Below are positions 1 through 45,771 of a DNA stretch of 45,771 nt, piece after piece. The DNA lies in IMG/VR virus record IMGVR_UViG_3300006114_000017, positions 1 through 45,771 of that record, one strand, 5' to 3'. The position numbers and the translations under genes were made by a program. The notes under the pieces were generated by a model. That model saw only the letters and a list, made by a program, of their open reading frames with translations, had not been told where the DNA came from and did no database searches. How positions within the stretch are numbered: position 1 is the stretch's first letter; the number at the start of each line of letters is the position of its first letter. Source of the DNA: a virus.

Positions 1-1346
1 CCACCGGATCCTGGCAGGGCAGCATAAGCTACACCACTAACGGTGTTAAGGTTGCCTGAAATTAACGCGATAGAGCTCGTTTGACCAGTAACAATGCCTG
101 AAGTTGTGTTGTATTGTCCAGACAGTGTAACAAATTGTCCACTAAGAGTAGCAAGATTTGCAACTGTACCTGTTACTGTTGGATTAACGTTGATTATGGT
201 ATTGACTACACCACTAACAGCAGTGGTTCCTACAAGTGTTGCAGCTACTGCACCTGTACCAGTTGCCGTTACGTCCCCAGTAAGAGAAGTAATTCCTCCT
301 CCACCGCCACTAACCGTTGCTGGCACCCATTGTGTGTTGTTCCATACAAGAGATTGTCCGCTAGTAGCAGTTACACCACCAATGATGGGGCTGGTGATGT
401 TCAATGCACCACTGATCGTACCGCCAGAGCGTTGCAGAGCAGAGTAAGCAACTCCGCTTACAGTGTTGAGGCTACCCGAAGTAGTTGCGTAAGCTCCACT
501 AAGAGTTACGAACTGACCACTTAATGTTGACAGGTTGCTATTTGTTGTGTTGAGGTTCCCTGAGGTTACAGCATAGGCGCCTGACAATGCAACAAATTGA
601 CCTGACAGGGTGTTAAGACTGCCACTAATGCTCGCAATCGATCCAGTGTGACCGGTTACAATTCCGCTGGTTGTTACATACTGGCCACTGAGGGTAGCCA
701 AGCTGCCTGACAAACTGGCGATATTAGCTTCATCAGTGACTTGCTTACCTGAAATTGTAGCAATATAACCAGATTGAGTAGTAACAACGCCAGACGTAGT
801 GGCATATTGACCCGACAACGTTGCGAGTGAGCCACTCAAGGCAGCAACGTTTGCAGTAGTAGTGGTTACGATGCCGCTAGTTACCACATATTGACCTGAG
901 AGAGTCGTAATCTCATTTGTAAGGGTGATTGCTGACGTATTGAACTGGAGGTCATCTACGGCTGTTCTAACGGGGAATACGTTGAACCCTGACGTAGTAC
1001 CGATGGCATGGGCAACAGAAGATGTTCCATCCCAGCCACGTCCATTATTTGTACCGTCAGTCCATACGGTGATTAATGCATTCGTGCCAATGCTGATGGC
1101 TCCTGAAGCACAAAGAATCTTTTCTTCTGTGCCAAGGCCATAGTCAACTACAAGGGTAAATACACCACTAGTTCCAAGAGGGTTAGTAGTGGCAGTTCCG
1201 CTCGAGCTTACTTCATACCATCCTGCTGTATTTGCCAGTTGCAAAGTTTGACCAGCAGAGTACCCACTTGCCAAAACTGCGGAAAGGTACGTAGGTGTGG
1301 CAGCACCTGCAAGAGATCTAGGAGTTGTGTAATTGGGGTAAGCCAT
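1..1346 (-). CDS. Tail-fibre-like structural protein, partial. The N-terminus is in the window (ATG at 1346..1344) and the gene continues beyond base 1. It carries tandem ~14-aa repeats of the form ..LSGQY(V/A)TTSG(I/V)VT.. / ..SLNTVSGVAYSALQ..
   Basis: Minus-strand frame with codon phase ending at 1346 is open at every position I checked (for example 3-59 and 423-479). Back-translation gives ...SGSLNTVSGVAYSALQRSG... Candidate SD 'AGGAA' lies 8 nt upstream of the ATG. The plus-strand ORFs here (94..447, 114..524) are PPPP/low-complexity shadows. Confidence 0.5.
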   Translation of the reverse strand, partial: MAYPNYTTPRSLAGAATPTYLSAVLASGYSAGQTLQLANTAGWYEVSSSGTATTNPLGTSGVFTLVVDYGLGTEEKILCASGAISIGTNALITVWTDGTNNGRGWDGTSSVAHAIGTTSGFNVFPVRTAVDDLQFNTSAITLTNEITTLSGQYVVTSGIVTTTTANVAALSGSLATLSGQYATTSGVVTTQSGYIATISGKQVTDEANIASLSGSLATLSGQYVTTSGIVTGHTGSIASISGSLNTLSGQFVALSGAYAVTSGNLNTTNSNLSTLSGQFVTLSGAYATTSGSLNTVSGVAYSALQRSGGTISGALNITSPIIGGVTATSGQSLVWNNTQWVPATVSGGGGGITSLTGDVTATGTGAVAATLVGTTAVSGVVNTIINVNPTVTGTVANLATLSGQFVTLSGQYNTTSGIVTGQTSSIALISGNLNTVSGVAYAALPGSG

Positions 1347-1356
1347 CAGTTAATTC

Positions 1357-1962
1357 CTAAGAAAATTGTACGCTAACGTTGAGTTGCAGGCTATCCCCTG
1401 GGTTTAAGTTAATTGCTGAGAAACTACTCTTCAAGAACATATATCCAGCTGGTCCTACAACCGGAGTGAGCGAGGGAATAATACTCGTCACCTTACTAGA
1501 GCCATTTGTAGCTCTAATTACATTGAAGACATTGGTTCCATTGCCAGAAGTTACAGTCATCACTTCGGTAAGCACCTGTACATTGAACGGAAAGGTACCT
1601 GGAAAGCCGCTGTAGCCGCTCACAGTGATGGTGGTATCCGTAGGTCCAACCTGATTTGCAAGCGACCCTACAGCTGAACTAGACTGACTGGTAAAAAGGC
1701 CTACCTCGGTGATCGAATCAATACCACTAGCAGTAAAAGTACCGTTACAAAGGTAAGTATCTCCTGACGTAACAGTAGTTACAATGCTTACTGTTCCAGA
1801 GATAGGAGTTCCCAAAGGGTTACCAAGAGCAATGTCGGTAGGCAAGGCAGTACTAATACCAGTTCCAAGGTAGAGGTATTTTGGCTCACTCAAGGAATAA
1901 CCGACCCCTGTAATGGCATTCACAAAGTTGCTTCTTGTGTTAGAGGTCAGTACCGTGTTCAT
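1357..1962 (-). CDS. Hypothetical virion structural protein (201 aa, Thr/Ser/Gly-rich)
   Basis: ORF track. ATG confirmed at 1960-1962. Lies in the structural gene block next to the fibre gene. Confidence 0.45.
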   Translation of the reverse strand: MNTVLTSNTRSNFVNAITGVGYSLSEPKYLYLGTGISTALPTDIALGNPLGTPISGTVSIVTTVTSGDTYLCNGTFTASGIDSITEVGLFTSQSSSAVGSLANQVGPTDTTITVSGYSGFPGTFPFNVQVLTEVMTVTSGNGTNVFNVIRATNGSSKVTSIIPSLTPVVGPAGYMFLKSSFSAINLNPGDSLQLNVSVQFS

Positions 1963-2067
1963 TATCTTCCTTTAAAGCAGTAGAACCAATGGCGCCGAGA
2001 TCTTCCCGGTCACCATTGGCTCTAATAATTACTGCTTCTACCTTTAAACTAAAAGGTAAGTGTTCCA

Positions 2068-2796
2068 TTAGCTCTGCTGACGGTACGTTCTCTTCTGACC
2101 AGTCTGGTACAGGTTTCCGCTGTAGCTAGCAAAGTAACCAGCGTATTGTTGCGTCTCAGAAACGTTTGTCTGGATCTGACGAACCTGTTGTTGAAGGGCA
2201 GGTACACCGCTCGAGCTGGCATTCGTGGTACCAGCCTGAAGCTGCGTAGCGTTAGCAATATTACCGTTGAAACCAACGAATGGAGTGTGAACAGTAGCGT
2301 CATCAATCCAGTTAGGTGTAGCGTTAGGAGCGCCTACGTAGCTTGGGTAAGCCTGACCCTCAGTACCGGAAGGTACAAAGGCAGTCAGCGTAGGAGCAGT
2401 ACCAGTCAGATTAGATACGGTCAGGTTTACACCACTAGGAACGATGATGGTTGTAGTCGTGTCGTACAGGTAGTTAGCGCCACCAGCATTGACATAGAAC
2501 GTGTAACCAGCAAGAGGACCAGCAGCAAGAGCTGCAACCAGACCACTAACTTGCGTACCAGTCGAGGTACCAGTCAGAGTTGAGGTTACAACACCAGTAC
2601 CGAAACCACTAATGGTGAATGTACCAGCAGCTGCAGGGACTGAAAGCTCCAGGATACCGCTAGCCGTGTAGGCAGCGTTAACCATAATGGCTGGGTCAAC
2701 AGCCTCGAAGTAGGCATTAGCACCACCGCGTGTTACACCACGCAGTGCGGCCTTTGTAGCCTGCTCGTTTGGAACGTTAGGAATTGGCTGTGCCAT
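2068..2796 (-). CDS. Hypothetical structural protein (242 aa, Thr/Gly/Ala-rich beta-type composition)
   Basis: ORF track. ATG confirmed at 2794-2796. Co-directional and tightly packed with neighbours. Confidence 0.45.
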   Translation of the reverse strand: MAQPIPNVPNEQATKAALRGVTRGGANAYFEAVDPAIMVNAAYTASGILELSVPAAAGTFTISGFGTGVVTSTLTGTSTGTQVSGLVAALAAGPLAGYTFYVNAGGANYLYDTTTTIIVPSGVNLTVSNLTGTAPTLTAFVPSGTEGQAYPSYVGAPNATPNWIDDATVHTPFVGFNGNIANATQLQAGTTNASSSGVPALQQQVRQIQTNVSETQQYAGYFASYSGNLYQTGQKRTYRQQS

Positions 2797-2797
2797 A

Positions 2798-3067
2798 TTA
2801 GAATCCTCTCACGGTTGTGTTGTATTGGTCGTTCTGGAATACCAGGCCAGTGTTGTTTTGACCCTGCCAGCCGTTACCACTCAAGGTAGGCTGTGCATAG
2901 CCACCACTAACGGTACCGGAGAATGTCTGGGGTGCCCAGACGTTGAACCATGGCTCGTTGTAGATTGTTGTGCCGCTCAGAACCGTACCACTGGGGATAA
3001 TTGCACCCAATGGCTCGGCAGCAGCCTCAACAACAGGCTTCACTGTGTTCTTGATCTCGTCGCTCAT
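2798..3067 (-). CDS. Small hypothetical structural protein (89 aa)
   Basis: ORF track. ATG at 3065-3067. There is a 1-nt gap to the downstream gene. Confidence 0.4.
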   Translation of the reverse strand: MSDEIKNTVKPVVEAAAEPLGAIIPSGTVLSGTTIYNEPWFNVWAPQTFSGTVSGGYAQPTLSGNGWQGQNNTGLVFQNDQYNTTVRGF

Positions 3068-3110
3068 TTAAGCTCCTTCTAGAAGGTGGAGCTTTGCAGT
3101 CCACCGGTTG

Positions 3111-3677
3111 TTATACGTTCTTTGGTTTTGCGGTGCTAGTGCTGTTGTTCCAGATCTGCTCCCATGACTGCGAAGGACCCTTAGGCTCAGCTTCATCAGG
3201 AAGAGGAATCTTGTACAGACCTGTGTTTTCACTAGCTCCGGCAGCGAGGCTTTCACGGAGGTGATCCATGTGACTCTCGCTTGTACTGCTTTCGTCCTTA
3301 AGTTCAGCGATCTTTTCCATAGCCTCTTCAGAGGTAATGAACGCAATACGACCACGCTGTACAGCTCTCAGCAAGTAAGGATCCTTGCGGATTTCCTCTG
3401 CGATAGGCTGAATGCTATTGTGAAAGCCAGTTCCGGCTAGCTTAAAGCTACCCTTGTCACTGGCAAACACGGTAGAACCAGACATAAGGTTCTCGATCCA
3501 GTCTGCAGTCTTAATGTCTTGCATATCCTTAAACGAAGCTGGTGCACGCTTTTGAAGTGCTGCTGCTCTGTCTGCGGGGTCTGCCTTGTGCTCTTCAAAG
3601 TGACCACCCAAGTCCACTACTGGGACTGGGGTACTCTCTGCTCCGACATCACTTGACTTTGATACAGTTCTTGCCAT
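3111..3677 (-). CDS. Hypothetical protein (188 aa), immediately downstream of the capsid gene
   Basis: ORF track. ATG at 3675-3677. Confidence 0.45.
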   Translation of the reverse strand: MARTVSKSSDVGAESTPVPVVDLGGHFEEHKADPADRAAALQKRAPASFKDMQDIKTADWIENLMSGSTVFASDKGSFKLAGTGFHNSIQPIAEEIRKDPYLLRAVQRGRIAFITSEEAMEKIAELKDESSTSESHMDHLRESLAAGASENTGLYKIPLPDEAEPKGPSQSWEQIWNNSTSTAKPKNV

Positions 3678-3771
3678 TTTAATGCTCCTATTTTCAAGGG
3701 ACTCTCGTCCTCAATAGATACGAAATTTTCATACCTAGTTGTTACTTCAAGGGTATTTCTTTGTACGATGA

Positions 3772-3806
3772 CCGGGGAGCGATCTCGGAGGATCCGACCT
3801 CCCCGG
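3772..3806 (-). other. GC-rich stem-loop in the 3' flank of the capsid gene. Stem is CCGGGGAG/CTCCCCGG, 8 bp, ~19-nt loop.
   Basis: Inverted repeat read directly from the sequence about 20-55 nt past the MCP stop codon. There is no U-run on either strand, so it is not a canonical intrinsic terminator. Confidence 0.25.
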
Positions 3807-3826
3807 CCGTAGTACGGTTGTTAAGA

Positions 3827-4837
3827 CTAAGCCTTAACGATCTTGCCCAGACCACGGGGGTTGAGAACGATCTCGGAAACGAGCTCGTCCATGACCCAAC
3901 CCTTGTGGAACTTCTCAGGCGTGTGGTTCTCTTCGACGTCGAGCGAGTACATGACGGGGAAGACACCGAGGAACTCGGGGCTTGGGGTCATGTAGACAGT
4001 ACCCTGAGGTACTTCGATCGAACGCTGAACTTGGAAACCACCGAATTGAACGATGCGCTCACCAGCAACAACACGGTCCTTGAAGGCCCAACCGGTCTGG
4101 TTGATGTCCCACTTGTAAAGGTCACGGTAGTCGAGTGGGTTGAACAACAGTCTCGAAGCTTCCAACTGGTGGACTTCGATGAGTGCAACGAGGTCGTACA
4201 GCGAGTCAGGGGTGATGTAACCCGAGAGCTCGTTAACGATGTGGTTGGGCGAAACTACGTGGTTGGGGTCAACGGCGTAGTTGTTGATGGCAGCTTCGAG
4301 GACCGTGATCAAACGGGCGTCTTCCTGCATCATGATTGCCTGCTTGGACATGTCCTGGGCGTACTCCACGATGTTTACGCGGAGGTACCACAAGTCTTCC
4401 TTCTTGATCTGAGGGAAGGTAGCGATACGGAACAAACGGACTGGAACCTTCTTACCTTCGAAGGGTGTCACACGGACTTCACCTTCGTTACCGGAAAGAA
4501 TGTAAGCCTGGCCGTACTCGTCGAGGACGTCGTACATGACAGGTACACCAGGGGTAAGCGGGTCTTCCAGGAGGACGTTACGGGTCATACCTTGGTAACG
4601 GAGCTTCAGCTGGATGGGACCGATCATACCCTGGCCCAAACGGACCATGTAGTTGTCCTTGTCGGCCAGAACACCGGCGAGGCGACGCTGCTTCTCTTCA
4701 CGAGTAGCAGTTACGCGGCCAGTTGCAGTCTTAAGACGGTCCTGAGCCTCAATGATACCGGCGACGTAGTCGTCCGACTTCTTGGCTGTGCGGGGAGCGA
4801 GGTGCTCAGCGACAGCGCCATTGGGAGTGATTGACAT
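3827..4837 (-). CDS. Putative major capsid protein (336 aa, HK97-fold candidate)
   Basis: Sits just downstream of the scaffold-like gene in the portal ... scaffold ... capsid order. The gene is markedly GC-rich with strongly biased 'highly expressed' codon choice (GGT, CGT, AAG, GAG, TAC), unlike its neighbours. SD 'AAGGAAA' precedes the ATG at 4835-4837. The fold assignment is inference, not demonstrated homology. Confidence 0.5.
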   Translation of the reverse strand: MSITPNGAVAEHLAPRTAKKSDDYVAGIIEAQDRLKTATGRVTATREEKQRRLAGVLADKDNYMVRLGQGMIGPIQLKLRYQGMTRNVLLEDPLTPGVPVMYDVLDEYGQAYILSGNEGEVRVTPFEGKKVPVRLFRIATFPQIKKEDLWYLRVNIVEYAQDMSKQAIMMQEDARLITVLEAAINNYAVDPNHVVSPNHIVNELSGYITPDSLYDLVALIEVHQLEASRLLFNPLDYRDLYKWDINQTGWAFKDRVVAGERIVQFGGFQVQRSIEVPQGTVYMTPSPEFLGVFPVMYSLDVEENHTPEKFHKGWVMDELVSEIVLNPRGLGKIVKA

Positions 4838-4861
4838 TTTCTATATTTCCTTTCAAATACC

Positions 4862-5389
4862 TTAGGCAGTTGCGCCGAATGGAACGAGACGGACAACAAT
4901 TTGCGTGGGGCTGATGACATCGATCAACTCAGCGACAGGAATGGCGTTCAAGGCACCAACAGTGGCACTTGTACCCGAAGACGAAGTCAGCTGACCAGTA
5001 CCTGAAGCGGTGTACAGCAAGGTACGAGTACCGTTCGTAGGAACGTTGTAAGCTACCGTCGTGTCGAAAGCAGGGGCGGTGATGGTGAAGAAGGCGTTAG
5101 AGCCACCCAACCATACTGACCATGCGTTGACGCCAACCTGAGTTACGTCGTCAATGTTAGGGTTACGGTCAAGAGCAGAAAGACCAAATGGCTTTGCACC
5201 TGAAGCAGTAGCCGTAGCAGCATTGGCAACGGTGTCGGGACCTGTACGGTACATGACCATACCTGAGTAGATGTTCGTGGTGTCCGTGGGATCCAGGAAC
5301 GTGTTGTAAGGTGTAGCCTCGTACTTTTCGTACAGTGGGGTGCACGTACGGTGAACCCCAACGTTAGCTACGCTATTAAGTTGCAGCAT
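4862..5389 (-). CDS. Hypothetical capsid-associated protein (175 aa). Decoration protein is one possibility.
   Basis: ORF track. ATG at 5387-5389. Located between the scaffold-like and capsid genes. Confidence 0.4.
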   Translation of the reverse strand: MLQLNSVANVGVHRTCTPLYEKYEATPYNTFLDPTDTTNIYSGMVMYRTGPDTVANAATATASGAKPFGLSALDRNPNIDDVTQVGVNAWSVWLGGSNAFFTITAPAFDTTVAYNVPTNGTRTLLYTASGTGQLTSSSGTSATVGALNAIPVAELIDVISPTQIVVRLVPFGATA

Positions 5390-5421
5390 ATTTTCTTTCT
5401 CCTGTTAGTAGGGGATTTGGG

Positions 5422-6882
5422 TTAAAGTGTCATCAGCCAATCGTCAGACATAACGTCCTGACGAGTAACTGTTGAGGCCGTTGTCAACCGACCCATTTCT
5501 GGCAAACGATTACTTCCGCTTGCCACTTTCTGGCTCCGGGGTTGACGAGCCCCAGACTCTTCAAACATGTCGATGGAAGCTACAAAACCTGCCAGCTTAA
5601 CATCAGACATTTGTTCAAACTTTGCGATGTGCTTAGCACGATCTTCGTGTTGGATCATGCTCATCTTTTCGAGACGATCTACAACTTGGATAGCAGCGAA
5701 GATCTTTTCACGGCTAGCCTGTACAGCGGCAACAGTGCCTGCGTAAGGAGCCAGGGCAGGGTTGGTGCCATCTTCGAAGTCGATTCTGCCGTGGCTAGGG
5801 CCGTGCAGTTGGTCATCAAGGATTCCTGTCTCGGTACCATCGTTGTAGAATGGTACGTAACCAGCGTCTTCACCGTTTACTTCCTCAGGAACGAGTGCGT
5901 TGGTCTGGTGGTCAGGCTGCATTACGCGCTGACGGTCCCAAACACCAGCCTGGTCATCAAGGTCACGGACATCAACAACCTGGAGGCTCTCCTGGTTACC
6001 GTTAGAAGCCTCCTTAGGCTCCTTCTTGCCATCGCAGTTCTTGGTCTTGCAACCAGGGCCACTGCACCACTCGGTGCGAGCAGACTTCTTCTTCTTCAAG
6101 AAAGCAGGCTTGTCGTCGTCGTCTTCGTCATCATCGTCTTCGCAGTCTTCGCAGCCCTTACCCTTGCAGTTCTTGCAGGATGACTTCTTGCTCTTAGACT
6201 TAGTCTTCTTCTTAGCGGCAGTCTTCTTGTCGTCTGCATCGTCATCATCGTCGGCACCGCCATCCGAGTCGCTGTCGTCGTCTGTGGCAGCAGTCTTGAT
6301 CTCTTCCAAGAGGCCCTCAAGAGCCTTCAGGTCGACAGAAGCTTGACGGTAGTCACCGGTAACAACAAGGTCGTTCTCGATGTCAGTTACGATGCTTGCA
6401 ACGGTACCAACAACCTGGTTGAGGTCATCGTTAGTGCTAGCAAAGCGCAGAACGGTTGCAGCGTCATTCGAAGCAGTGATAAGGTTATTGAAGTCGAAGT
6501 CAACTTCGTCACGGATAGCATCGCGTACTTCACGGCTAGCCTTGTAAACCTGGTACAGACTCTCGTCAATAGGGTTAATGCTTGCGTACATTGGGCCACC
6601 TTCAGAGTAAACGGCACTCGAGCCAGGACCACCGATGATTTCGCTTCCATCGTCAACGCCAGTGAAGTCACGGACATCAAGTTGACGTGTCATTGGCTGG
6701 TTAGCAATCCAGTCAGCTACTTCTTCAGTAGGAGCAGGAGCTTGCTCAGGCCAACCGCCTGAACCAAGACTGTCGACCTGGTCGTATGGTTGCACTCTTG
6801 GAGTGGTAGTCGTTCCCGACATGCCTCTTTGTTGGAAAGCATTTTCTGCTTGCTTAATCATCTCGTCATCAAAACGGCTCAT
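5422..6882 (-). CDS. Putative scaffolding-like protein (486 aa). It has a central poly-Asp/Glu tract followed by a poly-Lys tract containing CxxC knuckles.
   Basis: SD 'GAGGAG' lies 6 nt upstream of the ATG at 6880-6882. The protein has a helical charged composition and sits directly upstream of the capsid region. Low-complexity segments read ...DDDSDSDGGADDDDDADDKKTAAKKKTKSKSKKSSCKNCKGKGCEDCEDDDDEDDDD...CSGPGCKTKNC. Confidence 0.35.
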   Translation of the reverse strand: MSRFDDEMIKQAENAFQQRGMSGTTTTPRVQPYDQVDSLGSGGWPEQAPAPTEEVADWIANQPMTRQLDVRDFTGVDDGSEIIGGPGSSAVYSEGGPMYASINPIDESLYQVYKASREVRDAIRDEVDFDFNNLITASNDAATVLRFASTNDDLNQVVGTVASIVTDIENDLVVTGDYRQASVDLKALEGLLEEIKTAATDDDSDSDGGADDDDDADDKKTAAKKKTKSKSKKSSCKNCKGKGCEDCEDDDDEDDDDKPAFLKKKKSARTEWCSGPGCKTKNCDGKKEPKEASNGNQESLQVVDVRDLDDQAGVWDRQRVMQPDHQTNALVPEEVNGEDAGYVPFYNDGTETGILDDQLHGPSHGRIDFEDGTNPALAPYAGTVAAVQASREKIFAAIQVVDRLEKMSMIQHEDRAKHIAKFEQMSDVKLAGFVASIDMFEESGARQPRSQKVASGSNRLPEMGRLTTASTVTRQDVMSDDWLMTL

Positions 6883-7592
6883 GATTGCTCCTCGCTAGTT
6901 TCTTCGTTTTTATTTTGTGCATCAATCTCTGCGGTGCCCTTGAGCAGGTCCCACATTCTTGTGGTACCATCCATGGCTGCATTCATTGAGTCATCTTGAA
7001 GAGCTCCAGGATTCATACCCTTTGCACTCTTCTTTTTAAGCTTCTTCTTATTCTTTTCGATCTTTTGTGATGCTGGACTTAGGAAATTACGCTTGATGTT
7101 TTTTCCTACCTCAGGATCTATACCCAGGAACTTGGGTCTTTTAAATCCTAAAGCTCCAGCAATTTCGTGTCCGCAGGCAGGATTTTCACAAGAACCTGAC
7201 AAATCGCCCTTTTTCATCGAGTCATTAACGAATGTACGCTGCTTACAACGAGGACATTCAGCCTTACCACTTGATGTACCGCTAAGGTCGAGACCTTCAA
7301 AGTCTGGTGAAACAATGTCTACAAAAGACAAGCTTCTGTAGGCAGCTTTAGCATTAGGGTTCTGCTCTGCAAGACTCTGCTGCTGCTTTACAACCTGTTG
7401 GATGCCCATCGCATCTTGCCATTCTTGAATAGCTTCTTGTACCCGAGGGTCAATATAGCTACAGTCTGGACAAATGCCATCTCTGTAACCATTACCTTGA
7501 CACTGCGGGCAATCACCAAGAGGTGAAATGGATACCCTGATTACTTCCAGTGCATACTTCTTAATATCGCTAGATACCTTGAGGACAGGCAT
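6879..7592 (-). CDS. Zinc-ribbon protein (CPQCQ...CPDC and CPRC...C..C motifs) with a Lys-rich C-terminal half
   Basis: The ORF-track start at 7622 is a TTG that overlaps the upstream gene. The in-frame ATG at 7592 lies immediately after the upstream stop, so I adjusted the start. Cys motifs are read from the translation. Confidence 0.4.
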   Translation of the reverse strand: MPVLKVSSDIKKYALEVIRVSISPLGDCPQCQGNGYRDGICPDCSYIDPRVQEAIQEWQDAMGIQQVVKQQQSLAEQNPNAKAAYRSLSFVDIVSPDFEGLDLSGTSSGKAECPRCKQRTFVNDSMKKGDLSGSCENPACGHEIAGALGFKRPKFLGIDPEVGKNIKRNFLSPASQKIEKNKKKLKKKSAKGMNPGALQDDSMNAAMDGTTRMWDLLKGTAEIDAQNKNEETSEEQS

Positions 7593-7594
7593 TG

Positions 7595-8254
7595 TTAGTA
7601 ACGCTTCTTTTGCAACAACCAAGCTGATTCGTCTGCTGGCTCAAATACAAAGCTCAGCTCGAAGAAGTTAGGTCTGATGCAACTTTCGAATACAAGGCTC
7701 TCAATACGCTTGCCAGCCTTGTAAACAGTAACGGTGCGTCCCTTAAGACGAGGAATGTGTGTGCAGTACTCAGCAGGCTTGCTGGCAACCTTGCCGCAGG
7801 CACTGCATTGTGTGCAATCGACGTCAGCACCCATGCTGACAGCGTTCAAGCTACCTTCCATAATGGAGTTGGCTAGCTTAGGAAAACTTTGTGCATCTAC
7901 TTCCATCAGGCAGTAAACACTTCCGTCTGTTGCACCGGAGGCGAGCTTGCTCTCACGGTAAACAGCATCGAGAATAACCCCACGAGCACGATCAGGATCT
8001 GAGTTGTTGTGCTCAACGTAGATAGGCCGACCAACAAAAGTCTTGTAGCTTTGCTTGATTTGGTCTACAGGCCAACCATCATAATTAGCGTTTACTCTGG
8101 AGGAAATGGCTCTAGAAACAGCGTAAACATAACCAGGTTCTGGCTTAAAGTTAAAATCGTCAAAGGTTACATTGTGCAGCTCAATTGGCTGACCGACGCC
8201 AGCAAGAGTCTCTCTACCTTGTAGAGCAATTGAGGGAGCACCAAATTTTATCAT
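7595..8254 (-). CDS. Hypothetical head-module protein with a CxxCxxC...CxH motif. Its position suggests a prohead protease, but this is unproven.
   Basis: ORF-track start at 8302 is a TTG. An in-frame ATG (MIKFG...) with a GAAAAGG SD-like sequence is more plausible. It sits between the portal and the scaffold, the usual protease slot. No protease motif was confirmed. Confidence 0.25.
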   Translation of the reverse strand: MIKFGAPSIALQGRETLAGVGQPIELHNVTFDDFNFKPEPGYVYAVSRAISSRVNANYDGWPVDQIKQSYKTFVGRPIYVEHNNSDPDRARGVILDAVYRESKLASGATDGSVYCLMEVDAQSFPKLANSIMEGSLNAVSMGADVDCTQCSACGKVASKPAEYCTHIPRLKGRTVTVYKAGKRIESLVFESCIRPNFFELSFVFEPADESAWLLQKKRY

Positions 8255-8317
8255 CTTCAGAACCTTTTCTGTATTAACATATATTTTACATCGTTGTAAC
8301 AATTAAAACTATGTTAA

Positions 8318-8713
8318 TTAGTGATGTAAGTTAATTTCGTCTTCGAGAGCATCAACGAGATTGTGTACTTCTTTGCTTTGTTCTTGCTCGAGTTCAAGGA
8401 TCTCATTGATCTTTACAAGCAATTCTTGGATGGTTGTAAGGCTTTCACGCAATACTTTAGCATCTGCTCGAGTCTGCTCAAACATACTGATACCAACAAC
8501 AGACTCAATGAACAGTGCCATGTAGGAAGCCCATACATTCCACCAGCCAATAACGTTGATGTCAATTGTTCCCCAAGCAGCGCAGAACAAAGTAATAAAC
8601 GTAATTGTCCCAATGAAATACCAATTACGAATAGAAAACTGAATCTTCCAAGAAATATGCTTGCCAAGACCGATGGGGTCGCCCGTAATAGGGTGTCTAA
8701 ATCTCCTGGCCAT
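8318..8713 (-). CDS. Small membrane protein: 2 predicted TM helices plus an acidic C-terminal coiled coil (131 aa)
   Basis: ATG at 8711-8713. Hydrophobic stretches FIGTITFITLFCAAWGTI and VIGWWNVWASYMALFIESVVGI are followed by a heptad-like charged tail. Confidence 0.45.
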   Translation of the reverse strand: MARRFRHPITGDPIGLGKHISWKIQFSIRNWYFIGTITFITLFCAAWGTIDINVIGWWNVWASYMALFIESVVGISMFEQTRADAKVLRESLTTIQELLVKINEILELEQEQSKEVHNLVDALEDEINLHH

Positions 8714-9087
8714 TATTCCTCGTTTTCGTGCGCTGCTCTGAGTCCTTCGTGGTAGCCAAGGTGTCTATCAATAGACTGTGTAAGCTTGTCTACGTGCTGT
8801 TCGATACCCATCAAGTGGTCAACCTTTGTCTCTAGGCGATTCCACTGGTCTTTAGGGCTCGAGCCACCGTTAGTCTTGAACTGGCTGAACAAGCGTTCAA
8901 ACTTCTCGTCTTGATCAATCTTGCTTTCAATGATTGACTTCTCAAGCTCATCCATCTTTTTGTCGCTATGGCGCACAATAAGCTTGTAGATGAAACGTGC
9001 CACAGTTGCAAAACCAGCTGCAGCAAAGAAGAAGTTAGAGATATAGCTAAACCAGGTATTGCTTGAATTAAAAAACGTGCCGAGCAT
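8713..9087 (-). CDS. Small membrane-anchored coiled-coil protein: N-terminal TM, charged helical C-terminus (124 aa)
   Basis: ATG at 9085-9087. ATGA overlap with the downstream gene. N-terminal hydrophobic segment is WFSYISNFFFAAAGFATVARFIY. Confidence 0.45.
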   Translation of the reverse strand: MLGTFFNSSNTWFSYISNFFFAAAGFATVARFIYKLIVRHSDKKMDELEKSIIESKIDQDEKFERLFSQFKTNGGSSPKDQWNRLETKVDHLMGIEQHVDKLTQSIDRHLGYHEGLRAAHENEE

Positions 9088-9275
9088 TATGCATCAATTT
9101 TTTCATAGATGCTATTTGACAAATCAAGCTTGTGGGCATTTCGGCACTTAATGCCTTCTCCCTCTTTGATAATGTCAAGCTTAACTAGGGGGCTAACTAC
9201 GTCAAGAAAGCTCTTCTTATTGAAGGCAGCTTTTGGTAGAAGACGAGGAGTCTCATTATTAAAAAGAGTGCTCAT
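9087..9275 (-). CDS. Small hypothetical protein (62 aa)
   Basis: ORF track. ATG at 9273-9275. Stop/start overlaps the downstream gene. Confidence 0.3.
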   Translation of the reverse strand: MSTLFNNETPRLLPKAAFNKKSFLDVVSPLVKLDIIKEGEGIKCRNAHKLDLSNSIYEKIDA

Positions 9276-9333
9276 GGATGTCTCCGTTGATTAAATATTA
9301 CACGTTCTACTAATTAGTGCAATATCTATTGTG

Positions 9334-11715
9334 TTATAAATCTTCCTTTGGAAGATCTGGGTGATAATCTCCGCTAATAGCAGGTGCACTGATCGCACTA
9401 TCTCCACCCATACTGTTGCCACCGGCCATATCAGCGATAGGGTTACCAGTATCTTCAGGGTTAGTAGGAGTAGGGATCATTGAGCTATCACCGTCAAGAG
9501 CATTAGCAAGATGTTGCTTAAATGCCTCTTCGTCAAACTTCTCATAGCTATTGTCAACAATAACCTTCATACCAGTAGCAAGCTTCATACGCTTACGCTT
9601 CTTCTGCTCAAATGGTACAGCGAACTTCATACGGTCACCGTATTCAACGCGACCACTAAAGTCATCGTAATCATCTTCGTCCCAACCAGATACGGATGCA
9701 GTCTTCTTCTTAGGTCCATTCTTAGGACCCTTCTTAGAAGGCTTAGGTTGGCTCTTACGCTGTTCGTAGCTTTCTTCTGGACGTTGACGTTGCTGAGCAG
9801 CTTCTTGGTTGATGCTTGGGTATACTTGTGCACCAGCAGCAGCGTCACTGTTGCCTGCGGCATTACCAGTCATATTGGGTGCGCTAGGTGGAGCTACAAG
9901 ACCAGCCATAGCACCTGGGGCAAGCTGTGCACCAAGCGATGGGTCTTCCATCATCGCTAGGTAGGCCTGGTATTCCTGTACATATTCTGGTGGTACTGGC
10001 AATTGCAGAACCATCAAACGGTTGAACAGTTCCTTCTTGAATTGCTGTTCAGCAACAACCGTCTTAATCTTCTCTTCCTTACGTGCATCAATCTCGTCAT
10101 CGAAGTCGATTGGGATATTGACAGCAAGTGTGCTGAGGGAGATGGGGAAGCCTGAGGCGCTGAGCTGCTGGAGGAACCCACGCTCAACTGTCTCATCTCT
10201 GAGGTTCATCGAACGGAATCTTACCTCTGGAATGGCCAGCTTGGGTCGTTCTTCAACATATTCAGCACCAGTCTCTTCATCAACCATGAGAACAGTTTCC
10301 ATAACAGGTACCATTTGGCCACCCACGTTACGCATCTCATAGTGACCTTGTCTTTCTGCTACTGGCTCCATACGGGAACGGATAAACTTCTCGATCTTGT
10401 GCTGGTAAGTACTAAGCATCTGAGTAATAAGCTCTCGGTTCAAAGCACCTGAAGCATAGGTACCACCCTGGCCACCCTGAATAAGGTCAGCACCGATACC
10501 GAATACACCCATGAGGTTTGTCTGTACACGCATGAAATCTGTGTCAAGACGAGGCATGCTTTCACGTCCAAAGGCGTTCTGGATCTGCAAACCGTGGTGG
10601 TATGTCATCAGACGGAAGTCTGAGTTAATAGCCATGGCCAAGTCGTCACGCAAAGACTGGAGCTCCATAGCATCTGGGATCCATGGACCGTCCTGGTCTA
10701 CGTCAGGAAGTCCCAAGGTAGCAAGGATAAGGGGAGAATACAGACGGTCAGCAATAGCGTCTTGAGCGGAGTTGAGGGACTCCTCAAGCATAAGAGTGCG
10801 AAAGGCACGAAGAAGAATAGGAGTACCATGTTCGCTCCACGGGTTGGTAGAGAACTTGATCTGCTTCATGATTACATCAGAAACAGGGATTTCCTTATCT
10901 TGTCTAGCCCAAGCCACAACGTCTGGATAGAGCTGCATAAGCATTGCATACTCTTGTGGAGGATCACGACGTTCGATAAGACGCTTGATCTCTTCAGGTA
11001 CCTTAACGTGGAACTGGTATGTTCTAAGAGCACGGTTCTTAGCGACGATAACGTCGTTAGGGTTGATGATCTCATCTTCTTCCCATGCACCAATACCATC
11101 GTGCCAAGAACCCATGGCGAACACTTCACCAACGGTCCAGTGCTCACGACCAAGGTCATAGAGGAAGTCTTGGTAATTAAGACCATCAAAGAACAACTCA
11201 TTATAGAAGTCAGAGATGCGCTTGTCGGGGTGTACTAGCTCGATGTCCAGCAAGGGGAAACGAGTATAGATGTCAATAAGACCAGGTACCAAGTGGTGAG
11301 TGGTGTAAAGAAGGCGAGCCCAGTCACGTATCTTACGAGTCTGCTCATCTGGGTCTTCCATGTTGAACCACCACGTGCGCTCACGCCAGTATTCAAATGG
11401 GTCGTGTAGCTTAGGAAGTGCCCACTGGGCATCTGATCCTGTAGCAGCAGCAGTTCTGCGGTTAGACGTTCTAGCCATGCCGTTCTCAGCAAGGAAGTCA
11501 GAACCTAACTTATTAAGACGTTGTCTACCCTCTGGAGGTCCACCCATTGCAGTAGCCATTGGACCAATGTCATTAAGCATTGATCCTGGCGTAGAAGCCC
11601 TATTGAGCATGTCACGTGCAGCGACACGCCCAGCAATAGGGTTCTTAGGAAGGGTGATACCAGATGTCTTCATGCGGCTAAATTCCGCAGAAGCACTCCA
11701 GTCGTTGGTAGCCAT
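9334..11715 (-). CDS. Putative portal protein (~793 aa)
   Basis: Large protein at the head of the morphogenesis block, with a long acidic/Lys-rich C-terminal tail. The first codon reported by the ORF tool is TTG at 11718. The ATG at 11715 was taken as the start. The call rests on size, position and composition. Confidence 0.55.
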   Translation of the reverse strand: MATNDWSASAEFSRMKTSGITLPKNPIAGRVAARDMLNRASTPGSMLNDIGPMATAMGGPPEGRQRLNKLGSDFLAENGMARTSNRRTAAATGSDAQWALPKLHDPFEYWRERTWWFNMEDPDEQTRKIRDWARLLYTTHHLVPGLIDIYTRFPLLDIELVHPDKRISDFYNELFFDGLNYQDFLYDLGREHWTVGEVFAMGSWHDGIGAWEEDEIINPNDVIVAKNRALRTYQFHVKVPEEIKRLIERRDPPQEYAMLMQLYPDVVAWARQDKEIPVSDVIMKQIKFSTNPWSEHGTPILLRAFRTLMLEESLNSAQDAIADRLYSPLILATLGLPDVDQDGPWIPDAMELQSLRDDLAMAINSDFRLMTYHHGLQIQNAFGRESMPRLDTDFMRVQTNLMGVFGIGADLIQGGQGGTYASGALNRELITQMLSTYQHKIEKFIRSRMEPVAERQGHYEMRNVGGQMVPVMETVLMVDEETGAEYVEERPKLAIPEVRFRSMNLRDETVERGFLQQLSASGFPISLSTLAVNIPIDFDDEIDARKEEKIKTVVAEQQFKKELFNRLMVLQLPVPPEYVQEYQAYLAMMEDPSLGAQLAPGAMAGLVAPPSAPNMTGNAAGNSDAAAGAQVYPSINQEAAQQRQRPEESYEQRKSQPKPSKKGPKNGPKKKTASVSGWDEDDYDDFSGRVEYGDRMKFAVPFEQKKRKRMKLATGMKVIVDNSYEKFDEEAFKQHLANALDGDSSMIPTPTNPEDTGNPIADMAGGNSMGGDSAISAPAISGDYHPDLPKEDL

Positions 11716-11727
11716 CAATTAGTCTTT

Positions 11728-11910
11728 CTATAGCCCGCATCCGCAAGACTCAATGCCAGGGATTGCTTGGCAACCACATGCATAGTTGACGCTTCGGGTA
11801 GACTTAATGATACCACCAGATTTGTTCTGAATGATAGGGTTTCCGTTAAAATCAAAGTTGGCACCAACGCGGCGGATAGATGCCTGTCTAATGTTTTGCT
11901 GTCTTTCCAT
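11728..11910 (-). CDS. Small Cys-containing protein (60 aa; CGC...CGCG)
   Basis: Fills the 200-nt gap between the 1054-aa gene and the portal. An 'AAGGATAA' SD-like sequence precedes the ATG. Confidence 0.3.
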   Translation of the reverse strand: MERQQNIRQASIRRVGANFDFNGNPIIQNKSGGIIKSTRSVNYACGCQAIPGIESCGCGL

Positions 11911-11919
11911 AAGTTATCC

Positions 11920-14900
11920 TTAAGCTTGAGGTTCGTTCCAAGAGATACGACCCAAAAGCTGCACACCAACACCATTAAGGTTCTGGGCAACTAGAGTCAA
12001 TGTATCTGGACCATCTGGGTAGATGTTCTTATCAGGTGTAGCGAGTGCTGCAACAGTAGAAGTACCACCGTTGAGGACACTGTTACCAAGGTCGCGGACA
12101 CCGGCAACGTTAACTTCCTGTGTGGTGTCTACAAAGAAACCACCGGTAACTTCACCAGCAGCCAAACCACTAGCAACCGTAACACCATTGGGTACAGAAG
12201 AGTAGTCAGCAATCTGGCTAAGCGATGAGTTCGGGCTGTTTGTACCAGCGACGACGTTTGTCCACTGTGGCAATGTTCCACCATTGATAAGCTGTGGCAC
12301 GCCATTCAAGTAAGCCTTGATAAGCACGTTACCGGCACCAACCCCCTGTGTACCAGTAACCGTAACTGACACGTCAAGCGTCTGCAGCTGCAACTGAACT
12401 CGGTTAGCCAGTTCGTGTGATCCAAGGATAGAACTTGTTTGGCTGTTGTCAACGCTAGGGGCAATACGAATCGACATCAGAGCCTTGGTCTGACCAGAAG
12501 CCAACGTAATTGGAGTAGTCTGACCATAGGTGAACAAAAGGTTGGCGTCAGGCGAGAAACCACCATCCATTGTTACTGCAGTACCCCAGTGGCTAAAGTA
12601 TGGGCTGTGCGTAGGCATTGCCAACTCAACCGTAGTGGGTGCGGTAGCAGAGTATGAGAATGCAGTTCCTGCAAGTCCCATAGCCTGCACTGGAACCGTT
12701 GCGCTGGCGTTAGTCGATACAGAAGCATTGCTAAACGTAATGAAGTTACCGCTGATGGAAGCAACGTATGTGTTGTCGGGGAACAACGTCGGTGCAGTAA
12801 CCTTAGAACCAATTGCAACACCGGTAATAGTTCCGCTACCAATTGGGCTACCAGACGTTAAAGAAAGCGTCAGGGAAGCAGGGGTAGCAATACCACGTGT
12901 CAAACCACCGAAGCTGCTAGCAGTTACAGTTGTGTAATTAACGTATTCAACACCAGTCGTGGCGTTCTTGATCGCAAGAGTGCCTGATGCAGGGAATGCG
13001 CTATTGCCAGCTGGATTCAGCGTATTGTTAACATAGATTGTGGTGTCTGTTGCACCGATGCCAGATGTGGTAGTGGTAATTGGTGGGATCGTAGATGTTT
13101 CGTAACGACCCGGCAAGTTACCAGAGCGCATGTAGGCAGTGGTGTTGATGTTGTTGTTAGCCAGCTTGTGGCAGAACATGATGTTACCATCAGTAGTTCT
13201 CAGGCCCCAACGCACGAAACCAGCTCCGTACCACGAGTAGTCAAGGTACCACATCTGCATCTTGGTAAGGTCAAGCTTGTAACCGCTAGGTCCAGTTCCA
13301 TCAAGTTTGTCGATGTTCCATTGCGACTGTGGCACACGGTTGTCGACAGTGGCTGTAACAGTCACGTAGTTGGCAGTAATACCACGGTAAGCAGGGCTAA
13401 TGGTGATCTGCGTATCGCTAGCGATATCAGTAACACGGTAAGAGCTACCACGGATAACAATGTACTGACCAGGGGTCAGCTGCTTGCTAAAGATGGTTGG
13501 GAAATTGCCATCGGTTGCAGTAACCGTTGTGCTACCGTTTGTTACAGTTGCACGACCAGCAACCTGCTTAATTGAGCTACGAAGAACAGCGTAAAGCTGC
13601 TGACCATCGTACTCGAAGAACATGCCATTTTCTTGGTTGAAAAGACCCATTCTCTGTACAGCACCGTACCAACCATTAACTGTGCAAATAAAGTTTGCAG
13701 GATAATCAGATGGTGAAGTATTGCCAAGAGTACCAGTAGCAGTAATAGTGAACTGAGTGGCATTAAGAATGTTGGCAATAGGGTATGTGCCGTTGTAACC
13801 ACTAGTAATTACACCAGCGATATTTACACTTGTACCAGGGGTAAGGTTGTGCTGTTCACGAGTTGTTACGGTGATCGTCGAACCAGGAGTTGTGCCAGTG
13901 GCAGAAATACCATCAACAGTGAATGCAGTGTTAAGGATCGTACCGGTGGCCATTTCAAGACCCTTACCAGACTGGTAGTGGAAGTTACGACGGGTTTGAC
14001 GAATAGCAGATTGGTGGTTGCTCAAGCTTTGTGGTCCGAACAGCACACCACCGTCAAATGGACGCTGAGCGAACAAAGATTGGTTGCGAGGAGTGATTGA
14101 ACCACCGGTAGGAGTACCACCAGGTGCGCTCAATGCATAGTAGGTAAGACCGCTAGCACTGGTAATACCAGTTACATAGAAGTTACCATTCGCAGCAGAT
14201 TGGCTAGTACCGCTAACGCTAATTTCATTACCAATGCTCAGGCCATGAGGAACGGTTGTCGTTACAGTAATCAAGTTACTTGAGTTGGTAAACGTTGGTG
14301 TACCGCCGATAGCAGCACCGGTGTAGTACTGCTGCTGCCAGACCTGAGTCTTAAATGGGTCAAAGAAACCCGAAGTACCACTAGGAGTACCAAATGTGTT
14401 TACTGTCTTGGCAGAGTAAGTGAACGAGTTTGTGCCGCTTGTTTCTACGATGAAGTTACCGTTGGCTGGAGCGAAGAAAGCATCTTGCACAGAGAATGGT
14501 GTGCCTGTGGCAAGGCCGCCACCACTTGTAAGAACAGTCACTGTCTTGCTGTTGGCACTCATAGTCATACCAGTTACGGTAAGACCATTAGTAGCCAGCG
14601 AAATTGGTGGGTACATGTTATAACCAGCAGGGTGCCAGTTAGTTGTGCCGAGAGCTTCCCACTTAGAAGTCTGGTTACCATACTCAAAGTCGGTGTCAAT
14701 CATCGACTGAGGTGTAGAGACGCGTTGCTTACCCACTGGGTCGTAAAGCTCTTCCACAGGAACTGTGCGTTGAGCATATTCATCAACTGTGATAGTGATC
14801 TTGTCGGTGGCAAGCATGCCAGATGTACCGCCGTTGAACACAACAGTAGTTACACCCTTGCTAGAAGAAGTAGGAAGATTAGTAGTGCTAGAAACCTGGT

Positions 14901-15084
14901 TAGAAACTGTAGCAGTAAAACCAGCTAGAGTAAATACAGGGTCACCAATTTTAAACAATGTTACGCCACGTGTAGTGTTTACTACGGATACAAGACGTTC
15001 CTGTGGAATATACTGGTTGATTACGAGAGTTGAAGTACTCGGTGTAAATACGTAATTATCGTAGTACGATGTTGTTTGTGCCAT
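11920..15084 (-). CDS. Large Thr/Ser/Gly-rich structural protein (1054 aa). Tail or receptor-binding/tailspike-like is a candidate function.
   Basis: ATG at 15082-15084 with an AAGGA SD. Composition is beta-rich and low-complexity. No ATPase or nuclease motifs were seen, so a terminase call is rejected. Confidence 0.45.
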   Translation of the reverse strand: MAQTTSYYDNYVFTPSTSTLVINQYIPQERLVSVVNTTRGVTLFKIGDPVFTLAGFTATVSNQVSSTTNLPTSSSKGVTTVVFNGGTSGMLATDKITITVDEYAQRTVPVEELYDPVGKQRVSTPQSMIDTDFEYGNQTSKWEALGTTNWHPAGYNMYPPISLATNGLTVTGMTMSANSKTVTVLTSGGGLATGTPFSVQDAFFAPANGNFIVETSGTNSFTYSAKTVNTFGTPSGTSGFFDPFKTQVWQQQYYTGAAIGGTPTFTNSSNLITVTTTVPHGLSIGNEISVSGTSQSAANGNFYVTGITSASGLTYYALSAPGGTPTGGSITPRNQSLFAQRPFDGGVLFGPQSLSNHQSAIRQTRRNFHYQSGKGLEMATGTILNTAFTVDGISATGTTPGSTITVTTREQHNLTPGTSVNIAGVITSGYNGTYPIANILNATQFTITATGTLGNTSPSDYPANFICTVNGWYGAVQRMGLFNQENGMFFEYDGQQLYAVLRSSIKQVAGRATVTNGSTTVTATDGNFPTIFSKQLTPGQYIVIRGSSYRVTDIASDTQITISPAYRGITANYVTVTATVDNRVPQSQWNIDKLDGTGPSGYKLDLTKMQMWYLDYSWYGAGFVRWGLRTTDGNIMFCHKLANNNINTTAYMRSGNLPGRYETSTIPPITTTTSGIGATDTTIYVNNTLNPAGNSAFPASGTLAIKNATTGVEYVNYTTVTASSFGGLTRGIATPASLTLSLTSGSPIGSGTITGVAIGSKVTAPTLFPDNTYVASISGNFITFSNASVSTNASATVPVQAMGLAGTAFSYSATAPTTVELAMPTHSPYFSHWGTAVTMDGGFSPDANLLFTYGQTTPITLASGQTKALMSIRIAPSVDNSQTSSILGSHELANRVQLQLQTLDVSVTVTGTQGVGAGNVLIKAYLNGVPQLINGGTLPQWTNVVAGTNSPNSSLSQIADYSSVPNGVTVASGLAAGEVTGGFFVDTTQEVNVAGVRDLGNSVLNGGTSTVAALATPDKNIYPDGPDTLTLVAQNLNGVGVQLLGRISWNEPQA

Positions 15085-15092
15085 TGTTTTCC

Positions 15093-15848
15093 TTAGCCGA
15101 AGTAGTTATGGTTGTTGTCAACACTTGACAATGGTGTTGGGTTCTCGTTGTAGTTAGTAACAACACCACCAGAGATAGTTAGTTGATCAGAGTCAGCAAT
15201 ATTAGGTTGACCAATACTACCATCAACCCATGTTGCTTCTTGGCCAATACTAACGGCGCTAAGGTCAACAAACAATCCAGGCAATGCCCAGTCAATAATA
15301 CCTGTGCCACCTGATGCTGTCAATCTATAAGCAGTATAAAATAAACCATCTGCGATCGGAATAGAAATCAGTGTTGGTGTAGAAGCAGCGGTAATGGTTG
15401 TTGTGGCTAAAGTTGCCCAGTTTGTTGAGCTGTATGAGCTAGCCGACGATGTGTAGTAAGCATTGGGCGTATAACGGTCATATGTGCCTTGCAATCTGAT
15501 TGTTGCTGTACCAGTCCAACCAGCTTCTGCGCTAAGCACAGCAGTAATTGATTGCAAGTCTTGAAGTGTTACAGAAGCATCAGGTGCGCAAATGATACTA
15601 ATATCAACTGCACCATTGCCATTAACATTAAGATTAAGACCAGGGTTAACTGAGCCAGGTTGCGCGTATGCGACATTACCACTCGTTGTCATGTAGCCAA
15701 CTGCTCCATTGCTGAATTGAGCAGCGTAGGCCACTGCAGGAGGGTACACCGCACCAGGTGTCCCATCATTACCATAATTGGTAACAAATTGACCCAATGG
15801 CCATGTCTTCTTTTGTTGCTTTGGGCCTTTACCTTCTGCGATGTTCAC
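15093..15848 (-). CDS. Hypothetical structural protein (251 aa)
   Basis: GTG start at 15846-15848, preceded by a strong AAGGAG SD 6 nt upstream. Confidence 0.45.
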   Translation of the reverse strand: MNIAEGKGPKQQKKTWPLGQFVTNYGNDGTPGAVYPPAVAYAAQFSNGAVGYMTTSGNVAYAQPGSVNPGLNLNVNGNGAVDISIICAPDASVTLQDLQSITAVLSAEAGWTGTATIRLQGTYDRYTPNAYYTSSASSYSSTNWATLATTTITAASTPTLISIPIADGLFYTAYRLTASGGTGIIDWALPGLFVDLSAVSIGQEATWVDGSIGQPNIADSDQLTISGGVVTNYNENPTPLSSVDNNHNYFG

Positions 15849-15857
15849 AATGTCTCC

Positions 15858-16538
15858 TTAAAGACTCATATAATCTATGCCTAGATCCGGCGTATCTGAT
15901 TGCTGGAGAAACTTCATAGCATTCATGCTAATGTCATCATCTGCAACGCTCATAGCCGGTGCATCAGCCATTGGTACTGACTGAACTGTCTGTGGCCTTG
16001 GAGCAGGAGCAGCTTGCACAGGAGTTTGTGCTGGTCTTGCCGTAATCGCCTTGTCTAACTTACCTTCAAGGTTCTTAAAGGAGTTAGCAACTGGGTTCAA
16101 TGAGTTCTTTATTGCTGATTCAATTTTGCTTATTGCTTGTTCGATCTGTGGACCAATTGGCTCTTCAGCCTTAGTTGACTCCGGCTTGATAAAGTACTTG
16201 TGTAGGACATCATTGCAAAGGTCCCAAGTTAACTTATCAACTCTTTTGCCAACAAGACGCATGATCCTTTTTGCCTTGTCATCCCATTGGTATTCATATT
16301 GATTGCCATCGTAGTCAATCAACTTTCCCCAACGGAACTCATCCTCAACCTGATCAAGGGTTAAGAACTCTATGTTAGCAATCTGATAAAGCTCGGGCTC
16401 TTCGTCTTCCCAGACTTCTTCCCAAGGGTCTTCATCTTCCCAATCCTGATCCCATGTGGGCTCAAACATTGGCTCTACAACCTCAAGGACCTCTTCTACA
16501 GGAGTAGAAACGATCTTAGTTTTTCTAGATCTGAACAT
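15858..16538 (-). CDS. Hypothetical protein with an acidic Trp/Glu-rich N-terminus (226 aa)
   Basis: ORF track. ATG at 16536-16538. Confidence 0.45.
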   Translation of the reverse strand: MFRSRKTKIVSTPVEEVLEVVEPMFEPTWDQDWEDEDPWEEVWEDEEPELYQIANIEFLTLDQVEDEFRWGKLIDYDGNQYEYQWDDKAKRIMRLVGKRVDKLTWDLCNDVLHKYFIKPESTKAEEPIGPQIEQAISKIESAIKNSLNPVANSFKNLEGKLDKAITARPAQTPVQAAPAPRPQTVQSVPMADAPAMSVADDDISMNAMKFLQQSDTPDLGIDYMSL

Positions 16539-16541
16539 GAG

Positions 16542-17105
16542 TTATTGGGCAATCACCAATTCGTAGTCGCCCTTGCGCTCTACAGAGGCAGTGCGGTCGT
16601 CCCAAACAACAGCGAACTCAGCATCACCAACGGCAATAACCGTACCGGCGATCTTCGTAGTGGGTGTCTCAGCAACGACTCGAGCATTGACCAAAGAACC
16701 AGTCTTAGCGTTAGCTACAAGACCAAGTGTGAAGTCAGGGTGAGCTTGGTTGGTACGGAAGCCACTGGCTTGGCTAGCAAGCTTGCTGGCAGCCTTAGCA
16801 GGGGCAAGTTGCAAGTCTTGTGTGCCAGCAACCTCGGGCTCCATAACCATGAGAGCACGGTCCTGAGCAGGGTTAGACAGGTCATTGCCCTGCATACCTT
16901 CATCAACATAACGCTGGATCTGGTCGCCCAGGCCCTGACGCTGCTGCATGTAGGCGTCCATGTTCTTCTCGAAGTGGTTGCTGTCCTGGTCGATGAAGTC
17001 ACCAATCCATTGCTGGCTAGGGTCCATAAAGTTAACATCGGGGTTGGCATCGGCTGCTGTCTTGTCGAACAGTTCAGCTACTTTAATATTCAAACGGGGT
17101 TCCAT
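16542..17105 (-). CDS. Hypothetical protein (187 aa)
   Basis: ATG at 17103-17105. SD 'CAGGAGAAACC' lies upstream. Confidence 0.45.
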   Translation of the reverse strand: MEPRLNIKVAELFDKTAADANPDVNFMDPSQQWIGDFIDQDSNHFEKNMDAYMQQRQGLGDQIQRYVDEGMQGNDLSNPAQDRALMVMEPEVAGTQDLQLAPAKAASKLASQASGFRTNQAHPDFTLGLVANAKTGSLVNARVVAETPTTKIAGTVIAVGDAEFAVVWDDRTASVERKGDYELVIAQ

Positions 17106-17164
17106 TGGTTTCTCCTGTGCGTGGATACATACACTACGGTATGTATTGTTGATAATTACATTGT

Positions 17165-17653
17165 CTACTTGCTAGGCGGATTCGGCGCACCTGTGTTATC
17201 AGCGTCATATTCCTCTGATTTATTAACACGGCTTGCTTCTTCTACAGCAGGCGATTTCTTCATTTTTGTTAAGCCATTTGGCTCTGGGTGAGCAAAATAA
17301 CGCATTTTCGATGCAAAAGCCCAAACATCATCATCTTCTTGAACGCTGGCAGTCATCACAGGCTGTTCAGTGTGTGCAGATAAATTATCTGAGTATGGAC
17401 TACGAAGATCTTTGGTAAGCAAATTCTGCAATGAGAAGTCATAGTTATCTTGCTTAGCACCACCTGAGTTCATCAGGCAATATCCGTGTGAGTACAGTGG
17501 GCGCCTACCATCGACTGCAGTACCGTCCACAAGTACCTTACCCAAACCATCAGTGAATGATGGCATATCACAGAAACGGCAAGGTACTCCTGCAGGAGCG
17601 TCTTTTGGCTCTACGTAGCTTCTTTTACGGTTCATGTTATCCCTCGTCTTCAT
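17165..17653 (-). CDS. Hypothetical protein (162 aa). An alternative start gives MNRKRSYVEPKD..., which matches the recurrent N-terminal motif described in the findings.
   Basis: ATG at 17651-17653. A second in-frame ATG 6 codons later starts right after the upstream gene's stop codon. Confidence 0.45.
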   Translation of the reverse strand: MKTRDNMNRKRSYVEPKDAPAGVPCRFCDMPSFTDGLGKVLVDGTAVDGRRPLYSHGYCLMNSGGAKQDNYDFSLQNLLTKDLRSPYSDNLSAHTEQPVMTASVQEDDDVWAFASKMRYFAHPEPNGLTKMKKSPAVEEASRVNKSEEYDADNTGAPNPPSK

Positions 17654-20042
17654 CTTCTACATCAAACCCAGCAGCTCTCATACCACCATTGATGTGACCT
17701 TCGTTGTGGATGCCATCCGCAACATTCTCTTGCTCTTCGTGGCTCATGTTACGGCCATTCTTCTTAAAGAATTGCTTGTTGACCGTGTCAACCATGCCAT
17801 CAACGTCTCTATCTGAAATCTCTGGTGCTGCGCCACGGTTGAGTCGACCAGGCATTTGTGCAGACATTGGTGCGTCAAAGCTAGGACTTTCAACAGACTT
17901 CTTGTAAGGAGCATCAGCAATGATAAATCTCTGCTTGTCCTTCTCGCTTACATTGCCTGATGGGATACTGCGTATTTCTGGTGGAATCAGGTTGTAAGGG
18001 TGGTGCTCTGGTACTCCATACGTGTCTTCAAACTCGTGACCAAGACTTCTAAGTCGTCGTCTAGCTTCATTGTTAGGCGTAGTGAGCATGTGGTGCTTGA
18101 TACCCTCAGTGCTCAATCCTGTTGGCTTAACGTGCTTAACGATAACCTGGACCTTTGATTCTGGGTTGCTAACGTAATTGCGAGTACCATCTGGGTTTTT
18201 GCTGTCGCTTGTTAATAGATCTTTCTTTTGCATAGTTGTCTGGACATCGCCCACAACTTGAACGTGTTGTGAGTTAAGACGGTCCATTCTTGCAACCTGG
18301 CTAATGTGACAAGCGAAAGGAACTGCAGTTGTTCTTCTTGCGGTAGATCTTTCACCAACGATTGGTTGAATGCTATCAAGCGCATCAGAGATGTGGTTCT
18401 GCAAAGGTCCTCGGACAGCTTTGTCACGCTGACTACTGAATGTACTGTTTACAGTTGCGCCCTTTGAGAACATGGTCTTACGACGACCGCCGTATTGCCC
18501 CTTAAGCTGTTCTCTGAGGGCATCACGCTCATCTTTAGCAGTGGTTCCCCAGTGAACACCTTCGACGTATTGCCCATCGTGGCTAACGTTTGTGACAACA
18601 CCAAATACGTGCTTGCCTTGGAAACCACCACTGCTAGCAGACTCATCACGCTTGAGTCTTTGTCTGTTCGGGCTCTTTGTAAAGTTCTTTTGTTCACGGA
18701 TATTATTAGCAGCTTCTACCTGGTTTGTCCAGTCTTCGTAGTCCTGCTTAAATTGCTCATCGTGAGCACCATTCTTGTACTTAGAATCACCAGGAGTAGG
18801 CATGCCTGGCACGTGCACGGTTGCACCCCATTGAGGTGCCTTATACATCGTGTTAGGGACAGCCTTCTCACCAGGTGCTGTCTCGTATGCAGAATCTTGA
18901 GGCTGCTCAGCATGTAATGCGGCATTTGGCTCATTCGTATCCCAACCAAGGTGCCAGATAGGAGTACCACGTCTGATCTCTTGTCTAGGGTGACCACCCA
19001 TAATCTCCAAGGCAGGAGCGATGTTATCCTTTTCACCAACCACTGCTCTATAGGCAGCAAAAGCCATGGTATTTGGGCTTGACTTGCTACCCGCGAACGC
19101 TACGTGGCGTGGGATCTTAGGGTCTGTGCACTTTTCGCAACCATTAGTACAGTCGCAGTTATCACGAACAGAATCAACATACTTGCCACGTTCAATGTCA
19201 GCAGCACCCATTGGGCCGCCTTCACCGGTCTCAAAGTCACCTTGTCCTAAGTGGTGATCACAACCTGATTGACAATGCCAATCCTTGCCTTCATCGAATG
19301 TTTGTTCGTGTCTACAATTAAAGTCGGTGCATTCACTCTCAGGGTGGCAAGCCTTCTCTACGATGTTGCCATTCTTGTCTTTTTTATCTTTTTTGTGATT
19401 AAGAACTGCCTTATTAACAGGACAATTAGTATCGCACATTCCAGCCAAGCAGTGAGTGTTGTGCCAGTTAACAGCATCATTGTGGCGCCTAGTCTCTTCG
19501 TTGACATTTGTCATTCTATCGAAGGTGCCAGCATGTTCTCTTGGCTCATGATAACCTAAGTTGCCACAAGTAATGCATTCAATCTGATCGTGAGATCTAT
19601 CTGCTGGAGCCTCTGGGAAGCCGCCGTGCATCTTGCCCTTACAAGTAGGGCATGGGAATGCTGAGATTGCTGTAAGCACAGGAATCTTCATAGCTGCTTT
19701 GATGTAATTACGGTTGCTCAAATGGTCGCTTGGTACAACTGCAGTCTCCTGCAACTTTCTTGACTCTGGTGAGTTCTCAACGAACTTAACCTTCTGGCCC
19801 TTTGGGACTCTGATGCTCTTTTTGTCCTCAACGGTTCCTGGAGTGTGATACGTAAGGTCGCCAAACTCTTCTTGCTTCTTAGTCTTCTTCTTTTCCTTTT
19901 CCTTGCGCTGTCTAGCAACAGGCTCAGGCTCATAGGAAGAGAAGCCAGAATCACCGAGCTGTTCAGGGGTCAATGCACTGTATTCACCATACTCATCCTC
20001 GGGGAAAGAAGCAGTCTTTGAGTTGAAGATTGGTCTATTCAT
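17637..20042 (-). CDS. Large hydrophilic Cys/His-rich protein (801 aa) with multiple CxxC and CxxxxC clusters. Candidate internal (ejected) virion or zinc-binding protein.
   Basis: ATG at 20040-20042. Motifs include CPTCKGK, CITCGN, HCLAGMCDTNC, CHPESECTDFNCRH and CDCTNGCEKC. Confidence 0.5.
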   Translation of the reverse strand: MNRPIFNSKTASFPEDEYGEYSALTPEQLGDSGFSSYEPEPVARQRKEKEKKKTKKQEEFGDLTYHTPGTVEDKKSIRVPKGQKVKFVENSPESRKLQETAVVPSDHLSNRNYIKAAMKIPVLTAISAFPCPTCKGKMHGGFPEAPADRSHDQIECITCGNLGYHEPREHAGTFDRMTNVNEETRRHNDAVNWHNTHCLAGMCDTNCPVNKAVLNHKKDKKDKNGNIVEKACHPESECTDFNCRHEQTFDEGKDWHCQSGCDHHLGQGDFETGEGGPMGAADIERGKYVDSVRDNCDCTNGCEKCTDPKIPRHVAFAGSKSSPNTMAFAAYRAVVGEKDNIAPALEIMGGHPRQEIRRGTPIWHLGWDTNEPNAALHAEQPQDSAYETAPGEKAVPNTMYKAPQWGATVHVPGMPTPGDSKYKNGAHDEQFKQDYEDWTNQVEAANNIREQKNFTKSPNRQRLKRDESASSGGFQGKHVFGVVTNVSHDGQYVEGVHWGTTAKDERDALREQLKGQYGGRRKTMFSKGATVNSTFSSQRDKAVRGPLQNHISDALDSIQPIVGERSTARRTTAVPFACHISQVARMDRLNSQHVQVVGDVQTTMQKKDLLTSDSKNPDGTRNYVSNPESKVQVIVKHVKPTGLSTEGIKHHMLTTPNNEARRRLRSLGHEFEDTYGVPEHHPYNLIPPEIRSIPSGNVSEKDKQRFIIADAPYKKSVESPSFDAPMSAQMPGRLNRGAAPEISDRDVDGMVDTVNKQFFKKNGRNMSHEEQENVADGIHNEGHINGGMRAAGFDVEDEDEG

Positions 20043-22491
20043 TTGCTGGCTCTTCTACCTTCGCTGGGCTAATGGACCAGCTATCCGTTTGGTGTGTTGG
20101 GAACTTAGAAACAGATTGCTTAAAAGTTTCTTTTGCTGCGGGGCCACTGAAACGTTCAATCTGTTCAGCTAACTTATTTGATGCCTTTGTAGCTTCTTCC
20201 ATGTTTCCATGAGAAATGTGCTTGTACAATTCATCCTTAGTTTGATTGTAACGTCCAGTTGATGCATCTGGCAATGAGTTAACAGTCTTTTCTACAGAAG
20301 ATACACCTTCACGCATGTGCTCCGGGAATGCTTCAGGGTCGTGCTGGAACGTGGGCTGAGCAGCTCTCATCTTACGCTCGACTTTGTTGCTCATGTATGG
20401 AGGCAGCAAGTCAGGGAATGTACCGAACTCTTTAGACACTTCCTTAACAAGAGCAAGGTCTTTTGATGGTGCTGTGTAATGAGCATTCGGTGCTTTCCAG
20501 TGCTGCTCACTTTGACGAACAATCTGGTTCATACGCTCTTCAGGAATGTCAATACCATTCTTCATCATTCCGCTAACAAGGCGCTGATCAAGTGGTGCAT
20601 CGCTCTTCATGTCTTCTACACTTGAACCAAGCTTGCCCTTGTATGTTTCCATAGTGGTCTGGCCAGTTGATGGGTCAATGTAATTAGGGAAGTGATCAAA
20701 ACTGTGAGGGTTATCTGCTGTTCCTAGGCCACCGTATTGATTAGCAAACACTGCTTGTACGTGTCTCTTAGGCAAGTAGAACCCTGGTTTGCCACCCTTT
20801 GTCCTAGCACCATGGATGATGCGAGTGCCTGGGGGCAATGTGTTTGGGTCTGCGGCGCTTCTGATGTGACATGGGCATGGCAAGTTAGTAGGTTTGCCAT
20901 CCTTATCGAACATCTCCTGGTCGTCATGCTCGCAGTTCTTGCAATCATCACGTCTCAAGTGTGAATAGTGGTCAACACCAGTATTACCAACACCAGTACC
21001 AGAAAGTGGCATGTTGATCTCTGCGTTGCCATAGAAATCATCTGCGTATCCGTGCGTAGGAGGCTTCTTCTTCTTAATTACCTTTGGACCATCTACTGTC
21101 TTATCGATCAGAGTACCATCGCAGTGTGGGCAAACGTTATCAGGTGTCAAGGCAATGCTTGAGTCATCTGAGTGGCAGTTGTCGCAACTGATAGCGGAAG
21201 TATCATGTCCAGTAGCGTTGCAAGCAACACATGGGGTTGACTTTGCACCATCTTCGGTGAACTTATCACCCTTGCAAATCTTGCAAAGAGGTGCATCTTC
21301 TGGATTAACGTACTTTTGCTTACCGCCACCAAGGCCAATAGTGTGAGGTACCAAGATGGGGTTACCAGCACTGTCCGTGCTTTCCTTCATGTTAACATTG
21401 CCCTTGAAACAGCAACGGCAACCTACGATGTTATCATTCTGGTTGGAATTGATTTTACCATCACCACATGCGCACGAAGGGTGCTCCTCATGTGTAGTAG
21501 TTTCCCAGTCTCCAACAGTCTGCTGACCAGCTTTAAGCGTCTCATATCTGGTGTAACGCTTTACATGATCTCCGCCAGGCGTAAAGTGGATCATAGGCAT
21601 ATAGGTGCCTTCTGGGCCACCTTCATCGAATGCATGAGCTAGCTCTACACTCTTTTGACCCTTGCCGTTATCTACTTCACGATATGCTTTAAGTAGCGGG
21701 TTCTGCAGGAGTCTTTCCTTGTAGCCGGGTGTTGTGCCATGAACCATCTGTGGCAGCTGCTCTGGTTCCTTGCCTTTAGGACCGTGTGGGACTTCACAAC
21801 CGTTCTCTGAGTCTCCGCCACAAACACAAAGGCTTCCACCTCTTTTGTATGGACCGGTGCCGAGAGCCATTGACATAAGGTGGTCGATTGCATCACCCTT
21901 GTGTGTAGCAATCGTATTTGCTACCGAATCAGGGTCTAGACTTTCAGTTTCTGCTCCAACACCACGTGCTCTTTGCTTCCTACCTTGCGCATTGGCACGT
22001 AATAGCTTATCAGTAGCAGTGCTAATGTTTTCGCCTTTTGCTCTGCGTCTGAAACCAATCATGCCATGCGGAGCAAGCTCGAGAAGCTTGTCAGCGTTTT
22101 CGTGTTGTGAGTACTGTGATCTAGGAATTCTAATCATCTTGTATTCACCACTGCGCATCAAGTCTTGCTTGAGCTCACGGGCGTAGTCACCACCACGTTC
22201 ATTTTCACCTGAATACTTAGGCAAGTCTTTGTGGATGAATTCGTAACGCTTAGGTTCTGCAGTTGGGTTGTTAATGGGGTGGTAGTCGTTGTCACCAAAT
22301 TGGATAGCAAAAGGGGCGTCATTGAATTCTTCAGCCTGGGTACGTCGCTTTTCGACAGACTTGCGCTTCTTTCTTGCTTCACTCTCAGCCTTTTGATATT
22401 CTCTCTGCTTCTTGTTTACAAAGATGCGATCATCGTTACTGGCGGAAGTCTTAACGTATTCTATGTTCTTATTAAAAACAAACTTATTCAT
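20035..22491 (-). CDS. Large hydrophilic Cys-rich protein (818 aa) with multiple CxxC clusters. Possibly a paralogue or partner of the 801-aa protein.
   Basis: ATG at 22489-22491. Motifs include CVCGGDSENGC, CACGDG..GCRCC, CKICKG...CVACN...CDNCH...CPHCDG, CKNCEH and CPCH. Confidence 0.5.
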   Translation of the reverse strand: MNKFVFNKNIEYVKTSASNDDRIFVNKKQREYQKAESEARKKRKSVEKRRTQAEEFNDAPFAIQFGDNDYHPINNPTAEPKRYEFIHKDLPKYSGENERGGDYARELKQDLMRSGEYKMIRIPRSQYSQHENADKLLELAPHGMIGFRRRAKGENISTATDKLLRANAQGRKQRARGVGAETESLDPDSVANTIATHKGDAIDHLMSMALGTGPYKRGGSLCVCGGDSENGCEVPHGPKGKEPEQLPQMVHGTTPGYKERLLQNPLLKAYREVDNGKGQKSVELAHAFDEGGPEGTYMPMIHFTPGGDHVKRYTRYETLKAGQQTVGDWETTTHEEHPSCACGDGKINSNQNDNIVGCRCCFKGNVNMKESTDSAGNPILVPHTIGLGGGKQKYVNPEDAPLCKICKGDKFTEDGAKSTPCVACNATGHDTSAISCDNCHSDDSSIALTPDNVCPHCDGTLIDKTVDGPKVIKKKKPPTHGYADDFYGNAEINMPLSGTGVGNTGVDHYSHLRRDDCKNCEHDDQEMFDKDGKPTNLPCPCHIRSAADPNTLPPGTRIIHGARTKGGKPGFYLPKRHVQAVFANQYGGLGTADNPHSFDHFPNYIDPSTGQTTMETYKGKLGSSVEDMKSDAPLDQRLVSGMMKNGIDIPEERMNQIVRQSEQHWKAPNAHYTAPSKDLALVKEVSKEFGTFPDLLPPYMSNKVERKMRAAQPTFQHDPEAFPEHMREGVSSVEKTVNSLPDASTGRYNQTKDELYKHISHGNMEEATKASNKLAEQIERFSGPAAKETFKQSVSKFPTHQTDSWSISPAKVEEPANE

Positions 22492-22493
22492 TA

Positions 22494-23276
22494 TTAACTT
22501 TCGTCTTCCTCGAGGTCATTAACATCGAACATTCTTTGTACCTTTGCCCCAGGTATATTAACTGTTGGTGTATTAGATGGTTGGTTACTTGGTGGCGTAG
22601 CTTCAGGAACTGTTTGAACCTTACGCTCTCTTCTCTTTGGCGTAGGTGTTTCATCGACTGGTGTCGTTGATTCCTCAGAGTTATAACCCTTAACCTTTGA
22701 CTTCGGCATCTTAATATCATGCTTTGGTGCTTCATCATCGGCAGATAAATAAGTAACACCTGTAGTTACTGTCTGATATGGTGTTGGTGTTGTAACTGGA
22801 GCATCGCTGTCTTGTATACCACGAGTTCTAGAACGTTCTTTGTTCCTAACAACTCGTCTCTTCGTTTCGCTCTTCAAGCTACTTACAGCACGCTCAGTCT
22901 TGTTAATGTTCCTATTTTCAATGCGTTGATCTGTCTTACCAGATTCGCCTGGGTTCAGACCAGATGGACGCTGGTTAGCAACAGCATGTTCCATCTCAAC
23001 GATTTCATTACCAACAAAAAGAGCATGGTTTGCGCATGTGTGAACCTGTGTCACTCCAGATGGAGTGTAAATGAATTCACCATCTTTGTTCTCTGCTACG
23101 CCACCACGCTCGTAGCTCTTAGCACCTTTTGCTCTAGCTTTCAAAGCTTTCCTAGAAGAACGCTGGATGCTATCGCACGGGCCCAGAGAATCATATTTCT
23201 TCGCTTGTTCTGGAGCTAAGCTATCTCTAAGATCAGCTATGCAGCAACGCTTTCCCATATTAACATGCGTATCCAT
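22494..23276 (-). CDS. Hypothetical basic protein (260 aa)
   Basis: ORF track. ATG at 23274-23276. Confidence 0.45.
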   Translation of the reverse strand: MDTHVNMGKRCCIADLRDSLAPEQAKKYDSLGPCDSIQRSSRKALKARAKGAKSYERGGVAENKDGEFIYTPSGVTQVHTCANHALFVGNEIVEMEHAVANQRPSGLNPGESGKTDQRIENRNINKTERAVSSLKSETKRRVVRNKERSRTRGIQDSDAPVTTPTPYQTVTTGVTYLSADDEAPKHDIKMPKSKVKGYNSEESTTPVDETPTPKRRERKVQTVPEATPPSNQPSNTPTVNIPGAKVQRMFDVNDLEEDES

Positions 23277-24505
23277 TATTGATCTCCCTTGCAGCGGTAA
23301 GACTCAGCAATAAATTTGTCAACACGGTCAAATTTATTGCCAGGGTAGCTATCTGGAAATGGAGCGGTTTTGATTTTAGCGATGCCACTCTTGTAATCAT
23401 CACTTTGCTTAATCTTGGAGATGTTTTCTGGTGTTTCAAAGCCTCTTCTTTTTTCACAACCACAAAAGACGTGTGACTCTTGCTTAGTAGGCGTTGAGGG
23501 TGTAGACGCAGGAAGCAATGCTTGCTCTTCTCTTTTTTGCCTTATTTGCTTTATTTCGTCGAAAGTGTCTTTGAAGGCACCTGCGTAACCAGTACCTTCT
23601 TGCTCTCCGCGTCTTACAAGCATCTTATTGATAGATTCAATGTTTTGACGACCCTTCATTGCAAGCACTCGGTCTTGACCCTGCACACCGTGTTCGGGGA
23701 TAGCAATGGTAGTCTTACGTGATGGTTTGCTAGCAGGCACTCTAGAAGTTCCAGAAGACGCGCTTGAGTCATCGTCTTCAAAGTCTTCTAACTCTGGTAC
23801 GTGTTCTTCTGGGGTTTCATCAGTGGGAGCAGACTTTGTCTTATTGAACTTCTTATTGACAGGTGGCAATGCCTGGATAGGAATACCCTTATCTTCTTCC
23901 TGATCACCTTCATGTTCTTCTTCGTGAGAAACATTCTCTGGGATTTCTTCTTCAGCTTCTTCAGCTTCGTGAGGAGATTCTTCTTCTGGGTGTCCAGGAA
24001 GCGTTTCAGGATCGTAAGTGAACTTACCTACTTGTTCTTCTTCAGCTTTCTCTTCATCATTGGGTTCTGTATCAACTTGTTCTGGCTCTTTGTCTTCAGT
24101 TGCATCAGACCATTCTTCCTGCTTGCCTTCGTAGTCATCAGGATCGTAATCGTCGCTAGAAGCGTTGAAAAGCATTTTGAATGTGGCTGTCTTGCCCAAA
24201 GATGGCAATGCAATAATATTTGCTTTTTTCAAGAACTCAATAGATTCAGGAGAATATTTGATCGTGCCAGGCGTTTGGCCCTGCTTATTCAAAATGTCTT
24301 TAAGAGCGTCTTCTTCGCTGGTATAAAGCTTTTTAGGCGTTGAAACTGACGTAGGAGCAGTAGGGTGCTCTGTTCTCTTATATTTTCTAGGCCCTGGTTC
24401 TTTTTGCCCTGATTGTGTGTTATCTTTTCTCAAATACCACTCAGGGTCTCCATTACTAATGGCACCCGTACCCGAAGAGTACTTAGAATTAAATGTTTTA
24501 GCCAT
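23276..24505 (-). CDS. Hypothetical highly acidic protein (409 aa). N-terminus is MAKTFNSKYSSG...
   Basis: ATG at 24503-24505. Glu/Asp-rich central region. Confidence 0.45.
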   Translation of the reverse strand: MAKTFNSKYSSGTGAISNGDPEWYLRKDNTQSGQKEPGPRKYKRTEHPTAPTSVSTPKKLYTSEEDALKDILNKQGQTPGTIKYSPESIEFLKKANIIALPSLGKTATFKMLFNASSDDYDPDDYEGKQEEWSDATEDKEPEQVDTEPNDEEKAEEEQVGKFTYDPETLPGHPEEESPHEAEEAEEEIPENVSHEEEHEGDQEEDKGIPIQALPPVNKKFNKTKSAPTDETPEEHVPELEDFEDDDSSASSGTSRVPASKPSRKTTIAIPEHGVQGQDRVLAMKGRQNIESINKMLVRRGEQEGTGYAGAFKDTFDEIKQIRQKREEQALLPASTPSTPTKQESHVFCGCEKRRGFETPENISKIKQSDDYKSGIAKIKTAPFPDSYPGNKFDRVDKFIAESYRCKGDQ

Positions 24506-24535
24506 ATCAACCTAACGATTCAACAAAGGTTGATA

Positions 24536-25141
24536 TTACTTGTTGTATTGATCTGGGTAGTTCTTGTGAAAAGGATTGTGCTTCATAGGGCTCGTAAACT
24601 TGTCGTGCTCTTGAGTGGGCTCAGGGTTGTTAAACTTCTTCCTGGAGTCATCAATGCCCTTGTCAACTCTGCTACCAATGCAATTGTGAAGGCCACTAGC
24701 ACCACACTTCTTACAACGATCATCCTCACGTGGCTCATAGTGTTTGTGGTAATCGTTAGGGCCAGACTTAGGATTGTACTGTGGAGGAGTCTTCTTATTA
24801 GCATTGTTGGGGTCATCACCATTACCACCAGCAAATGTGGTTTCAGCAGCAATCTTGCAGAATTGGCAAGATGCGTGACGGAGCTGCCACTCTTCGTGTA
24901 CAGCGCGTACGAGTTTAGCCTTGGAGTCACTGACGTTGGCGAGTCTGCGGTGTGCAGTGCGCTCGATGTCCTCTTCGACCATTTGCATGCGGAAAGCAAG
25001 CTCCTTATCGCTGTGAGCCATGAACAAGAAATCACCTGTGTTGGTAAGCAGCTCGTGCTTAGCAGTGACAAGCTTCTTACCAGCAAGCTTGGCATCAAAT
25101 GCCATATTTACTGAGTCATCGTAATCGAACATCGAGGTCAT
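24536..25141 (-). CDS. Hypothetical protein with CxxC...CxxC motifs (201 aa)
   Basis: ORF track. ATG at 25139-25141. Confidence 0.45.
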   Translation of the reverse strand: MTSMFDYDDSVNMAFDAKLAGKKLVTAKHELLTNTGDFLFMAHSDKELAFRMQMVEEDIERTAHRRLANVSDSKAKLVRAVHEEWQLRHASCQFCKIAAETTFAGGNGDDPNNANKKTPPQYNPKSGPNDYHKHYEPREDDRCKKCGASGLHNCIGSRVDKGIDDSRKKFNNPEPTQEHDKFTSPMKHNPFHKNYPDQYNK

Positions 25142-25230
25142 CGTGTTACTCCTTATACTGTTCCCTTAGGAACGCTGGACAGTAGGCAATATATGCCTAA
25201 TACCTGTTATAAGATAGAGCATGTTTTAAA

Positions 25231-25314
25231 TGGTCGATGGGGAGAGATTCGAACTCCCGTACCCGAAGGATCTGGTTTACAGCCAGACGCGATTGGCCAC
25301 TCCGCCACCCATCG
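25231..25314 (-). tRNA. tRNA-Tyr (anticodon GTA), type II with a long variable arm. CCA is encoded.
   Basis: Hand-folded cloverleaf: acceptor CGATGGG/CCCATCG, 3-bp D-stem, anticodon stem TCTGG/CCAGA with loop CTGTAAA, long variable arm, T-arm GGGAG-TTCGAAT-CTCTC. Confidence 0.7.
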
Positions 25315-25319
25315 ATTTG

Positions 25320-25390
25320 CTGAGGGAGAAGGACTCGAACCTTCAACAAAAGCTCCAAAGGCTCCCGTGTTGCCATTACACCATCCCTCA
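25320..25390 (-). tRNA. tRNA-Gln (anticodon TTG)
   Basis: Acceptor TGAGGGA/TCCCTCA, anticodon loop CTTTGGA, T-arm GAAGG-TTCGAGT-CCTTC. The anticodon stem has two G-U pairs. Confidence 0.6.
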
Positions 25391-25412
25391 ATGTTTATTG
25401 CATGGCATGCAG

Positions 25413-25499
25413 CGGAATGAGTAGGATTCGAACCTACGGAGGCTTTGATACCTCGCCGGTTTAGCAAACCGGTGCTTTCGACCACTCAGCCATCATTCC
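25413..25499 (-). tRNA. tRNA-Ser (anticodon GCT), type II with a long variable arm
   Basis: Acceptor GGAATGA/TCATTCC, anticodon stem CCGGT/ACCGG with loop TTGCTAA, long variable arm, T-arm GTAGG-TTCGAAT-CCTAC. Confidence 0.65.
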
Positions 25500-25504
25500 T
25501 TATG

Positions 25505-25576
25505 CTCCCAGGGTAGGGATCGAACCTACGACCGAGCGATTAACAGTCGCTTGCTCTGCCGCTGAGCTACCTGGGA
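25505..25576 (-). tRNA. tRNA-Asn (anticodon GTT)
   Basis: Acceptor TCCCAGG/CCTGGGA, D-loop AGCTCAGCGGCAGAGC, anticodon stem AGCGA/TCGCT with loop CTGTTAA, T-arm GTAGG-TTCGATCCC. Confidence 0.7.
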
Positions 25577-25584
25577 TTGTAAAA

Positions 25585-25941
25585 CTAGTCTCCTTTGACC
25601 ACTCTGATACTATCATAGTCGAAGTGTTGGGTAGAGAACTCAAATACGCGTGAATTCTCTAGACCAATGATTCTGTGACGTAAACCGACAGGTACGTGGA
25701 AAAGGTCTCCCGCATTAAGCACCTTTTCCTGTGCGAGCTCGATATCGTCTGTCTCACCGTAAAGTACGATGACCTTACCGTTCTCTACGTAGAAGGTTTC
25801 GTCCTTGATGTTGTGATAATGGTAAGAAAGCTTCTTACCCTTATTCATGTGCAAGATCTTGGCGCAGTACTTCTCAGAGTTACAAAGAATCTCTTCATAA
25901 CCCCAGCCCTTTTCTACAAATTCCTTATTCAAAGAAGTCAT
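25585..25941 (-). CDS. Small cupin-fold sugar-phosphate isomerase-like protein, with the pattern of the type II phosphomannose-isomerase C-terminal cupin (118 aa)
   Basis: Pattern WG.E..L.....Y..K.L......LS.H.H....E...V..G...V ... VP.G..HR is typical of PMI-type cupins. The ORF tool starts at GTG 25944. The ATG at 25941 is preceded by an AAGGAA SD. Confidence 0.5.
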   Translation of the reverse strand: MTSLNKEFVEKGWGYEEILCNSEKYCAKILHMNKGKKLSYHYHNIKDETFYVENGKVIVLYGETDDIELAQEKVLNAGDLFHVPVGLRHRIIGLENSRVFEFSTQHFDYDSIRVVKGD

Positions 25942-26242
25942 CACTGTTTATTCCTTTGTCATCGATGTAAAAATCAGCAGAAGGTTTACCCATGATTAGA
26001 TGATGGTACTTACAACCCCATTGCTTAAGCTGACGCTCCGTAATGTCACGGAAAAGTATTTCTACAAGCTTTGGGTCATTATTTGTCCTATGCATACCTC
26101 GAGCCGTAAAATAAACGACTGTATGACCCTCTGAATAAAGCTTGTTTATCTGATCAATACGTTCTTGAACAGGCAGTGCATTTTCATACTTACCATCAGT
26201 AAGTGTGCAGATGGTGCCATCAATATCTACAACGTATCTCAT
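25925..26242 (-). CDS. Small HAD-superfamily phosphatase (105 aa). Proposed GmhB-like heptose-1,7-bisphosphate phosphatase role.
   Basis: HAD motif I VDIDGTI, motif II FTAR, a Lys in GKPS, and motif IV YIDDK. The pathway role comes from gene context only. Confidence 0.45.
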   Translation of the reverse strand: MRYVVDIDGTICTLTDGKYENALPVQERIDQINKLYSEGHTVVYFTARGMHRTNNDPKLVEILFRDITERQLKQWGCKYHHLIMGKPSADFYIDDKGINSDDFFE

Positions 26243-26628
26243 CGTTCTAAGATCCTAGTGGTTGAATAAGGCTCAAGTCTAGTGAAATAATCAATCTTCT
26301 TTGCGTACTCTTTACCAGGGAAGTCCTTGCCGAACCAGTCAGCACCAGCAAACCAGATATCTGGGGATAAAGCCTTGACGATATTGATCAGTTCTTCATC
26401 TGAGTCAAAGAGTAGCGTTTGATCAACATACTTAAAAGCATCAATAACAAATTGTCTATCATACTGATTATGGAAAGGTCGATCAGAGCCTTTCTTCTCT
26501 TTTACACGCCTATCAGTGTCGATAGCAACAGTTAGGGTGTCACCATGCGATTTGGCATGTTTTAGAAGTGCTACATGGCCTTTATGAATGACATCAAACG
26601 TGCCAGTTAAAAAGATCTTCTTATCCAT
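26239..26628 (-). CDS. hldC: D-glycero-beta-D-manno-heptose-1-phosphate adenylyltransferase (HldC / HldE domain II-like cytidylyltransferase fold)
   Basis: FLTGTFDVIHKGHVALLKHAK...GDTLTVAI.TDRRVKEKKGSDRP...VD.TLLF..D...I.....PDIWF.GADW parallels E. coli HldE domain II (GVFDILHAGHVSYL..ARKLGDRLIVAVNSD..TKRLKGDSRP...). The HxGH nucleotidyltransferase motif is present. Confidence 0.7.
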   Translation of the reverse strand: MDKKIFLTGTFDVIHKGHVALLKHAKSHGDTLTVAIDTDRRVKEKKGSDRPFHNQYDRQFVIDAFKYVDQTLLFDSDEELINIVKALSPDIWFAGADWFGKDFPGKEYAKKIDYFTRLEPYSTTRILER

Positions 26629-27406
26629 TTAGATACTCGTCTACAGTCTTGAATTTGTAGTCACCCCACTCTGGCTTAGCACAGGTATACGTCTGATACT
26701 TGCCAACCAGGTGTTCTGGGAACGGTACATATTCTATAGCACCGTTATAAAGGTATGCAACTGACTCAGCAACGTCTTTAAAGCTAATTGGGTTGCTTGT
26801 GCCAAGATCATAGATGCCAGAAGGCTTATCGTTGTTGAGAACGATTTCAACAAGGTCATCAACGCAGACAAAGTCTCTCTTGAAGTTCTCTGAGCCTTCA
26901 AACAGCTTTAGAGAGCCTGTCTCTTTAATTTGGGCTGAGAACTTGCTAACAGGGCTTGCCTGGTCACCTTTACGGCCTTCATAATCACCATATACGTTGA
27001 AGTAACGAAAACCTTGGATAAGAGAGAACTTATCCATGTTATCTTGCACCCAGTAGTCAACTGTCAGCTTTGACATAGCATATTGGTTCTTAGGGTTAGG
27101 AATACCCTGCAAATCGCCATAAACGGAAGCAGAAGAAGCATACTTAACAGGGATACCAAAAGAGATAGCAATCTCAAAGAGGTCTATCGTGTATTCAACG
27201 TTCCAGGCATACAGTTTCTTAACATCCTTTTCAGTAGTGCTGGAGATAGCACCCTGGTGCAAAATAAGATCAACTTTATCCCATTCTTTAAAGTTATAAA
27301 GGAAGTGATAAGCATCTTCTTTATCAATAGGCAATAAAGGCTTGTTAGAAAGAACCTTGCTAAAGTTTCTACCAATGAAACCTTCTGAACCAGTCAAAAT
27401 GATCAT
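26621..27406 (-). CDS. hldD: ADP-L-glycero-D-manno-heptose 6-epimerase (HldD/RfaD-like SDR)
   Basis: [14 protein letters not shown]... shows the N-terminal Rossmann motif. [27 protein letters not shown] and [20 protein letters not shown] are near-identical to conserved HldD segments ([50 protein letters not shown]). Confidence 0.8.
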   Translation of the reverse strand: [261 protein letters not shown]

Positions 27407-28131
27407 ATCGTTGTAACCCCTCTATGCTTTACCACTTCAGAAGCGCATTTATTAGCATACTCAATGCTTTTGATGATATTGCCGCAATTAGCATACTCAA
27501 CGACAAGTGCTGCCATGAAAGCATCGCCTGCACCTGAGGAGTCCTTGACTTCTACCTTGTCAACGTGATAACGGTTACCGTTGTACTCGCAACCATCTCC
27601 ACCCATCGTATGGATGATCTTCTTCTTGAAAGATTCTGTAACTTTGGGGTCAGAGTTCTTGTATTCGTAATCGTTGATCTTAATGATGAAAGCCTTTTTG
27701 GCCCACTTCCCTAGCTTCTTCTTAGTATCGAGGAATACACGTGGGTGTGACTTACAAATATCTTTGATGTCGTCTTCTGTTAGATAACCTTTGTTATAGT
27801 CAGAAATAACTACAATGTCATATTCGCTGTAATCGATATCGTTTTTAAACCTACCATAGTTTGGCTCTGTATCGACTCTAATAAACATGTGGTTAGTTGC
27901 TTCATGAACGTATCTTGTCTTAGTAATAGACCGCCAATTATGGTTGGTTCTAATGTTGACGTCATCCGCAAACTTTTTGATGTTGTTTAACACGTTCAGT
28001 GCCATACCAGGATTCTTTACCTCATGCATGGCGTTTAGCACAGGTACTGGAATATCGGGTGCAAGACGCATTGCATCACAATAAACAAATACGTCCATGC
28101 AACTTTCACCTATTACTAAAATTTTAGTCAT
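27403..28131 (-). CDS. hldA: D-beta-D-heptose-7-phosphate 1-kinase (HldA / HldE domain I-like, PfkB ribokinase family)
   Basis: ILVIGESCMDVFVY matches VMVVGDVMLDRYWY. PVPVLNAM...NPGMALNVLNNIKKF matches PVPVVKV...RPGGAANVAMNIASLG. PfkB signature GAGDAFMAAL...ANKCASEVV matches GAGDTVIGVL...ANAAAGVVV. Confidence 0.7.
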   Translation of the reverse strand: MTKILVIGESCMDVFVYCDAMRLAPDIPVPVLNAMHEVKNPGMALNVLNNIKKFADDVNIRTNHNWRSITKTRYVHEATNHMFIRVDTEPNYGRFKNDIDYSEYDIVVISDYNKGYLTEDDIKDICKSHPRVFLDTKKKLGKWAKKAFIIKINDYEYKNSDPKVTESFKKKIIHTMGGDGCEYNGNRYHVDKVEVKDSSGAGDAFMAALVVEYANCGNIIKSIEYANKCASEVVKHRGVTTI

Positions 28132-28613
28132 TAGAAAATAGGTAAGCCATCTTTTTTAAGATAGATCATGGCAGGGGCCTTGATCAAATATGCATCAATC
28201 ATAGCCTTTTCTGTAGCTTCACGGCTAGTAGGAAAGTAACTTTGTACATTTTTGAATACCGTAGCTAAGCGTTCAGGGTTGAGCGGACGGTGAGTAGGAC
28301 CATGCGTTGGATAATCAGAATAACCAACCAACATAACAGGCAAGTTTTGTTCATCAATATCAATTTTGACTTGCTCATAAGGTCGTTCGATTACAAAAGG
28401 AGTAATTGAATAAACTACTGGACGAAACCCATCGATAGCAAGACCAGCAGCCAAGCTAGTAATTGATTGCTCAGTGAGACCAAGGTTGAAGAACCGTTCA
28501 GGAAACTTTTCTTTGAACTCAGTCATCTCTTGCTCTACGTCGCCTGTAATCAATACGATGCGATCATCTTTTTCAGCGAGCTTAACGATTGTCTTACCGA
28601 ATGCTACTCTCAT
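28131..28613 (-). CDS. Transketolase C-terminal (pyrimidine-binding, Pyr-domain) subunit. Short, about 160 aa.
   Basis: GLTEQSITSLAAGLAIDGFRPVV...F matches the transketolase/DXS Pyr-domain consensus. Start moved to ATG 28613 (MRVAFGK), which forms an ATGA overlap with the upstream subunit stop. The typical C-terminal domain appears absent. Confidence 0.55.
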   Translation of the reverse strand: MRVAFGKTIVKLAEKDDRIVLITGDVEQEMTEFKEKFPERFFNLGLTEQSITSLAAGLAIDGFRPVVYSITPFVIERPYEQVKIDIDEQNLPVMLVGYSDYPTHGPTHRPLNPERLATVFKNVQSYFPTSREATEKAMIDAYLIKAPAMIYLKKDGLPIF

Positions 28614-29335
28614 GCCAGTTCCTCCAATGCTTGCTTTTCTAGGTCTCCACCTAGCCAATTTGAGTGCCATTTAGGTTGGTTTTCCATAAAGCTTACACCC
28701 TTACCCTTGATTGTGTTTGCAACAATCAAAGTAGGAGATACTGCAGCTTCAAAATTGATGTTGATAAGATCATCGTTGTGACCATCAATTTCATGCACTT
28801 CCCAACCAGCAGCTTGTGCAGCAGCAATAAGAGCACGGTCTACGGGCATGATTTCGTCAACGTACCCAGAACCCTGGATCTTATTGTTATCTACGATAAC
28901 AACCAAGTTATTGAGCTTTAGGCGTGCAGCAATAAGAATTGATTCCCAAGTAGTGCCTTCTTGGCATTCGCCATCACCCATAAGAACAAACACTTTTTCA
29001 TTTGAGTTGTTGAGCTTACGAGCAAGAGCCATCCCCATAGACACTGGGAAACCATGTCCCATGCTACCTGCGGTGCAATAAATGCCATTCTCAGGCTCAT
29101 AATGAGGGTGACCTTCAAGGGTGGGGTTATAACCTTGTTCACGCAAAAGCACATAGTATGACCAGCAGCTGTGCCCCTTGCTCAAAACAAAACGGTCATT
29201 CTTTCCCATGATTTTATCAAAAAGATTGATCAGAATTTCAGTACAACTAAAGCTACCGCCATAATGATAACCACCATTAGCTTTGCTAATCTCAATAGCA
29301 TCTCTGCGTACTTGCTTTGATCTTTCGTTTAACAT
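28610..29335 (-). CDS. Transketolase N-terminal (thiamine-diphosphate-binding) subunit
   Basis: GHSCWSYY, GSMGHGFPVSMGMALA, GDGECQEGTTWESILIAARLKLNNLVVIVDNNKIQ (the TPP-binding GDG-x25-N motif) and KGKG are present. ORF-tool start is TTG 29362. The ATG at 29335 overlaps the upstream stop (TAATG). Confidence 0.65.
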   Translation of the reverse strand: MLNERSKQVRRDAIEISKANGGYHYGGSFSCTEILINLFDKIMGKNDRFVLSKGHSCWSYYVLLREQGYNPTLEGHPHYEPENGIYCTAGSMGHGFPVSMGMALARKLNNSNEKVFVLMGDGECQEGTTWESILIAARLKLNNLVVIVDNNKIQGSGYVDEIMPVDRALIAAAQAAGWEVHEIDGHNDDLININFEAAVSPTLIVANTIKGKGVSFMENQPKWHSNWLGGDLEKQALEELA

Positions 29336-29901
29336 TAATTGGCCTTTCCAGATAGATTGCAAATTAGAATTTTTTTATCTTCATCGTAATCAAACTCACA
29401 TGCGTTGTCATACTCTTTAATATAGTTAATTAATTTTTGCTTTGTAGTTTCTTCATCACCAAAATCAAGAGCCATACCACTAGAAGAATCACCAAGCAGA
29501 TCAATATCATCAATCAGAATAGTGTGAGCTTTGCGAGGGCGAGCAAAGATTACGTTTAACTCATCCATCAAAGGAACTGCTGGGTGTTCTACATTCGGGT
29601 CACCGCTTGCGCTGTGAGCATCGAGCCAGAAATCTAGCGGGACATCATAAGGCTCAATCATCTCTGATAATTTTTCTTTTGAGTCGCCTAGAAATAACAC
29701 TACTCTGTTGTCATTATCAAACTTGCTACAACAATTATCGTAGAAAGATTTATTGAACTCAACAGTTATAACCTTTTCATAACCAAGACCAAGTGCTATT
29801 TCTACTGTATAGCCATGTTGTGTACCAGTTTCTACAAAGATATTATTTCTCTTATATTTAGAGAACATCAATGTCATTGCTTCTGTGCTTCTATCTGCCA
29901 T
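29335..29901 (-). CDS. Putative class I SAM-dependent methyltransferase (188 aa). Sugar O-methyltransferase is a candidate function.
   Basis: Gly-rich motif-I-like VETGTQHGYTVEIA is followed by an acidic residue at the end of beta-2 (EKVITVEF). No SIS motif is present, so it is not GmhA. Family assignment is tentative. Confidence 0.3.
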   Translation of the reverse strand: MADRSTEAMTLMFSKYKRNNIFVETGTQHGYTVEIALGLGYEKVITVEFNKSFYDNCCSKFDNDNRVVLFLGDSKEKLSEMIEPYDVPLDFWLDAHSASGDPNVEHPAVPLMDELNVIFARPRKAHTILIDDIDLLGDSSSGMALDFGDEETTKQKLINYIKEYDNACEFDYDEDKKILICNLSGKAN

Positions 29902-30911
29902 TATTCCATCTCAATCATTATTCTACCGGCAATGCCGCTTCTAAGTGTATCAAATGCTTCATTTACTTCGTCAAGTTTATATCTGTGAGTAATGAACTCA
30001 TCAATATAAAGCTTCCCAGCCTTCTCGAGCTTAACATAACGCAAGATATCGTTAGAAGGATCTGTCTTGCCACCCTGGGTAGCCTTGATACTAAGACCAT
30101 TACCATTAAAGAAGCTGAGTGCATTGACGATTTCAAGTGACGTTCCTGGCTTGGGTTGACCCACAAGAATCATTCGGCCATTGTTAGATAGATAGCCAAA
30201 GCTCTTCTTAATAACATCGACGTTTCCAGTCGTATCAATAACAACGTCTACTTTACCTTCAAACTCTGTTTCTGAAGTGTTGTAAAAGAAGTCAGCACCA
30301 GCCATGAATGAAAGGTCGCGCTTGCTTTCATTGTTGTCAATAGCAACAATTGGGCTAAGGCTACGCATAGCTGCACCTTGGATGAGGTTAAGCCCTACAC
30401 CACCCGTACCGACAACTGCAACGCTTTCACCAAACTTAAAATCGCACTCATTGTCGATAATACCTAGTGCGGTAGTCAAACTGCATCCAAGGAGCGCAGC
30501 GAGGTCATTAGGGGTCTCTGAAGGGACTGTAGTGAGTCGGTTCTCTGACACGATAGCCCACTGAGCAAGAGTATTTACCTTGCCACTACTAAAAGTCTTG
30601 TCACCAAGGGTGTACTGAGGAAACGCAGCATCGATACCAGTACCTGGTCGCCAGTGCATAACAACCTTGTCACCTACTTTAACAGTGGTTACTCCAGGGC
30701 CAATGTCTTCTACAATGCCACAACCCTCATGACCCATAAGGTGAGGAAGGAACTTGCCATTACCCTTGTTGCCATTGATCTCGTGTAGTTGTGAGCCACA
30801 GATACCGCTGACAAGGACACGAACCTGTACTTGACCCACTTGGAGCTCAGTAAGGCCAACATCTTCAATAGAAAGAGGAGCGTTGAGCTCTTTGAGAACG
30901 GCAGCCTTCAT
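29901..30911 (-). CDS. Zinc-dependent medium-chain alcohol/polyol dehydrogenase (MDR family)
   Basis: GHEGCG catalytic-zinc motif, GxGxxG NAD-binding motif (VVGTGGVGL), and the ~335 aa length typical of threonine/sorbitol dehydrogenase-like MDRs. Confidence 0.65.
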   Translation of the reverse strand: MKAAVLKELNAPLSIEDVGLTELQVGQVQVRVLVSGICGSQLHEINGNKGNGKFLPHLMGHEGCGIVEDIGPGVTTVKVGDKVVMHWRPGTGIDAAFPQYTLGDKTFSSGKVNTLAQWAIVSENRLTTVPSETPNDLAALLGCSLTTALGIIDNECDFKFGESVAVVGTGGVGLNLIQGAAMRSLSPIVAIDNNESKRDLSFMAGADFFYNTSETEFEGKVDVVIDTTGNVDVIKKSFGYLSNNGRMILVGQPKPGTSLEIVNALSFFNGNGLSIKATQGGKTDPSNDILRYVKLEKAGKLYIDEFITHRYKLDEVNEAFDTLRSGIAGRIMIEME

Positions 30912-31759
30912 TAGATCAACTCGTACAATGACTTGACGGTGCTGAACTTCTTATTGATGTCAAATGTTCTAGCCATATCACGGTAAGGAACATTTGTATT
31001 AACTCGGTCAAGCAGAGAGATGAACTCACCAACCGTTTCCATGCTCCACTTGTTAACAGCAGCAATGAAAGGTGCATTTGGTACGCCAACAACTGCCTTA
31101 CAACGCTTAGCTAGCTTACCAATATCAACCAAAGTCAAATTGTGATCTTGAGTGCTGCGGTAGCCTTCCACCTTGACAGTAGTAATGACTTTCTTACCCT
31201 CATCGGTCAAGTATTGCAGCAATGCAGCAAAGTTCTTGTCTTGTTCTTCTCTAGACATAAGAAGGACTGGGCTAACAGGGTATCCATTAATTACTAGGCA
31301 GTCAAACTCTTCGCCATCGAGTACATCCTCGGCAAAGCACTCTTCATCAAGTACAACATCATCAATAGAGTTGAATGGCTTGTTTAGGTGAGGCAAGTTG
31401 TACTGGTGCAGGTAGTTACCCATTTCATATACCCACATTGAGTAGCTGCTAAGGGTGTTGTCCTGCTTCGAGTAGTGGATAGGATCATAAATGCTATCGC
31501 CAAGCAAAGCGTGGCACCACAAGTCAATTGAATAACGTGGGTGTGGTGCATCAATAAAGCTTACGTTTGTATCTTGGATCAGCTCAACAAGTTGAGAACG
31601 ATACTGAGCAGGAATTAAGATGTTGCATTTAATTTGTTTGTTGTTTTCACACAACTTCTTCAAAACATGCAATGCAACAATGCAATCACCATGGCCTTTA
31701 TCACAATGGAAGTAAAGGTCGTTAGTCATTAACATATCTAAGTTAATTGATTTATTCAT
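30911..31759 (-). CDS. Putative GT9-family (heptosyltransferase-like) glycosyltransferase
   Basis: N-terminus ...GHGDCIVALHVLKKL resembles the GT9 N-terminus (xSSLGDVIhTLPAL). C-terminal ...LTLVDIGKLAKRCKAVVGVPNAPFIAAVN resembles GT9 ...LxELAALIxxAxLxIGNDSGPMHLAAA. The start is uncertain: the ORF-tool GTG at 31795 overlaps tRNA-Asp. The first ATG (31759) lies 3 nt from the tRNA 3' end, and later ATGs lie at ~31735 and ~31729. Confidence 0.45.
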   Translation of the reverse strand: MNKSINLDMLMTNDLYFHCDKGHGDCIVALHVLKKLCENNKQIKCNILIPAQYRSQLVELIQDTNVSFIDAPHPRYSIDLWCHALLGDSIYDPIHYSKQDNTLSSYSMWVYEMGNYLHQYNLPHLNKPFNSIDDVVLDEECFAEDVLDGEEFDCLVINGYPVSPVLLMSREEQDKNFAALLQYLTDEGKKVITTVKVEGYRSTQDHNLTLVDIGKLAKRCKAVVGVPNAPFIAAVNKWSMETVGEFISLLDRVNTNVPYRDMARTFDINKKFSTVKSLYELI

Positions 31760-31761
31760 AG

Positions 31762-31835
31762 CGACCTTGATGGGACTCGAACCCACGACCCCCACCGTGA
31801 CAGGGTGGTGCTCTAACCAACTGAGCTACAAGGCC
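31762..31835 (-). tRNA. tRNA-Asp (anticodon GTC)
   Basis: 5'-GGCCTTGTAGCTCAGTTGGTTAGAGCACCACCCTGTCACGGTGGGGGTCGTGGGTTCGAGTCCCATCAAGGTCG. Anticodon stem CCACC/GGTGG with loop CTGTCAC. T-arm GTGGG-TTCGAGT-CCCAT. Confidence 0.7.
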
Positions 31836-31844
31836 TAAACTGCG

Positions 31845-32159
31845 TTACTTCTTAGGCGTAGCCTTCTTGACAGCAGGAGCCTTCTTAGCAACGGGTGCTG
31901 GCGTAGGTTCTACGACAACAGCAGCAGTCTTAGGCTGAGGAAGGGTACCAAGCAACCAACCAAGATTGGGGTACTTCTTCTCCAAGGCAGTGATAGCCGT
32001 GTAGTACAGGCCAGAAGCGACAGGTGTCAACGCAGCGAACGTACCGGTGTTGAACTTACCCCACTTGGTTGCACCCCAAGCGATAAGAGCACCAACGATA
32101 GCAGCAACAAAGGCACGGCCTATAGCTCTAGTTGTTGTTGTGTTAATTGGATCTGACAT
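31845..32159 (-). CDS. Small membrane protein, holin-like (104 aa; two hydrophobic segments, Lys-rich C-terminus)
   Basis: FVAAIVGALIAWGA and FAALTPVASGLYYTAITAL segments, with a C-terminus ...KKAPAVKKATPKK. Sits two genes downstream of a peptidoglycan-peptidase-like gene. The holin call is from topology and context only. Confidence 0.35.
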   Translation of the reverse strand: MSDPINTTTTRAIGRAFVAAIVGALIAWGATKWGKFNTGTFAALTPVASGLYYTAITALEKKYPNLGWLLGTLPQPKTAAVVVEPTPAPVAKKAPAVKKATPKK

Positions 32160-32330
32160 TATTTATTCTCCTTGTTGTTTTGGAACTTCACCGACACCTG
32201 TACGCCATTAACTTGGGTTCGCAAGCTATTCAAAAGACCAGCCATTGTTTCACTGATTTCTTGGCTTGCAAGCTCATCGCTCTGAGCGTCACGAGGGTCA
32301 TAACTGATTGTAATGACTGCTTTTTTCATA
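32160..32330 (-). CDS. Possible 56-aa hydrophilic protein, translationally coupled (TAATG) to the holin-like gene
   Basis: Hand-translated minus-strand ORF MKKAVITISYDPRDAQSDELASQEISETMAGLLNSLRTQVNGVQVSVKFQNNKENK. It is below the 60-aa cutoff of the ORF track. A promoter-like TTGATT-N17-TATCAT lies in the 41-nt gap upstream. Confidence 0.25.
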
Positions 32331-32371
32331 ACTTTATGATATATGCAATATTTGCATAAATCAAGCTATTA

Positions 32372-32920
32372 TCAATTATTTGGCAATTCTGTCAAAATAT
32401 TGAAAGAAGCAGCAAGATCAGCTGGCATCATTTGGTAAGGGTTGCGGTCGAATACAATGCCGCCTGCCCACAAGGATTGTGCTACTACGGCACTACAAAT
32501 CATGGTGTTGCTATTTGTGAACTGCATCTTAATACCAGTCAGCAACTCCAAGGCAATACTCAAGATGGTTAGGAAACCATACTTATCCTTAATGAAGCTC
32601 TTGCAAGCAGAAACCGTTTGATCACGGCTTTGCTTGTTAAGCTTTGTTGTAACGTAGTAATACTCTACGTCTTTGTATTCACTAATGTTGCTTACGATAA
32701 CACCACGGCCAACAGCCTCAACGATGGTTCCACCTTCATCGATGATCATAGCTGCATGGTTCCAATGAGCAAAAGGCTTCATCTTTCCGTGGTAACGGAT
32801 GAATTGACCAAAACGAATGAACTTAGCTAGAATGCCCTTAGATGAAACCAGGATGAAGTCACCTGGTACATACTTTGTTGGGTCTTGTCCTGCGGCATAT
32901 ACCTTATATGTCGTAGTCAT
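32372..32920 (-). CDS. Permuted NlpC/P60 (YaeF/YiiX-like) papain-fold peptidase. Candidate endolysin or peptidoglycan endopeptidase.
   Basis: The His motif HWNHAAMII precedes the Cys motif NTMICSAVVAQS. This is the circularly permuted His-then-Cys order seen in the YaeF/LRAT branch. Assigned from the motif pattern only. Confidence 0.35.
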   Translation of the reverse strand: MTTTYKVYAAGQDPTKYVPGDFILVSSKGILAKFIRFGQFIRYHGKMKPFAHWNHAAMIIDEGGTIVEAVGRGVIVSNISEYKDVEYYYVTTKLNKQSRDQTVSACKSFIKDKYGFLTILSIALELLTGIKMQFTNSNTMICSAVVAQSLWAGGIVFDRNPYQMMPADLAASFNILTELPNN

Positions 32921-33965
32921 CTACATCACCTTCATATCCATATGTTTCATTCAAACCAAAGTGATTACTGGCGAACCAGCCCTCTACTGCACCACCATCT
33001 GGCACAGACTGACCACCACCACGTGCTTGTGGCAGGTCAACAGCACTTTCAACGTCTTCTTCGATTGGCTCATCTACAGTTCTGCTACCAACGGCAATGT
33101 TCCCGAATGGAGCAGCTGAAGCATCGCTTTTGACTCGCTCAGTACCCAAATCTGTACCTTGTTCGTTCCCAGGTTGCGTTACGTACCAGCTAGCACCACT
33201 AATTGGAGCTCCACCACCAATACCAGTAGCTGGAGTGGCTTCTTGGTGAAGCCCACCGTCTCGAGGAGCATCATTGACACTCTGGAACTCGTTTGGTCGG
33301 TTAAGAGTGAAAGCACCACCAGTATCGCTGTCAATAGCAACGATCTTGAAACCCATAAACAGTTTTGGGTGATTCTTAGCTGGTGCACCACCGTCTAGAG
33401 GGGTAGCTCCATCACTATCCATGTCAGTAATGTCACTTGGGGTGTCTTCGTCAACAGGTTGGCTTTCTTCAGCACCTGGACCATAGACAGTTGGCAAGAT
33501 TTCACTGGTTGGGTCAGCGTAGTGTACGCTAGCATGCCAACCAAGCGATCCGTCTTCATTAGGACCGATCGTGTATTGTGGATCGTGGTCTAGTGGTACG
33601 TTAAGCTTCTCATCAACACCAGAATCACTGCCGTGTGGCCCCCAGGCGCCTACGGTGCCCTCATTCTCTTTGCCAGCCTTAGGTAAACGGATGATTTGTA
33701 TCTTACGGATGGCATCAGCAGCAGTTACGCTCTCTACGAACTGGTTCCAGAGAATCTTGTCTCTTGCCATCGTAGCTGAAAGGTTATCACCAAGTTGAAG
33801 AGATAGGATAAACCCATCATCCATCAAAGTAACTTCAGGATCAGCAAAGTATCCTTCGAACTGCGACATGATTGAACGAACGACTGCGTCCTTGTTATAT
33901 TCTGAGACATAACGGTTAAAGACGCAGCGAAAGTTCTTGCGCTGAGGAGTATTTGCAGATGCCAT
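32904..33965 (-). CDS. Hypothetical acidic Gly/Asp-rich protein (353 aa)
   Basis: ORF track. Co-directional and tightly packed. Confidence 0.45.
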   Translation of the reverse strand: MASANTPQRKNFRCVFNRYVSEYNKDAVVRSIMSQFEGYFADPEVTLMDDGFILSLQLGDNLSATMARDKILWNQFVESVTAADAIRKIQIIRLPKAGKENEGTVGAWGPHGSDSGVDEKLNVPLDHDPQYTIGPNEDGSLGWHASVHYADPTSEILPTVYGPGAEESQPVDEDTPSDITDMDSDGATPLDGGAPAKNHPKLFMGFKIVAIDSDTGGAFTLNRPNEFQSVNDAPRDGGLHQEATPATGIGGGAPISGASWYVTQPGNEQGTDLGTERVKSDASAAPFGNIAVGSRTVDEPIEEDVESAVDLPQARGGGQSVPDGGAVEGWFASNHFGLNETYGYEGDVDDYDI

Positions 33966-33968
33966 ATA

Positions 33969-34835
33969 CTACATACGCGGATACTTGAGCTTTTTAAACC
34001 GTTCGAGGCTCATTCCCTCATATCTACGGCACAAAGAGTCAAGTGAAATCTGCTGGATGTCATAACTACCGTTTTGGACACCATGCTTAACGACAATACC
34101 TCTAAAGTGAGCATTGCCTTGTGGTCCCTTGTAGTTTTCATCGTGCAGGTAACAAGCACCGGCTACAAGGCCATGCTGTGAGAACGCATCATTCTCATCT
34201 CTTCCACCATTTACGTAACGCATGCCATAAAGGAACGTTTGTTGGTGACCCATAGTAAATGAGTGGCCGATATTCTTCAGACGAGCATCAATCGTACCAC
34301 CATAGGGGTTTCCCGTCATAGGGTTATAAAAGAAGTGACTGTAAGCTACACCATCAAGCCAAAGAATGTGCTTGAATGGGCTAACTCTCCAACCGCTACG
34401 GGCATAGTCAAGGTCATCTGTGCTAAATAGGCCATCAATCTGTGCATCCATCTCTGTTGCACGGTTGATACGATCTTCGTGGTTACCAAGAAGAATGTGA
34501 CGCTCTGGGTTCCAGATAGCATGCTTAGACTTACGCTTGTTTTCGTTATAGTCATAAAGAGGCTGGTTTAGGATGTGCCAGTGTTCATTGGCAGCTTCAA
34601 TGTCTGCTTTGACACGACGACCCTCCATGCTCTTCTTACCCTTATCGTACATTGAAAGGGCTGGCATATCAGCGTGGTCACCAAGGTGAATGATCTTCAC
34701 ATCTTGGTTGTGGAACTCTTCTACAATATAGTTACCGATCCAAGTGAGGTGGTCGGTTGGGACCCCATCTTTAGCTTGGGTGTCCGGGATAACGATGTGT
34801 GTTGCTGGGTCTTTCTCGACAGAGCTATTCGTCAC
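33969..34835 (-). CDS. Calcineurin-like metallophosphoesterase (288 aa)
   Basis: Ordered metallophosphatase motifs IVIPDTQ, IIHLGDHAD and LLGNHEDRI, plus later His residues (GHQQ, HGL). Confidence 0.6.
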   Translation of the reverse strand: MTNSSVEKDPATHIVIPDTQAKDGVPTDHLTWIGNYIVEEFHNQDVKIIHLGDHADMPALSMYDKGKKSMEGRRVKADIEAANEHWHILNQPLYDYNENKRKSKHAIWNPERHILLGNHEDRINRATEMDAQIDGLFSTDDLDYARSGWRVSPFKHILWLDGVAYSHFFYNPMTGNPYGGTIDARLKNIGHSFTMGHQQTFLYGMRYVNGGRDENDAFSQHGLVAGACYLHDENYKGPQGNAHFRGIVVKHGVQNGSYDIQQISLDSLCRRYEGMSLERFKKLKYPRM

Positions 34836-34843
34836 ACTATTCC

Positions 34844-35044
34844 TTAGTTCTGGTCCTCTGCATCAAGATCCTGCAAGTCTCTATAGTTCTCGCTAGGCTT
34901 ATCTTCATCATTAAGACCAGCTACGTCCTTAGTTGTCTTAATTGTTGAAGTAGGGCTATCTGTGATGACGCGGGCATTCTTATCTGGCTTGTTGCTGTAT
35001 CTAATCATTGCTATGCCTTTCCTTGTGTTTATCAAGTTTTGCAA
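34844..35044 (-). CDS. Small hypothetical protein (66 aa, or 54 aa from the internal ATG)
   Basis: ORF track. Overlaps the upstream gene by 44 nt unless the MIRYSNK start is used. Confidence 0.3.
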   Translation of the reverse strand: MQNLINTRKGIAMIRYSNKPDKNARVITDSPTSTIKTTKDVAGLNDEDKPSENYRDLQDLDAEDQN

Positions 35045-35297
35045 TGAGAGTCTCGTTGATCATTTTTATGCATCTAACGCGATCCTTTGGCAAAACGTTC
35101 TTCCACAGGATAATTTCACTAGGTAACGTTTTTACGATACCTTCGTGCTTGTTATTAATTGTAACGAGTGAAGCTTGAAAATGCAAGTCACATACGTTAC
35201 ATTTTGTATCATTTACAACTTCGTTTACAAATTCTAGTTCTATTTCGTTAGAAATATTATCGTTGTACGTAATACCTTCAGGTAATTCTAATGCCAT
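35001..35297 (-). CDS. Small hypothetical protein (98 aa; CNVC...C)
   Basis: ORF track. Confidence 0.35.
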   Translation of the reverse strand: MALELPEGITYNDNISNEIELEFVNEVVNDTKCNVCDLHFQASLVTINNKHEGIVKTLPSEIILWKNVLPKDRVRCIKMINETLIAKLDKHKERHSND

Positions 35298-35299
35298 AT

Positions 35300-35566
35300 T
35301 TAGTTAGCTTTGTAAGCTACAAGTGCCAAGTTCTTTAGGCACTCTTCTGGGGTGATCCCATTTACGCTTGATAGTTTATTGATAAACACCATCATAACAC
35401 CAGCAAGTGAGCTGAAGAGTTGGATGGGATCACTCTCGAGGACCATTTCATAAGCTAGTTCCTCTTGGCCGCTGATGATTGCTGTCATCAAAGCGACTAC
35501 GTTGCCAATGTTCTCTGTTACAGAATCCATTATGCCTCGGTAGACGCCTTCAAGAACCAACTCCAC
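35300..35566 (-). CDS. Small hypothetical protein (88 aa)
   Basis: ORF track. Confidence 0.35.
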   Translation of the reverse strand: MELVLEGVYRGIMDSVTENIGNVVALMTAIISGQEELAYEMVLESDPIQLFSSLAGVMMVFINKLSSVNGITPEECLKNLALVAYKAN

Positions 35567-36051
35567 TTTTGGTGTTGATCAATGCGTTCAGCAATGAAGT
35601 TTGCAATACCTTGCTCGTTATCTTTGTCAGCAAGAACAAAGACCTTTTTAATGTGATCAATGTATTCGTTATTCATATCTAAGAATTGCTTAGCAAGATT
35701 ACGTGCATCATCATCGTTAGAACCTACTTCTTTAATTCTACTAAGTCCAGACAATTGGCTCATTACAAAAGGAGCTTTAGCATCAAGCTTTCTGATGTTT
35801 TCTGCAATTGGGTCAATGTTTTCGTAGATATCATCTACGATCTCATCAAAGAACTTGTGATATTGATAGAAGTCATTACCAACAACATTCCAGTGGAAAC
35901 CATGAATAGTGTGATAGAGAACGTATGCTTCAGCAAGCATTCTTTTCAGAGCAGTGACCAAATCACTAACATCTTCTTCATATTCTGGGTTTCTAGTGTC
36001 GTCTTCTACTTCTGTTGCACTGACGACTCTAAAGCCATTCCAATTGTCCAT
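35530..36051 (-). CDS. Dps/ferritin-like protein (DNA-protection-during-starvation family; 173 aa)
   Basis: The ferroxidase-site motif block ...YHTIHGFHWNVVGNDFYQYHKFFDEIVDDI... matches the Dps signature HWNVxGxxFxxLHxxFEE. The length is right for a Dps four-helix bundle. Confidence 0.55.
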   Translation of the reverse strand: MDNWNGFRVVSATEVEDDTRNPEYEEDVSDLVTALKRMLAEAYVLYHTIHGFHWNVVGNDFYQYHKFFDEIVDDIYENIDPIAENIRKLDAKAPFVMSQLSGLSRIKEVGSNDDDARNLAKQFLDMNNEYIDHIKKVFVLADKDNEQGIANFIAERIDQHQKWSWFLKASTEA

Positions 36052-36053
36052 TG

Positions 36054-36788
36054 TTACAGCCAGTTAAGGCCATCTCCGAACGACTCATCAATTGATTGCT
36101 CAACAAGGCGAGCAGACAGCTTGTTTGCGCTAGCACTCTTGATGCTGCGGAAGCCTGCACCCTCGTTCTTAGCACGACGGCAAATCTCTACATTGTCAAC
36201 AAAGTTTTCAATGATAGATGCACGCTTTACAGTGTCAAGGATAGGAAGCGTCTTACGCTCTACGTAGTAAACAGCAGCTTCACGTGTGTCAAGCTGGCTG
36301 CCCAGAAGGCGGTTGTGTTGGTCTTCGACCCAAACCTCAGCACCAGCGGTAACGAAGTTGATCCAGTCAGCTGACTCAAACTCGTTCTCAATGCCAGCAG
36401 CTGTACGGTACAAAAGGCTGCCATCGTCTTCGCCAAGGTCACTTGTGCCAGCACTGCTAACGCGATATTCCTTAGCAATTGTGCCACCAGGCAAGCTATT
36501 GAGGTAGTCCTCAGTGTCAAAGTCAACGTACTCTGAAGCCAGCTTCTCGAGCGATTCCTTCTCAGCACCAAGCTCGGTGATGATGTTAGCATAGCGCTCG
36601 ATCTCTCTTTGACCAACGTTAGGGTTGCTAGCAGCCATACGAGTCTTGTCCAGAATGTCCTGCAGCCTGTCAAGACGTGTCAAGATGCTCTCTGAGGTAC
36701 CATTAAACCAGCGTGCATCAGCAGCTGCGGTCTTGGCTTCAATCTCAATATTTTCGTAGTTCATAATGGAATCTTTCTTTTTCCTCAA
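36054..36788 (-). CDS. Hypothetical protein (244 aa)
   Basis: ORF track. Confidence 0.45.
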   Translation of the reverse strand: MRKKKDSIMNYENIEIEAKTAAADARWFNGTSESILTRLDRLQDILDKTRMAASNPNVGQREIERYANIITELGAEKESLEKLASEYVDFDTEDYLNSLPGGTIAKEYRVSSAGTSDLGEDDGSLLYRTAAGIENEFESADWINFVTAGAEVWVEDQHNRLLGSQLDTREAAVYYVERKTLPILDTVKRASIIENFVDNVEICRRAKNEGAGFRSIKSASANKLSARLVEQSIDESFGDGLNWL

Positions 36789-36791
36789 ACA

Positions 36792-37442
36792 CTATTGCGC
36801 GTTACGGCTATGATTACATTCATCGTGTGTCATATGTTCTGTGCAAAAACTAGGGCCCAACTCTTCTGAAAGCAACTCGGCTAGCTTCTTGCTAGCAGTA
36901 GTACCACTATTCAATGGGTTAGCACCATTCAGCTCACCGGGTTGAAGGTCATTGGGAGCAGTAGCTTGGCCAATAGGACTTTGGTTAGTGGCAGAAAAAT
37001 CTTGTGATTTTCCCGAAGGAGGAGCTGGGTTAGGACCGTTGTTGGCAAAGTTCTGTGAGCTTGCTGCCTGTGGGACAATCAGATCGGGAGCACCTTCAAA
37101 ATAAGCAAGTGCGTTAACGATCTTTGATGCACCCTTGCGGTGTCTCCAAGAGTAAACTGAATCAGCTGCCTTATCAAGTGCATCTTCTTCACTTTCCTTT
37201 TGACCAGGCTCGTATGGGTGACACTTGGCTCTGTCTCCAGGACCCTTCCAGCCAGGCTTAGTGCCTTCTGCAGTTTCAATAGTGCATTCTCTCAGCTCGT
37301 TCTTAATATTGGCAGCAGTGATGCTAAAACCAAGATATGAGCTAAGAATTACGCGGCGGCAACCATTGCAATAGATTTCTGGGCCAGCCTTGCTAGATGT
37401 TCTAACAAGCTCACCCTTTCTGCATATAAAACATTTTTCCAT
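36792..37442 (-). CDS. Hypothetical protein with an N-terminal zinc ribbon (MEKCFICRKG...CNGCRR). C-terminal half is rich in Gly/Asn/Pro/Ser.
   Basis: The ORF-track start at 37559 overlaps the upstream gene by 116 nt. The in-frame ATG at 37442 follows the upstream stop directly. Confidence 0.4.
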   Translation of the reverse strand: MEKCFICRKGELVRTSSKAGPEIYCNGCRRVILSSYLGFSITAANIKNELRECTIETAEGTKPGWKGPGDRAKCHPYEPGQKESEEDALDKAADSVYSWRHRKGASKIVNALAYFEGAPDLIVPQAASSQNFANNGPNPAPPSGKSQDFSATNQSPIGQATAPNDLQPGELNGANPLNSGTTASKKLAELLSEELGPSFCTEHMTHDECNHSRNAQ

Positions 37443-37443
37443 A

Positions 37444-38724
37444 TTAGAACCTAAAGAACTTTTCGAGAACATCAACGGGGAGACCGATAGATGAAGTTCT
37501 TGCAGCAGGTGGGTTCGTTGGGTCTTTTGCCCAAGCTGCTCTAGAAGCAACATCTGCATTGTTTTTAGCTTTGTTGTAGTTCATGCCAGTTCCAGGAGTC
37601 GCTATAGCTTTTCCATGTGCTTCTGCTGCATCCATGTGTGCGAAGTAAGCTTCTCTGTGATCAGGGTTGTTACCATGGAAAGTATCAGCACCATGAAACT
37701 CTGGAGAACCATCGGAGTTTGTTCTTCCTGTCCATGGAGTGTTACCCTGCAACTTGTTAGCAGCATTGAGGTGATTATCACGCAAAGTTGCATGATAGTT
37801 ATTGGTATCATCCTTTTGGGAGTCTTTACGATCCATGAACATGTGTGCAGCATCATACATACCGGCTTGCTTGGATGCAGTGGCGTGACCAAAACCATCA
37901 GTCAGCTCAAGAGGACCACGATCAGCTTCGCCAGGTGTCATATCGTGTGAACGAGGAATTAAGTTGCTATTTGGTTTAATGTCATACAAGCTTTGACCTT
38001 CGCTCTGCTGAGGGGTCTTGTTGTAGAACTTGTATTGTGTGTAACCGTTGTAGTAGTCCTTGCTCAAGAGGGCAAGATCCTCGTCCATTGGCTTACCGGC
38101 TTGTGCATCGCCGTAGCCTTGGTAGTAAAGCTCACTGTCGTTAGCTTCTTTGAACATAGCGTAGAAAGCACCAGCGGCACCCATCTTGGCTTCTTCCTTA
38201 ACGATGTCACGCCCAGCATCAAGGTCGCCAGCAGTAGGGCCTTCTACTGTTGTAAGGCTCTCACCCGAGAAGTTATTTTCGCCAATGCCGTGGTCATTAG
38301 CAGGCTGGTTGCAACCACAATTTGTGCATGCAATGCGTGTTCCTGGGAAGTATGTCTTTTCGCAGTGATTACAGAATGGCTCACCATTCTCCATCACGTA
38401 TGCAATTCTTGCATTCATGCTCATGTTTGCTCCAATAATTGTTGATAGCGATCCTGGAGATACGCTAGAAAGCCCTTCATTGCTTACAACTGGTGGTTGC
38501 CCCTCGAGATCAATTGTATCCTTAGGCTCATCGCCCAAAGCAGTCAATCTCGTAGAGTTTTCGTCTTCGTTACCAATGTCTGCAAATCTAAAGTGGCCAA
38601 CAGTACCGACTTGGCTTTGTCCTGGAAGGCCAAACCCTGCATCGTCTTCTTCGGTAGCGTCTTCAATGCCTCGTAGCGAAGCATCGTCTCCGTAATTACC
38701 GTTATCCTGCGTAGCGTATCTCAT
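37444..38724 (-). CDS. Hypothetical protein (~426 aa) with a CNHC...CTNCGC cluster. Rich in Gly/Asp/Asn/Tyr.
   Basis: First codon at 38727 is TTG. The ATG at 38724 was taken as the start. Confidence 0.45.
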   Translation of the reverse strand: MRYATQDNGNYGDDASLRGIEDATEEDDAGFGLPGQSQVGTVGHFRFADIGNEDENSTRLTALGDEPKDTIDLEGQPPVVSNEGLSSVSPGSLSTIIGANMSMNARIAYVMENGEPFCNHCEKTYFPGTRIACTNCGCNQPANDHGIGENNFSGESLTTVEGPTAGDLDAGRDIVKEEAKMGAAGAFYAMFKEANDSELYYQGYGDAQAGKPMDEDLALLSKDYYNGYTQYKFYNKTPQQSEGQSLYDIKPNSNLIPRSHDMTPGEADRGPLELTDGFGHATASKQAGMYDAAHMFMDRKDSQKDDTNNYHATLRDNHLNAANKLQGNTPWTGRTNSDGSPEFHGADTFHGNNPDHREAYFAHMDAAEAHGKAIATPGTGMNYNKAKNNADVASRAAWAKDPTNPPAARTSSIGLPVDVLEKFFRF

Positions 38725-38759
38725 CAATGACTAGTGCGCCTTGGGGGCTATTTTAACTC

Positions 38760-39839
38760 TTATTCCCAGCTGGTTGGTTTGTCATTGTTAGTTGAATTGA
38801 AACGATCTTCATTCAACAAATCAATTAATCTATTGCTGCTACCAGTGATTGGTCGAGCTGGCGTTGGGAAGTTAGATATAGTTTGTGGGAAATTAAGCTC
38901 AAGGTTAATTCCTGCTCCAGGACCAGATGACCCTTTTTCTGGCGTTTGCTTTGTAGGCATTGGTTCTTGACCAGTTTCAAGCTTAGTTTTCTGTTGTGGT
39001 GGGTTACTAGTCTCTTGCTCACTCTTAGTAGAAGTTTCTTCTTCAAGAGAAGGTTCTGGCATAGCTTCTGTTTTATCACCAATTGTTTTAGGAGCTGGCT
39101 GCCAAGTTGTGGGAGATGGTTGTGGTGTGCTAGGAGGAGTCTTTGATGGCTTACCAGGAACAGTGAAAGGTGGAACTGTGATTGGCTTAGTAGGAGCCAA
39201 TGGGTGAGTCTCGAGAGGCATGATGCTACCAACTACGGGGTTAGCAGGGCTTGCAAAGCTCTGTCCACCACCAGAATCTGGCGTATTGTTGATATCATTG
39301 CTATTGTCGCCATTTTCATTACCGCTTGAGTTGCTACTAGGCAAGTTCTTCAATGCATCGCTAAGGCCACCACCTTCTGCACCTGCAGCGGCCTCTCCAG
39401 CGCCAGCGACTGCTTCTCCAGCACCAAGAAGCTCTGGGATAGCAAGAAGAGGACCAGCAGTCACAATTGTGCTTGCTGTGACCATGCGAAGTTCCTTAGC
39501 AGCGAACCCCTTACCAGCTTCTGACTGGTAAACTTGGTTATCTGTCAATGCATAAGGAATAACGTTAACAGTTGCGTGCGCTTTGCGCAGCATTTCTGTT
39601 GCAATGCCTTGGTTTCGGTATTCTGGCTCGACGTAAACACCATCCATGATGTAGTTGCCACTAGCTTGCTTTTCAGCAGTGAAATAACCGATTCTTTCGT
39701 CTCCAACCATTGCTTCAACAAGAAGACCAGAGAACGTGCCACCAGTCTTGTATTGCATTGGGCCAACGTTAGCAACAATTCGAACCTTGTCACCTTGTTC
39801 TTCAAGGATCTCATTAAGTCTTGGTGGGATAGTAGCCAT
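38760..39839 (-). CDS. N-terminal GNAT acetyltransferase-like domain fused to a long Pro/Thr/Ser/Gln-rich (mucin-like) low-complexity tail (359 aa)
   Basis: VYVEPEYRNQGIATEMLRKA matches the GNAT acetyl-CoA-binding motif A (Q/RxxGxG/A). The tail reads ...PTKPITVPPFTVPGKPSKTPPSTPQPSPTTWQPAPKT... Confidence 0.4.
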   Translation of the reverse strand: MATIPPRLNEILEEQGDKVRIVANVGPMQYKTGGTFSGLLVEAMVGDERIGYFTAEKQASGNYIMDGVYVEPEYRNQGIATEMLRKAHATVNVIPYALTDNQVYQSEAGKGFAAKELRMVTASTIVTAGPLLAIPELLGAGEAVAGAGEAAAGAEGGGLSDALKNLPSSNSSGNENGDNSNDINNTPDSGGGQSFASPANPVVGSIMPLETHPLAPTKPITVPPFTVPGKPSKTPPSTPQPSPTTWQPAPKTIGDKTEAMPEPSLEEETSTKSEQETSNPPQQKTKLETGQEPMPTKQTPEKGSSGPGAGINLELNFPQTISNFPTPARPITGSSNRLIDLLNEDRFNSTNNDKPTSWE

Positions 39840-40594
39840 TATAGTTTTCCTAGGTCAGTAGTGAGGTCTTCAAGGCGCATATCGCCATATTGACCCTTTT
39901 CAACAATCTCTGGAGTGATGAGAGCCCAGCTCTCTTCCATGTAGCTTTGCAGCCATCTCCACGTTACCTTCTGCACTTTACCCCAGGTAATACATTCAGC
40001 GTAGTCCTTGTCGTAACCTACGAGGATGACACAGTGGCCACCTTCGATCTGATTGTCAGCAGGAGTGCCTGTAAGGTCCCATGGCTGGTTGTCAAGGAAT
40101 TGCTGCTGGAAGGTGACTGGGAGCTTTACACCAATGTATACAAGCCCATATGAGGCAATTACGCTACGGAGCTCATCAAGGTCAGCATGGTCAGTAGGGG
40201 CGAACGCAGCAAGCTTTGTGTTGAACAAGCCGTTGGTCTGCCAGTACTTTAGTAGGTCCGCCTCGACCGCTCCAGCATCTTGTCCATTCGTATAATTGAG
40301 ATAACTTTGCTCGACTTCGGTGTCAGAAGGGAATCCTTCTGTAAGTTGTAAGAAAGCAGCGTTAGCCATTCTGGCGTGAACAATACCAGCAAAAGTACAA
40401 TCCCCATATTTATCATTTCCTAACATTCCCCAATTATCTACGTTTGGCACTGCTACGCTCTCTGGTGCAGCTGGCAACGGGTTGCCCTGATAGAAAGCAA
40501 GCATGTGCAACCCAGCAGGGCGCTTAGGATCTAGCTTACCTAATTTACCAACAATACGATCAGTCATTATTATCTCCCATAAACATCTTTCCAT
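39839..40594 (-). CDS. Papain-like (C1-like) cysteine protease (251 aa)
   Basis: Catalytic Cys context KYGDCTFAGIVHA. The His block GGHCVILVGYDKDYAECITWGKV is strikingly like papain-family D-HAVxxVGYG...I.NSWG. Confidence 0.45.
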   Translation of the reverse strand: MERCLWEIIMTDRIVGKLGKLDPKRPAGLHMLAFYQGNPLPAAPESVAVPNVDNWGMLGNDKYGDCTFAGIVHARMANAAFLQLTEGFPSDTEVEQSYLNYTNGQDAGAVEADLLKYWQTNGLFNTKLAAFAPTDHADLDELRSVIASYGLVYIGVKLPVTFQQQFLDNQPWDLTGTPADNQIEGGHCVILVGYDKDYAECITWGKVQKVTWRWLQSYMEESWALITPEIVEKGQYGDMRLEDLTTDLGKL

Positions 40595-40938
40595 TGACTA
40601 AAAGTCAAACCAGTTTTGCCTGCAAGGAACGAGTGAGTGTTGCAATATGGCCTTGGCACTGAAGAATCAGACCAATGCATGTATTTTGCTTCGTACTTCT
40701 TACCTTGGCAGTCGCCATGAGCACATGCAGCCATACCCTTGCGGTCTACGTAAGGTGCTTTCCTAGTTTTCTTAGGAGGCTCTGGCTGTGGGTTCTCTGC
40801 TAAGTACTTCTGCGTGTTCTCGCAATCGGTAGTGTCTTTGCACCTACCGCTGCTAACGATTGTGTGGGTGCCATCATCTGATGCACCACAGAGCTGACAT
40901 TGGTCAGGACGAGCAGCGTAACGTTCTGACCAAGACAT
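40570..40938 (-). CDS. Small Cys-rich protein (122 aa). N-terminus MSWSERYAAR...
   Basis: ORF track. Motifs CQLCG, CKDTTDC and CAHGDC. Confidence 0.4.
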   Translation of the reverse strand: MSWSERYAARPDQCQLCGASDDGTHTIVSSGRCKDTTDCENTQKYLAENPQPEPPKKTRKAPYVDRKGMAACAHGDCQGKKYEAKYMHWSDSSVPRPYCNTHSFLAGKTGLTFSQWKDVYGR

Positions 40939-41414
40939 TAGAAGTATTTCTGTCGTTCTGACGGAGTCATCTTGCCTGATTTTGCTACAGCAGCATCGTG
41001 GCTCAGCGGTGTTGGGTTGGGGTTATGACGTCCATTGACTATTGTTTCTCCAACTGATCTAAGCAAGCTATAGTGATTGGGAATAACATTTTTGTTGAGA
41101 GCGTCAATCGCTTCATCATGTGTAGCTAGCAGTCTGGGCTCTAAAGCTTCTGGGCCACCAAGCCATGGATCATTGCGTGCACGTGCACTAACATATAAAC
41201 TGATATTGTGACCCTGGGTATAGGCATGCATCATTTCGTCTTCGGTAATACCGTGTCGCCTAGCATCATCAACATGCTTCTTTTGAATAAGCTTGGGGTT
41301 GCCTGAGTTGGCGTGATCAATCAGCTTCTCAAAGTAGTGTGGATCACCATAACCAAAGGTATCTTCAGCTGCGTATCTTCTTTTCCAATTCATTAATCTT
41401 CTCCAAGGATCCAA
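40938..41414 (-). CDS. Hypothetical protein (158 aa). Contains ...MNWKRRYAAED... near its N-terminus.
   Basis: ORF track. ATGA overlap with the downstream gene. Confidence 0.4.
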   Translation of the reverse strand: MDPWRRLMNWKRRYAAEDTFGYGDPHYFEKLIDHANSGNPKLIQKKHVDDARRHGITEDEMMHAYTQGHNISLYVSARARNDPWLGGPEALEPRLLATHDEAIDALNKNVIPNHYSLLRSVGETIVNGRHNPNPTPLSHDAAVAKSGKMTPSERQKYF

Positions 41415-41584
41415 TCGGCTACTTCTTTACTGCGTGAGTGTTCTTGTCCAATAGATGGCCCTTCTTGTCTACTCAGTTCAGAAATAATGTGTTTTTCTGC
41501 TTCAGTAGTGTTAGGGCATTGCAGTTTAGGCCAGCCATGGCATGAACAGCTTTCTGCTGCGTATCTTTTAGACCAATTACTCAT
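41393..41584 (-). CDS. Small Cys protein (63 aa). N-terminus MSNWSKRYAAESCSCH...
   Basis: ORF track. Confidence 0.35.
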   Translation of the reverse strand: MSNWSKRYAAESCSCHGWPKLQCPNTTEAEKHIISELSRQEGPSIGQEHSRSKEVADWILGED

Positions 41585-42003
41585 TTGATGAGTCCTCTCA
41601 CGTATTTTGCTGCCTCAAAGTCACTGTAAGCTGTGACGTGTTTGCCACCATGACCTCTGTGGTGGAAAAGGCATAGCCATTCCAGGTTTGTTGCGCTCTC
41701 TACCCATGCACCAACGGTGTCTGGGTCGCTAACGCCGGGGTAATCGACTTCGAGCCACTTAAGATCGACGCCATTCTGCAATGAGAACTCAATATGAGTG
41801 TGGTGAAGCTCCAAAGGGTGCTCAGAGTCGCACTCACTGAAGTCATTGCGGTGTTCACCGATAGCACATTTAGCTGTTGCCTTCGTTTTCTCACGGAAAT
41901 GGTGAAAATCGACGTAATGTGGGTCATCTTCACGCTCTGGGTGAGGTGGATAGTGAACGGTGTAATGATGAGTGATGTTCTGGTCGTGTTCTTCGACGGT
42001 CAT
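41581..42003 (-). CDS. His-rich protein, possibly HNH/His-Me-finger nuclease-like (140 aa)
   Basis: Pattern C-x10-C ... LELHHTHIEF ... N ... LEWLCLFHHRGH resembles the HNH layout of a Cys pair, catalytic HH, Asn and a CxxH pair. Weak. Confidence 0.3.
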   Translation of the reverse strand: MTVEEHDQNITHHYTVHYPPHPEREDDPHYVDFHHFREKTKATAKCAIGEHRNDFSECDSEHPLELHHTHIEFSLQNGVDLKWLEVDYPGVSDPDTVGAWVESATNLEWLCLFHHRGHGGKHVTAYSDFEAAKYVRGLIK

Positions 42004-42395
42004 TAGTCTTTTTCCCTTCTATCTTGCTGAAGGTAGTCAATAACTTCGTCTAAACTGCCAAAAACGCGTATATCATCTTCATATTCGTCGTTATCTAGGT
42101 CAAAATCGTCTTCATCTGACGAAAAAAGCTCTTCCATGATCATCTGGAAAGCAGAAAAGGTGATTTCTCTTGAATATTCTACAAAAACACCGTCATGCTG
42201 ACAGTATTCACTTACGTTAATACGATAAGTGTGGTCTTCATCGTCATCTTTTGGCTTATCGATGGAGAAATCATCTGAAAGAGAGGAAATCTGGGCAATA
42301 CTCTCCTTAAACCGGGAGACATATGCACTTTTCTCTGTAGTATCACTGTACTTTGCTATGTTCTTGCAAGTTTCACAGTCACAGTTGTTTGACAT
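42003..42395 (-). CDS. Very acidic small protein (130 aa; N-terminal CDCETC, C-terminal Asp/Glu runs)
   Basis: ATG at 42393-42395, with an AGGAA SD and a near-consensus sigma70-like promoter upstream. Confidence 0.45.
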   Translation of the reverse strand: MSNNCDCETCKNIAKYSDTTEKSAYVSRFKESIAQISSLSDDFSIDKPKDDDEDHTYRINVSEYCQHDGVFVEYSREITFSAFQMIMEELFSSDEDDFDLDNDEYEDDIRVFGSLDEVIDYLQQDRREKD

Positions 42396-42412
42396 GTTTT
42401 CCTTAGTTATAT

Positions 42413-42441
42413 ATATAAGAGGATTTTTTAAATTTTGTCAA
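42413..42441 (-). promoter_or_regulatory. Sigma70-like promoter on the minus strand: TTGACA -N17- TTATAT, then an AGGAA SD, driving the acidic-protein gene
   Basis: The -35 hexamer is the reverse complement of plus 42436-42441 and the -10 of plus 42413-42418. It lies in an AT-rich 72-nt intergenic gap. Confidence 0.35.
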
Positions 42442-42467
42442 TAGATTTTAAGATAAAACTTTAAAAT

Positions 42468-43583
42468 TTATTCGCCAGAGTAGCTATCATCAGCGTGAAC
42501 AGCTCTATTTATAGCTGTTGAAGGACTGTAAAGGTGAGAAACACCCTCTCCACCTCTCGCACGATGACGTACTCTTGGTGCAACTACAGCTGCATGGTTG
42601 TCTTCGTCCTGTCTAAAGTTGACATGGTGGTTGATAATGGTCTGTTCAGCCTTCGTACCATACAAAACACGGTGGTGTGAACGTCTTCCGACCTTACCAA
42701 ACTCTCCAGCTTCCTTAGAAACGGGGAAACCAGCGAAATAAGCGGCTCTAATCTTGGGATCTTGAGTTCTTTTGGCTGCTTCTTCGTGGTGTTGCATGTC
42801 CCAAAGCTGGTTTGTGGGGTGAGTACTGTCATTTACAACGCAGTATGGGCAGAAACACTTAACAAAACGGGCAGTTTTACCCTGATCGATGACATTTTGC
42901 TCAACAGGATCGATAGCATCGTGCGTATTGCACATGTTATTGATGGTGTGGTTGAATGCGTGGTGCACTGCAAGGTCACCATGGGTGTGATCACTGACAG
43001 TTTTCATGGCATCTCGGTAGAACTTAGGGTCCTTGATGCCATTACGCTTACCCTCGTTGAATGCCATGATCGTTTCAATGTGCGATTGGCCCAAAGCTGA
43101 GAGTGGGTGGACCATCAAACGCTCACCAGTCTTTGCATTCACGTGTTCACCGGCACGGAAAGCACGATCATCCAGGTGGCCCTCTTCGCTGGGAGCAATC
43201 ATCATAGTAGGTTGATGGATACCCTGCTCGAGCTTGTAAGGCTTACCAGTGGTCTTGTTGCGAACAGCAACGGTCATGTAGTCACTTGCGGTTTTAACGT
43301 TGGCAAGCTGCGAGTGAGCGCGACTGTGATACCAGTCGCCCTTTTTGCTTTGCTTCAAGCCAAACAAACGCACTGCGTCAGGATTGGGCTCTTCGCCCTC
43401 ACCAAGGCTACCTATGTAGTGATTAGCGGCTTTCTCAGCAGCATGAGGCACATGATAGTACTCAGGGTCTTCCTTGTGGGTGGCGTAGCCAGTACCCTCT
43501 TGGAAGATAAGCGTCATAGCGTTGGCAGGTCCGCCAGTCTTGAATTGCTTATCGTGTTTTGCAGCTTCTCTGCTGTTGAACAT
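42468..43583 (-). CDS. Hypothetical His-rich protein (371 aa)
   Basis: ATG at 43581-43583. An AGGAG SD lies 8 nt upstream. Confidence 0.45.
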   Translation of the reverse strand: MFNSREAAKHDKQFKTGGPANAMTLIFQEGTGYATHKEDPEYYHVPHAAEKAANHYIGSLGEGEEPNPDAVRLFGLKQSKKGDWYHSRAHSQLANVKTASDYMTVAVRNKTTGKPYKLEQGIHQPTMMIAPSEEGHLDDRAFRAGEHVNAKTGERLMVHPLSALGQSHIETIMAFNEGKRNGIKDPKFYRDAMKTVSDHTHGDLAVHHAFNHTINNMCNTHDAIDPVEQNVIDQGKTARFVKCFCPYCVVNDSTHPTNQLWDMQHHEEAAKRTQDPKIRAAYFAGFPVSKEAGEFGKVGRRSHHRVLYGTKAEQTIINHHVNFRQDEDNHAAVVAPRVRHRARGGEGVSHLYSPSTAINRAVHADDSYSGE

Positions 43584-43689
43584 AAGTTGTACTCCTAGTT
43601 AAGTTAAAACAGGCACCGCGCGTCACCGGCCCTAGACCCGATTCCGAATTTTCTTTTACCCTTATGTTATAAGGGGTTTAGACTCTTAG

Positions 43690-44355
43690 TTAGCAACCAC
43701 CACGGCAAATCCATCCAGTACCGTATTCTTGACTTGGGTCCCAAACAATGTCTTGGGTGTTTCCACAGTTGTAGCAGTAGCGAGAATTGCCTGGGATGTG
43801 CCCATCCATAGGCTTATTTTCCCCCATTGAGTTATCGTTGGCGTAACGCTCAGCGAAAGAAGCACTCTTAGGCTTAAGTGGTGGCACATCGCGAACGTGC
43901 TTGTAGACTTGTGGGTCGTACTTAGTGTCTGGGTCTTGCATCATTTTCACTCTTGAATTAAGAGGAACGTTAGGATTTGTTACTTCTTTGCTAATGTTTG
44001 TCTGAGGAGCCTTGCTCTTTGTGCTTGTCTGCTCTGTGGGGAAATGCTTTTCCATAAGATCACTATAGTGTTCCACAAGGCTCTTTTGGTTAACGCCTGG
44101 TTGTGTGCGCTTCAGTACTTCTTGGTGCATCTCATTAATTTTGCCAACGCCTTGCTGGAACTTCCCAATGCTGTCCATAACGTCATTGTGGTTATTACGG
44201 ACTTCATCAACCATTCTTGCATTAGGGACGTTAGGCTTGTTCTTTTCGTATTCATCACGCGTTTGGTATCTATTCTCAGCGATTCTAATCGCCGCCATTT
44301 TTGCATTGCCAAGTGAGTTCTGGTAGCTCTTTGACCAGTCGTTGAATTGTGCCAT
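43690..44355 (-). CDS. Hypothetical protein (221 aa) with a C-terminal zinc ribbon (CYNCGNT...CRGGC). N-terminus MAQFNDWSKSYQNS. It is the first gene of the minus-strand unit.
   Basis: ORF track. Confidence 0.45.
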   Translation of the reverse strand: MAQFNDWSKSYQNSLGNAKMAAIRIAENRYQTRDEYEKNKPNVPNARMVDEVRNNHNDVMDSIGKFQQGVGKINEMHQEVLKRTQPGVNQKSLVEHYSDLMEKHFPTEQTSTKSKAPQTNISKEVTNPNVPLNSRVKMMQDPDTKYDPQVYKHVRDVPPLKPKSASFAERYANDNSMGENKPMDGHIPGNSRYCYNCGNTQDIVWDPSQEYGTGWICRGGC

Positions 44356-44908
44356 GGTGTAGCCCTTTGTAGATAGTAGAACGATTGCTATCCCCTATAC
44401 CAAGAACTATATGTATTTACATTATTCTCTCTTTTTTTCTATCTACTTTAGTGCACCTAGTATTTCATACGTGGCCAAGGCCTCCGGCATTTTTAATTCT
44501 TACCAGTACGATCTCAACGCCTGCTCTATCGAATACCCCATAGGGCTGCCCGCCATTTTTTAAAGGCGTTTCTATACGCTCCCATTGGGACCCCTATTGG
44601 CGAGCCTTACAGAGCCTTTTAGGCCCCTCTCAAGGCACTCCTCTAAAACCCTTTAGTTCTGGAAATGGCAAAACCTACCATCCTATTTCACGCCTTGGAT
44701 TGCGTGTTAGTTACACGCTAGCAAAAGATTATGAACTTCTTTGCGTCCTTGGGCACAATGTCCAAGTGAGGCTGAGAACTCATGGTCCTAGCAATCACCT
44801 GTATGTTGCTGAACTACAGCACCGTACAGCTGTGTGCGCAAACGTACTACTCAGTAGTGCGCGAACGTACGCAGCAACCCAACACCTATGCATTAGAAAG
44901 AGATTAAA
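44356..44908. promoter_or_regulatory. A 553-bp non-coding strand-switch region carrying short repeats and a dyad element
   Basis: No ORF of 60 aa or more. It separates minus-strand genes (ending at 44355) from plus-strand genes (starting at 44909). It contains CCCATAGGG / CCCATTGGG / CCCCTATTGG motifs and TGCGCAAACGTAC-TACTCAGTAG-TGCGCGAACGTAC. Confidence 0.4.
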
Positions 44909-45094
44909 ATGAAGCGTTTTCAGCTGATTTCCCTGCTCCTTGGTAGCTTTGCGTTCACGTTCGCAGTATCGTTCGTGAACACAATGATCTCGTGGTACAC
45001 ACCCATGGGGCAGGCACAGACCGTACTCACGGTCTCGTTGTCGTTCACCTTCGTGGTGTTCGTGGCTGCAGTCCTGTACACAGCCAAGAAGTAG
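44909..45094 (+). CDS. Small membrane protein with two predicted TM helices (61 aa)
   Basis: ATG at 44909 with a purine-rich AAGAGA upstream. Hydrophobic segments LISLLLGSFAFTFAVSFV and VLTVSLSFTFVVFVAAVLY. Confidence 0.4.
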   Translation: MKRFQLISLLLGSFAFTFAVSFVNTMISWYTPMGQAQTVLTVSLSFTFVVFVAAVLYTAKK

Positions 45095-45176
45095 TACGCA
45101 ATGCCGAAATCATCACGTCGGGAGATGTTGTGGTCGTCGTAGGGTGATGCCTACGGCCTGATGATGGCAGTCAGCT

Positions 45177-45224
45177 AACTAAACCAGTCCTGAGGAGGAC
45201 ACTATGAAGGAAGTAACAACGATC
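45177..45224 (+). repeat. Copy 1 of an exact 48-bp direct repeat: AACTAAACCAGTCCTGAGGAGGACACT + ATG + AAGGAAGTAACAACGATC. It covers the SD and the first 7 codons.
   Basis: Read directly from the sequence. The second copy is at 45625..45672. Confidence 0.8.
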
Positions 45225-45572
45225 GACGCTGCTAAGGCTTTGGTTGAGCACTACGCTGCTGCGGCTGAGCTCATGACTGCTGAGGCTAAGGCTGAGTACG
45301 AGGCTGCTTTGGCTGCGTACGAGGCTGTTGAGGCTAAGTACGAGGCTAAGCAGGACGCTGCTTGGGCTAAGCGTGACGCTGCTAAGGCTGAGTACTACGC
45401 TGCTCAGGCTGAGTTCAAGGCTGCCGAGGCTGAGTTCGACGATGCTTGGGCTGAGTACCACGCTGCTTTGGCTAAGTACGACGCTGCTTTGTCTAAGCCT
45501 GAGGTCAAGGCTGCTTGGGCTAAGTTCTACGCTGCTATGGCTGAGCTCAACGCTGCTCAGGCTGAGCAGTAA
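45204..45572 (+). CDS. Ala-rich acidic repeat protein (122 aa) with heptad spacing of aromatic residues
   Basis: Strong GAGGAGG SD 7 nt upstream. Extreme codon bias (Ala=GCT, Glu=GAG, Lys=AAG, Tyr=TAC). Repeats of the form AEYEAAL/AAYEAVE/AKYEAKQ. The antisense ORFs listed here are shadows. Confidence 0.55.
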   Translation: MKEVTTIDAAKALVEHYAAAAELMTAEAKAEYEAALAAYEAVEAKYEAKQDAAWAKRDAAKAEYYAAQAEFKAAEAEFDDAWAEYHAALAKYDAALSKPEVKAAWAKFYAAMAELNAAQAEQ

Positions 45573-45624
45573 CAGCTCGGTTCACAAGGGGTATGAGCTC
45601 CACCCCACCCAACGGGCTCAACCC

Positions 45625-45672
45625 AACTAAACCAGTCCTGAGGAGGACACTATGAAGGAAGTAACAACGATC
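45625..45672 (+). repeat. Copy 2 of the 48-bp direct repeat
   Basis: Read directly from the sequence. Confidence 0.8.
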
Positions 45673-45771
45673 AGCGGTTCCGTCTACCTCATCAATGAAG
45701 ATGAGCAGATGTGGTGCCGGAAGTCAACTGCCCCTGTGCGCAAGTACGATAACGGGGAGTACGTCGACACC
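45652..45771 (+). CDS. Hypothetical protein, N-terminal fragment (MKEVTTISGSVYLINEDEQMWCRK...). Continues beyond the window end.
   Basis: Same SD and first 7 codons as the previous gene. Open to the window end. Confidence 0.45.
   Translation, partial: MKEVTTISGSVYLINEDEQMWCRKSTAPVRKYDNGEYVDT

What the first reader, a model, noticed from the sequence alone, without database searches (positions are those of the whole stretch)
17637..22491. Two tandem ~800-aa hydrophilic Cys/His-rich proteins, and a proteome-wide excess of CxxC zinc-ribbon motifs
Adjacent genes of 801 and 818 aa contain many CxxC, CxxxxC and CxxH clusters in otherwise hydrophilic sequence with no transmembrane segments. At least ten other proteins in the window carry CxxC pairs, including 5422..6882, 6879..7592, 7595..8254, 11728..11910, 24536..25141, 36792..37442, 37444..38724, 40570..40938, 42003..42395 and 43690..44355. 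This density is unusual for a bacteriophage and more typical of archaeal or eukaryotic viruses. The bacterial-type tRNAs and SD sites rule those out. The large pair sits in the virion block near the acidic 409-aa protein, a position compatible with ejected internal/core proteins. The scaffold-like and head-module proteins also carry Zn knuckles.
Basis: seen in the sequence. Interest (0 to 1): 0.55.

Follow-up and report, generated by a model that had tools for sequence, protein, structure and literature searches.

The report
Zinc-ribbon proteins upstream of phage portal
Two large, very water-loving proteins of an uncultured ~132-kb phage carry conserved zinc-binding cysteine clusters and share a short N-terminal peptide with neighbouring head genes, so they are most likely capsid-interior proteins of a family that no database describes, but this has not been shown.

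Summary
Both ORFs are real: 818 aa (A, 20035-22491) and 801 aa (B, 17637-20042), minus strand, GRAVY about -0.9, no TM segment. Their cysteines are the best-conserved columns in their families. A has about five predicted Cys4/Cys-His sites, including a DnaJ-type four-CxxC module. B has seven invariant Cys plus a lineage-specific Cys-rich insertion.

A and B are not paralogs. Neither has a Pfam, PHROG, cultured-phage or PDB/BFVD structural relative.

The "proteome-wide" excess is really local. CxxC motifs concentrate in a six-gene hydrophilic cassette and in the protease and scaffold-like genes (about 2% Cys). Portal, capsid and other shell proteins are nearly Cys-free (0.16%).

New findings:
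- The cassette always sits just upstream of the portal in relatives.
- One relative fuses A, B and the next gene into a single 1530-aa protein.
- A, B, the 409-aa protein and two small post-portal proteins share an N-terminal (K/R)-F-N-S-K-type peptide, which is kept at the fusion junctions.

Best reading (about 0.45): prohead-interior proteins recruited by a capsid-targeting peptide, as with phage P1 DarB or the T4 internal proteins. A T7/N4-type ejection channel is unlikely. Virion presence and zinc binding are untested.

The parts
20035..22491 (-). Protein A, 818 aa. Hydrophilic, with multiple predicted zinc sites. It founds a family with 41 representative clusters in metagenomes.
   Evidence: AF2 mean pLDDT 76.3. 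No Pfam or PHROG hit.
22465..22491 (-). A residues 1-9, MNKFVFNKN. This is the N-terminal (K/R)-F-x-F-x-K / F-N-x-K peptide. M1, F4 and F6 are nearly invariant in the family, although AF2 predicts the segment as disordered.
21742..21828 (-). A residues 222-250. CxC plus His/Cys site (C222, C224, C232/H236).
21409..21474 (-). A residues 340-361. CxC...CxxC site (C340, C342, C358, C361).
21121..21285 (-). A residues 403-457. Four CxxC repeats forming a DnaJ cysteine-rich-domain-like module, predicted to hold two zinc ions. The first two repeats are absent in P0004.
   Evidence: Family profile against Ydj1 (1nlt) E=7.9e-5 and DNAJA2 E=1e-3. 8 of 32 family members hit PF00684, best E=3.1e-5..
20869..20943 (-). 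A residues 517-541. CxxC...CxC site. C517, C520 and C539 are invariant; C541 is kept in 91%.
17637..20042 (-). Protein B, 801 aa. Hydrophilic. Its start overlaps the stop of A by 8 nt.
20010..20042 (-). B residues 1-11, MNRPIFNSKTA. N-terminal peptide; F6, N7, K9 and A11 are invariant in six family members.
19413..19655 (-). B residues 130-210. Conserved zinc domain PCxxCxGxxxGG...CxxCxNxG...H...C...C...C (C131, C134, C156, C159, H194, C198, C203, C207).
   Evidence: Matched inside fusion protein P0043.
19128..19349 (-). B residues 232-305. Cys-rich insertion (10 Cys) found only in close relatives.
17165..17653 (-). p162. A CRFC-containing hydrophilic protein, overlapping the end of B. It is fused to A+B in a relative.
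   Evidence: BLASTP against P0043 residues 1411-1499, E=1.3e-9..
22494..23276 (-). p260. Hydrophilic cassette member (GRAVY -1.01) with an acidic C-terminus.
23276..24505 (-). p409. Acidic cassette member (pI 4.8, GRAVY -1.21) with N-terminal MAKTFNSK. Homologs in relatives carry up to 6 CxxC.
24536..25141 (-). p201. First cassette gene after the tRNA cluster. Two CxxC motifs.
9087..9275 (-). p62. Small protein just after the portal, with N-terminal MSTLFNNE.
8713..9087 (-). p124. Small protein after the portal, with N-terminal MLGTFFNSS.
9334..11718 (-). Portal protein, 0 Cys. It anchors the conserved synteny.
   Evidence: phrog_2833 E=8e-165. 39% identity to Bixzunavirus portals.
5422..8254 (-). 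Head protease (7595-8254), p247 (6879-7622) and the scaffold-position p486 (5422-6882). Together 2.2% Cys and 7 CxxC, including CPQCQGNGY and CKNCKGKGC.

Best explanation
A and B are two unrelated members of a conserved cassette of six very hydrophilic, zinc-ribbon-bearing proteins (p201, p409, p260, A, B, p162). The cassette opens the portal and head-assembly gene block of an uncultured ~132-kb phage whose head genes resemble those of Bixzunavirus mycobacteriophages.

Proposed mechanism:
1. The proteins are made late, together with portal, protease and scaffold.
2. A short N-terminal peptide, (K/R)-F-N-S-K or (K/R)-F-x-F-x-K, recruits them into the assembling prohead core next to the portal.
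3. Small Cys4 or Cys3His zinc modules (DnaJ cysteine-rich type in A) hold otherwise low-hydrophobicity chains in compact, independently folding units.

Shown: the genes, the motif conservation, the synteny, the fusion and the shared peptide. Inferred: zinc binding, capsid targeting and any role after assembly. It is open whether the proteins are degraded in the prohead (like T4 gp22/gp67/gp68) or stay in the virion and are delivered to the host (like P1 DarB or T4 IPs/Alt).
For: - Cysteines are the most conserved columns in both families.
- The DnaJ cysteine-rich-domain relationship is supported by a profile match to solved structures and by Pfam hits in 8 of 32 members.
- The same gene order, [400-690 aa acidic]-[~250 aa]-A-B-[~150 aa]-...-portal, occurs in relatives that are only 23-35% identical.
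- In L008, A, B and p162 form one 1530-aa ORF at the same position. This is a Rosetta-stone link between the three proteins.
- An N-terminal F-N motif occurs in 7 of 57 window proteins where about 1 is expected (binomial p=4e-5). Five of the seven flank the portal. The motif is conserved in relatives, encoded by varying codons, and retained at both fusion junctions as RRFNPR and RRRFSSKR.
- The two small motif-bearing proteins sit where T4 has its core proteins gp67 and gp68. The order portal, small proteins, protease, scaffold, capsid protein parallels T4 20-67-68-21-22-23 (T4 gene order from my own knowledge; core composition from PMC9958956).
- In phage P1, the 250-kDa internal head protein DarB is encoded immediately upstream of the portal and protease genes. 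It is targeted by its N-terminal 30 residues, with residues 6-10 critical (PMC9024508).
- T4 internal proteins share only a capsid-targeting sequence (PMC3012670).
- Cys content is bimodal. Shell proteins have 0.16%. The cassette has 1.96% and the protease/scaffold group 2.2%. This groups the cassette with the interior or transient assembly proteins.
Against: - There is no direct evidence that the proteins are in proheads or virions. The phage is uncultured and no proteome exists.
- No sequence or fold similarity to any known internal, core or ejection protein was found.
- The N-terminal motif is short and was defined after seeing the data. Two of its carriers (42468-43583 and 43690-44355) lie 20 kb away among non-structural genes.
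- AF2 predicts A as largely folded (pLDDT 76), not as an obviously extended cargo protein.
- Zinc-thiolate sites would be unusual in a particle that persists in oxic water, and known ejection proteins avoid Cys (PMC11445570).
- Position in a late operon does not prove structural function.
Confidence: 0.45

Rival explanations
1. Non-virion late proteins. On this view A, B and their neighbours are intracellular assembly chaperones or holdases (DnaJ cysteine-rich-type zinc fingers bind unfolded clients), or nucleic-acid-binding zinc-ribbon factors. They would act in the infected cell and never enter the capsid.
For: - DnaJ cysteine-rich-type module in A.
- Cys-rich zinc sites fit a reducing cytoplasm, and the confirmed shell proteins are Cys-free.
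- Basic N-terminal helices (A residues 27-58, net +9 over residues 1-50) could bind nucleic acid.
- Two carriers of the N-terminal motif are in the non-structural region.
Against: - No J domain or any other chaperone or enzyme domain is present.
- The tight, translationally coupled placement directly upstream of the portal is conserved over deep divergence.
- A shared N-terminal peptide retained at the fusion junctions is better explained as an addressing or processing signal.
- The proteins are large (about 90 kDa each), and six such genes is more than an accessory chaperone would normally need.
Confidence: 0.3
2. Ejected channel-forming internal virion proteins of the T7 gp14/15/16 or N4 gp51/52 type. 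They would leave the capsid and build a trans-envelope conduit.
For: Large size, hydrophilicity, position in the virion block and acidic neighbours.
Against: - No PHROG, Pfam or tblastn similarity to T7/N4 internal proteins.
- No fold match in PDB or BFVD.
- No TM or amphipathic membrane segment.
- The head module is Bixzunavirus-like, not T7/N4-like.
- Schitoviridae ejection proteins have about 0.001-0.006% Cys against 0.865% proteome-wide (PMC11445570). A and B have 2.1-2.4%.
Confidence: 0.08
3. Tail, baseplate or fibre components that use metal sites for trimer stabilisation.
For: - A horizontally acquired cyanomyovirus 'virion structural/fiber' protein (11920-15084) is inserted in the same block.
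- The weak top Foldseek PDB hits include T4 gp27-gp5 (E about 1.3).
Against: - Those fold hits are not significant (E>1, TM<0.13).
- AF2 shows no beta-helix or fibre repeats.
- The cassette lies upstream of the portal rather than with tail genes, and its composition is unlike fibres.
- The other virion proteins in this phage avoid Cys.
Confidence: 0.07
4. Chance ORFs, or cysteine patterns with no function.
For: None beyond the lack of annotation.
Against: - Full-length homologs exist with E=0 to 1e-100.
- The Cys columns are invariant.
- Shuffle tests exclude chance.
- AF2 is confident for A.
Confidence: 0.01

Closest known systems
Phage P1 Dar system: DarB and Ulx, encoded just upstream of portal Prt and protease Pro (PMC9024508)
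   Same: Very large proteins encoded immediately upstream of the portal and protease genes. A short N-terminal signal is needed for capsid packaging (DarB residues ~6-10 critical, first 30 sufficient). Several unrelated proteins are co-packaged.
   Different: No sequence or fold similarity. DarB carries helicase and methyltransferase domains, whereas A and B have no enzymatic domain. P1 Dar proteins show no shared N-terminal consensus, whereas these proteins do. No zinc-ribbon theme is reported for Dar.
T4 prohead core and internal proteins: IPI-III, Alt, gp67, gp68, gp22 (PMC3012670, PMC9958956)
   Same: Otherwise unrelated proteins share only an N-terminal capsid-targeting sequence. Small core proteins are encoded between portal and protease. 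The protease trims or degrades core components.
   Different: T4 IPs are small (8-20 kDa) and the motif sequence is unrelated (T4 MKTYQEFIAE, from my own knowledge). There is no homology. Processing has not been shown here.
DnaJ/Hsp40 cysteine-rich zinc-finger domain (Pfam PF00684; PDB 1nlt, 1exk)
   Same: Four CxxC(xGxG) repeats spaced 12-15 residues apart. There is a profile-level sequence match.
   Different: No J domain, G/F region or Hsp40 C-terminal domains. The glycine pattern is degenerate in the window protein. Here the module is one of about five metal sites in an 818-aa protein of unknown fold.
Ejection and inner-body proteins of giant phages SPN3US and phiKZ (PMC7411985, PMC5694885)
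   Same: Many large, poorly annotated head-interior proteins that are processed by the prohead protease.
   Different: No homology. The genome is about 132 kb, not over 200 kb. The cleavage motif here is unknown.
Large hydrophilic proteins upstream of the portal in actinophages: BananaFence gp87 (1237 aa) and Phrappuccino gp44 (779 aa)
   Same: Same position relative to a homologous portal. Similar hydrophilicity (gp87 GRAVY -0.86).
   Different: No detectable homology. They are Cys-poor and their function is also unknown.

Membership tests
DnaJ cysteine-rich zinc-finger domain (PF00684) | Four CxxCxGxG repeats that form two zinc centres | tested here: met
   A has CxxC at 403, 421, 436 and 454. 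The Gly pattern is partial: CKICKG, CVACNATG, CPHCDG.
DnaJ cysteine-rich zinc-finger domain (PF00684) | Significant match to the family model | tested here: inconclusive
   The window protein alone has no Pfam hit at E<=0.01. 8 of 32 family members hit PF00684, best E=3.1e-5. The family profile hits Ydj1 (1nlt) at E=7.9e-5.
Hsp40/DnaJ co-chaperones | J domain with HPD motif | tested here: not met
   No DnaJ J-domain hit in A, B or any of the 32 family members.
T4/P1-type capsid-targeted internal head proteins | Short N-terminal peptide shared by, or required in, otherwise unrelated proteins encoded with head genes | tested here: met
   The F-N motif occurs in 7 of 57 proteins (p=4e-5). Five of them flank the portal. 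It is conserved in relatives and at the fusion junctions.
T4/P1-type capsid-targeted internal head proteins | Physical presence in proheads or virions, and processing by the prohead protease | not testable with these tools
   The phage is uncultured and no proteome is available.
T4/P1-type capsid-targeted internal head proteins | Sequence homology to IPI-III, Alt or Dar proteins | tested here: not met
   No PHROG, Pfam or tblastn hit.
T7 gp14/15/16 and N4 gp51/52 ejection proteins | Homology or fold similarity; gene position between tail-tube and fibre genes of a podovirus | tested here: not met
   The head module is Bixzunavirus-like.
T7 gp14/15/16 and N4 gp51/52 ejection proteins | Cysteine suppression (N4-like) | tested here: not met
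   A and B have 2.1-2.4% Cys, against about 0.001% in gp71 homologs (PMC11445570).
Virion or multisubunit RNA polymerase subunits with zinc ribbons | Double-psi beta-barrel or polymerase fold and catalytic motifs | tested here: not met

The most novel reading that the evidence does not exclude
This uncultured phage lineage has a previously undescribed capsid-cargo system. Several large proteins studded with zinc ribbons (a single polyprotein in some members) are addressed to the prohead by a portable (K/R)-F-N-S-K peptide. Zinc modules replace a hydrophobic core, so the proteins can be packed densely with DNA and perhaps delivered to the host.
Probability: 0.3. Interest if true: 0.65.

Novelty: new variant of a known kind. 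Interest (0 to 1): 0.45.

Why it matters
If the reading is right, it defines a new protein family set and a new, easily recognised capsid-targeting peptide in an abundant but uncultured phage group. It would also be the first example of zinc-ribbon-based architecture in head-interior proteins. The peptide could be tested directly as a packaging tag. The split between Cys-free shell proteins and Cys-rich interior proteins may be a simple sequence rule for separating exposed from internal head proteins in uncharacterised phages. If the rival is right, the cassette is a new class of zinc-dependent late assembly factors. Either way, about 8 kb of conserved 'dark' phage genes receives its first structured hypothesis.

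Tried and rejected
Searches that found nothing:
- Pfam and PHROG scans of A, B and seven neighbours. Only a marginal phrog_33040 match for the 226-aa neighbour (E=0.0077) came up.
- PHROG scan of all 32 A-family members and Pfam scan of six B-family members.
- megablast and tblastn against 50,697 phage records.
- Profile search of the B family against PDB sequences.
- Scan of GTDB genomes for a prophage or host hint.

Homology tests that were negative:
- A against B: not paralogs.
- A and B against the positionally equivalent actinophage protein Phrappuccino gp44. BananaFence gp87 was compared only by composition.

Structure work:
- Foldseek against BFVD and PDB gave nothing at E<=1e-3.
- The afdb50 library was unavailable.
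- AF2 of B with a 4-sequence alignment gave pLDDT 35.5, which is unusable.

Other:
- The promoter and terminator scan of 8-26 kb gave no more sites than shuffles and no break inside the cassette.
- A virion RNA polymerase reading was considered because of the zinc ribbons. It was rejected for lack of any polymerase fold or motif.
- A nucleotide-level translation-start element was considered as the source of the N-terminal motif. It was rejected because codons differ between genes and the motif survives inside fused ORFs.
Full report
**Context.** All genes in the window lie on the minus strand. The window belongs to an uncultured phage: the identical A protein occurs on a 131,916-bp contig, and no cultured phage matches at the DNA level.

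The head module is recognisable:
- capsid protein, 3827-4837 (phrog_2522);
- cement protein, 4862-5389 (PF23968);
- prohead protease, 7595-8254;
- portal, 9334-11718 (phrog_2833).

The portal is 39% identical to portals of Bixzunavirus (cluster C) mycobacteriophages and related Gordonia and Rhodococcus phages. A tRNA cluster lies at 25231-25576. It separates a sugar-nucleotide, metabolic and ferritin gene region from the late block.

**The observation.** A (20035-22491, 818 aa) and B (17637-20042, 801 aa) are intact ORFs. Both are strongly hydrophilic (GRAVY -0.91 and -0.95) and have no TM-like segment. A has 20 Cys and B has 17. Apart from C578 in B, the Cys are confined to residues 222-541 (A) and 131-305 (B). 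A has 6 CxxC motifs and B has 3, far above shuffle expectation.

The motifs are under selection. An HMM search of 1.84 billion representative proteins found 41 A-family clusters. In a 32-sequence alignment with 23% mean identity, the invariant columns are almost only cysteines. For B, the indexed searches gave only three close homologs. However, the gene downstream of each A homolog is a diverged B: E=2e-41 at 24% identity in L004, with further examples in L006 and L012. Seven Cys and one His are invariant across these sequences. Residues 232-305 of B are a lineage-specific Cys-rich insertion.

**What the motifs are.** The A-family profile matches the DnaJ cysteine-rich zinc-finger domain of Ydj1, DNAJA2 and E. 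coli DnaJ. Eight of 32 members hit Pfam PF00684. The four CxxC repeats at 403-457 therefore form a DnaJ-CR-like two-zinc module. No J domain is present.

Three further Cys/His sites in A bring the predicted total to about five:
- residues 222-236;
- residues 340-361;
- residues 517-541.

B has a PCxxCxG...CxxCxNxG ribbon followed by an H-C-C-C site. Zinc binding is inferred from sequence only.

**The 'proteome-wide' claim.**
- Overall Cys is 1.2%.
- CxxC density is about twice that of a T4 region and a Bixzunavirus region analysed in the same way.
- The signal is local. Eleven shell or virion-type proteins have 0.16% Cys and no CxxC. The protease, p247 and p486 have 2.2% Cys. The six-gene cassette has 1.96% Cys. 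The non-structural half has 1.34% Cys and 1.4 CxxC per 1000 aa.
- One of the ten listed proteins (11728-11910) has no CxxC.

**New evidence on function.**
1. A and B belong to a cassette of six consecutive, tightly packed or overlapping genes with GRAVY between -0.86 and -1.21 (p201, p409, p260, A, B, p162). Its order and its position upstream of the portal are conserved in relatives that are only 23-35% identical.
2. In L008 a single 1530-aa ORF (P0043) occupies the place of A, B and p162. It matches A at its N-terminus, the B zinc domain at 887-974 and p162 at 1411-1499 (E=1.3e-9). P0045 looks like an A+B fusion, on weaker evidence.
3. A, B and p409, together with the two small proteins just after the portal (p62, p124), start with a common peptide: MNKFVFNKN, MNRPIFNSK, MAKTFNSK, MSTLFNNE and MLGTFFNSS.
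   - Seven of 57 window proteins carry F-N in their first eight residues, where about one is expected (p=4e-5). T4 has 2 of 81 and the Bixzunavirus locus 0 of 29.
   - The peptide is nearly universal in the A family and invariant in B.
   - It is encoded by different codons in different genes.
   - It persists at both junctions of the fused protein, as RRFNPR and RRRFSSKR.
   - It therefore behaves as a protein-level short linear motif.
4. Zinc-ribbon modules come and go among cassette members. The p409 homologs have 0 to 6 CxxC, and the A and B insertions vary. This suggests a generic structural role, not a catalytic one.

**Interpretation.** The closest working analogues are capsid-targeted internal head proteins.
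- In phage P1, the 250-kDa DarB is encoded directly upstream of the portal and protease. It needs its N-terminal residues, about 6-10, for packaging (PMC9024508).
- In T4, unrelated internal proteins share only a capsid-targeting sequence, and the small core proteins gp67 and gp68 are part of the core (PMC3012670, PMC9958956). From my own knowledge of the T4 map, gp67 and gp68 lie between the portal and protease genes, which is where p62 and p124 lie here.

I therefore favour a prohead-interior role, with the shared peptide acting as an addressing or processing signal (confidence about 0.45). The Cys dichotomy groups A and B with the protease and scaffold-like proteins, not with exposed virion proteins. 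Known N4-type ejection proteins are essentially Cys-free (PMC11445570). A T7/N4-like trans-envelope ejection role is therefore unlikely. It remains open whether A and B survive into the mature virion. A non-virion late assembly or nucleic-acid-binding role is the main rival (about 0.3).

**Verdict.** The families are new in sequence and fold. Interest is moderate.

Noticed in passing
window 11920-15084 (-): A 1054-aa protein is 38-39% identical over about 96% of its length to the 'virion structural/fiber' protein of T4-like cyanomyoviruses such as S-PM2 and S-RSM4 (phrog_5838). The gene is missing at this position in relatives L002, L008 and L012, which have a 63-aa ORF or nothing there. This suggests horizontal acquisition into the head block.
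   Followed up: partly
L008 10001-14593 (P0043); also P0045: A single 1530-aa ORF fuses the A, B and p162 homologs in gene order, with the N-terminal motif kept at both junctions. P0045 (1200 aa) looks like an A+B fusion and ends in ...RKFNSRV.
   Followed up: yes
window 40570-41584 (-), also 37444-38727: Three consecutive small genes begin with a second shared peptide, W-x-x-R-Y-A-A-E/R: MSNWSKRYAAES, ..NWKRRYAAED and MSWSERYAARPD. A fourth starts MMRYATQ. This is another recurrent N-terminal motif of unknown meaning.
   Followed up: no
window 35530-36051 (-); L004 1-276; L008 3456-4088: A phage-encoded ferritin/Dps-like protein (PF00210, E=7e-20) is conserved in relatives. This is notable next to so many predicted metal-binding proteins.
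   Followed up: partly
window 41581-42003 and 42468-43583 (-): Two strongly His-rich proteins (12.1% and 7.8% His) have no family match. The second also starts with MFNSRE, the head-cassette type N-terminal motif.
   Followed up: no
L006 10850-14365: The portal gene of a relative is 1171 aa and carries an intein (PF14890) with a LAGLIDADG homing endonuclease.
   Followed up: no
window 25585-33000 (-): A cluster of sugar-nucleotide and metabolic genes: cupin, cytidylyltransferase, epimerase, PfkB kinase, zinc alcohol dehydrogenase and an enoyl-CoA hydratase-like gene. It is partly conserved in L002. Possible roles are DNA or surface-glycan modification.
   Followed up: no
window 11728-11910 (-): A 60-aa protein immediately upstream of the portal ends in CGC...CGCGL (four Cys). 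It is conserved in L002 (61 aa). The equivalent small gene in Bixzunavirus (gp88) has two CxxC motifs.
   Followed up: no
window 3827-11718 (-): The gene order portal, two small proteins, p131, protease, p247, acidic p486, cement protein, capsid protein mirrors T4 20-67-68-21-22-23. In Bixzunavirus the protease domain is instead the N-terminus of a 1277-aa protein (phrog_2774).
   Followed up: partly
window 25231-25576 and 31761-31835 (-): Five tRNA genes (Tyr, Gln, Ser-GCT, Asn, Asp). A tRNA-Ser(GCT) also precedes the equivalent block in Bixzunavirus BananaFence.
   Followed up: no

What the first reader, a model, noticed from the sequence alone, without database searches (positions are those of the whole stretch)
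25585..25941. PMI-type cupin as a possible non-orthologous replacement for the missing SIS-type isomerase GmhA
The island has no SIS-domain sedoheptulose-7-P isomerase. The first gene of the island is a 118-aa cupin whose motif pattern (WG.E..L....Y..K.L....LS.H.H...E...V..G...V ... VP.G..HR ... SR..E.ST) is that of type II phosphomannose isomerase cupins. PMI interconverts a 2-ketose phosphate and a manno-configured aldose phosphate (Fru6P and Man6P). GmhA catalyses the one-carbon-longer version of the same reaction (sedoheptulose-7-P and D-glycero-D-manno-heptose-7-P). So a PMI-like cupin is a chemically plausible GmhA substitute. Alternatively it could be an RmlC-like epimerase acting on the nucleotide heptose.
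Basis: inference. Interest (0 to 1): 0.7.

Follow-up and report, generated by a model that had tools for sequence, protein, structure and literature searches.

The report
Candidate cupin-type heptose-phosphate isomerase in phages
A small metal-binding cupin protein at the end of a phage sugar operon is probably the missing first enzyme (sedoheptulose-7-phosphate to heptose-7-phosphate isomerase) of a virus-encoded nucleotide-heptose pathway, doing the job that bacteria do with an unrelated enzyme (GmhA); no assay has yet tested this.

Summary
The ORF is real: 118 aa, minus strand, Cupin_2, more than 950 close homologues. It is the last gene of the operon, not the first. The operon encodes HldA-like, HldC-like and HldD-like enzymes, a small HAD phosphatase and a transketolase. 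No SIS-type GmhA is detectable in the window, in 80 cupin-bearing viral loci, or in any of the 36 phage records that carry the cupin.

The "PMI-type" label is only partly right. PF01050 is sub-threshold, and the PMI motif S-x-Q-x-H-x-x-R reads S-x-H-x-H-x-x-K here. The closest characterised relatives are D-lyxose/D-mannose isomerases. All eight of their metal and sugar contacts are conserved.

The cupin sits beside HAD, HldC and PfkB genes in most viral loci. It also sits between the non-homologous HddA and HddC genes in GDP-heptose-type clusters. It occurs fused to HAD, HldC-like or PfkB domains. The databases misname it "cysteine dioxygenase" or "nucleotidyltransferase", and they put "phosphoheptose isomerase" on the HAD gene.

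Evidence against: four viral loci carry both the cupin and a SIS GmhA, and cellular homologues (Binataceae, archaea, CPR) lack heptose neighbours.

Verdict: a plausible and well supported non-orthologous GmhA analogue, so far without biochemical proof.

The parts
25585..25941 (-). Cupin ORF (118 aa; alternative GTG start at 25944): candidate sedoheptulose-7-P / D-glycero-D-manno-heptose-7-P ketol-isomerase
   Evidence: ORF. Cupin_2 above threshold. pLDDT 95.9. More than 950 homologues. Best structural and profile matches are D-lyxose/D-mannose isomerases.
25798..25827 (-). Motif S39-Y-H41-Y-H43-N-I-K46-D-E48: first three metal ligands, the catalytic Lys, and a Ser that type I/II PMIs use for phosphate binding
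   Evidence: Coordinates checked. Aligned to TsLI H75, H77, K86 and E88. Invariant in the family. PMI motif comparison.
25603..25677 (-). Second half of the active site: H89 (fourth metal ligand), E101 and D108 (equivalent to TsLI E156 and D163), plus the family-invariant D110, S111 and R113
25925..26242 (-). Small HAD phosphatase (105 aa, DIDGT motif), the candidate GmhB analogue. The databases label it 'phosphoheptose isomerase'.
   Evidence: TIGR01689 6e-12 and HAD-IIIA. phrog_1238. PDB 9iqw 4.6e-13. Next to the cupin in 70 of 80 viral loci. Fused to the cupin in P0129 and P0154.
26239..26628 (-). HldC-like heptose-1-P nucleotidyltransferase (129 aa)
   Evidence: TIGR02199 1.2e-28 and PF01467. 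PDB 5x9q 5.7e-15.
26621..27406 (-). HldD-like SDR (261 aa): ADP-glycero-manno-heptose 6-epimerase-like
   Evidence: TIGR02197 2e-60.
27403..28131 (-). Short PfkB kinase (242 aa): HldA-like heptose-7-P 1-kinase
   Evidence: TIGR02198 1.5e-27. Best PDB hit is HldA 4e84.
28131..29362 (-). Transketolase-like enzyme, here as two overlapping ORFs (28610-29362 TPP-binding part, 28131-28670 pyrimidine-binding part): possible S7P supply
   Evidence: It is a single ORF in relatives.
29335..31795 (-). Upstream operon genes: a 188-aa unknown, a Zn-dependent alcohol dehydrogenase (29901-30911) and a 294-aa unknown. Their roles in the pathway are unassigned.
   Evidence: The same ADH-TK-kinase-epimerase-NT-cupin/HAD set occurs in Prochlorococcus phage P-TIM68.
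25231..25576 (-). tRNA cluster (Asn, Ser, Gln, Tyr) that bounds the 3' end of the operon

Best explanation
The cupin is a divalent-metal-dependent aldose-ketose isomerase that carries out the first committed step of a phage-encoded nucleotide-heptose pathway. [quoted passage not shown]

Inferred mechanism, by analogy with D-lyxose/D-mannose isomerases:
- H41, H43, E48 and H89 hold the metal.
- O1 and O2 of the opened sugar bind the metal.
- A proton moves between C1 and C2 through a cis-enediolate, with E48 or E101 as the base. K46 and K28 stabilise the intermediate, which fixes the manno configuration at C2.
- S39, and possibly K11, S111 and R113, would hold the 7-phosphate.

The rest of the pathway:
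- The PfkB kinase (27403-28131) phosphorylates O1.
- The small HAD (25925-26242) removes the 7-phosphate.
- The HldC-like enzyme (26239-26628) makes the NDP-heptose.
- The HldD-like SDR (26621-27406) epimerises C6.
- The transketolase may supply S7P.

What is shown: the fold, the conserved residues, the gene neighbourhoods, the fusions and the absence of SIS. What is inferred: the substrate, the reaction and the order of steps.
For: 1. Pathway context. The three neighbours each score best to ADP-heptose enzymes: rfaE_dom_I 1.5e-27, rfaE_dom_II 1.2e-28, heptose_epim 2e-60. There is also a HAD phosphatase. Only the isomerase step lacks a gene.
2. No SIS GmhA. None is found in the window, in the 80 cupin-bearing IMG/VR loci, or in any cyanophage record. 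All 36 phage records that carry the cupin are cyanophages or uncultured marine viruses. A review states that cyanobacterial LPS lacks heptose (PMC4515613 abstract), so these hosts may offer no heptose pathway.
3. Neighbourhood. Of 80 viral cupin loci, 70 have the HAD, 65 HldC and 57 PfkB. In a sample chosen by the kinase, the cupin is present in 39 of the 42 loci that have PfkB, HldC and HAD.
4. Two pathway types. The cupin also sits between HddA (NF049969, 3e-85) and an HddC-like transferase in SynMITS9220M01 and Bellamy. The PfkB/HldC route and the GHMP/HddC route share only the isomerase and phosphatase steps.
5. Fusions. HAD+cupin (P0129, P0154); HldC-like+cupin (P0126, P0137, P0141, P0179); PfkB+cupin (P0187); cupin+PfkB (P0229).
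6. Chemistry. The top Foldseek hits are D-lyxose isomerases crystallised with mannose or fructose, at 27-28% identity. The family profile matches 7nzo at E = 2.7e-5 and 2y0o at 1.7e-4. The eight TsLI contact residues K62, H75, H77, K86, E88, H143, E156 and D163 (PMC8378251) align to K28, H41, H43, K46, E48, H89, E101 and D108. These are conserved across the family. These enzymes make the same C2/C3 stereochemistry that GmhA makes.
7. S7P supply. Enzymes that can supply S7P occur in a minority of the loci: transketolase in 7 of 80, and RpiB, an AraD-like protein and transaldolase in L017 and L134.
Against: - No biochemical data exist.
- Four viral loci carry both the cupin and a SIS GmhA-like gene. 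These are L203 and L243 and L296 and L318. A sister locus, L206, lacks the cupin. So the cupin is not strictly exclusive with GmhA.
- Of 79 loci taken from cellular genome assemblies, only about 7-10 have HldA, HldC or HAD nearby. The Binataceae copies lie beside GT4 glycosyltransferases, a carbamoyltransferase and an SDR. The archaeal and CPR copies stand alone. All active-site residues are kept in these copies.
- In the kinase-chosen sample, 11 loci have PfkB with HldC (three of them also HAD) and neither isomerase nearby.
- The closest characterised relatives act on unphosphorylated sugars.
- Only 45.8 kb of this phage was available.
Confidence: 0.55

Rival explanations
1. Same chemistry, different order. 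The small HAD first dephosphorylates S7P. The cupin then isomerises free sedoheptulose to D-glycero-D-manno-heptose, as lyxose/mannose isomerases do with free sugars. The PfkB kinase then phosphorylates the anomeric position directly.
For: - The closest characterised relatives act on unphosphorylated sugars.
- HAD and cupin form the tightest gene pair: their ORFs overlap, the HAD is present in 70 of 80 cupin loci, and the two occur fused.
- The small HAD is rare beside SIS GmhA (2 of 80 loci).
Against: - In GDP-heptose-type clusters the cupin sits beside a strong HddA homologue, and that family is defined as a heptose-7-phosphate kinase (3e-85). No HAD is adjacent there.
- The family keeps an invariant Ser39 where PMIs have their phosphate-binding Ser and lyxose isomerases have Pro.
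- Further invariant residues that could bind phosphate are K11, S111 and R113.
Confidence: 0.15
2. The cupin is an accessory tailoring enzyme that acts later in the pathway. It could be an epimerase or isomerase on NDP-heptose or on an NDP-4-keto-heptose (CapF- or RmlC-like logic), or a C2 epimerase acting through the ketose. The isomerase step would come from the host or from a gene elsewhere in the phage.
For: - The cupin co-occurs with SIS GmhA in four loci.
- Some clusters contain Gmd-like and RmlD-like enzymes.
- Cellular homologues lie in polysaccharide clusters without kinases.
Against: - Identity to CapF is only 18-19%, against 27-28% to lyxose isomerases, and the full lyxose-isomerase contact set is conserved.
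- There is no match to the RmlC family.
- The largest class of viral cupin loci (57 of 80) has PfkB, HldC and HAD around the cupin, and only 28 of the 80 hold any Gmd-like SDR within 10 kb.
- None of the cyanophage records that carry the cupin has a SIS GmhA.
- A review states that cyanobacterial LPS lacks heptose.
Confidence: 0.13
3. The cupin is a general minimal phosphomannose isomerase (fructose-6-P to mannose-6-P), recruited into various glycan clusters.
For: - JGI names homologues 'mannose-6-phosphate isomerase-like'.
- PF01050 and TIGR01479 give sub-threshold hits.
- Stand-alone copies occur in small-genome archaea and CPR bacteria.
- Ser39 and the C-terminal D-x-I-R resemble PMI features (the C-terminal comparison rests on my recollection of AlgA).
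Against: - It fails the Pfam threshold and two PMI motif positions (Gln replaced by His, Arg replaced by Lys).
- True type II PMI cupins exist in other cyanophages. They sit beside GDP-mannose-derived genes and belong to a different family.
- The neighbours here are heptose enzymes, including a C6 epimerase that has no role with a hexose.
Confidence: 0.08
4. The cupin is a non-isomerase, either a dioxygenase (as in the RefSeq/PHROG label 'cysteine dioxygenase') or a small-molecule binding protein.
For: - phrog_7851 is labelled cysteine dioxygenase.
- Weak PDB sequence hits to quercetinases.
Against: - Identity to dioxygenases is 12-14%.
- The context, the fusions and the conserved lyxose-isomerase sugar contacts all point to sugar chemistry.
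Confidence: 0.03

Closest known systems
[not shown]
   Same: - Cupin fold.
- His/His/Glu/His metal site.
- Catalytic Lys, plus the Lys, Glu and Asp sugar contacts. All eight TsLI contact residues are conserved.
- Shared motif N..YC.K.L ... H.H..K.ETF ... E.S.
- These enzymes convert a 2-ketose into a lyxo/manno-configured aldose, the stereochemistry GmhA produces.
   Different: - About 60 residues shorter. It lacks the N-terminal region and the C-terminal extension, which carries the pocket-restricting Arg in TsLI.
- PF07385 is sub-threshold for the window protein (17.8 bits against 20.8).
- Ser39 replaces the Pro of lyxose isomerases.
- The known enzymes use free sugars. The gene context here implies a 7-carbon sugar phosphate.
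GmhA, sedoheptulose-7-phosphate isomerase (SIS fold, TIGR00441)
   Same: - Proposed to catalyse the same reaction.
- Occupies the same place in the pathway and in the gene clusters.
- Metal-assisted enediol chemistry.
- Like GmhA, it occurs fused to other pathway enzymes.
   Different: - Unrelated fold (double-stranded beta-helix versus a Rossmann-like SIS fold) and no sequence similarity.
- The function here is inferred, not measured.
Type II phosphomannose isomerase cupin domain (PF01050; AlgA/WbpW C-terminal domain; cyanophage S-SCSM1 MPI)
   Same: - Small cupin that isomerises a ketose phosphate to a manno-aldose phosphate.
- Shares the W-G start, the Ser before the metal motif, the Glu ligand and the second-motif His.
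   Different: - 21% identity.
- Below the Pfam cutoff.
- The first metal ligand is His rather than Gln, and Lys replaces Arg408.
- A separate family from the true phage PMIs.
Cupin-type phosphoglucose isomerases (archaeal cPGI, e.g. 1J3P)
   Different: - 14% identity.
- Larger (about 190 aa).
- Gluco rather than manno stereochemistry.
CapF (Cap5F) C-terminal cupin domain
   Same: - A metal-binding cupin in a capsule sugar pathway.
   Different: - 18-19% identity.
- Acts on a UDP-4-keto sugar.
- Fused to an SDR.
- The lyxose-isomerase sugar-contact residues were matched to lyxose isomerases here, not to CapF. CapF was not examined position by position.

Membership tests
Cupin superfamily (Cupin_2, PF07883) | Double-stranded beta-helix with motif 1 G(X)5HXH(X)3-4E(X)6G and a motif 2 His | tested here: met
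   PF07883 scores 32.1 bits against 27.2. The model is all-beta with pLDDT 95.9. H41, H43, E48, G55 and H89 are invariant.
Type II phosphomannose isomerase domain (PF01050) | Score above the Pfam gathering threshold | tested here: not met
   18.8 bits against a cutoff of 23.6. 18 of 55 family members reach E <= 0.01.
Type II phosphomannose isomerase domain (PF01050) | Nine-residue motif with Ser (phosphate binding), Gln (catalysis and ring opening), His (zinc) and Arg408 | tested here: not met
   The alignment to the AlgA PMI domain gives S39=Ser, H41 for Gln, H43=His and K46 for Arg. The motif is as described in PMC9602691. Two of the four positions differ.
D-lyxose/D-mannose isomerase (PF07385) | Score above the Pfam gathering threshold | tested here: not met
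   The window protein scores 17.8 bits against 20.8. 26 of 55 relatives reach E <= 0.01, the best at 3.8e-6. The family profile matches 7nzo at 2.7e-5.
D-lyxose/D-mannose isomerase (PF07385) | Metal ligands and sugar contacts K62, H75, H77, K86, E88, H143, E156, D163 (TsLI numbering) | tested here: met
   They align to K28, H41, H43, K46, E48, H89, E101 and D108. D108 is 73-93% conserved. The other seven are at least 82% conserved in every group and at least 99% in the two largest groups.
D-lyxose/D-mannose isomerase (PF07385) | Full-length architecture (about 170-230 aa, with N- and C-terminal extensions) and activity on free lyxose or mannose | tested here: not met
   The protein is 118 aa. 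The alignments cover only the core barrel. Activity cannot be tested here.
GmhA (SIS-fold S7P isomerase) | SIS fold and sequence homology to TIGR00441 | tested here: not met
   No similarity. The fold is a cupin.
GmhA (functional equivalent) | Catalyses S7P to D-glycero-D-manno-heptose-7-P | not testable with these tools
   This needs an enzyme assay or a complementation test.
GmhA (functional equivalent) | Clusters with heptose kinase, phosphatase and nucleotidyltransferase genes, and is largely complementary in distribution to SIS GmhA | tested here: met
   Viral cupin loci: 0 of 80 have SIS. Viral SIS loci: 2 of 80 have the cupin. Kinase-chosen sample: 41 loci with the cupin, 2 with SIS (both also have the cupin). 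There are four co-occurrence exceptions.
RmlC-like sugar-nucleotide 3,5-epimerases | PF00908 match, a metal-free active site and a partner 4,6-dehydratase | tested here: not met
   PF00908 is not among the Pfam hits at E <= 0.01. The metal site is intact. Only 28 of the 80 viral cupin loci hold any Gmd-like SDR within 10 kb.
Cysteine dioxygenase (database label) | Sequence or profile match to cysteine dioxygenase families | tested here: not met
   There is no Pfam or NCBIfam cysteine dioxygenase hit. The only similarity is fold-level, at 12-13% identity.

The most novel reading that the evidence does not exclude
This roughly 117-aa cupin family is a previously unrecognised second type of sedoheptulose-7-phosphate isomerase, analogous to GmhA rather than homologous. 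Together with the mislabelled small HAD phosphatase, it would give marine phages a complete, self-sufficient NDP-heptose pathway. At least 588 IMG/VR stretches encode the cupin. The same enzyme would also serve archaea, CPR bacteria and Binatota. This would revise the current picture of which viruses can make heptose nucleotides, which are ALPK1 agonists. It would also correct a database annotation that dates from early cyanophage genome records such as P-SSM2.
Probability: 0.5. Interest if true: 0.72.

Novelty: new variant of a known kind. Interest (0 to 1): 0.6.

Why it matters
**A second case of displacement.** If true, this is a second case in which a cupin displaces a SIS-fold sugar-phosphate isomerase. 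The first is the cupin phosphoglucose isomerases.

**A gap filled in phage heptose clusters.**
- Cyanophage heptose or 'LPS' clusters are treated as auxiliary metabolic genes.
- The isomerase step currently looks covered only because a HAD phosphatase is misnamed 'phosphoheptose isomerase'.
- The same small HAD is a candidate for the phosphatase that a recent cross-kingdom survey reported as absent from viruses (commentary PMC11461863).

**Practical consequences.**
- Homology searches for GmhA would undercount organisms and viruses that can make NDP-heptoses.
- GmhA inhibitors would not hit this route.
- The enzyme is small and stable-looking, and may be useful for making heptoses.

**Testability.** A single enzyme assay or a gmhA complementation would settle the claim.

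Tried and rejected
- **Nucleotide search.** A search of the island against the phage collection matched only a tRNA, so there is no close sequenced relative.
- **Hidden GmhA.** I looked in the window, in all fetched loci and in the whole phage collection. Cupin-bearing records have none.
- **The 'phosphoheptose isomerase' next to the cupin.** I checked whether it is a real GmhA. It is a roughly 105-114-aa HAD with a DxDGT motif and no SIS match. I rejected the label as a misannotation. It may have been transferred from GmhB-GmhA fusions such as the one in L173.
- **RmlC-like epimerase and cysteine dioxygenase readings.** Rejected for lack of family matches and because the lyxose-isomerase-type site is conserved.
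- **Cellular contexts.** Binataceae, archaea and CPR did not clarify function. They show glycan clusters or stand-alone genes.
- **Comparison of the P0154 C-terminal domain with the window's 294-aa ORF.** No similarity.
- **Fold searches.** The BFVD search gave only generic cupins. The afdb50 library was unavailable.
- **Literature.** The searches that combined cupin with sedoheptulose, GmhA, ADP-heptose, heptose or phage found no paper that links a cupin to S7P isomerisation. The library is incomplete.
- **Not possible here.** I could not inspect model coordinates, so the phosphate-binding residues are proposed from sequence only.
Full report
**1. The observation**

An ORF runs from 25941 (ATG) to 25585 (stop) on the minus strand and encodes 118 aa. 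A GTG three bases upstream, 7 nt after an AAGGA, is an alternative start. The protein is a cupin. Cupin_2 scores 32.1 bits against a cutoff of 27.2, and Cupin_1 also passes. An AlphaFold model built on 55 homologues is an all-beta barrel with mean pLDDT 95.9.

The family is large and tightly conserved. More than 950 proteins match at E <= 1e-3 in the 90% cluster database. The top 120 are 54-92% identical and nearly all are 113-135 aa long. Of the 55 aligned sequences, 24 columns are invariant. So the gene is real and under strong constraint.

One detail of the finding is wrong. The operon is transcribed on the minus strand, so the cupin is its last gene, not its first. Its start overlaps the stop of the preceding HAD gene by 17 nt. 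Four tRNA genes follow it.

**2. The island**

Reading upstream of the cupin on the minus strand, the genes are as follows.

| Coordinates | Product | Key evidence |
|---|---|---|
| 25925-26242 | 105-aa HAD phosphatase | DIDGT motif; TIGR01689 6e-12; HAD-IIIA |
| 26239-26628 | HldC-like nucleotidyltransferase | TIGR02199 1.2e-28 |
| 26621-27406 | HldD-like SDR | TIGR02197 2e-60 |
| 27403-28131 | Short PfkB kinase | TIGR02198 1.5e-27 |
| 28131-29362 | Transketolase-like enzyme | Two overlapping ORFs |
| 29335-29901 | 188-aa unknown | No family hit |
| 29901-30911 | Zn-dependent alcohol dehydrogenase | Pfam ADH_N and ADH_zinc_N domains |
| 30911-31795 | 294-aa unknown | No family hit |

All the heptose-type scores lie below the curated equivalog cutoffs, so these are diverged relatives. 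Even so, three independent best hits point to the ADP-L-glycero-beta-D-manno-heptose pathway. That pathway needs five activities: isomerase, kinase, phosphatase, nucleotidyltransferase and epimerase. Four are accounted for, and the fifth gene is the cupin.

tblastn with GmhA finds nothing in the window (best E = 8.7). It proved 97% identical to an E. coli-derived record. The window belongs to a tailed phage, with a portal gene at 9334-11718 and a virion protein at 11920-15084. Only its tRNA matches sequenced phages at the nucleotide level.

**3. The same module elsewhere**

The closest homologue (92% identity) lies on 120-132-kb marine metagenome contigs with the same gene order. A 55%-identical homologue lies in P-SSM2-like contigs. 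There the order is HldC, PfkB, HAD, cupin, then the SDR on the opposite strand, next to a carbamoyltransferase.

In the phage collection, 36 records carry the cupin at 50-59% identity. All are cyanomyoviruses or uncultured marine viruses. Examples:
- P-SSM2 has PSSM2_309 to PSSM2_313.
- P-TIM68 has almost the window's full set: ADH, transketolase-like, kinase, epimerase, nucleotidyltransferase, cupin, HAD.
- S-SSM7, S-CAM1 and Sf-CH8 are similar.

In these records the roughly 110-aa HAD gene is labelled 'phosphoheptose isomerase' (phrog_1238). The cupin is labelled 'putative nucleotidyltransferase' or 'cysteine dioxygenase' (phrog_7851). The HAD has a DxDGT motif, HAD-family hits and no SIS match. 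Its best PDB relatives are small HAD-like 'capsule biosynthesis' proteins. The isomerase label is therefore an annotation error, and papers repeat it (for example PMC7378029).

**4. Is a SIS GmhA hiding somewhere?**

tblastn of GmhA against all 50,697 phage records found 18 matches, and none is a cyanophage. A true phage GmhA (Caulobacter phage Cr30, 32% identity) was detected at 1e-18, so the search was sensitive enough. Hence none of the complete cyanophage genomes that carry the cupin encodes a detectable GmhA. A review states that cyanobacterial LPS lacks heptose (PMC4515613 abstract), so the host may not supply the step. I could not check host genomes directly.

**5. Neighbourhood statistics**

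I drew three samples of 80 IMG/VR loci, each with 10 kb on either side of the seed gene.

- **(a) Seeded by the cupin** (588 confirmed stretches; the best 80 were kept). The HAD is present in 70 loci, HldC in 65, PfkB in 57, a close HldD in 28-30, a carbamoyltransferase in 15 and a transketolase in 7. A SIS GmhA is present in 0.
- **(b) Seeded by SIS GmhA**. 24 loci also have a kinase and an HldC-like gene. The cupin occurs in 2 (L203, L243) and the small HAD in 2.
- **(c) Seeded by the PfkB kinase**. 41 loci have the cupin. Two have a SIS gene, and both of those also have the cupin. 39 have neither. When PfkB, HldC and HAD are all present, the cupin is present in 39 of 42 loci.

So there are two lineages of viral beta-type modules. 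One has a short PfkB, HldC, the small HAD and the cupin. The other has a longer, bacterial-like PfkB, HldC and SIS GmhA. This is the pattern expected for non-orthologous displacement. Samples (a) and (b) are conditioned on the genes being compared. Sample (c) is biased towards relatives of the window kinase.

**6. Two independent lines that single out the isomerase step**

First, in Synechococcus phages SynMITS9220M01 and Bellamy the cupin lies between two other genes. One is a GHMP kinase that is a strong HddA homologue (NF049969, 3e-85). The other is an HddC-like guanylyltransferase (2e-16). RmlD-like and Gmd-like enzymes follow, making a GDP-(6-deoxy)-heptose-type cluster. HddA/HddC and HldA/HldC are non-homologous enzyme pairs. 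The two routes share only the isomerase and phosphatase steps. A cupin is not a phosphatase fold.

Second, an exhaustive search of 1.84 billion representative proteins found fusion proteins:
- HAD+cupin: P0129, and P0154, which has a further 260-aa domain.
- HldC-like+cupin: P0126, P0137, P0141, P0179.
- PfkB+cupin: P0187.
- cupin+PfkB: P0229.

GmhA is likewise known fused to pathway partners. L173 carries a GmhB-GmhA fusion, and the commentary PMC11461863 describes isomerase/kinase/transferase fusions. Some of these metagenomic fusions could be gene-calling artefacts. However, they are diverse, and the cupin occurs on either side of the PfkB domain.

**7. What chemistry does the cupin support?**

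- The family profile hits TsLI at 2.7e-5 and YdaE at 1.7e-4 by sequence alone.
- The TsLI paper lists the residues that contact the sugar and the metal: K62, H75, H77, K86, E88, H143, E156 and D163. It reports that mutating the equivalents of K86, E156 and D163 abolishes activity (PMC8378251).
- In the HMMER alignment, PDB chain numbering equals paper numbering plus 24. These residues correspond to K28, H41, H43, K46, E48, H89, E101 and D108 of the window protein.
- D108 is 73-93% conserved. The other seven are at least 82% conserved in every group and at least 99% in the two largest groups, the viral module-linked copies and the cellular copies.

Lyxose/mannose isomerases convert a 2-ketose to an aldose with the lyxo/manno configuration. 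GmhA produces the same stereochemical outcome.

**8. Relation to PMI**

PF01050 and TIGR01479 give sub-threshold hits. 18 of 55 family members reach E <= 0.01, against 26 of 55 for the lyxose isomerase family.

I aligned the window protein to a bona fide type II PMI domain. The alignment shows 21% identity. The PMI motif Ser-x-Gln-x-His-x-x-Arg, whose roles are described in PMC9602691, reads S39-x-H41-x-H43-x-x-K46 here. The metal ligand and the basic residue follow the lyxose-isomerase pattern. The Ser, which binds phosphate in PMIs, is kept and is invariant, whereas lyxose isomerases have Pro at that position.

This hybrid pattern, together with the invariant K11, S111 and R113, mildly favours a phosphorylated substrate. 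True type II PMI cupins do occur in other cyanophages (S-SCSM1, S-H68, S-B05). They form a different family and sit next to GDP-mannose-derived genes.

**9. Evidence against and open points**

- Four viral loci contain both the cupin and a SIS GmhA-like gene. In L203 and L243 an HddA, a GmhA, an HldC-like gene and the cupin coexist, and the sister locus L206 lacks the cupin.
- In L296 and L318 two sub-modules lie side by side: PfkB, HldD, HldC, cupin; and GHMP kinase, SIS, a HAD::NT fusion, Gmd-like. This looks like two self-contained modules, each with its own isomerase. From my own knowledge, bacteria with two heptose pathways often carry two gmhA copies. Still, it shows that the cupin and GmhA are not strictly exclusive.
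- Of 79 loci from cellular genome assemblies, only 7-10 have heptose genes nearby, and those are probably viral contigs binned into MAGs. Binataceae copies end glycan clusters made of GT4s, a Wzy-like protein, a carbamoyltransferase and an SDR. Archaeal and CPR copies stand alone. All active-site residues are retained in them. Their substrate could be the same, with kinase genes elsewhere, or it could be a related ketose.
- Eleven kinase-seeded loci have PfkB with HldC (three of them also HAD) and neither isomerase within 10 kb. They may rely on the host.
- The order of steps is open. The tight HAD-cupin pairing and the free-sugar specificity of the nearest relatives allow a variant in which the HAD dephosphorylates S7P first.
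- The nucleotide used by the transferase is unknown.
- Only part of this phage genome was available.

**10. Verdict**

The functional idea is the best explanation, at about 0.55 for S7P isomerase and about 0.7 for a heptose ketol-isomerase in either phosphorylation state. The family assignment should read 'minimal lyxose/mannose-isomerase-like cupin with PMI-like features', not 'type II PMI'.
- The literature searches found no paper that proposes this. If an assay confirms it, the result is a new analogous enzyme for a known reaction. It would also correct a widespread annotation error in marine phage genomes.

Noticed in passing
window 25925-26242 (-); L009 6676-7020 (PSSM2_311): The roughly 105-114-aa HAD phosphatase (DxDGT motif) is labelled 'phosphoheptose isomerase' in GenBank cyanophage records and in PHROGs (phrog_1238). 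Papers repeat the label. It has no SIS similarity. It is a candidate for the viral heptose-bisphosphate phosphatase that a recent survey reported as missing from viruses.
   Followed up: partly
window 28131-28670 and 28610-29362 (-): The transketolase-like gene is split into two ORFs that overlap by 61 nt. Relatives carry one 357-412-aa ORF (L001-L003; 381 aa in P-TIM68). None has the transketolase C-terminal domain. The split could be a frameshift, a sequencing error or genuine.
   Followed up: no
window 31761-31835 (-) versus ORF 30911-31795 (-): tRNA-Asp overlaps the 5' end of the 294-aa ORF as listed (GTG start). The homologue in L001 is 282 aa, so the true start is probably further downstream. 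This protein and the 188-aa ORF (29335-29901) hit no family in Pfam, NCBIfam or PHROGs.
   Followed up: partly
L017 6201-10351; L134 about 4155-10350: A larger sugar-phosphate locus on marine contigs. It holds an RpiB::HldC fusion (RpiB above the curated cutoff), a PfkB kinase, an AraD-like class II aldolase/epimerase, a second PMI-like cupin paralogue (147 aa), a transaldolase, the HAD and the cupin. These are pentose-phosphate enzymes that could supply S7P.
   Followed up: partly
L296 2664-8037; L318 4781-12203: Two heptose sub-modules lie side by side: PfkB, HldD, HldC, cupin; and GHMP kinase, SIS GmhA-like, a HAD::nucleotidyltransferase fusion, Gmd-like. These are the clearest cases in which the cupin and a SIS isomerase coexist.
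   Followed up: partly
L083 50-10330 (Binataceae chromosome OY970324) and about 20 similar loci: In Binataceae the cupin closes a glycan cluster of GT4 glycosyltransferases, a Wzy-like protein, a NodU/CmcH-type carbamoyltransferase and an SDR. No kinase or nucleotidyltransferase is present. A carbamoyltransferase also accompanies the cupin module in P-SSM2-like phages (15 of 80 viral loci). This recurring link is unexplained.
   Followed up: partly
P0131, P0173 (N-terminal about 200 aa); P0122, P0231, P0134: Other fusion partners of the cupin are a P-loop domain that looks dNMP-kinase-like (by eye only, with no family hit) and HNH or homing-endonuclease-like N-termini. The latter may be merged gene calls.
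   Followed up: no
window 17637-20042 and 20035-22491 (-); 23276-24505 (-): Two large ORFs (801 and 818 aa; the 818-aa one is Cys-rich) have no PHROG hit. A 409-aa protein has a very acidic middle region. They lie between the structural genes and the sugar island.
   Followed up: no
window 26239-26628 (-), C-terminus: The HldC-like transferase ends ...FTRLEPYSTTRILER. It has an S-T-T motif with an Arg five residues upstream. This is reminiscent of the 'STTR5' feature that has been reported to allow CDP- and UDP-heptose synthesis (commentary PMC11461863). Nucleotide specificity is therefore open.
   Followed up: no
phage records MK867354 (S-SCSM1), MK016663, MK799832; MH319741 17553-17873: True type II PMI cupins exist in other cyanophages. 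In one uncultured marine virus (AG-345-E15) such a PMI occurs together with the family studied here. This shows that the two cupin families are distinct and can coexist.
   Followed up: partly

What the first reader, a model, noticed from the sequence alone, without database searches (positions are those of the whole stretch)
28131..29335. Minimal split transketolase (TPP-binding subunit plus a ~160-aa Pyr-only subunit) inside the heptose island
Transketolase is not a usual phage gene. Here its N-terminal TPP-binding subunit and C-terminal subunit are separate, ATGA-coupled ORFs. The second subunit is only about 160 aa, which covers the pyrimidine-binding domain but apparently lacks the usual C-terminal domain. 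Placed upstream of the heptose-7-P kinase, it would supply sedoheptulose-7-P from host pentose phosphates. That would make the pathway independent of host pool sizes.
Basis: partly seen in the sequence, partly recalled or inferred. Interest (0 to 1): 0.5.

Follow-up and report, generated by a model that had tools for sequence, protein, structure and literature searches.

The report
Minimal two-piece transketolase-like sugar enzyme
A phage carries a stripped-down, two-gene relative of transketolase that belongs to a widespread, untested enzyme group always found in sugar-building gene clusters, and it more likely adds a two-carbon piece to an oxidised sugar than supplies ordinary sedoheptulose-7-phosphate.

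Summary
Two minus-strand ORFs, 28610..29335 (241 aa, thiamine-diphosphate PP domain) and 28131..28613 (160 aa, Pyr domain only), overlap by ATGA. The usual transketolase C-terminal domain is absent here and in all 50 related viral loci. The 160-aa length is conserved in hundreds of homologues.

The interpretation (supply of sedoheptulose-7-P) is only partly supported. The pair keeps the cofactor and catalytic residues. It has lost two of the four sugar-phosphate ligands, and the acceptor-binding Asp469 is His.

The same minimal pair occurs in glycan clusters of SAR11, Chlorobium, DPANN archaea and CPR bacteria. Within three genes it has a Zn-alcohol dehydrogenase, a radical-SAM/SPASM enzyme or a 2OG oxygenase, and never two of these. 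In 26 of 38 viral loci no heptose-activation gene lies within the fetched DNA.

Its nearest full-length relatives sit directly after a complete CDP-3,6-dideoxy-4-ketohexose pathway. That is the position YerE occupies in yersiniose synthesis.

Best reading (confidence about 0.5): a dedicated carbon-carbon ligase. It would put a two-carbon unit on a sugar carbonyl made by the neighbouring dehydrogenase, probably on the ADP-heptose built by the adjacent genes. Donor, acceptor and product are inferred, not shown.

The parts
28610..29335 (-). TKN: 241-aa thiamine-diphosphate (PP) subunit of the minimal transketolase-like enzyme
   Evidence: PF00456 at 2.5e-28. Best PDB match is the N chain of the Carboxydothermus split transketolase 6YAK, 1.2e-44. 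The equivalents of His26, His66, His100, Asp155, Asn185 and His261 are conserved in the family.
28131..28613 (-). TKC: 160-aa pyrimidine-binding (Pyr) subunit with no C-terminal domain
   Evidence: PF02779 only. ATGA overlap with TKN and a GGAGG upstream. The 160-aa length is conserved. The model is a complete Pyr domain. Arg2 (=Arg358), Asp25 (=Asp381), Glu48 (=Glu411) and His108 (=His473) are kept. His461 is deleted, Asp469 is His104 and Arg520 is Lys154.
29901..30911 (-). Zn-dependent medium-chain alcohol dehydrogenase, the most constant partner of the pair in viral loci
   Evidence: Pfam ADH_N and ADH_zinc_N. Best PDB matches are class I and class III alcohol dehydrogenases, about 1e-35. 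It lies upstream of TKN in 41 of the 50 viral loci. It never co-occurs with the radical-SAM or 2OG partners within 3 genes.
29335..29901 (-). 188-aa class I SAM-dependent O-methyltransferase fold, between the ADH and TKN
   Evidence: No Pfam or NCBIfam hit. The AlphaFold model has pLDDT 89.8. Foldseek top hits are TrmR and cation-dependent catechol/caffeoyl-CoA O-methyltransferases, E about 1e-8 and TM about 0.6. This is a fold-level assignment only.
30911..31795 (-). 291-294-aa protein of unknown function, the first gene of the overlapping gene string
   Evidence: No family hit. The only related protein found lies beside a TK pair in locus L060, 25% identity, 6e-9. A role as a transferase is a guess. 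The mechanical GTG start at 31795 overlaps tRNA-Asp, and the public gene calls give 291 or 282 aa.
27403..28131 (-). PfkB-family sugar kinase, heptose-7-phosphate kinase-like
   Evidence: PF00294. Best NCBIfam match is rfaE_dom_I at 1.5e-27, but 96.6 bits is below the cut-off of 345. TAATG overlap with TKC.
26621..27406 (-). Short (261 aa) SDR, ADP-glycero-manno-heptose 6-epimerase-like
   Evidence: TIGR02197 at 2e-60, 204.6 bits against a cut-off of 274.6.
26239..26628 (-). 129-aa nucleotidyltransferase, heptose-1-phosphate adenylyltransferase-like
   Evidence: TIGR02199 rfaE_dom_II at 1.2e-28. Glycerol-3-P cytidylyltransferase is the second match, 1.4e-20.
25925..26242 (-). 105-aa HAD-type phosphatase
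   Evidence: TIGR01689 capsule biosynthesis phosphatase at 6e-12, below its cut-off.
25585..25944 (-). 119-aa cupin with weak similarity to type II mannose-6-phosphate isomerase; candidate ketose-aldose isomerase
   Evidence: Cupin_2 at 1e-7 and MannoseP_isomer at 0.0019. No SIS-type GmhA was found in the window. It co-occurs with the nucleotidyltransferase, phosphatase and kinase genes in viral loci. The isomerase function is inferred.
31761..31835 (-). tRNA-Asp at the upstream border of the island
   Evidence: ARAGORN.
25231..25576 (-). Four tRNA genes (Tyr, Gln, Ser, Asn) at the downstream border of the island
   Evidence: ARAGORN. The tRNA-Asn region is the only part with a DNA match to known phages, two Synechococcus phages.

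Best explanation
The two ORFs encode the two chains of a miniature (241 + 160 aa) thiamine-diphosphate enzyme of the transketolase family. It has only the PP and Pyr domains and presumably assembles as an alpha2-beta2 tetramer like the solved split transketolase.

It belongs to a distinct, biochemically untested clade dedicated to glycan and nucleotide-sugar gene clusters. The clade occurs in phages and in SAR11, Chlorobium, DPANN archaea, CPR bacteria and Anaerolineales.

Proposed mechanism:
1. The neighbouring Zn-alcohol dehydrogenase oxidises a hydroxyl of a sugar intermediate to a carbonyl. The intermediate is most likely the ADP-heptose made by the cupin, kinase, phosphatase, nucleotidyltransferase and epimerase genes next door.
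2. The ThDP enzyme takes a two-carbon unit from a donor and adds it to that carbonyl. This gives a two-carbon-branched heptose if the acceptor is a ketone, or a chain-extended heptose if it is an aldehyde.
3. The 188-aa methyltransferase-fold protein (and, in most relatives, a short-chain reductase) tailors the product before it is transferred to a phage or host surface glycan.

What is shown: domain content, conservation, retention of cofactor and catalytic residues, loss of canonical substrate ligands, and the gene-linkage pattern.

What is inferred: the direction of the dehydrogenase reaction, the acceptor, the donor (ketose phosphate, hydroxypyruvate or pyruvate), the product and its destination.
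For: 1. Family and architecture. The pair contains PP and Pyr domains only, and this is conserved. The short-C pairs from viral and cellular loci form one group. That group is sister to glycan-cluster pairs with a roughly 310-aa C subunit, and both lie apart from E. coli TktA and DXS in a rough NJ tree.

2. Catalytic core. The equivalents of His26, His66, His100, His261 and His473, of Asp155 and Asn185, of Glu411 and of Asp381 are invariant or nearly so.

3. Altered substrate pocket. His461 is deleted, the Ser385 loop is shortened, Asp469 is His (25 of 30 loci) and Arg520 is Lys (19), Arg (7) or Asn (4). The nearest long relatives share the loss of His461 (Gly in 76 of 79). The proven transketolases TktA and ChTK keep 'TH..GEDG'.

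4. Gene linkage in viral loci. SDR-ADH-(unknown)-TKN-TKC is the core of the 50 viral loci. 26 of 38 dereplicated loci lack kinase and nucleotidyltransferase genes. Many of them instead carry proteins with a GT9 domain and weak (below cut-off) sulfotransferase matches, next to genes that by sequence inspection look like head/capsid genes; these were not scanned.

5. Three interchangeable oxidising partners. Within 3 genes of the pair, in 83 dereplicated loci: ADH only 33, radical-SAM/SPASM only 32, 2OG-Fe(II) oxygenase (TIGR04324) only 6, none 12, any combination 0. Within 5 genes (67 loci): 26, 28, 8, 4 with none, and 1 with all three. Fisher p for ADH against radical SAM is 2e-10 pooled. Radical-SAM and 2OG enzymes oxidise, so the ADH probably acts in the oxidising direction too.

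6. Context of relatives. In L141 and L142 the long relative follows RfbH/DdhC (727 bits), an FNR-like reductase, glucose-1-P cytidylyltransferase (411 bits), CDP-glucose 4,6-dehydratase (493 bits) and an SDR, and precedes GT2 and GtrA genes. This is the pathway to the CDP-3,6-dideoxy-4-keto sugar that YerE branches. L140 has SIS, epimerases, nucleotidyltransferase-kinase, ADH, TKN, TKC, methyltransferase and SDR genes.

7. Literature. Split-gene transketolases have been proposed, but never shown, to transfer hydroxyacetyl to a keto sugar made by a preceding oxidoreductase in miharamycin and amipurimycin biosynthesis.
Against: - No member of this clade, and not even the proposed miharamycin-type enzymes, has been assayed.
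- The context argument from L141 concerns relatives only 35-40% identical.
- The window itself lacks the SDR reductase that most relatives have.
- Arg358 and a basic residue at position 520 are kept, so a phosphorylated substrate is still possible.
- In cellular loci an HldE-like protein (41 of 79) and a GmhA-like isomerase (14 of 79) are frequent neighbours. That also fits a role in feeding a heptose pathway.
- The salmonella split transketolase-like pair, in a non-glycan context, shares the non-canonical residues. The residue signature alone therefore does not prove a glycan role.
- My ORF calling and family clustering were simple heuristics, and the loci are phylogenetically related, so the exclusivity p-values are overstated.
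Confidence: 0.5

Rival explanations
1. The pair is a minimal but otherwise ordinary transketolase that makes sedoheptulose-7-phosphate (or a similar ketose phosphate) from host sugar phosphates. The product feeds the adjacent isomerase, kinase, phosphatase and nucleotidyltransferase route to ADP-heptose.
For: - It is directly coupled to the heptose-7-P-kinase-like gene.
- All catalytic His residues, the phosphate ligand Arg358 and a basic residue at position 520 are kept.
- HldE-like (41 of 79) and GmhA-like (14 of 79) genes recur near the pair in cellular genomes.
- DPANN and CPR carriers often lack a full pentose-phosphate pathway (my knowledge).
Against: - His461 and the Ser385 loop are lost and Asp469 is His, whereas proven transketolases keep all three.
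- 26 of 38 viral loci with the pair have no heptose-activation gene in up to 20 kb.
- The constant partners are an ADH, radical-SAM or 2OG enzyme, plus an SDR and a methyltransferase. This model gives none of them a role.
- Long relatives sit in CDP-hexose clusters with no heptose genes.
- SAR11 and Chlorobium should already have a housekeeping enzyme (my knowledge, not checked).
Confidence: 0.2
2. The biological role is the same (branching or extending a sugar carbonyl), but the chemistry is DXS-like or YerE-like. The enzyme would decarboxylate pyruvate and transfer an acetyl (hydroxyethyl) unit rather than a glycolaldehyde unit.
For: - The Pyr subunit scores slightly higher against DXS than against transketolase profiles: TIGR00204 66 bits against NF004559 60 bits.
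- Foldseek top hits of the TKC model are DXS.
- All characterised sugar-branching ThDP enzymes (YerE-like, alpha-keto acid dehydrogenase type) use 2-keto acids as donors.
Against: - The PP subunit is much closer to transketolase: 155.8 against about 43 bits in PDB, and 182 against 45.6 bits in NCBIfam.
- It lacks the DXS insertion after the NDN motif.
- It has Arg at the Arg358 position, where E. coli DXS has Ser.
- I could not establish a reliable residue that discriminates glycolaldehyde from acetaldehyde transfer. The His100 column is ambiguous for DXS.
Confidence: 0.12
3. The enzyme works mainly in the cleaving direction. It would remove a two-carbon ketol unit from a ketose intermediate made by the dehydrogenase. 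This would shorten a sugar or release glycolaldehyde rather than build a larger sugar.
For: Transketolase chemistry is reversible (established knowledge). An oxidising partner next to the pair could create the 2-keto group needed in a donor.
Against: The model leaves no clear role for the conserved SDR or for an acceptor. There is no precedent in glycan clusters. Relatives follow enzymes that make 4-keto sugars, which lack the 1-hydroxy-2-keto arrangement of a transketolase donor.
Confidence: 0.05
4. The pair is a decaying or non-catalytic remnant of a split transketolase.
For: Loss of a whole domain and of several substrate ligands.
Against: - Hundreds of homologues have a conserved length and start, and invariant cofactor and catalytic residues.
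- The pairing and translational coupling of the two genes are conserved across phages, bacteria and archaea.
- The Pyr-domain model is confident and complete.
Confidence: 0.03

Closest known systems
Split-gene transketolase of Carboxydothermus hydrogenoformans (ChTK; PDB 6YAK/6YAJ)
   Same: It is the best sequence match for both chains, 1.2e-44 and 1.8e-16. [quoted passage not shown] Both chains are needed for activity, as an alpha2-beta2 tetramer. The catalytic His residues, Glu411 and Arg358 are shared.
   Different: ChTK-C is 312 aa, with a Pyr domain (1-162) and a C-terminal domain (164-312). The phage chain stops at 160 aa. ChTK keeps His461, Asp469, the Ser385 loop and Arg520, which the phage family has lost or changed. 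ChTK is that organism's only transketolase, because no full-length gene is present. The phage pair lies in a glycan island.
Split-gene transketolases proposed to transfer hydroxyacetyl to a keto sugar in miharamycin and amipurimycin biosynthesis (and 13 further Streptomyces candidates)
   Same: A split-gene transketolase placed after an oxidoreductase that is thought to create the sugar carbonyl, inside a sugar-building cluster. This is the same logic as ADH-TKN-TKC here.
   Different: They occur in antibiotic clusters of Streptomyces, not in phage or marine glycan clusters. Their function has never been shown in vitro.
YerE and YerE-like enzymes (ThDP decarboxylase superfamily) of yersiniose and erwiniose biosynthesis
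   Same: They add a carbon branch to CDP-3,6-dideoxy-4-keto-D-glucose in O-antigen synthesis. Long relatives of the phage pair occupy the equivalent position after the ddhA-D-type genes and before a reductase.
   Different: They belong to a different ThDP superfamily, are single-chain, and use 2-keto acids as donors. The resemblance is functional only, and they are not homologous beyond the shared PP/Pyr fold.
1-Deoxy-D-xylulose-5-phosphate synthase (DXS)
   Same: Its Pyr domain is as similar as that of transketolase in sequence and fold.
   Different: DXS is a single chain with a C-terminal domain and a long insertion in the PP domain, which is absent here. The PP subunit scores far lower against DXS.
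Oxidise-then-ligate steps in high-carbon sugar antibiotics (Zn-dehydrogenase NeoA versus radical-SAM dehydrogenase BtrN; 2OG dioxygenase LipL feeding transaldolase LipK) - recalled from my own knowledge, not checked here
   Same: All three enzyme classes found as mutually exclusive partners of the pair are known to turn a sugar or cyclitol C-OH or C-H into a carbonyl. In the LipL/LipK case the carbonyl is then used for carbon-carbon bond formation.
   Different: The pathways, substrates and ligating enzymes are different. These cases serve only as precedent for why the three partners could be interchangeable.

Membership tests
Transketolase, EC 2.2.1.1 (housekeeping type) | PP domain with the GDG...N diphosphate/metal motif | tested here: met
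   The Asp155 and Asn185 equivalents are conserved in 29-30 of 30 family members. PF00456 at 2.5e-28.
Transketolase, EC 2.2.1.1 (housekeeping type) | Pyr domain with the cofactor-activating Glu (Glu411) and the catalytic His set (His26, His66, His100, His261, His473) | tested here: met
   Glu48 of TKC is invariant. The His equivalents are present in 28-30 of 30 sequences.
Transketolase, EC 2.2.1.1 (housekeeping type) | Sugar-phosphate binding set Arg358, Ser385, His461, Arg520 | tested here: not met
   Arg358 is kept as the invariant Arg2. The Ser385 loop is two residues shorter and has no Ser. His461 lies in a three-residue deletion. Arg520 is Lys in the window (Lys 19, Arg 7, Asn 4 across the family).
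Transketolase, EC 2.2.1.1 (housekeeping type) | Asp469, which binds the C2-OH of the acceptor aldose | tested here: not met
   It is His104 in the window. Across 30 loci it is His 25, Leu 2, Gln 2, Tyr 1.
Transketolase, EC 2.2.1.1 (housekeeping type) | Third (C-terminal, PF02780) domain | tested here: not met
   No PF02780 hit. The protein ends at residue 160. No separate copy exists in the window or the viral loci.
Transketolase, EC 2.2.1.1 (housekeeping type) | Catalysis of xylulose-5-P + ribose-5-P to sedoheptulose-7-P + glyceraldehyde-3-P | not testable with these tools
   This needs an enzyme assay.
Split-gene transketolase (ChTK type) | PP domain and Pyr domain on two adjacent genes | tested here: met
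   ATGA-coupled ORFs. This is conserved in viral and cellular loci.
Split-gene transketolase (ChTK type) | Second chain carries Pyr plus C-terminal domain (about 310 aa) | tested here: not met
   The chain is 160 aa and Pyr only. ChTK-C has both domains.
1-Deoxy-D-xylulose-5-phosphate synthase | Scores above the family cut-off and carries the DXS-specific insertion in the PP domain | tested here: not met
   TIGR00204 gives 45.6 bits (TKN) and 66 bits (TKC) against a cut-off of 466, though that model is full-length. The insertion is absent in the alignment.
Keto-sugar-branching split transketolases (miharamycin/amipurimycin type; a proposed family) | Split genes next to an oxidoreductase inside a sugar-biosynthesis cluster | tested here: met
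   The order is ADH, methyltransferase-fold gene, TKN, TKC, then the heptose genes. The linkage is conserved.
Keto-sugar-branching split transketolases (miharamycin/amipurimycin type; a proposed family) | Sequence relatedness to the Streptomyces enzymes | not tested
Keto-sugar-branching split transketolases (miharamycin/amipurimycin type; a proposed family) | Transfer of a hydroxyacetyl unit to a sugar ketone | not testable with these tools
   This is unproven even for the reference enzymes.
YerE-like ThDP lyases (decarboxylase superfamily) | Single chain with the TPP_enzyme N, M and C domains | tested here: not met
   There is only a weak TPP_enzyme_C hit inside the PP domain (2.2e-9), and the architecture is transketolase-like.
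ADP-L-glycero-beta-D-manno-heptose pathway (the surrounding island) | Kinase, phosphatase, adenylyltransferase and 6-epimerase | tested here: inconclusive
   The best NCBIfam matches are the heptose enzymes, but all fall below their cut-offs: 96.6 vs 345, 45.6 vs 162, 99.8 vs 181.5 and 204.6 vs 274.6 bits. All four proteins are shorter than the models.
ADP-L-glycero-beta-D-manno-heptose pathway (the surrounding island) | SIS-type sedoheptulose-7-P isomerase GmhA | tested here: not met
   tblastn with GmhA-like proteins from related loci found nothing in the window. A cupin with weak similarity to mannose-6-P isomerase may substitute, which is inference.

The most novel reading that the evidence does not exclude
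The pair would be a natural two-domain transketolase whose job is to build unknown higher-carbon or two-carbon-branched sugars, for example a C9 or C2-branched heptose, at the nucleotide-sugar stage. It would be one half of a widespread 'oxidise, then ligate' cassette. In that cassette the oxidising half is interchangeably a Zn-dehydrogenase, a radical-SAM enzyme or a 2OG oxygenase. The cassette is used by SAR11, green sulfur bacteria, DPANN archaea, CPR bacteria and their phages to diversify surface or virion glycans.
Probability: 0.3. Interest if true: 0.8.

Novelty: new variant of a known kind. Interest (0 to 1): 0.6.

Why it matters
- It would be the first natural transketolase-family enzyme reduced to the PP and Pyr domains alone (about 400 aa instead of 620-680). 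That would show the third domain is dispensable in nature, and it would offer a very small scaffold for carbon-carbon bond biocatalysis.
- If the proposed role is right, it gives a tractable entry to a reaction that has been proposed but never demonstrated: transketolase-type transfer of a two-carbon unit to an oxidised sugar.
- It points to unknown branched or extended sugars on some of the most abundant marine bacteria and on their phages. Such glycans decide phage recognition and superinfection exclusion.
- It also warns against counting such genes as pentose-phosphate 'auxiliary metabolic genes' in viromes.

Tried and rejected
- **Known phage relatives.** A DNA search found only a tRNA match. 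tblastn hits in the phage collection were at most 40% identical and mostly bacterial or unannotated contigs.
- **DXS against transketolase by single residues.** I first took the His100 column as discriminating. The DXS alignment there is ambiguous ('GLHPFP' could align its His), so I dropped that argument.
- **MAFFT alignment of fused sequences.** It misplaced Arg358 and the Asp381/Ser385 region. I corrected this using the spacing to Asp381 and the HMMER alignment to 6YAJ.
- **The salmonella split pair as an outgroup.** I used it as a 'canonical' outgroup. It turned out to share the non-canonical residues, so it is not a valid canonical reference.
- **The viral family between ADH and TKN (F4).** Neither it nor the window's 188-aa protein could be tied to FkbM-type methyltransferases or to each other by Pfam or hhalign. 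Only the 188-aa protein obtained a fold-level methyltransferase assignment.
- **The 291-aa first gene.** It has no family hit, and its glycosyltransferase role remains a guess.
- **Apparent duplicates.** ORFs of equal length near 1357-4837 looked like a second copy of the island genes, but they are unrelated.
- **Literature.** Searches found nothing on a phage transketolase with heptose genes, or on the 'sporadic carbohydrate cluster'. The Romo et al. paper on amipurimycin was not held.


Full report
**What is in the sequence.**

All genes of the region are on the minus strand. TKN runs 28610..29335 (241 aa) and TKC runs 28131..28613 (160 aa). The TKC start codon overlaps the TKN stop as ATGA, and a GGAGG lies about 8 nt upstream.

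The mechanical ORF list offers a 179-aa form of TKC. Public gene calls on identical contigs and all homologues start at the conserved 'MR..FG', which gives 160 aa.

The two genes sit in an uninterrupted string of ten genes, 25585..31795. Every junction in the string is an overlap between neighbouring ORFs. At those read base by base the stop overlaps the next start by one base (TAATG) or four (ATGA). In order of transcription the string is:
- an unknown 291-294-aa protein;
- a Zn-alcohol dehydrogenase;
- a 188-aa protein;
- TKN and TKC;
- a PfkB kinase;
- an SDR epimerase;
- a small nucleotidyltransferase;
- a small HAD phosphatase;
- a small cupin.

The string is bracketed by tRNA-Asp upstream and by four tRNAs downstream. 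The window is a phage: it has a portal protein at 8e-165 and a virion structural protein at 2e-246. Identical contigs come from metagenome assemblies in JGI and ENA.

**Checking the observation.**

TKN matches Transketolase_N and TKC matches Transket_pyr over essentially the whole model. There is no Transketolase_C match. No separately encoded C-terminal domain is present in the window or in 50 related viral loci.

The AlphaFold model of TKC (pLDDT 87.9) is a complete Pyr domain. It superposes end to end on DXS domain II and on the beta chain of the split transketolase 6YAJ. [quoted passage not shown]

Nearly all of the 120 best of 604 homologues are exactly 160 aa. In a search of 1.84 billion cluster representatives the best hits are almost all short forms (about 150-175 aa or fragments). 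Ordinary 300-315-aa C subunits follow at 36-41% identity. One 427-aa protein is a fusion of the two minimal halves.

**Transketolase or DXS.**

The PP subunit is clearly transketolase-like. It scores 155.8 bits to split transketolase 6YAK against about 43 bits to DXS, and 182 against 45.6 bits in NCBIfam. It lacks the long DXS insertion.

The Pyr subunit is about equally similar to both. It does have Arg at the Arg358 position, where E. coli DXS has Ser.

**Active-site comparison (E. coli TktA numbering).**

The reference sequences were taken from the MG1655 record. Conserved in the family are:
- Asp155 and Asn185 (diphosphate and metal binding);
- Glu411 (cofactor activation);
- Asp381;
- His26, His66, His100, His261 and His473.

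Arg358 is the invariant second residue of TKC. Not conserved are:
- the Ser385 loop, which is shortened;
- His461, which lies in a three-residue deletion;
- Asp469, which is His in 25 of 30 loci;
- Arg520, which is Lys in the window.

The two biochemically proven transketolases in the comparison, TktA and ChTK, keep all of these. The nearest long relatives already lack His461 (Gly in 76 of 79) and mostly lack Asp469.

The catalytic machinery for ThDP chemistry is therefore intact, but the distal substrate pocket is not that of a pentose-phosphate enzyme. From established mutagenesis of yeast and E. coli transketolase (my knowledge), these residues set the affinity for phosphorylated sugars and for 2-hydroxy aldehydes.

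**Relatives and their neighbours.**

In 50 IMG/VR loci with TKN at 40-70% identity, the recurring core is SDR, Zn-ADH, (an unassigned 250-270-aa protein), TKN, TKC. Among 38 dereplicated viral loci:
- the ADH is present in 29, the SDR in 25 and the unassigned protein in 18;
- only 12 contain a heptose-type kinase or nucleotidyltransferase in up to 20 kb.

Many of the others carry proteins with a GT9 domain and weak (below cut-off) sulfotransferase matches, next to genes that by sequence inspection look like head/capsid genes; these were not scanned.

A scan of one genome per species found the same minimal pair (about 250 + 160 aa) in SAR11 single-cell genomes, Chlorobium (including the cultured C. 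phaeovibrioides), DPANN archaea, CPR bacteria, Anaerolineales and others. Some single-cell contigs could be phage DNA. Neighbours there, out of 79 loci, are:
- a GalE-like epimerase (61);
- a fused nucleotidyltransferase-kinase of the HldE type (41);
- radical-SAM/SPASM enzymes (39);
- a 221-aa methyltransferase (39);
- the ADH (18) and the SDR (17);
- a GmhA-like isomerase (14);
- a '2OG-Fe(II) oxygenase of the sporadic carbohydrate cluster', TIGR04324 at 1.6e-94.

**The key pattern.**

Within three genes of the pair, in 83 dereplicated loci with enough flank, the counts are:
- ADH only: 33;
- radical-SAM only: 32;
- 2OG oxygenase only: 6;
- none: 12;
- any combination: 0.

Within five genes (67 loci) the counts are 26, 28, 8, 4 with none, and a single locus with all three. 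Fisher's test for ADH against radical SAM gives p = 2e-10 on pooled loci. That value is overstated because the loci are related.

Three unrelated enzyme classes that replace one another are most simply doing the same job. What they share is oxidation of a C-OH or C-H to a carbonyl. I recall NeoA versus BtrN, and LipL, as precedents from my own knowledge. This argues that the ADH acts in the oxidising direction and makes the electrophile for the ThDP enzyme.

**Context of the nearest full-length relatives.**

L141 and L142 encode, in order:
- RfbH/DdhC (727 bits, above cut-off);
- an FNR-like reductase;
- glucose-1-phosphate cytidylyltransferase (411 bits, above cut-off);
- CDP-glucose 4,6-dehydratase (493 bits, above cut-off);
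- an SDR;
- TKN and TKC (311 aa);
- GT2 and GtrA.

That is the full route to a CDP-3,6-dideoxy-4-ketohexose, the acceptor that YerE branches in yersiniose synthesis. The transketolase-like pair sits in the position YerE would occupy.

L136 is a shorter version of the same arrangement. L138 has a nucleotidyltransferase-like gene, an epimerase, a radical-SAM gene, TKN, TKC, a methyltransferase and an SIS isomerase. L140 has an SIS isomerase, epimerases, a nucleotidyltransferase-kinase, an ADH, TKN, TKC (314 aa), a methyltransferase and an SDR. L140 is thus the heptose-type cluster, but with a full-length C subunit.

A rough NJ tree places all short-C pairs together. They are sister to these long glycan-cluster pairs, and both are separate from TktA and DXS. 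The third domain therefore seems to have been lost within a lineage already dedicated to glycan clusters.

**Literature.**

A 2025 review states that split-gene transketolases have been proposed to transfer hydroxyacetyl to a keto sugar in miharamycin and amipurimycin biosynthesis, after an oxidoreductase introduces the keto group. It adds that neither step has been shown in vitro, and that 13 further candidates, all from Streptomyces, are uncharacterised. The only split-gene transketolase reconstituted and solved is ChTK. I found nothing on a phage enzyme of this kind. A study of SAR11 myophages notes rfaE and other LPS genes but no transketolase.

**Best explanation and what remains inferred.**

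The pair is most likely a dedicated carbon-carbon ligase of a sugar-tailoring cassette. The proposed steps are:
1. the ADH makes a carbonyl on a sugar, probably the ADP-heptose made by the adjacent genes;
2. the ThDP enzyme adds a two-carbon unit to that carbonyl;
3. the 188-aa protein tailors the product. Its confident model (pLDDT 89.8) has the fold of cation-dependent O-methyltransferases.

Whether the acceptor is a ketone (giving a branch) or an aldehyde (giving chain extension to a nonose) is not known. The donor and the final destination of the sugar are also unknown. The window lacks the SDR that most relatives carry, and it lacks any SIS isomerase. The cupin with weak mannose-6-P-isomerase similarity may do the ketose-aldose step. 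This is inference.

I put the specialised-ligase reading at about 0.5. Plain supply of sedoheptulose-7-P is about 0.2, a pyruvate-using variant of the same role about 0.12, and other readings make up the rest.

**Verdict.**

The finding is real and more interesting than an 'auxiliary pentose-phosphate gene', but the stated function is probably wrong. It is a new variant of a known kind: a naturally domain-minimal member of a transketolase-like clade whose chemistry has been proposed elsewhere but never demonstrated.

Noticed in passing
window 25231..25576 and 31761..31835: The sugar island is bracketed by tRNA genes: Tyr, Gln, Ser and Asn downstream and Asp upstream. The longest ORF of the first island gene (GTG at 31795) overlaps tRNA-Asp, so its true start is probably further in. 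The tRNA-Asn stretch is the only DNA in the island region that matches known phages, two Synechococcus phages at 92.6%.
   Followed up: partly
related loci L001-L135 (for example L069, L102, L075, L107): Next to the minimal transketolase pair there is always one of three oxidising enzymes: a Zn-ADH, a radical-SAM/SPASM enzyme or a 2OG-Fe(II) oxygenase (TIGR04324). No two of them occur together within three genes. The radical-SAM loci often carry two or three such genes, where the ADH loci carry ADH plus SDR.
   Followed up: yes
window 25585..31795: Nearly every enzyme of the island is a shortened version of its family. The kinase is 242 aa against a 315-position model, the epimerase 261 against 316, the phosphatase 105 aa, the nucleotidyltransferase 129 aa, the cupin 119 aa and TKN 241 aa against about 270. 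The ADH lacks the stretch between residues 92 and 112 of class I/III enzymes.
   Followed up: partly
window 25585..25944: No SIS-type sedoheptulose-7-P isomerase is present in the window. A small cupin with weak similarity to the mannose-6-phosphate isomerase C-terminal domain travels with the heptose genes in viral loci, and may be a non-homologous replacement for GmhA.
   Followed up: partly
protein P0124 (427 aa, JGI metagenome, 12-kb contig): This is a single-chain fusion of the two minimal halves. The Pyr part lies at residues 271-425 and is 54% identical to the window TKC. It is a natural PP-Pyr transketolase-like protein without a C-terminal domain.
   Followed up: no
locus L143 (Salmonella enterica subsp. 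houtenae, SEHO0A_03133/03132): This annotated split 'transketolase' lies beside a putative transcriptional regulator whose only similarity note is to glycerone (dihydroxyacetone) kinase. It also lacks the His461 and Asp469 equivalents, so it is probably not a standard transketolase either.
   Followed up: no
window 35530..36051, 33969..34835 and 32372..32920: A ferritin/Dps-like gene (PF00210 in the public gene calls), a metallophosphoesterase (phrog_221 at 5e-41) and a protein with a weak match to permuted papain-like amidases (Peptidase_C92, 1.6e-4) lie just upstream of the island.
   Followed up: no
window 20035..22491 and 23276..24505: There is an 818-aa protein rich in Cys-x-x-Cys motifs and a 409-aa very acidic protein. 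Neither has any PHROG match.
   Followed up: no
viral loci L007, L009, L011, L033, L035, L043 and others: In these presumably tailed-phage contigs the ADH-TKN-TKC-SDR core sits next to genes that look like head/capsid genes by sequence inspection (not scanned). It is accompanied by a large methyltransferase/GT9-domain protein and a protein with weak (below cut-off) sulfotransferase matches. This hints at modification of the virion itself rather than of the host envelope.
   Followed up: partly

Follow-up and report, generated by a model that had tools for sequence, protein, structure and literature searches.

A Dps subunit is a ferritin-like bundle of four helices, about 140–150 residues in length, with a short helix in the long BC loop. 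The ferroxidase sites, formed by two His on helices A and B and by Asp and Glu on helix B next to a Trp, are located between the subunits of a 12-mer cage with 23 symmetry. Not all members of the family have the Lys/Arg-rich terminal tail known from E. coli Dps. Ferritin-like enzymes (EncFtn, Flp, or IMEF, not Dps) are the cargo of encapsulins, which have an HK97-type shell and contain no genome. The cargo peptide of encapsulins, the N-terminal signal of the T4 internal proteins, and the tail of the HK97 protease all serve as targeting elements, and the C-terminal region of the HK97 protease directs encapsidation even of foreign proteins.

Phage-encoded Dps is already known. Dps genes were described for Lactobacillus phages (PMC6669764), and the Dps proteins of the 'Gratiaviridae' and 36 other gut phages were read as cytoplasmic protection against oxidative stress (PMC8008677). 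Dps annotations are also deposited for Synechococcus phage S-SRM01 and for C. tetani phages. These proteins, along with those of the Lactobacillus phages Semele and LP65 and the family phrog_3636, are Dps proteins of tailed phages, as is the one studied here, and have been read as iron/peroxide protection. The ferritin-like gp346 of phage G was detected by particle proteomics, as were clearly non-structural enzymes (PMC12484599). Cargo-like enzymes in procapsids were considered in a 2025 preprint as speculation only. In our literature search, neither Dps nor ferritin was described as the fusion partner of a prohead or capsid maturation protease or as a part of polyvalent proteins; the coverage was incomplete and this absence is unproven. 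The original prediction had called Dps homologues uncommon in phages, which stands for isolates, where 10 records (approximately six phages) of 50,697 gave a Dps match by tblastn, but not for viral metagenomes.

The gene under study is located in a window of 45,771 nucleotides, a stretch of viral DNA from IMG/VR. Against the Dps proteins of earlier phages found by tblastn, its product has an identity of at most 30%; it differs from them in phage lineage and probable host group, in an N-terminal peptide of its own, and in a fixed 236-aa partner. The window gene thus adds one more lineage to the known phage Dps proteins. The coordinates of all features are compiled in Table 1.

The assignment of the ORF to the Dps/ferritin-like proteins was confirmed by several comparisons. 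Pfam PF00210 was matched with 71.8 bits (7.3e-20; cut-off 24.5), and phrog_3636 with 1.3e-29 over its full length (residues 26–171 on profile positions 3–147 of 149). More than 60 solved Dps chains were matched by phmmer, with P. aeruginosa Dps (8ff9) on top (1.1e-19) and H. pylori HP-NAP at 1.7e-16. The NCBIfam Dps equivalogs NF041388, NF006975, and NF052461 scored 61.9, 49.5, and 35 bits against curated cut-offs of 170, 114, and 300 bits, respectively; the protein is therefore a Dps, yet no orthologue of those curated bacterial and archaeal types. The AF2 model (pLDDT 88.5) consists of helices 31–55, 61–88, 97–103, 116–143, and 147–172, and Foldseek superimposed it on solved Dps subunits with an rmsd of 1.1–1.6 Å; for the best bacterial subunits the rmsd was 1.3–1.6 Å and the target-normalised TM score 0.84–0.93. 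The start codon is supported by translated conservation, including the N-terminus, across at least 633 homologues. Plus-strand ORFs that overlap the gene lacked support and were taken as antisense shadows.

The predicted ferroxidase-centre signature, HTIHGFHWNVVGNDFYQYHKFFDEIVDD, was located at residues 47–74, and all four ligands, H53, H65, D80, and E84, are present. Loss of these His, Asp, or Glu ligands relative to bona fide Dps was examined, and each was found conserved. In the phmmer alignment they correspond to H25, H37, D52, and E56 of HP-NAP. When 24 family members were aligned with hand-entered sequences of E. coli Dps and HP-NAP (the HP-NAP residues agree with the phmmer alignment), the ligands and W54 proved invariant, the E. 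coli counterparts being H51, W52, H63, D78, and E82. A larger set of 68 family sequences shows no exception at H53, W54, H65, and E84, and D80 is almost invariant. Compared with the bacterial proteins (8ff9; HP-NAP 1ji4/3t9j; V. cholerae 3iq1; E. coli), the window Dps is alike in the bundle, the BC helix, the H/H/D/E ligands, the Trp, and the core size, whereas the identity to solved Dps proteins is only ~16–31% and an extra N-terminal region of 30 residues is found where E. coli Dps carries its Lys-rich DNA-binding tail. Aligned ligands and Dps fold together identify a genuine Dps-type mini-ferritin with a complete inter-subunit ferroxidase site, and with this ligand set the enzyme is predicted to be catalytically competent. 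A classical 24-mer ferritin or bacterioferritin was also considered and rejected, as the best sequence and fold matches are all Dps and the ligand pattern is of the inter-subunit Dps type.

A 12-mer cage had been offered as a structural alternative to iron sequestration or DNA protection. Since the ferroxidase sites of Dps sit between the subunits of the cage, it is no alternative. By analogy to established Dps biochemistry, twelve subunits would form a hollow shell in which Fe(II) would be oxidized, preferably with H2O2, and the iron kept as a mineral core, so that both reagents of Fenton chemistry would be removed. A dodecamer with a function in iron and peroxide detoxification is predicted; iron sequestration and protection against oxidative damage are the standard, and here plausible, inference for a Dps.

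Table 1. Positions of the Dps gene, its parts, and other relevant genes in the window
Feature	Position	Strand	Remarks
Major capsid protein gene	3827..4837	-	defines, with the portal gene, a head module ~24 kb from the Dps gene
Two further head-module proteins	5422..6882, 6879..7622		
Head maturation protease	7595..8302	-	homologues annotated as capsid or head maturation protease
Portal gene	9334..11718		phrog_2833, 8e-165
Papain-like C92-type peptidase	32372..32920	-	
Metallophosphoesterase	33969..34835	-	
Downstream small gene	35300..35530	-	~76 aa from ATG at 35530; conserved in 28/29 loci
Dps-family gene	35530..36051	-	173 aa, predicted 20.2 kDa, pI 4.65; ATG at 36051, TAA at 35532–35530
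Dps four-helix-bundle core with short BC helix	35533..35961	-	residues 31–173; AF2 and Foldseek
Ferroxidase-centre segment	35800..35913	-	residues 47–84: H53, W54, H65, D69, D80, E84
Acidic linker	35962..36021	-	residues 11–30; predicted disordered, length variable in the family
Family-specific N-terminal peptide MDNWNGFRVV	36022..36051	-	residues 1–10; candidate docking/targeting motif
Upstream partner gene	36054..36764	-	236 aa, all-helical; stop 2 nt before the Dps ATG

The window carries the portal gene, a gene for a 1054-aa virion protein, five tRNAs, and a nearly one-stranded gene layout. The portal is 39% identical to portals of cluster C mycobacteriophages, which are myoviruses, and relatives of the window were found on contigs of 120–138 kb. 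A megablast search with 12 kb around the Dps gene gave no match among deposited phages. The source was classified as a large myovirus, uncultured and with a distant relationship to cluster C mycobacteriophages; the host is probably actinobacterial. The protease of the head module shares 47% identity with the 'capsid maturation protease' of a Gordonia phage, and its homologues in several jumbo phages are annotated 'head maturation protease'.

In transcription order on the minus strand, the Dps gene is part of a tightly packed block composed of a 427-aa protein, a zinc-ribbon protein, the 236-aa protein, Dps, three small genes, the metallophosphoesterase, a 353-aa protein, and the papain-like peptidase. 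This block is kept in 22–28 of 29 related viral loci, and Dps itself is syntenic and fixed in 27–28 of them. The Dps stop codon overlaps the next start codon (TAATG). On the coding strand, no terminator-like site was found between ~42.9 and 31.5 kb, and the matches of a promoter scan remained at chance level. The description of the neighbours as early-like is unsupported; the gene is located in this long conserved co-directional block, and the metallophosphoesterase is not adjacent as had been stated, since the three small genes intervene. The enzymes around Dps comprise the phosphoesterase, the papain-like peptidase, and a GNAT domain. A PHROG label of 'enoyl-CoA hydratase-like' prompted us to consider the peptidase as a prohead protease, which was rejected in favour of a papain-like C92-type peptidase, an enzyme that Streptomyces phages also encode.

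The 236-aa protein upstream of Dps is highly conserved: it has 182 homologues, almost all of exactly this length, and no Pfam domain. Read-through from its gene into Dps was rejected because the two ORFs lie in different frames. To avoid a sample biased by the presence of Dps, 53 loci were retrieved via the 236-aa gene; Dps lies directly downstream of it in 47. The six loci without Dps are the most divergent ones, and two of these have the rest of the block intact with 85 nt in the Dps slot. This presence or absence at one slot marks Dps as a cassette of one gene that has become fixed in the main sub-lineage, and as divergent relatives keep the block including the 236-aa gene without Dps, the partner does not need Dps. 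A link between the two is given by P0123, a protein of 866 aa with an N-terminal Dps domain followed by two repeats homologous to the 236-aa protein (phmmer 2.4e-28, profile 1.3e-39). The fusion speaks for a joint function of the two proteins; it is the only one of its kind found. The AF2 model of the 236-aa protein was weak (pLDDT 64), and a fold search with it gave nothing significant, the best match being a 236-aa protein of a cluster C mycobacteriophage (E = 0.02). No homologue was detected when 25 kb of the phage Tonenili genome were searched with a profile.

The region in front of the Dps core consists of two parts. In the terminal peptide, F7 is invariant and G6 nearly invariant among 68 sequences, and the motif or a close variant is present in nearly all full-length family members. 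In P0122 (57% identical) the peptide is kept while the linker is changed and contains a zinc ribbon. The linker of the family varies from 12 to 32 aa, with on average 4.5 acidic and 1.3 basic residues; in the window protein, residues 1–33 contain 10 D/E versus 2 K/R. AF2 confidence is low for the peptide, and pLDDT falls below 50 at residues 10–25. The peptide region is missing from E. coli Dps and HP-NAP in the alignment, and by the same alignment the window Dps has no C-terminal tail. The Lys/Arg-rich DNA-binding tail of the E. coli type is absent, and this, together with the acidic N-terminal region, makes DNA binding in the manner of E. coli Dps unlikely. We consider a docking role of the peptide plausible. 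The first Glu follows the motif after 4–5 residues in 78 of 92 sequences, which is only a lead for a head-protease cleavage site.

When 1.84 billion cluster representatives were searched exhaustively, 4261 matches were obtained, and the best 150 (35–57% identity) were analyzed. No close cellular relative was found with the family motifs in 185,579 species-representative genomes, and the nearest stand-alone relatives are all metagenomic proteins. Among the 150 nearest representatives, 97 have a length of at least 250 aa. The Dps core could be located in 143: it is internal in 63, lies at one end of a longer protein in 49 (extended at the C-terminus in 28 and at the N-terminus in 21), and stands alone in 31. 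A head protease was recognized with local profiles in 28 of the 150, with the protease ahead of Dps in 15 and behind it in 13. Of the long relatives, 59 were scanned and all contain PF00210; Pfam detected Peptidase_S78 in 16, and PHROGs assigned the label of a head maturation protease to 19. Other long relatives within this set carry Mu-F, Mu-I, XkdF, zeta-toxin, HAD/PNK, or Hva1_TUDOR domains. The iron-ligand columns are invariant in all 59, and an acidic linker is commonly found just upstream of the Dps domain. Matches to PHROGs named 'major head protein' were considered as fusions to a capsid protein and rejected, as they cover just the protease portion of protease-capsid PHROGs and are thus not independent evidence.

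Three of these fusions (P0396, P0428, and P0207) represent the protease-Dps(-scaffold) architectures, which contain the closest Dps domains outside the query cluster. P0396, an S78-Dps protein with the NCBI name 'Prohead protease [uncultured Caudovirales phage]', is encoded between the portal and the Phage_capsid gene on contigs of ~43 kb, followed by connector, tube, and tape-measure genes. For P0428, a Dps-S78 protein, the order is terminase, portal, fusion, a 432-aa gene, and connector; the 432-aa gene, for which no Pfam match is on record, was placed at the capsid position by its location. In two unrelated phage types, a fused gene hence takes the place of the protease gene, after the portal gene and before the capsid gene. 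Relatives without Dps exist that are 84–95% identical in the protease part. Proteases that lack Dps end with PVNPRTLGTVVGKAL, a short acidic linker, and LDTSALDTFERALDRLSQR. In one family, the S78-Dps fusions retain both flanks and have Dps inserted behind the S78 domain and ahead of the C-terminal tail, which follows the pattern LDTxALDxxExA. Considering the role of the corresponding tail in HK97, Dps would thus occupy the position of a cargo.

P0207 consists of a protease, Dps, and a coiled-coil C-terminus, with the capsid gene two ORFs downstream, and was found at full length in about 35 viral loci on contigs of up to 216 kb. Its N-terminus is 40% identical to the 'protease/scaffold' ORF123 of Bacillus phage 0305phi8-36. 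In these ~200-kb phages, Dps lies between protease and scaffold parts and near the capsid gene. The head protease of the window matched the N-terminus of P0207 weakly in a direct comparison (4.5e-4) and more strongly upon jackhmmer iteration, which groups it in one family with the Dps-fused protease of jumbo phages of the P0207 type. A related Dps domain also occurs in a 2361-aa protein in L037. For P0222 and P0123, a full-length locus was not recovered in IMG/VR. From the sequence comparisons, the window Dps belongs to a viral clade whose members are recurrently built into procapsid-internal proteins.

Three features that the original prediction had missed weigh most on the interpretation: the peptide at the N-terminus, the fusion that ties Dps to the gene upstream of it, and the recurrent head-assembly fusions of the viral relatives. 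The reading we favour, at a probability of roughly 0.45, is an active mini-ferritin that would be tethered to a phage assembly, probably to the procapsid, a location we infer from the fusions of its relatives. The N-terminal peptide would tether the Dps shell, and the likeliest target would be the procapsid interior, possibly reached via the adjacent 236-aa protein. Dps would then remain beside the DNA of the phage itself and shield it, in contrast to a free helper that serves the host from the cytoplasm. The constancy of the peptide on a variable linker, the acidic tail, and the fusion of Dps with the partner domain in P0123 speak for a tether. A link to the capsid is suggested by the protease and scaffold fusions, by their portal-protease-capsid slots, by the invariant ligands of the 59 fusion proteins, and by gp346 of phage G, which is a structural match to the window Dps model and was found in particles.

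Other observations point away from the capsid. In the fusions, Dps is a covalent part of a head protein within the portal-protease-capsid module, whereas the window Dps is separate, ~24 kb from the head module, among enzymes, and equipped with a short peptide only. The motif WNGF[RK] occurs in no other ORF of the window, so that no shared targeting signal is visible. The partner is retained without Dps in divergent relatives, its fusion to Dps was found once, and its model is poor; the particle proteome of phage G includes non-structural enzymes. For the free-standing window protein itself, capsid association is judged to lie between fairly unlikely and almost even.

The strongest rival, nearly as likely as a place in the capsid, is a free, soluble Dps that would remove Fe(II) and H2O2 in the cytoplasm and keep the host and the replicating phage DNA viable when iron or oxidative stress arises, the peptide only stabilizing the dodecamer or tuning its solubility. 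It agrees with the predicted intact catalytic site, with the published reading of the Lactobacillus and gut phage proteins, with a free-standing gene far from the head module and next to enzymes, and with the clean presence or absence at a single slot, which is typical of accessory cassettes. However, it leaves unexplained why the nearest viral Dps domains occur so often in head proteases, scaffold proteins, and polyvalent head proteins, why the peptide on its variable linker is so strongly conserved, and why Dps is fused with the adjacent 236-aa gene.

Polyvalent multi-domain proteins of the head type are regarded as packaged and injected. It is conceivable, if improbable, that Dps is packaged and ejected with the DNA into the next host, where it would shield the incoming genome or blunt iron- or ROS-dependent host defences as infection begins, as related Dps domains reside in long proteins together with a Mu-F-type 'minor head protein', zeta-toxin/kinase, HAD/PNK, or Hva1_TUDOR domains, and in the 2361-aa protein in L037. 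A 12-mer of ~9 nm is too large for the tail channel, however, so that a delivered Dps would have to travel unassembled; besides, the window Dps has a single domain, and no homology to ejection proteins was found among its neighbours. Very improbable is a non-enzymatic use of the shell, as an oligomerization hub or a DNA-condensing protein for which iron chemistry is irrelevant: E. coli Dps does condense DNA, the PHROGs family bears the label 'DNA binding protein', and a 12-mer would be a handy multimerization module in fusions, but the N-terminal tail is acidic and not Lys-rich, the pI is 4.65, and iron ligands that are invariant in the fusions and (nearly) conserved in the family argue for selection on catalysis.

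Taken alone, the window Dps is one more lineage of a known phenomenon, in an actinobacteriophage-related large myovirus that is abundant in metagenomes. The wider pattern, in which catalytically intact Dps domains (as judged by their ligands) are repeatedly wired into procapsid-assembling proteins, matters more. Returning to the capsid, the broad proposition that the window Dps and its viral clade are natural enzymatic capsid cargo, brought into the procapsid through a terminal peptide in the window phage and through covalent insertion into the head protease or scaffold in the relatives, and giving mature virions that contain ferroxidase-active, iron-storing nanocages beside their DNA, is a novel possibility and in this full form doubtful. 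If Dps were encapsidated, the particles would have a safeguard of their own against DNA damage driven by iron and peroxide, iron would be transported in virions, and the proposed bridge between phage procapsids and ferritin-loaded encapsulins would gain a concrete, testable example. Such phages would be the viral counterpart of ferritin-loaded encapsulins, a living case of the procapsid with cargo that has been proposed to connect HK97-fold viruses with encapsulins.

The likeness to encapsulins with ferritin-like cargo, to the T4 internal proteins, and to the HK97 protease tail lies in the relatives with Dps fusions. Encapsulins and these relatives share an HK97-type shell, an enzyme of the ferritin superfamily, a short terminal peptide on a flexible linker, and, in the fusions, the retained tail of the carrier. 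For the window Dps, no likeness to known targeting peptides is claimed. The architecture of S78 domain, linker, Dps, and tail suggests a natural design for the loading of cargo into HK97-type capsids.

The proteins P0397-P0400, considered here together with locus L044, are relatives of P0188, a fusion of a Peptidase_S78 head maturation protease domain (S78) with Dps. They share 84-95% identity with the Dps-carrying protease and retain the same C-terminal tail, while other sequence replaces Dps, with a total length of 269-308 aa. This pattern suggests that different modules can generally be swapped in at the site between the protease and the tail.

Loci lacking Dps were found as well. In the viral loci L098 and L099 (4687-4772), the most divergent relatives of the phage lineage, the Dps slot amounts to 85 nt only, and the conserved block is otherwise intact. 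Compared with the Dps-bearing genomes, these loci provide a natural "with" and "without" pair.

Unusual Dps architectures occur in P0121, locus L037 (652-7737), P0158, and P0185. One is a tandem Dps-Dps protein extended by 430 aa at its C-terminus, and another, encoded by L037, is a 2361-aa protein with its Dps domain at 1779-1925. In a further architecture, Dps is joined to zeta-toxin or P-loop kinase modules, and one such protein also includes an S78 protease.

Many fusion proteins contain a zinc ribbon immediately upstream of the Dps domain. Zinc ribbons are also present in the genes 36792-37442 and 37444-38727 of the Dps block. Furthermore, CxxC zinc-ribbon pairs occur in the two proteins encoded between the genes for the head protease and the capsid protein. 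These proteins, which also show an extreme tract of poly-Asp/poly-Lys (…DDDSDSDGGADDDDDADDKKTAAKKKTKSKSKK…CKNCKGKGCEDC…), are possibly scaffold-like. The positions of these two genes, of enzyme-like genes near Dps, and of other features of the window are summarized in the table.

Features of the window outside the Dps gene
Feature	Position	Strand	Remark
Protein gene between head protease and capsid gene	5422-6882	minus	
Protein gene between head protease and capsid gene	6879-7622	minus	
Four-tRNA cluster (Tyr-GTA, Gln-TTG, Ser-GCT, Asn-GTT)	25231-25576	minus	
Zinc-type alcohol dehydrogenase superfamily protein	29901-30911	minus	phrog_2640, 1e-89
Lone tRNA-Asp-GTC	31761-31835	minus	apart from four-tRNA cluster
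Papain-like C92-type peptidase	32372-32920	minus	also present in ~130-kb Streptomyces phages
Metallophosphoesterase	33969-34835	minus	frequent among many phages
Sigma-70-like match	36211-36238	minus	11/12: TTGACA, 16-nt spacer, TATCAT
Protein with GNAT acetyltransferase domain	38760-39839	minus	
Hairpin-plus-tail, two identical copies	45635-45648 and 45187-45200	minus	GTCCTCCTCAGGAC TGGTTTAGTT

The sigma-70-like match lies within the 236-aa gene, and the Dps start follows ~160 nt downstream. It may mean nothing, because promoter-like matches across the region were at chance level (18 found, 18.7 expected). Spaced ~450 nt apart, the two hairpin-plus-tail copies lie close to the only run of plus-strand ORFs at the window's right end. 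They may mark a transcription boundary, serving there as a regulatory element or terminator.

In the head module, the longest ORF at the capsid region (3761-4834, plus strand, 357 aa) is an antisense shadow of the true major capsid gene (3827-4837, minus strand), which it overlaps. It even "matches" Mycobacterium phage Tonenili, on the antisense strand of that phage's capsid region. Such an ORF is a pitfall for automatic gene callers.

All five tRNA genes of the window run in the same direction as the protein genes. Similarly, the cluster C mycobacteriophage Tonenili carries a tRNA cluster, located upstream of its portal region.

What the first reader, a model, noticed from the sequence alone, without database searches (positions are those of the whole stretch)
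40570..41584. Recurrent N-terminal motif M-x(0-5)-[NS]W[SK][KRE]RYAAE shared by several unrelated small proteins, a possible capsid-targeting or propeptide signal
Three consecutive genes start with nearly the same peptide: MSWSERYAARPD (40570..40938), MNWKRRYAAEDT from the internal ATG of 40938..41414, and MSNWSKRYAAES (41393..41584). Related N-termini occur elsewhere: MAQFNDWSKSYQNS (43690..44355), MAKTFNSKYSSG (23276..24505) and MNRKRSYVEPKD (17165..17653, second ATG). The proteins differ completely downstream of this peptide, and most are Cys/His-rich. This resembles the T4 internal-protein 'capsid targeting sequence', a conserved N-terminal decapeptide that directs packaging into the prohead and is clipped by the prohead protease after Glu. 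Here the motif also ends in Glu.
Basis: partly seen in the sequence, partly recalled or inferred. Interest (0 to 1): 0.7.

Follow-up and report, generated by a model that had tools for sequence, protein, structure and literature searches.

The report
Shared N-terminal address tag on phage proteins
Three neighbouring phage genes, and dozens of unrelated genes in related uncultured phages, begin with the same ten-residue peptide, which most likely addresses many different proteins to one common partner, possibly the assembling capsid.

Summary
Three consecutive minus-strand genes (41584..41393, 41393..40938, 40938..40570) start MSNWSKRYAAE, MNWKRRYAAE and MSWSERYAARPD. W..RYA occurs nowhere else in the six frames.

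In related IMG/VR contigs the same peptide heads about 45 unrelated protein families, often in tandem arrays. The consensus is M-x(0-5)-[W/F/Y]-[N/S]-x-[R/K]-Y-[A/S]-x-[E/D].

Synonymous codons vary freely, so selection acts on the peptide, not the DNA. Orthologues keep the tag while the cargo diverges. W and F versions swap within one cargo family.

An F-version heads a conserved 660-800 aa protein at the edge of the virion module (window 20042..17637) and also 24505..23276. Cargo includes a DEDD exonuclease, ParB-like nucleases, HNH, HTH and zinc-ribbon proteins. One cargo domain is fused to scaffold or capsid proteins in cultured phages.

Best reading: a lineage-specific docking tag, most likely a T4-CTS-like capsid-targeting propeptide. 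That function is inferred, not shown. It has no sequence homology to the T4 CTS, and Asp often replaces Glu. Rivals are another docking hub or a protease or leader signal.

No cultured relative or proteome is available. I found no description of the motif in Pfam, PHROGs or the papers searched.

The parts
41552..41584 (-). Tag of g3: MSNWSKRYAAE (W-type tag; the first Cys of the cargo follows 2 residues later)
   Evidence: Orthologues P0006-P0008 keep W, RYA[A/S]E while the residues between Met and W vary (MS, MT, MTTN).
41393..41584 (-). g3, 63-aa tagged Cys/His-rich small protein (cargo SCSCHGWPKLQCPN...)
   Evidence: An identical protein, P0005, lies on contigs of up to 131,916 bp. No Pfam or PHROG hit.
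41364..41393 (-). Tag of g2: MNWKRRYAAE
   Evidence: The start at 41393 is confirmed by the TAATG overlap with the g3 stop, by orthologues P0002 MSNWSRRYAAEDT and P0009 MNWNLRYSMED, and by 151-aa gene calls on other contigs.
40938..41393 (-). g2, 151-aa tagged protein. The cargo holds two copies of a roughly 30-aa 'THDEA...Y..AR' repeat that also occurs up to 10 times in very large proteins.
   Evidence: No Pfam or PHROG hit. The AF2 model has low confidence.
40903..40938 (-). Tag of g1: MSWSERYAARPD (variant without the acidic residue at position +7; Asp two residues later)
   Evidence: Orthologue P0004 starts MSNWAQRYANRPD. In L008 the tag is internal, fused behind a 55-aa Zn-finger-like module.
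40570..40938 (-). g1, 122-aa tagged Cys-rich protein (7 Cys)
41581..42003 (-). Conserved HNH-like 140-aa gene, the upstream border of the variable cassette slot
   Evidence: phrog_8048, weak. It is 65-84% identical in 18 related loci and is always followed by 0-5 tagged genes and then the peptidase.
39839..40567 (-). Conserved papain-like (GDC...GGHC...WG) 242-aa protein, the downstream border of the slot. It is a possible processing enzyme or a lysin; the function is not established.
   Evidence: phrog_19005, 2.7e-29. It is 55-86% identical in 19 loci. Its few cultured-phage homologues include one annotated as cysteine protease next to an amidase.
44314..44355 (-). Degenerate hybrid tag MAQFNDWSKSYQNS on the 221-aa protein 43690..44355
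   Evidence: The counterpart in L069 reads MPTFNDDNWSKSYNNSLG.
42468..43583 (-). 371-aa conserved protein with the partial F-type N-terminus MFNSREAAK
   Evidence: Family members start MFNSKEAAK, MFNSRRAAK, MTKFNSRAAAK and MPSFNSKKQ.
24470..24505 (-). F-type tag MAKTFNSKYSSG on the 409-aa protein 23276..24505
19995..20042 (-). F-type tag MNRPIFNSKTASFPED on the 801-aa protein 17637..20042, at the upstream edge of the virion gene block
   Evidence: In head-module loci the gene at this position (660-790 aa) always starts M-x(2-5)-FN[S/A]KYA-x-[D/E], although the following sequence diverges.

Best explanation
The peptide [W/F/Y]-[N/S]-x-[R/K]-Y-[A/S]-x-[E/D], placed 1-6 residues after the initiator Met, is a portable protein-level address tag specific to one lineage of large uncultured phages. 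The head genes of this lineage are distantly related to Bxz1/cluster-C-type actinobacteriophages. The tag is bolted onto many unrelated cargo proteins and lets them all dock to one common partner.

The most likely partner is the interior of the assembling prohead (scaffold or core). The tag would then work like the T4 capsid targeting sequence. Tagged proteins would be loaded into the procapsid, possibly clipped after the acidic residue that marks the tag-cargo boundary, and delivered with the DNA as a fast-evolving set of early-acting effectors (nucleases, DNA-binding and Zn-ribbon proteins).

Shown:
- the tag exists;
- it is under peptide-level selection;
- it is modular and lineage-specific;
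- its cargo turns over in hot spots.

Inferred:
- docking to a single partner;
- the capsid as that partner;
- cleavage and injection.
For: (1) The tag heads about 45 unrelated families. 74 distinct occurrences lie within 5 residues of a Met in ORFs of at least 40 aa, in 1.8 Mb of related loci.

(2) Selection is at the peptide level. Arg is encoded by AGA 33, CGT 21, CGC 7, CGA 6. Tyr is TAC 49 / TAT 20. Ala is GCT 32 / GCA 16 / GCC 8. Upstream DNA is not conserved.

(3) Orthologues keep the tag while the cargo diverges to 32-75% identity, and the aromatic residue swaps among W, F and Y within single cargo families.

(4) The tag is an add-on to known domains: RNase_T/DEDD exonuclease, ParB-like nuclease, HNH, HTH, cupin and Zn ribbons. 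The domain starts after the tag.

(5) The cargo starts immediately after the acidic residue. The first Cys ligand lies 8-12 residues after W in 14 of the 60 distinct W-type proteins.

(6) It is absent from 596 Gb of cellular genomes beyond chance level. All multi-tag contigs that can be placed belong to the same phage lineage.

(7) Capsid link: an F-type tag sits on the syntenic 660-800 aa protein bordering the virion block. Tagged genes lie on both sides of TerL. Another tagged gene lies among the genes downstream of the head block, beyond the left end of the window.

(8) The roughly 100-aa domain of one tagged cargo (L013 1109-1660) is, in Vibrio phages, the N-terminus of the 661-aa coiled-coil protein between the head-morphogenesis gene and the MCP gene. 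In Roseobacter phage CRP-821 it is the N-terminus of a 974-aa protein whose residues 690-965 match a solved MCP. That domain is therefore normally carried into procapsids by covalent fusion, and here it carries the tag instead.

(9) Layout parallels the T4 CTS. That signal is 10 residues, with targeting residues at positions 4 and 7 and processing residues at 8 and 10, on diverse internal proteins plus the large Alt protein (PMC9026906, PMC3012670). P1 DarB provides another N-terminal packaging signal (PMC9024508). Packaged ParB-like DNases provide a cargo precedent (PMC5512222).
Against: - There are no proteomic, structural or expression data. Encapsidation and cleavage are pure inference.
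- The acidic position is Asp in about 30% of tags and is missing in about 25%, including window gene g1. In T4, Asp at that position blocks processing.
- The head protease (8257..7595, phrog_18299) has no detectable sequence relation to T4 gp21, so Glu-specific cleavage cannot be assumed.
- The three window genes sit in an early-looking block, far from the head genes.
- Some cargo, such as the DEDD exonuclease annotated 'polymerase exonuclease subunit' and the HTH proteins, would fit a DNA-associated hub equally well.
- Up to 5-6 tagged genes per 3 kb implies an unusually large capsid cargo list.
- AF2 models of g2 and g3 were too poor to say anything about the tag.
Confidence: 0.4

Rival explanations
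1. The tag is a docking motif for a different common partner, not the capsid. Candidates are a phage- or host-encoded DNA-associated hub (a clamp-like ring, the replisome, the nucleoid, RNA polymerase) or a chaperone. It would work like PIP-box or clamp-binding motifs that recruit many unrelated DNA enzymes.
For: The recognisable cargo is dominated by nucleic-acid proteins. These include a DEDD exonuclease (phrog_192 'DNA polymerase exonuclease subunit'), ParB-like nucleases, HNH, HTH and Zn ribbons. The tag keeps working at a variable distance from Met and survives internally in fusions, as short linear docking motifs do. The window genes lie in an early-looking block directly downstream of a divergent intergenic region.
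Against: No clamp or replisome gene of this lineage was available to test. The tag does not resemble known clamp-binding motifs (own knowledge). The syntenic large tagged protein at the virion-module border, the tagged genes around TerL, and the scaffold/MCP-fused homologues of one cargo domain point to the capsid instead.
Confidence: 0.25
2. The tag is a leader or processing signal, or a degron, recognised by a protease. The protease could be the conserved papain-like protein encoded directly downstream of the cassette slot, or a host protease. The signal would release modules from fusions or time the destruction of early proteins.
For: A conserved papain-like gene (40567..39839) borders the variable slot in every relative. 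In-frame fusions carry intact internal tags at each module start (L002 238 aa, P0014, L007/L015), as in polyproteins. An exposed W, F or Y would be a bacterial N-degron residue (own knowledge). A conserved short leader on hypervariable Cys-rich cargo recalls RiPP or bacteriocin leaders (own knowledge).
Against: Most tagged genes are separate ORFs and need no cleavage. Tag arrays also occur far from the peptidase. Cargo reaches 800 aa and includes enzymes. There is no Gly-Gly motif, transporter or modification enzyme. A cultured-phage homologue of the peptidase lies next to a gene annotated as an amidase, which suggests a lysin. The variable Met-to-aromatic spacing does not fit a simple N-degron.
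Confidence: 0.12
3. The peptide acts during translation, as a nascent-chain or early-elongation effect that boosts or couples expression of tightly packed small genes. It would have no role in the finished protein.
For: Tagged genes are often translationally coupled, with TAATG or ATGA overlaps. The motif sits at the very start of the ORFs.
Against: Conservation is of specific aromatic, basic and acidic side chains, with free codon choice. The spacing from Met varies from 0 to 6 residues. W, F and Y are interchangeable. Most genes in the same operons lack the tag. The tag is retained over deep divergence on a 700-800 aa protein.
Confidence: 0.06
4. The similarity has no targeting function. It would be a nucleotide-level repeat, a duplicated gene start or recombination scar, or the last trace of one diverged paralogue family.
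For: The tag-coding 27 nt of g2 and g3 are 81% identical. Module exchange appears to happen at the tag: the same 72-aa upstream module is joined to different cargo in L007 and L015.
Against: Six-fold and four-fold degenerate codons are used freely. Flanking DNA is unrelated. 81% is what identical amino acids alone would give. Cargo belongs to different, unrelated domain families. The tag is maintained by purifying selection in orthologue sets.
Confidence: 0.04

Closest known systems
T4 capsid targeting sequence (CTS) of internal proteins IPI-III and Alt (Mullaney & Black 1996; reviewed in PMC9026906, PMC3012670)
   Same: It is an N-terminal peptide of about 10 residues shared by otherwise unrelated, fast-evolving proteins plus one large protein. 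It has two key aromatic or hydrophobic positions, a small residue at position 8 and an acidic residue at position 10. The cargo genes lie in variable loci of a large myovirus-type genome that has a separate protease and scaffold.
   Different: There is no sequence similarity (MKTYQEFIAE versus MNWNxRYAxE). Position P3 is Ala, not Leu/Ile. Asp is frequent at the last position. The protease is not detectably gp21-like. The cargo repertoire is far larger, at about 45 families or more, and includes enzymes. Function is untested here.
[quoted passage not shown]
   Same: It is an N-terminal signal, with critical residues 6-10, that loads DNA-acting defence-countering proteins into the head for co-injection.
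   Different: According to that paper, the P1 Dar proteins share no consensus N-terminus. Here one consensus is shared by dozens of proteins.
Propeptides of phiKZ/SPN3US-type head and ejection proteins, cleaved at [S/A/G]-x-E (PMC5694885, PMC9026906)
   Same: The 'A-x-E' at the end of the tag matches that cleavage logo. Paralogous ejection proteins there also share conserved N-termini, for example gp53 and gp54 (MANFVKSKLARESVE).
   Different: Those propeptides are mostly longer than 100 residues. They depend on a gp21-like protease, and their cargo sets are conserved rather than cassette-like.
Polyvalent proteins and MuF- or portal-fused effectors (Iyer et al. 2017, PMC5512222)
   Same: The same kinds of effector domains appear there (ParB-like DNases, nucleases, GNAT and peptidases nearby), and they are proposed to be delivered with the DNA at the start of infection. 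Occasional in-frame fusions of tagged modules here resemble small polyvalent proteins.
   Different: There the domains are covalently chained to a head anchor. Here each is a separate small gene carrying a common short tag. No MuF domain was found.
Cargo-loading peptides of encapsulins, and conserved leaders on hypervariable RiPP precursors such as prochlorosins (own knowledge)
   Same: One short conserved peptide lets one machine handle many different cargo or core sequences.
   Different: Encapsulin tags are usually C-terminal and bind an HK97-fold shell in cells, not in phages. RiPP leaders are longer, are coupled to modification enzymes, and act on short peptides.

Membership tests
T4-type capsid targeting sequence (functional class) | Short (10-20 aa) N-terminal peptide shared by proteins that are otherwise unrelated | tested here: met
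   About 45 unrelated cargo families share the 8-10 residue tag.
T4-type capsid targeting sequence (functional class) | Peptide is necessary and sufficient for incorporation of the protein into the prohead | not testable with these tools
   This needs virion proteomics or tag-reporter packaging assays. Only circumstantial links were found.
T4-type capsid targeting sequence (functional class) | Removed by the prohead protease at a consensus site ending in Glu (L/I-x-E for gp21; S/A/G-x-E for phiKZ-type) | tested here: inconclusive
   A-x-[E/D] ends the tag in about 75% of cases, but E makes up only about 46% and D about 30%. Window gene g1 lacks it. Cleavage itself is not testable here.
T4-type capsid targeting sequence (functional class) | Phage has a gp21-family prohead protease and a scaffolding core that receives the tagged proteins | tested here: inconclusive
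   A head maturation protease (phrog_18299) and an acidic, coiled-coil scaffold-like 486-aa protein lie between the portal and MCP genes. There is no Pfam hit and no sequence match to gp21 in the PDB.
T4-type capsid targeting sequence (homology) | Sequence similarity to MKTYQEFIAE-type CTS peptides | tested here: not met
   The consensus MNWNxRYAxE shares only the positional pattern. The T4 sequence is from own knowledge. The role of each position is taken from PMC9026906.
Nucleotide-level repeat / mobile regulatory cassette (duplicated RBS or gene start) | Conservation at the DNA level, including synonymous sites and non-coding flanks | tested here: not met
   Synonymous codons are used freely. 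Upstream regions do not align. The only DNA repeat is the 27-nt tag-coding stretch of g2 and g3 at 81% identity, as expected from identical residues.
RiPP / bacteriocin leader peptide with C39-type peptidase | Leader ending in Gly-Gly (or similar) on short core peptides, with an adjacent transporter or modification enzymes | tested here: not met
   There is no GG motif. Cargo runs from 42 to about 800 aa and includes enzymes. No transporter or modification genes lie in the slot.
Sec/Tat/lipoprotein signal peptide | Hydrophobic core (plus twin-Arg or lipobox) at the N-terminus | tested here: not met
   The tag is polar and charged, and zinc-binding or acidic sequence follows it directly.
Single diverged paralogue family | Detectable common fold or domain downstream of the shared N-terminus | tested here: not met
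   In the alignment of 42 cargo proteins the only invariant or nearly invariant (at least 90%) columns are W, R and Y of the tag, and mean column identity is 9%. Members hit different Pfam and PHROG families.

The most novel reading that the evidence does not exclude
The tag defines, from sequence alone, a complete 'injectome'. In this reading a widespread uncultured phage lineage loads dozens of interchangeable small effectors (nucleases, Zn-ribbon and DNA-binding proteins, one 700-800 aa protein) into its capsid through one portable decapeptide. It swaps them as cassettes between a few genomic slots and tolerates in-frame fusions, because each module carries its own address and cleavage site. 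This would be an unlinked, plug-and-play counterpart of polyvalent proteins and a far larger cargo system than the T4 CTS.
Probability: 0.3. Interest if true: 0.8.

Novelty: new variant of a known kind. Interest (0 to 1): 0.62.

Why it matters
If the tag is an address label, a single regular expression identifies every protein this phage lineage sends to one destination. For uncultured phages that is rare functional leverage.

If the destination is the capsid, three things follow:
- N-terminal capsid-targeting peptides would be shown to have arisen independently of T4.
- They would be shown to support a very large, rapidly exchanged arsenal of co-injected proteins, which are probable anti-defence or host-takeover factors.
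- A new short tag would be available for loading foreign proteins into phage heads.

If the destination is another hub, it would be a new phage-specific short linear motif network. Either way, the roughly 45 cargo families become a prioritised list of unknown proteins for anti-defence or host-takeover screening.

Tried and rejected
- Pfam and PHROG scans of g1, g2 and g3 found nothing.
- DNA searches of the window against cultured phages found no match.
- AF2 models of g2 (pLDDT 48) and g3 (pLDDT 60) were too poor. The tag region has low confidence and no conclusion was drawn. No fold searches were run for that reason.
- PDB sequence searches gave no informative hit for the head protease, the papain-like protein, the 801-aa protein, the tagged scaffold-like domain or the Vibrio coiled-coil protein.
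- Looking for relatives of the 818-aa protein in IMG/VR found none.
- tblastn against cultured phages found nothing for the 801-aa protein, the GNAT N-terminal domain and two small tagged cargos.
- The hits for a DUF2188-like tagged cargo were uninformative hypothetical proteins.
- Pfam scans of the large proteins that carry the g2-type repeat gave nothing useful.
- The tag-pattern scan of 596 Gb of cellular genomes gave only 2 hits, about the chance level. So there is no prophage or host clue.
- The Rfam scan found only the five tRNAs, and the promoter scan was at chance level.
- I considered that MCP (PNGAVA[E/D]|HLAPR), portal (DWSASAE), the 187-aa protein (NIKVA[E/D]LF) and the 251-aa protein (MN[I/F]AEG) carry the same cleavage site. 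I set this aside as too weak. The register differs from the tag, and 'A-[E/D]' near an N-terminus is not statistically unusual.
- The idea that MNRKRSYVEPKD (17653..17165) is a tag variant stays undecided.
Full report
**1. What is in the window**

Almost all genes lie on the minus strand. The window is part of a large phage genome.

- The portal gene (11718..9334) is 39% identical to portals of Bxz1/cluster-C-type Mycobacterium phages and of Gordonia and Rhodococcus phages.
- The gene order is portal, three small genes, head maturation protease (8257..7595, phrog_18299), a 247-aa protein, an acidic 486-aa scaffold-like protein, a cement protein (PF23968), then MCP (4837..3827, phrog_2522).
- There are five tRNAs.
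- No DNA-level relative exists among cultured phages.
- A protein identical to g3 lies on a metagenomic contig of 131,916 bp. The genome is therefore probably about 130 kb or more.

**2. The observation**

The three genes are exactly as described.

- g3, 41584..41393, starts MSNWSKRYAAES.
- g2 begins at the ATG at 41393 with MNWKRRYAAEDT. It has a TAATG stop-start overlap.
- g1, 40938..40570, starts MSWSERYAARPD and again has a TAATG overlap.

W..RYA occurs three times in all six frames, and only at these three starts. Shuffled windows give 0.22 occurrences on average. Other assemblies call the same gene boundaries, at 63, 151 and 122 aa.

**3. Peptide or DNA?**

The evidence favours the peptide.

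- Upstream regions of the three starts do not align.
- The only DNA repeat is the 27-nt tag-coding stretch of g2 and g3, at 81% identity. Identical residues alone would give about that value.
- Codon choice is free across 70 non-redundant tags from related contigs. Arg is AGA 33, CGT 21, CGC 7, CGA 6. Tyr is TAC 49 / TAT 20. Ala is GCT 32 / GCA 16 / GCC 8. Ser uses both TCN and AGY.

**4. Spread of the motif**

I first fetched relatives through the conserved downstream gene. I then scanned IMG/VR with a degenerate DNA pattern for M-N-W-x-x-R-Y-[A/S]-x-[D/E].

- The scan returned 60 loci, many with 2-6 tagged genes in tandem.
- After removing a few chance hits there are about 42 unrelated W-type cargo families. 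In their alignment only W and Y are invariant, and R is nearly so.
- Consensus counts are N at position -1 in 61/69, N or S at +1 in 56/69, R at +3 in 68/69, A or S at +5 in 69/69, and E or D at +7 in 54/69.
- In 1.8 Mb of related loci, 74 distinct W..RY[A/S] occurrences in ORFs of at least 40 aa lie within five residues after a Met. Nine do not, and those follow alternative starts or sit in fusions.
- A stricter pattern hit only twice in 596 Gb of bacterial and archaeal genomes, which is about the chance expectation.
- Contigs with tag arrays also carry this lineage's head module. The tag is therefore specific to the phage lineage.

**5. An F/Y version of the same tag**

Many proteins start M-x(0-5)-F-N-[S/A]-[K/R]-Y-A-x-[D/E]. 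Three observations show it is the same tag.

- MNFNERYAKEK proteins bridge the two forms.
- One cargo family has MNWNTRYSSDKPWDEKDPD in one genome and MDFNTRYAKEKEFWDKEDPD in another.
- Two DEDD exonucleases that are 32% identical start MFNAKYANSEE and MYNSRYANQ.

So does the 801-aa protein 20042..17637 (MNRPIFNSKTASFPED). In head-module loci the gene at that same position, just upstream of the virion block, is 660-790 aa. It always starts M-x(2-5)-FN[S/A]KYA-x-[D/E], although the sequence after the tag diverges strongly.

MAQFNDWSKSY (44355..43690) is a hybrid form and is conserved in a relative as MPTFNDDNWSKSY. MNRKRSYVEPKD (17653..17165) is conserved within its own family, but I cannot say that it is a tag.

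**6. Behaviour of the tag in evolution**

Orthologues of all three window genes keep it.

- g3: MSWNLRYASEK, MTWSQRYAAEM, MTTNWNKRYAAEN.
- g1: MSNWAQRYANRPD.
- g2: MSNWSRRYAAEDT, MNWNLRYSMED.

The number of residues between Met and the aromatic residue varies, so the exact N-terminus is not what is read.

Cargo turns over in slots. The interval between a conserved HNH-like gene (42003..41581, 65-84% identical among relatives) and a conserved papain-like gene (40567..39839, 55-86% identical) holds 0 to 5 tagged genes in different relatives. The same cargo (…ICGCGDPAVGKDAYGNP…) sits in different slots in two relatives.

In-frame fusions also occur. One 238-aa protein has a second, intact internal tag. 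In another case the same 72-aa upstream module is joined through the tag to different cargos. A g1 orthologue is fused behind a Zn-finger-like module with a decayed tag. A 483-aa protein carries g2-type repeats and then an internal tag followed by a Cys-rich (KCSC…) segment. The tag therefore marks the start of a module.

**7. What the cargo is**

Most cargo is unknown. Recognisable examples are listed below.

- An RNase_T/DEDD exonuclease (PF00929, 2.9e-13; phrog_192).
- Three ParB-like nuclease proteins.
- HNH and HTH proteins.
- Cupins.
- A DnaJ-type CXXCXGXG finger.
- Several zinc ribbons.

In each case the domain begins after the tag. In 14 of the 60 distinct W-type proteins the first Cys lies 8-12 residues after W, so the acidic residue marks the tag-cargo boundary. 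The pI values are unremarkable, with a median of 6.7.

The g2 cargo holds two copies of a roughly 30-aa 'THDEA…Y..AR' repeat. That repeat occurs up to ten times in proteins of 1,200-5,400 aa.

**8. Links to the capsid**

- (a) The large F-tagged protein is syntenic with the virion block.
- (b) In three contigs the order is exonuclease (tag), 93 aa (tag), 94 aa, 57 aa (tag), 185 aa (tag), 81 aa (tag), large terminase (phrog_2), 137 aa (tag), 108 aa (tag).
- (c) A tagged 127-aa gene lies among the genes downstream of the head block, beyond the left end of the window.
- (d) The roughly 100-aa domain of the tagged 185-aa protein has homologues in cultured phages.
  - In Vibrio phages it is the extreme N-terminus of a 661-aa 'coil containing protein' between the head-morphogenesis gene and the MCP gene.
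  - In Roseobacter phage CRP-821 it is the N-terminus of a 974-aa protein whose residues 690-965 match a solved major capsid protein.
  - Those phages carry the domain into the procapsid by covalent fusion. Here it stands alone, and the tag plus a short Lys/Glu/Gly linker has been added in front.
- (e) Published precedents.
  - The T4 CTS is 10 residues. Targeting depends on residues 4 and 7, and processing on residues 8 and 10. Asp at position 10 blocks processing but not targeting. T-even internal proteins are diverse defence-countering proteins that share only the CTS (PMC9026906, PMC3012670).
  - P1 DarB has an N-terminal packaging signal (PMC9024508).
  - P1 DdrB, a ParB-like DNase, is packaged. 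Solo GNATs of cluster-C mycobacteriophages have been proposed to be capsid-deployed (PMC5512222). A GNAT gene (39839..38760) follows the papain-like gene here.

**9. What argues against the capsid reading, or remains open**

- Nothing shows packaging or cleavage.
- Asp is common at the last tag position, and about a quarter of tags, including g1, lack an acidic residue there.
- The head protease has no Pfam hit and no sequence match to T4 gp21.
- The window's three genes sit in an early-looking block.
- The nucleic-acid bias of the cargo fits a DNA-associated hub as well.
- The papain-like neighbour could be a processing enzyme, but it could also be a lysin.
- Structure prediction did not help.
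- Possible short propeptides on MCP, portal and two other virion-block proteins are only suggestive.

**10. Verdict**

It is a lineage-specific, peptide-level, portable N-terminal tag on about 45 unrelated cargo families.

That it docks all of them to one partner is a strong inference. That the partner is the prohead, in a CTS-like way, is the best-supported specific model, at about 0.4. A different hub stands at about 0.25, and a protease, leader or degron signal at about 0.12. Translation-level and DNA-level explanations are unlikely.

It is not a homologue of the T4 CTS. At most it is an independent analogue, so I class it as a new variant of a known kind. I found no description of this motif in Pfam, PHROGs or the papers searched.

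Noticed in passing
window 38760..39839 (-); L002 10729..11694; L007 7563..8420: The GNAT-domain protein after the papain-like gene has a long Pro/Ser/Thr-rich tail and ends in ...TSWE. Its counterparts in relatives end in ...TTTWE and ...GTTWE, including one with no obvious GNAT sequence (not scanned). This looks like a conserved C-terminal T[T/S]WE motif, possibly a second address signal.
   Followed up: no
window 8713..9087 (-) and orthologues in L073-L135: The 124-aa protein between the portal and protease genes has a strongly conserved N-terminus ML[A/G][S/T]FFN[S/T]SNxW[F/S]xY followed by a hydrophobic segment. It contains both FNS and N-W...Y elements of the tag, but it lacks the Arg.
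   Followed up: partly
window 3827..4837 (-) and orthologues: MCP orthologues are 95-100% identical, yet their first 11 or so residues vary (MSITPNGAVAE, MSSLTPNGAIAD, MSNNYAD) before an invariant HLAPRTAKK. An E/D alternation sits at the junction. This may be a short cleaved propeptide.
   Followed up: partly
window 40938..41393 (-); P0010-P0017: The g2 cargo is built from a roughly 30-aa repeat (G.THDEA[M/I].A...G..L..Y..AR). A profile search finds the repeat up to 10 times in proteins of 1,223-5,421 aa of unknown function. No Pfam family covers it.
   Followed up: partly
P0001 (ENA, 2.6-kb contig) versus window 40938..41393: A 97%-identical variant of g2 has a different first 13 residues (MNSQSIIYWRCNR...) and no tag. 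It could be a frameshifted or truncated allele or an assembly error.
   Followed up: no
window 45187..45200 and 45635..45648 (-); ORF 45204..45572 (+): Identical hairpins (GTCCTCCTCAGGAC followed by TGGTTTAGTT) flank a plus-strand ORF. That ORF encodes an Ala/Glu/Tyr-rich repetitive protein (AEAKAEYEAALAAYEA...), and a similar gene is present in L069 5918..6220. It lies across a divergent intergenic region (44356..44908) from the tagged genes.
   Followed up: no
window 35530..36051 (-): This is a ferritin/Dps-like gene (PF00210, 7e-20), conserved in all relatives. It is unusual cargo for a phage.
   Followed up: no
window 25231..25576 and 31761..31835 (-): There is a cluster of four tRNAs (Tyr, Gln, Ser, Asn) plus a separate tRNA-Asp. 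A block of genes lies between them, and the counterpart of one in relatives (29901..30911) is a zinc-type alcohol dehydrogenase (ADH_N/ADH_zinc_N).
   Followed up: no
L013 1109..1660; L143 3977..5962; L144 3492..6416: A roughly 100-aa domain (FKP...G.T.VG..RA...KRM.S.FSRH.VDK...AW..WGGDAG..W) has no Pfam family. It occurs as the N-terminus of scaffold-position proteins or MCP fusions in Vibrio, Roseobacter, Halorubrum and other phages, and as a stand-alone tagged protein here.
   Followed up: partly
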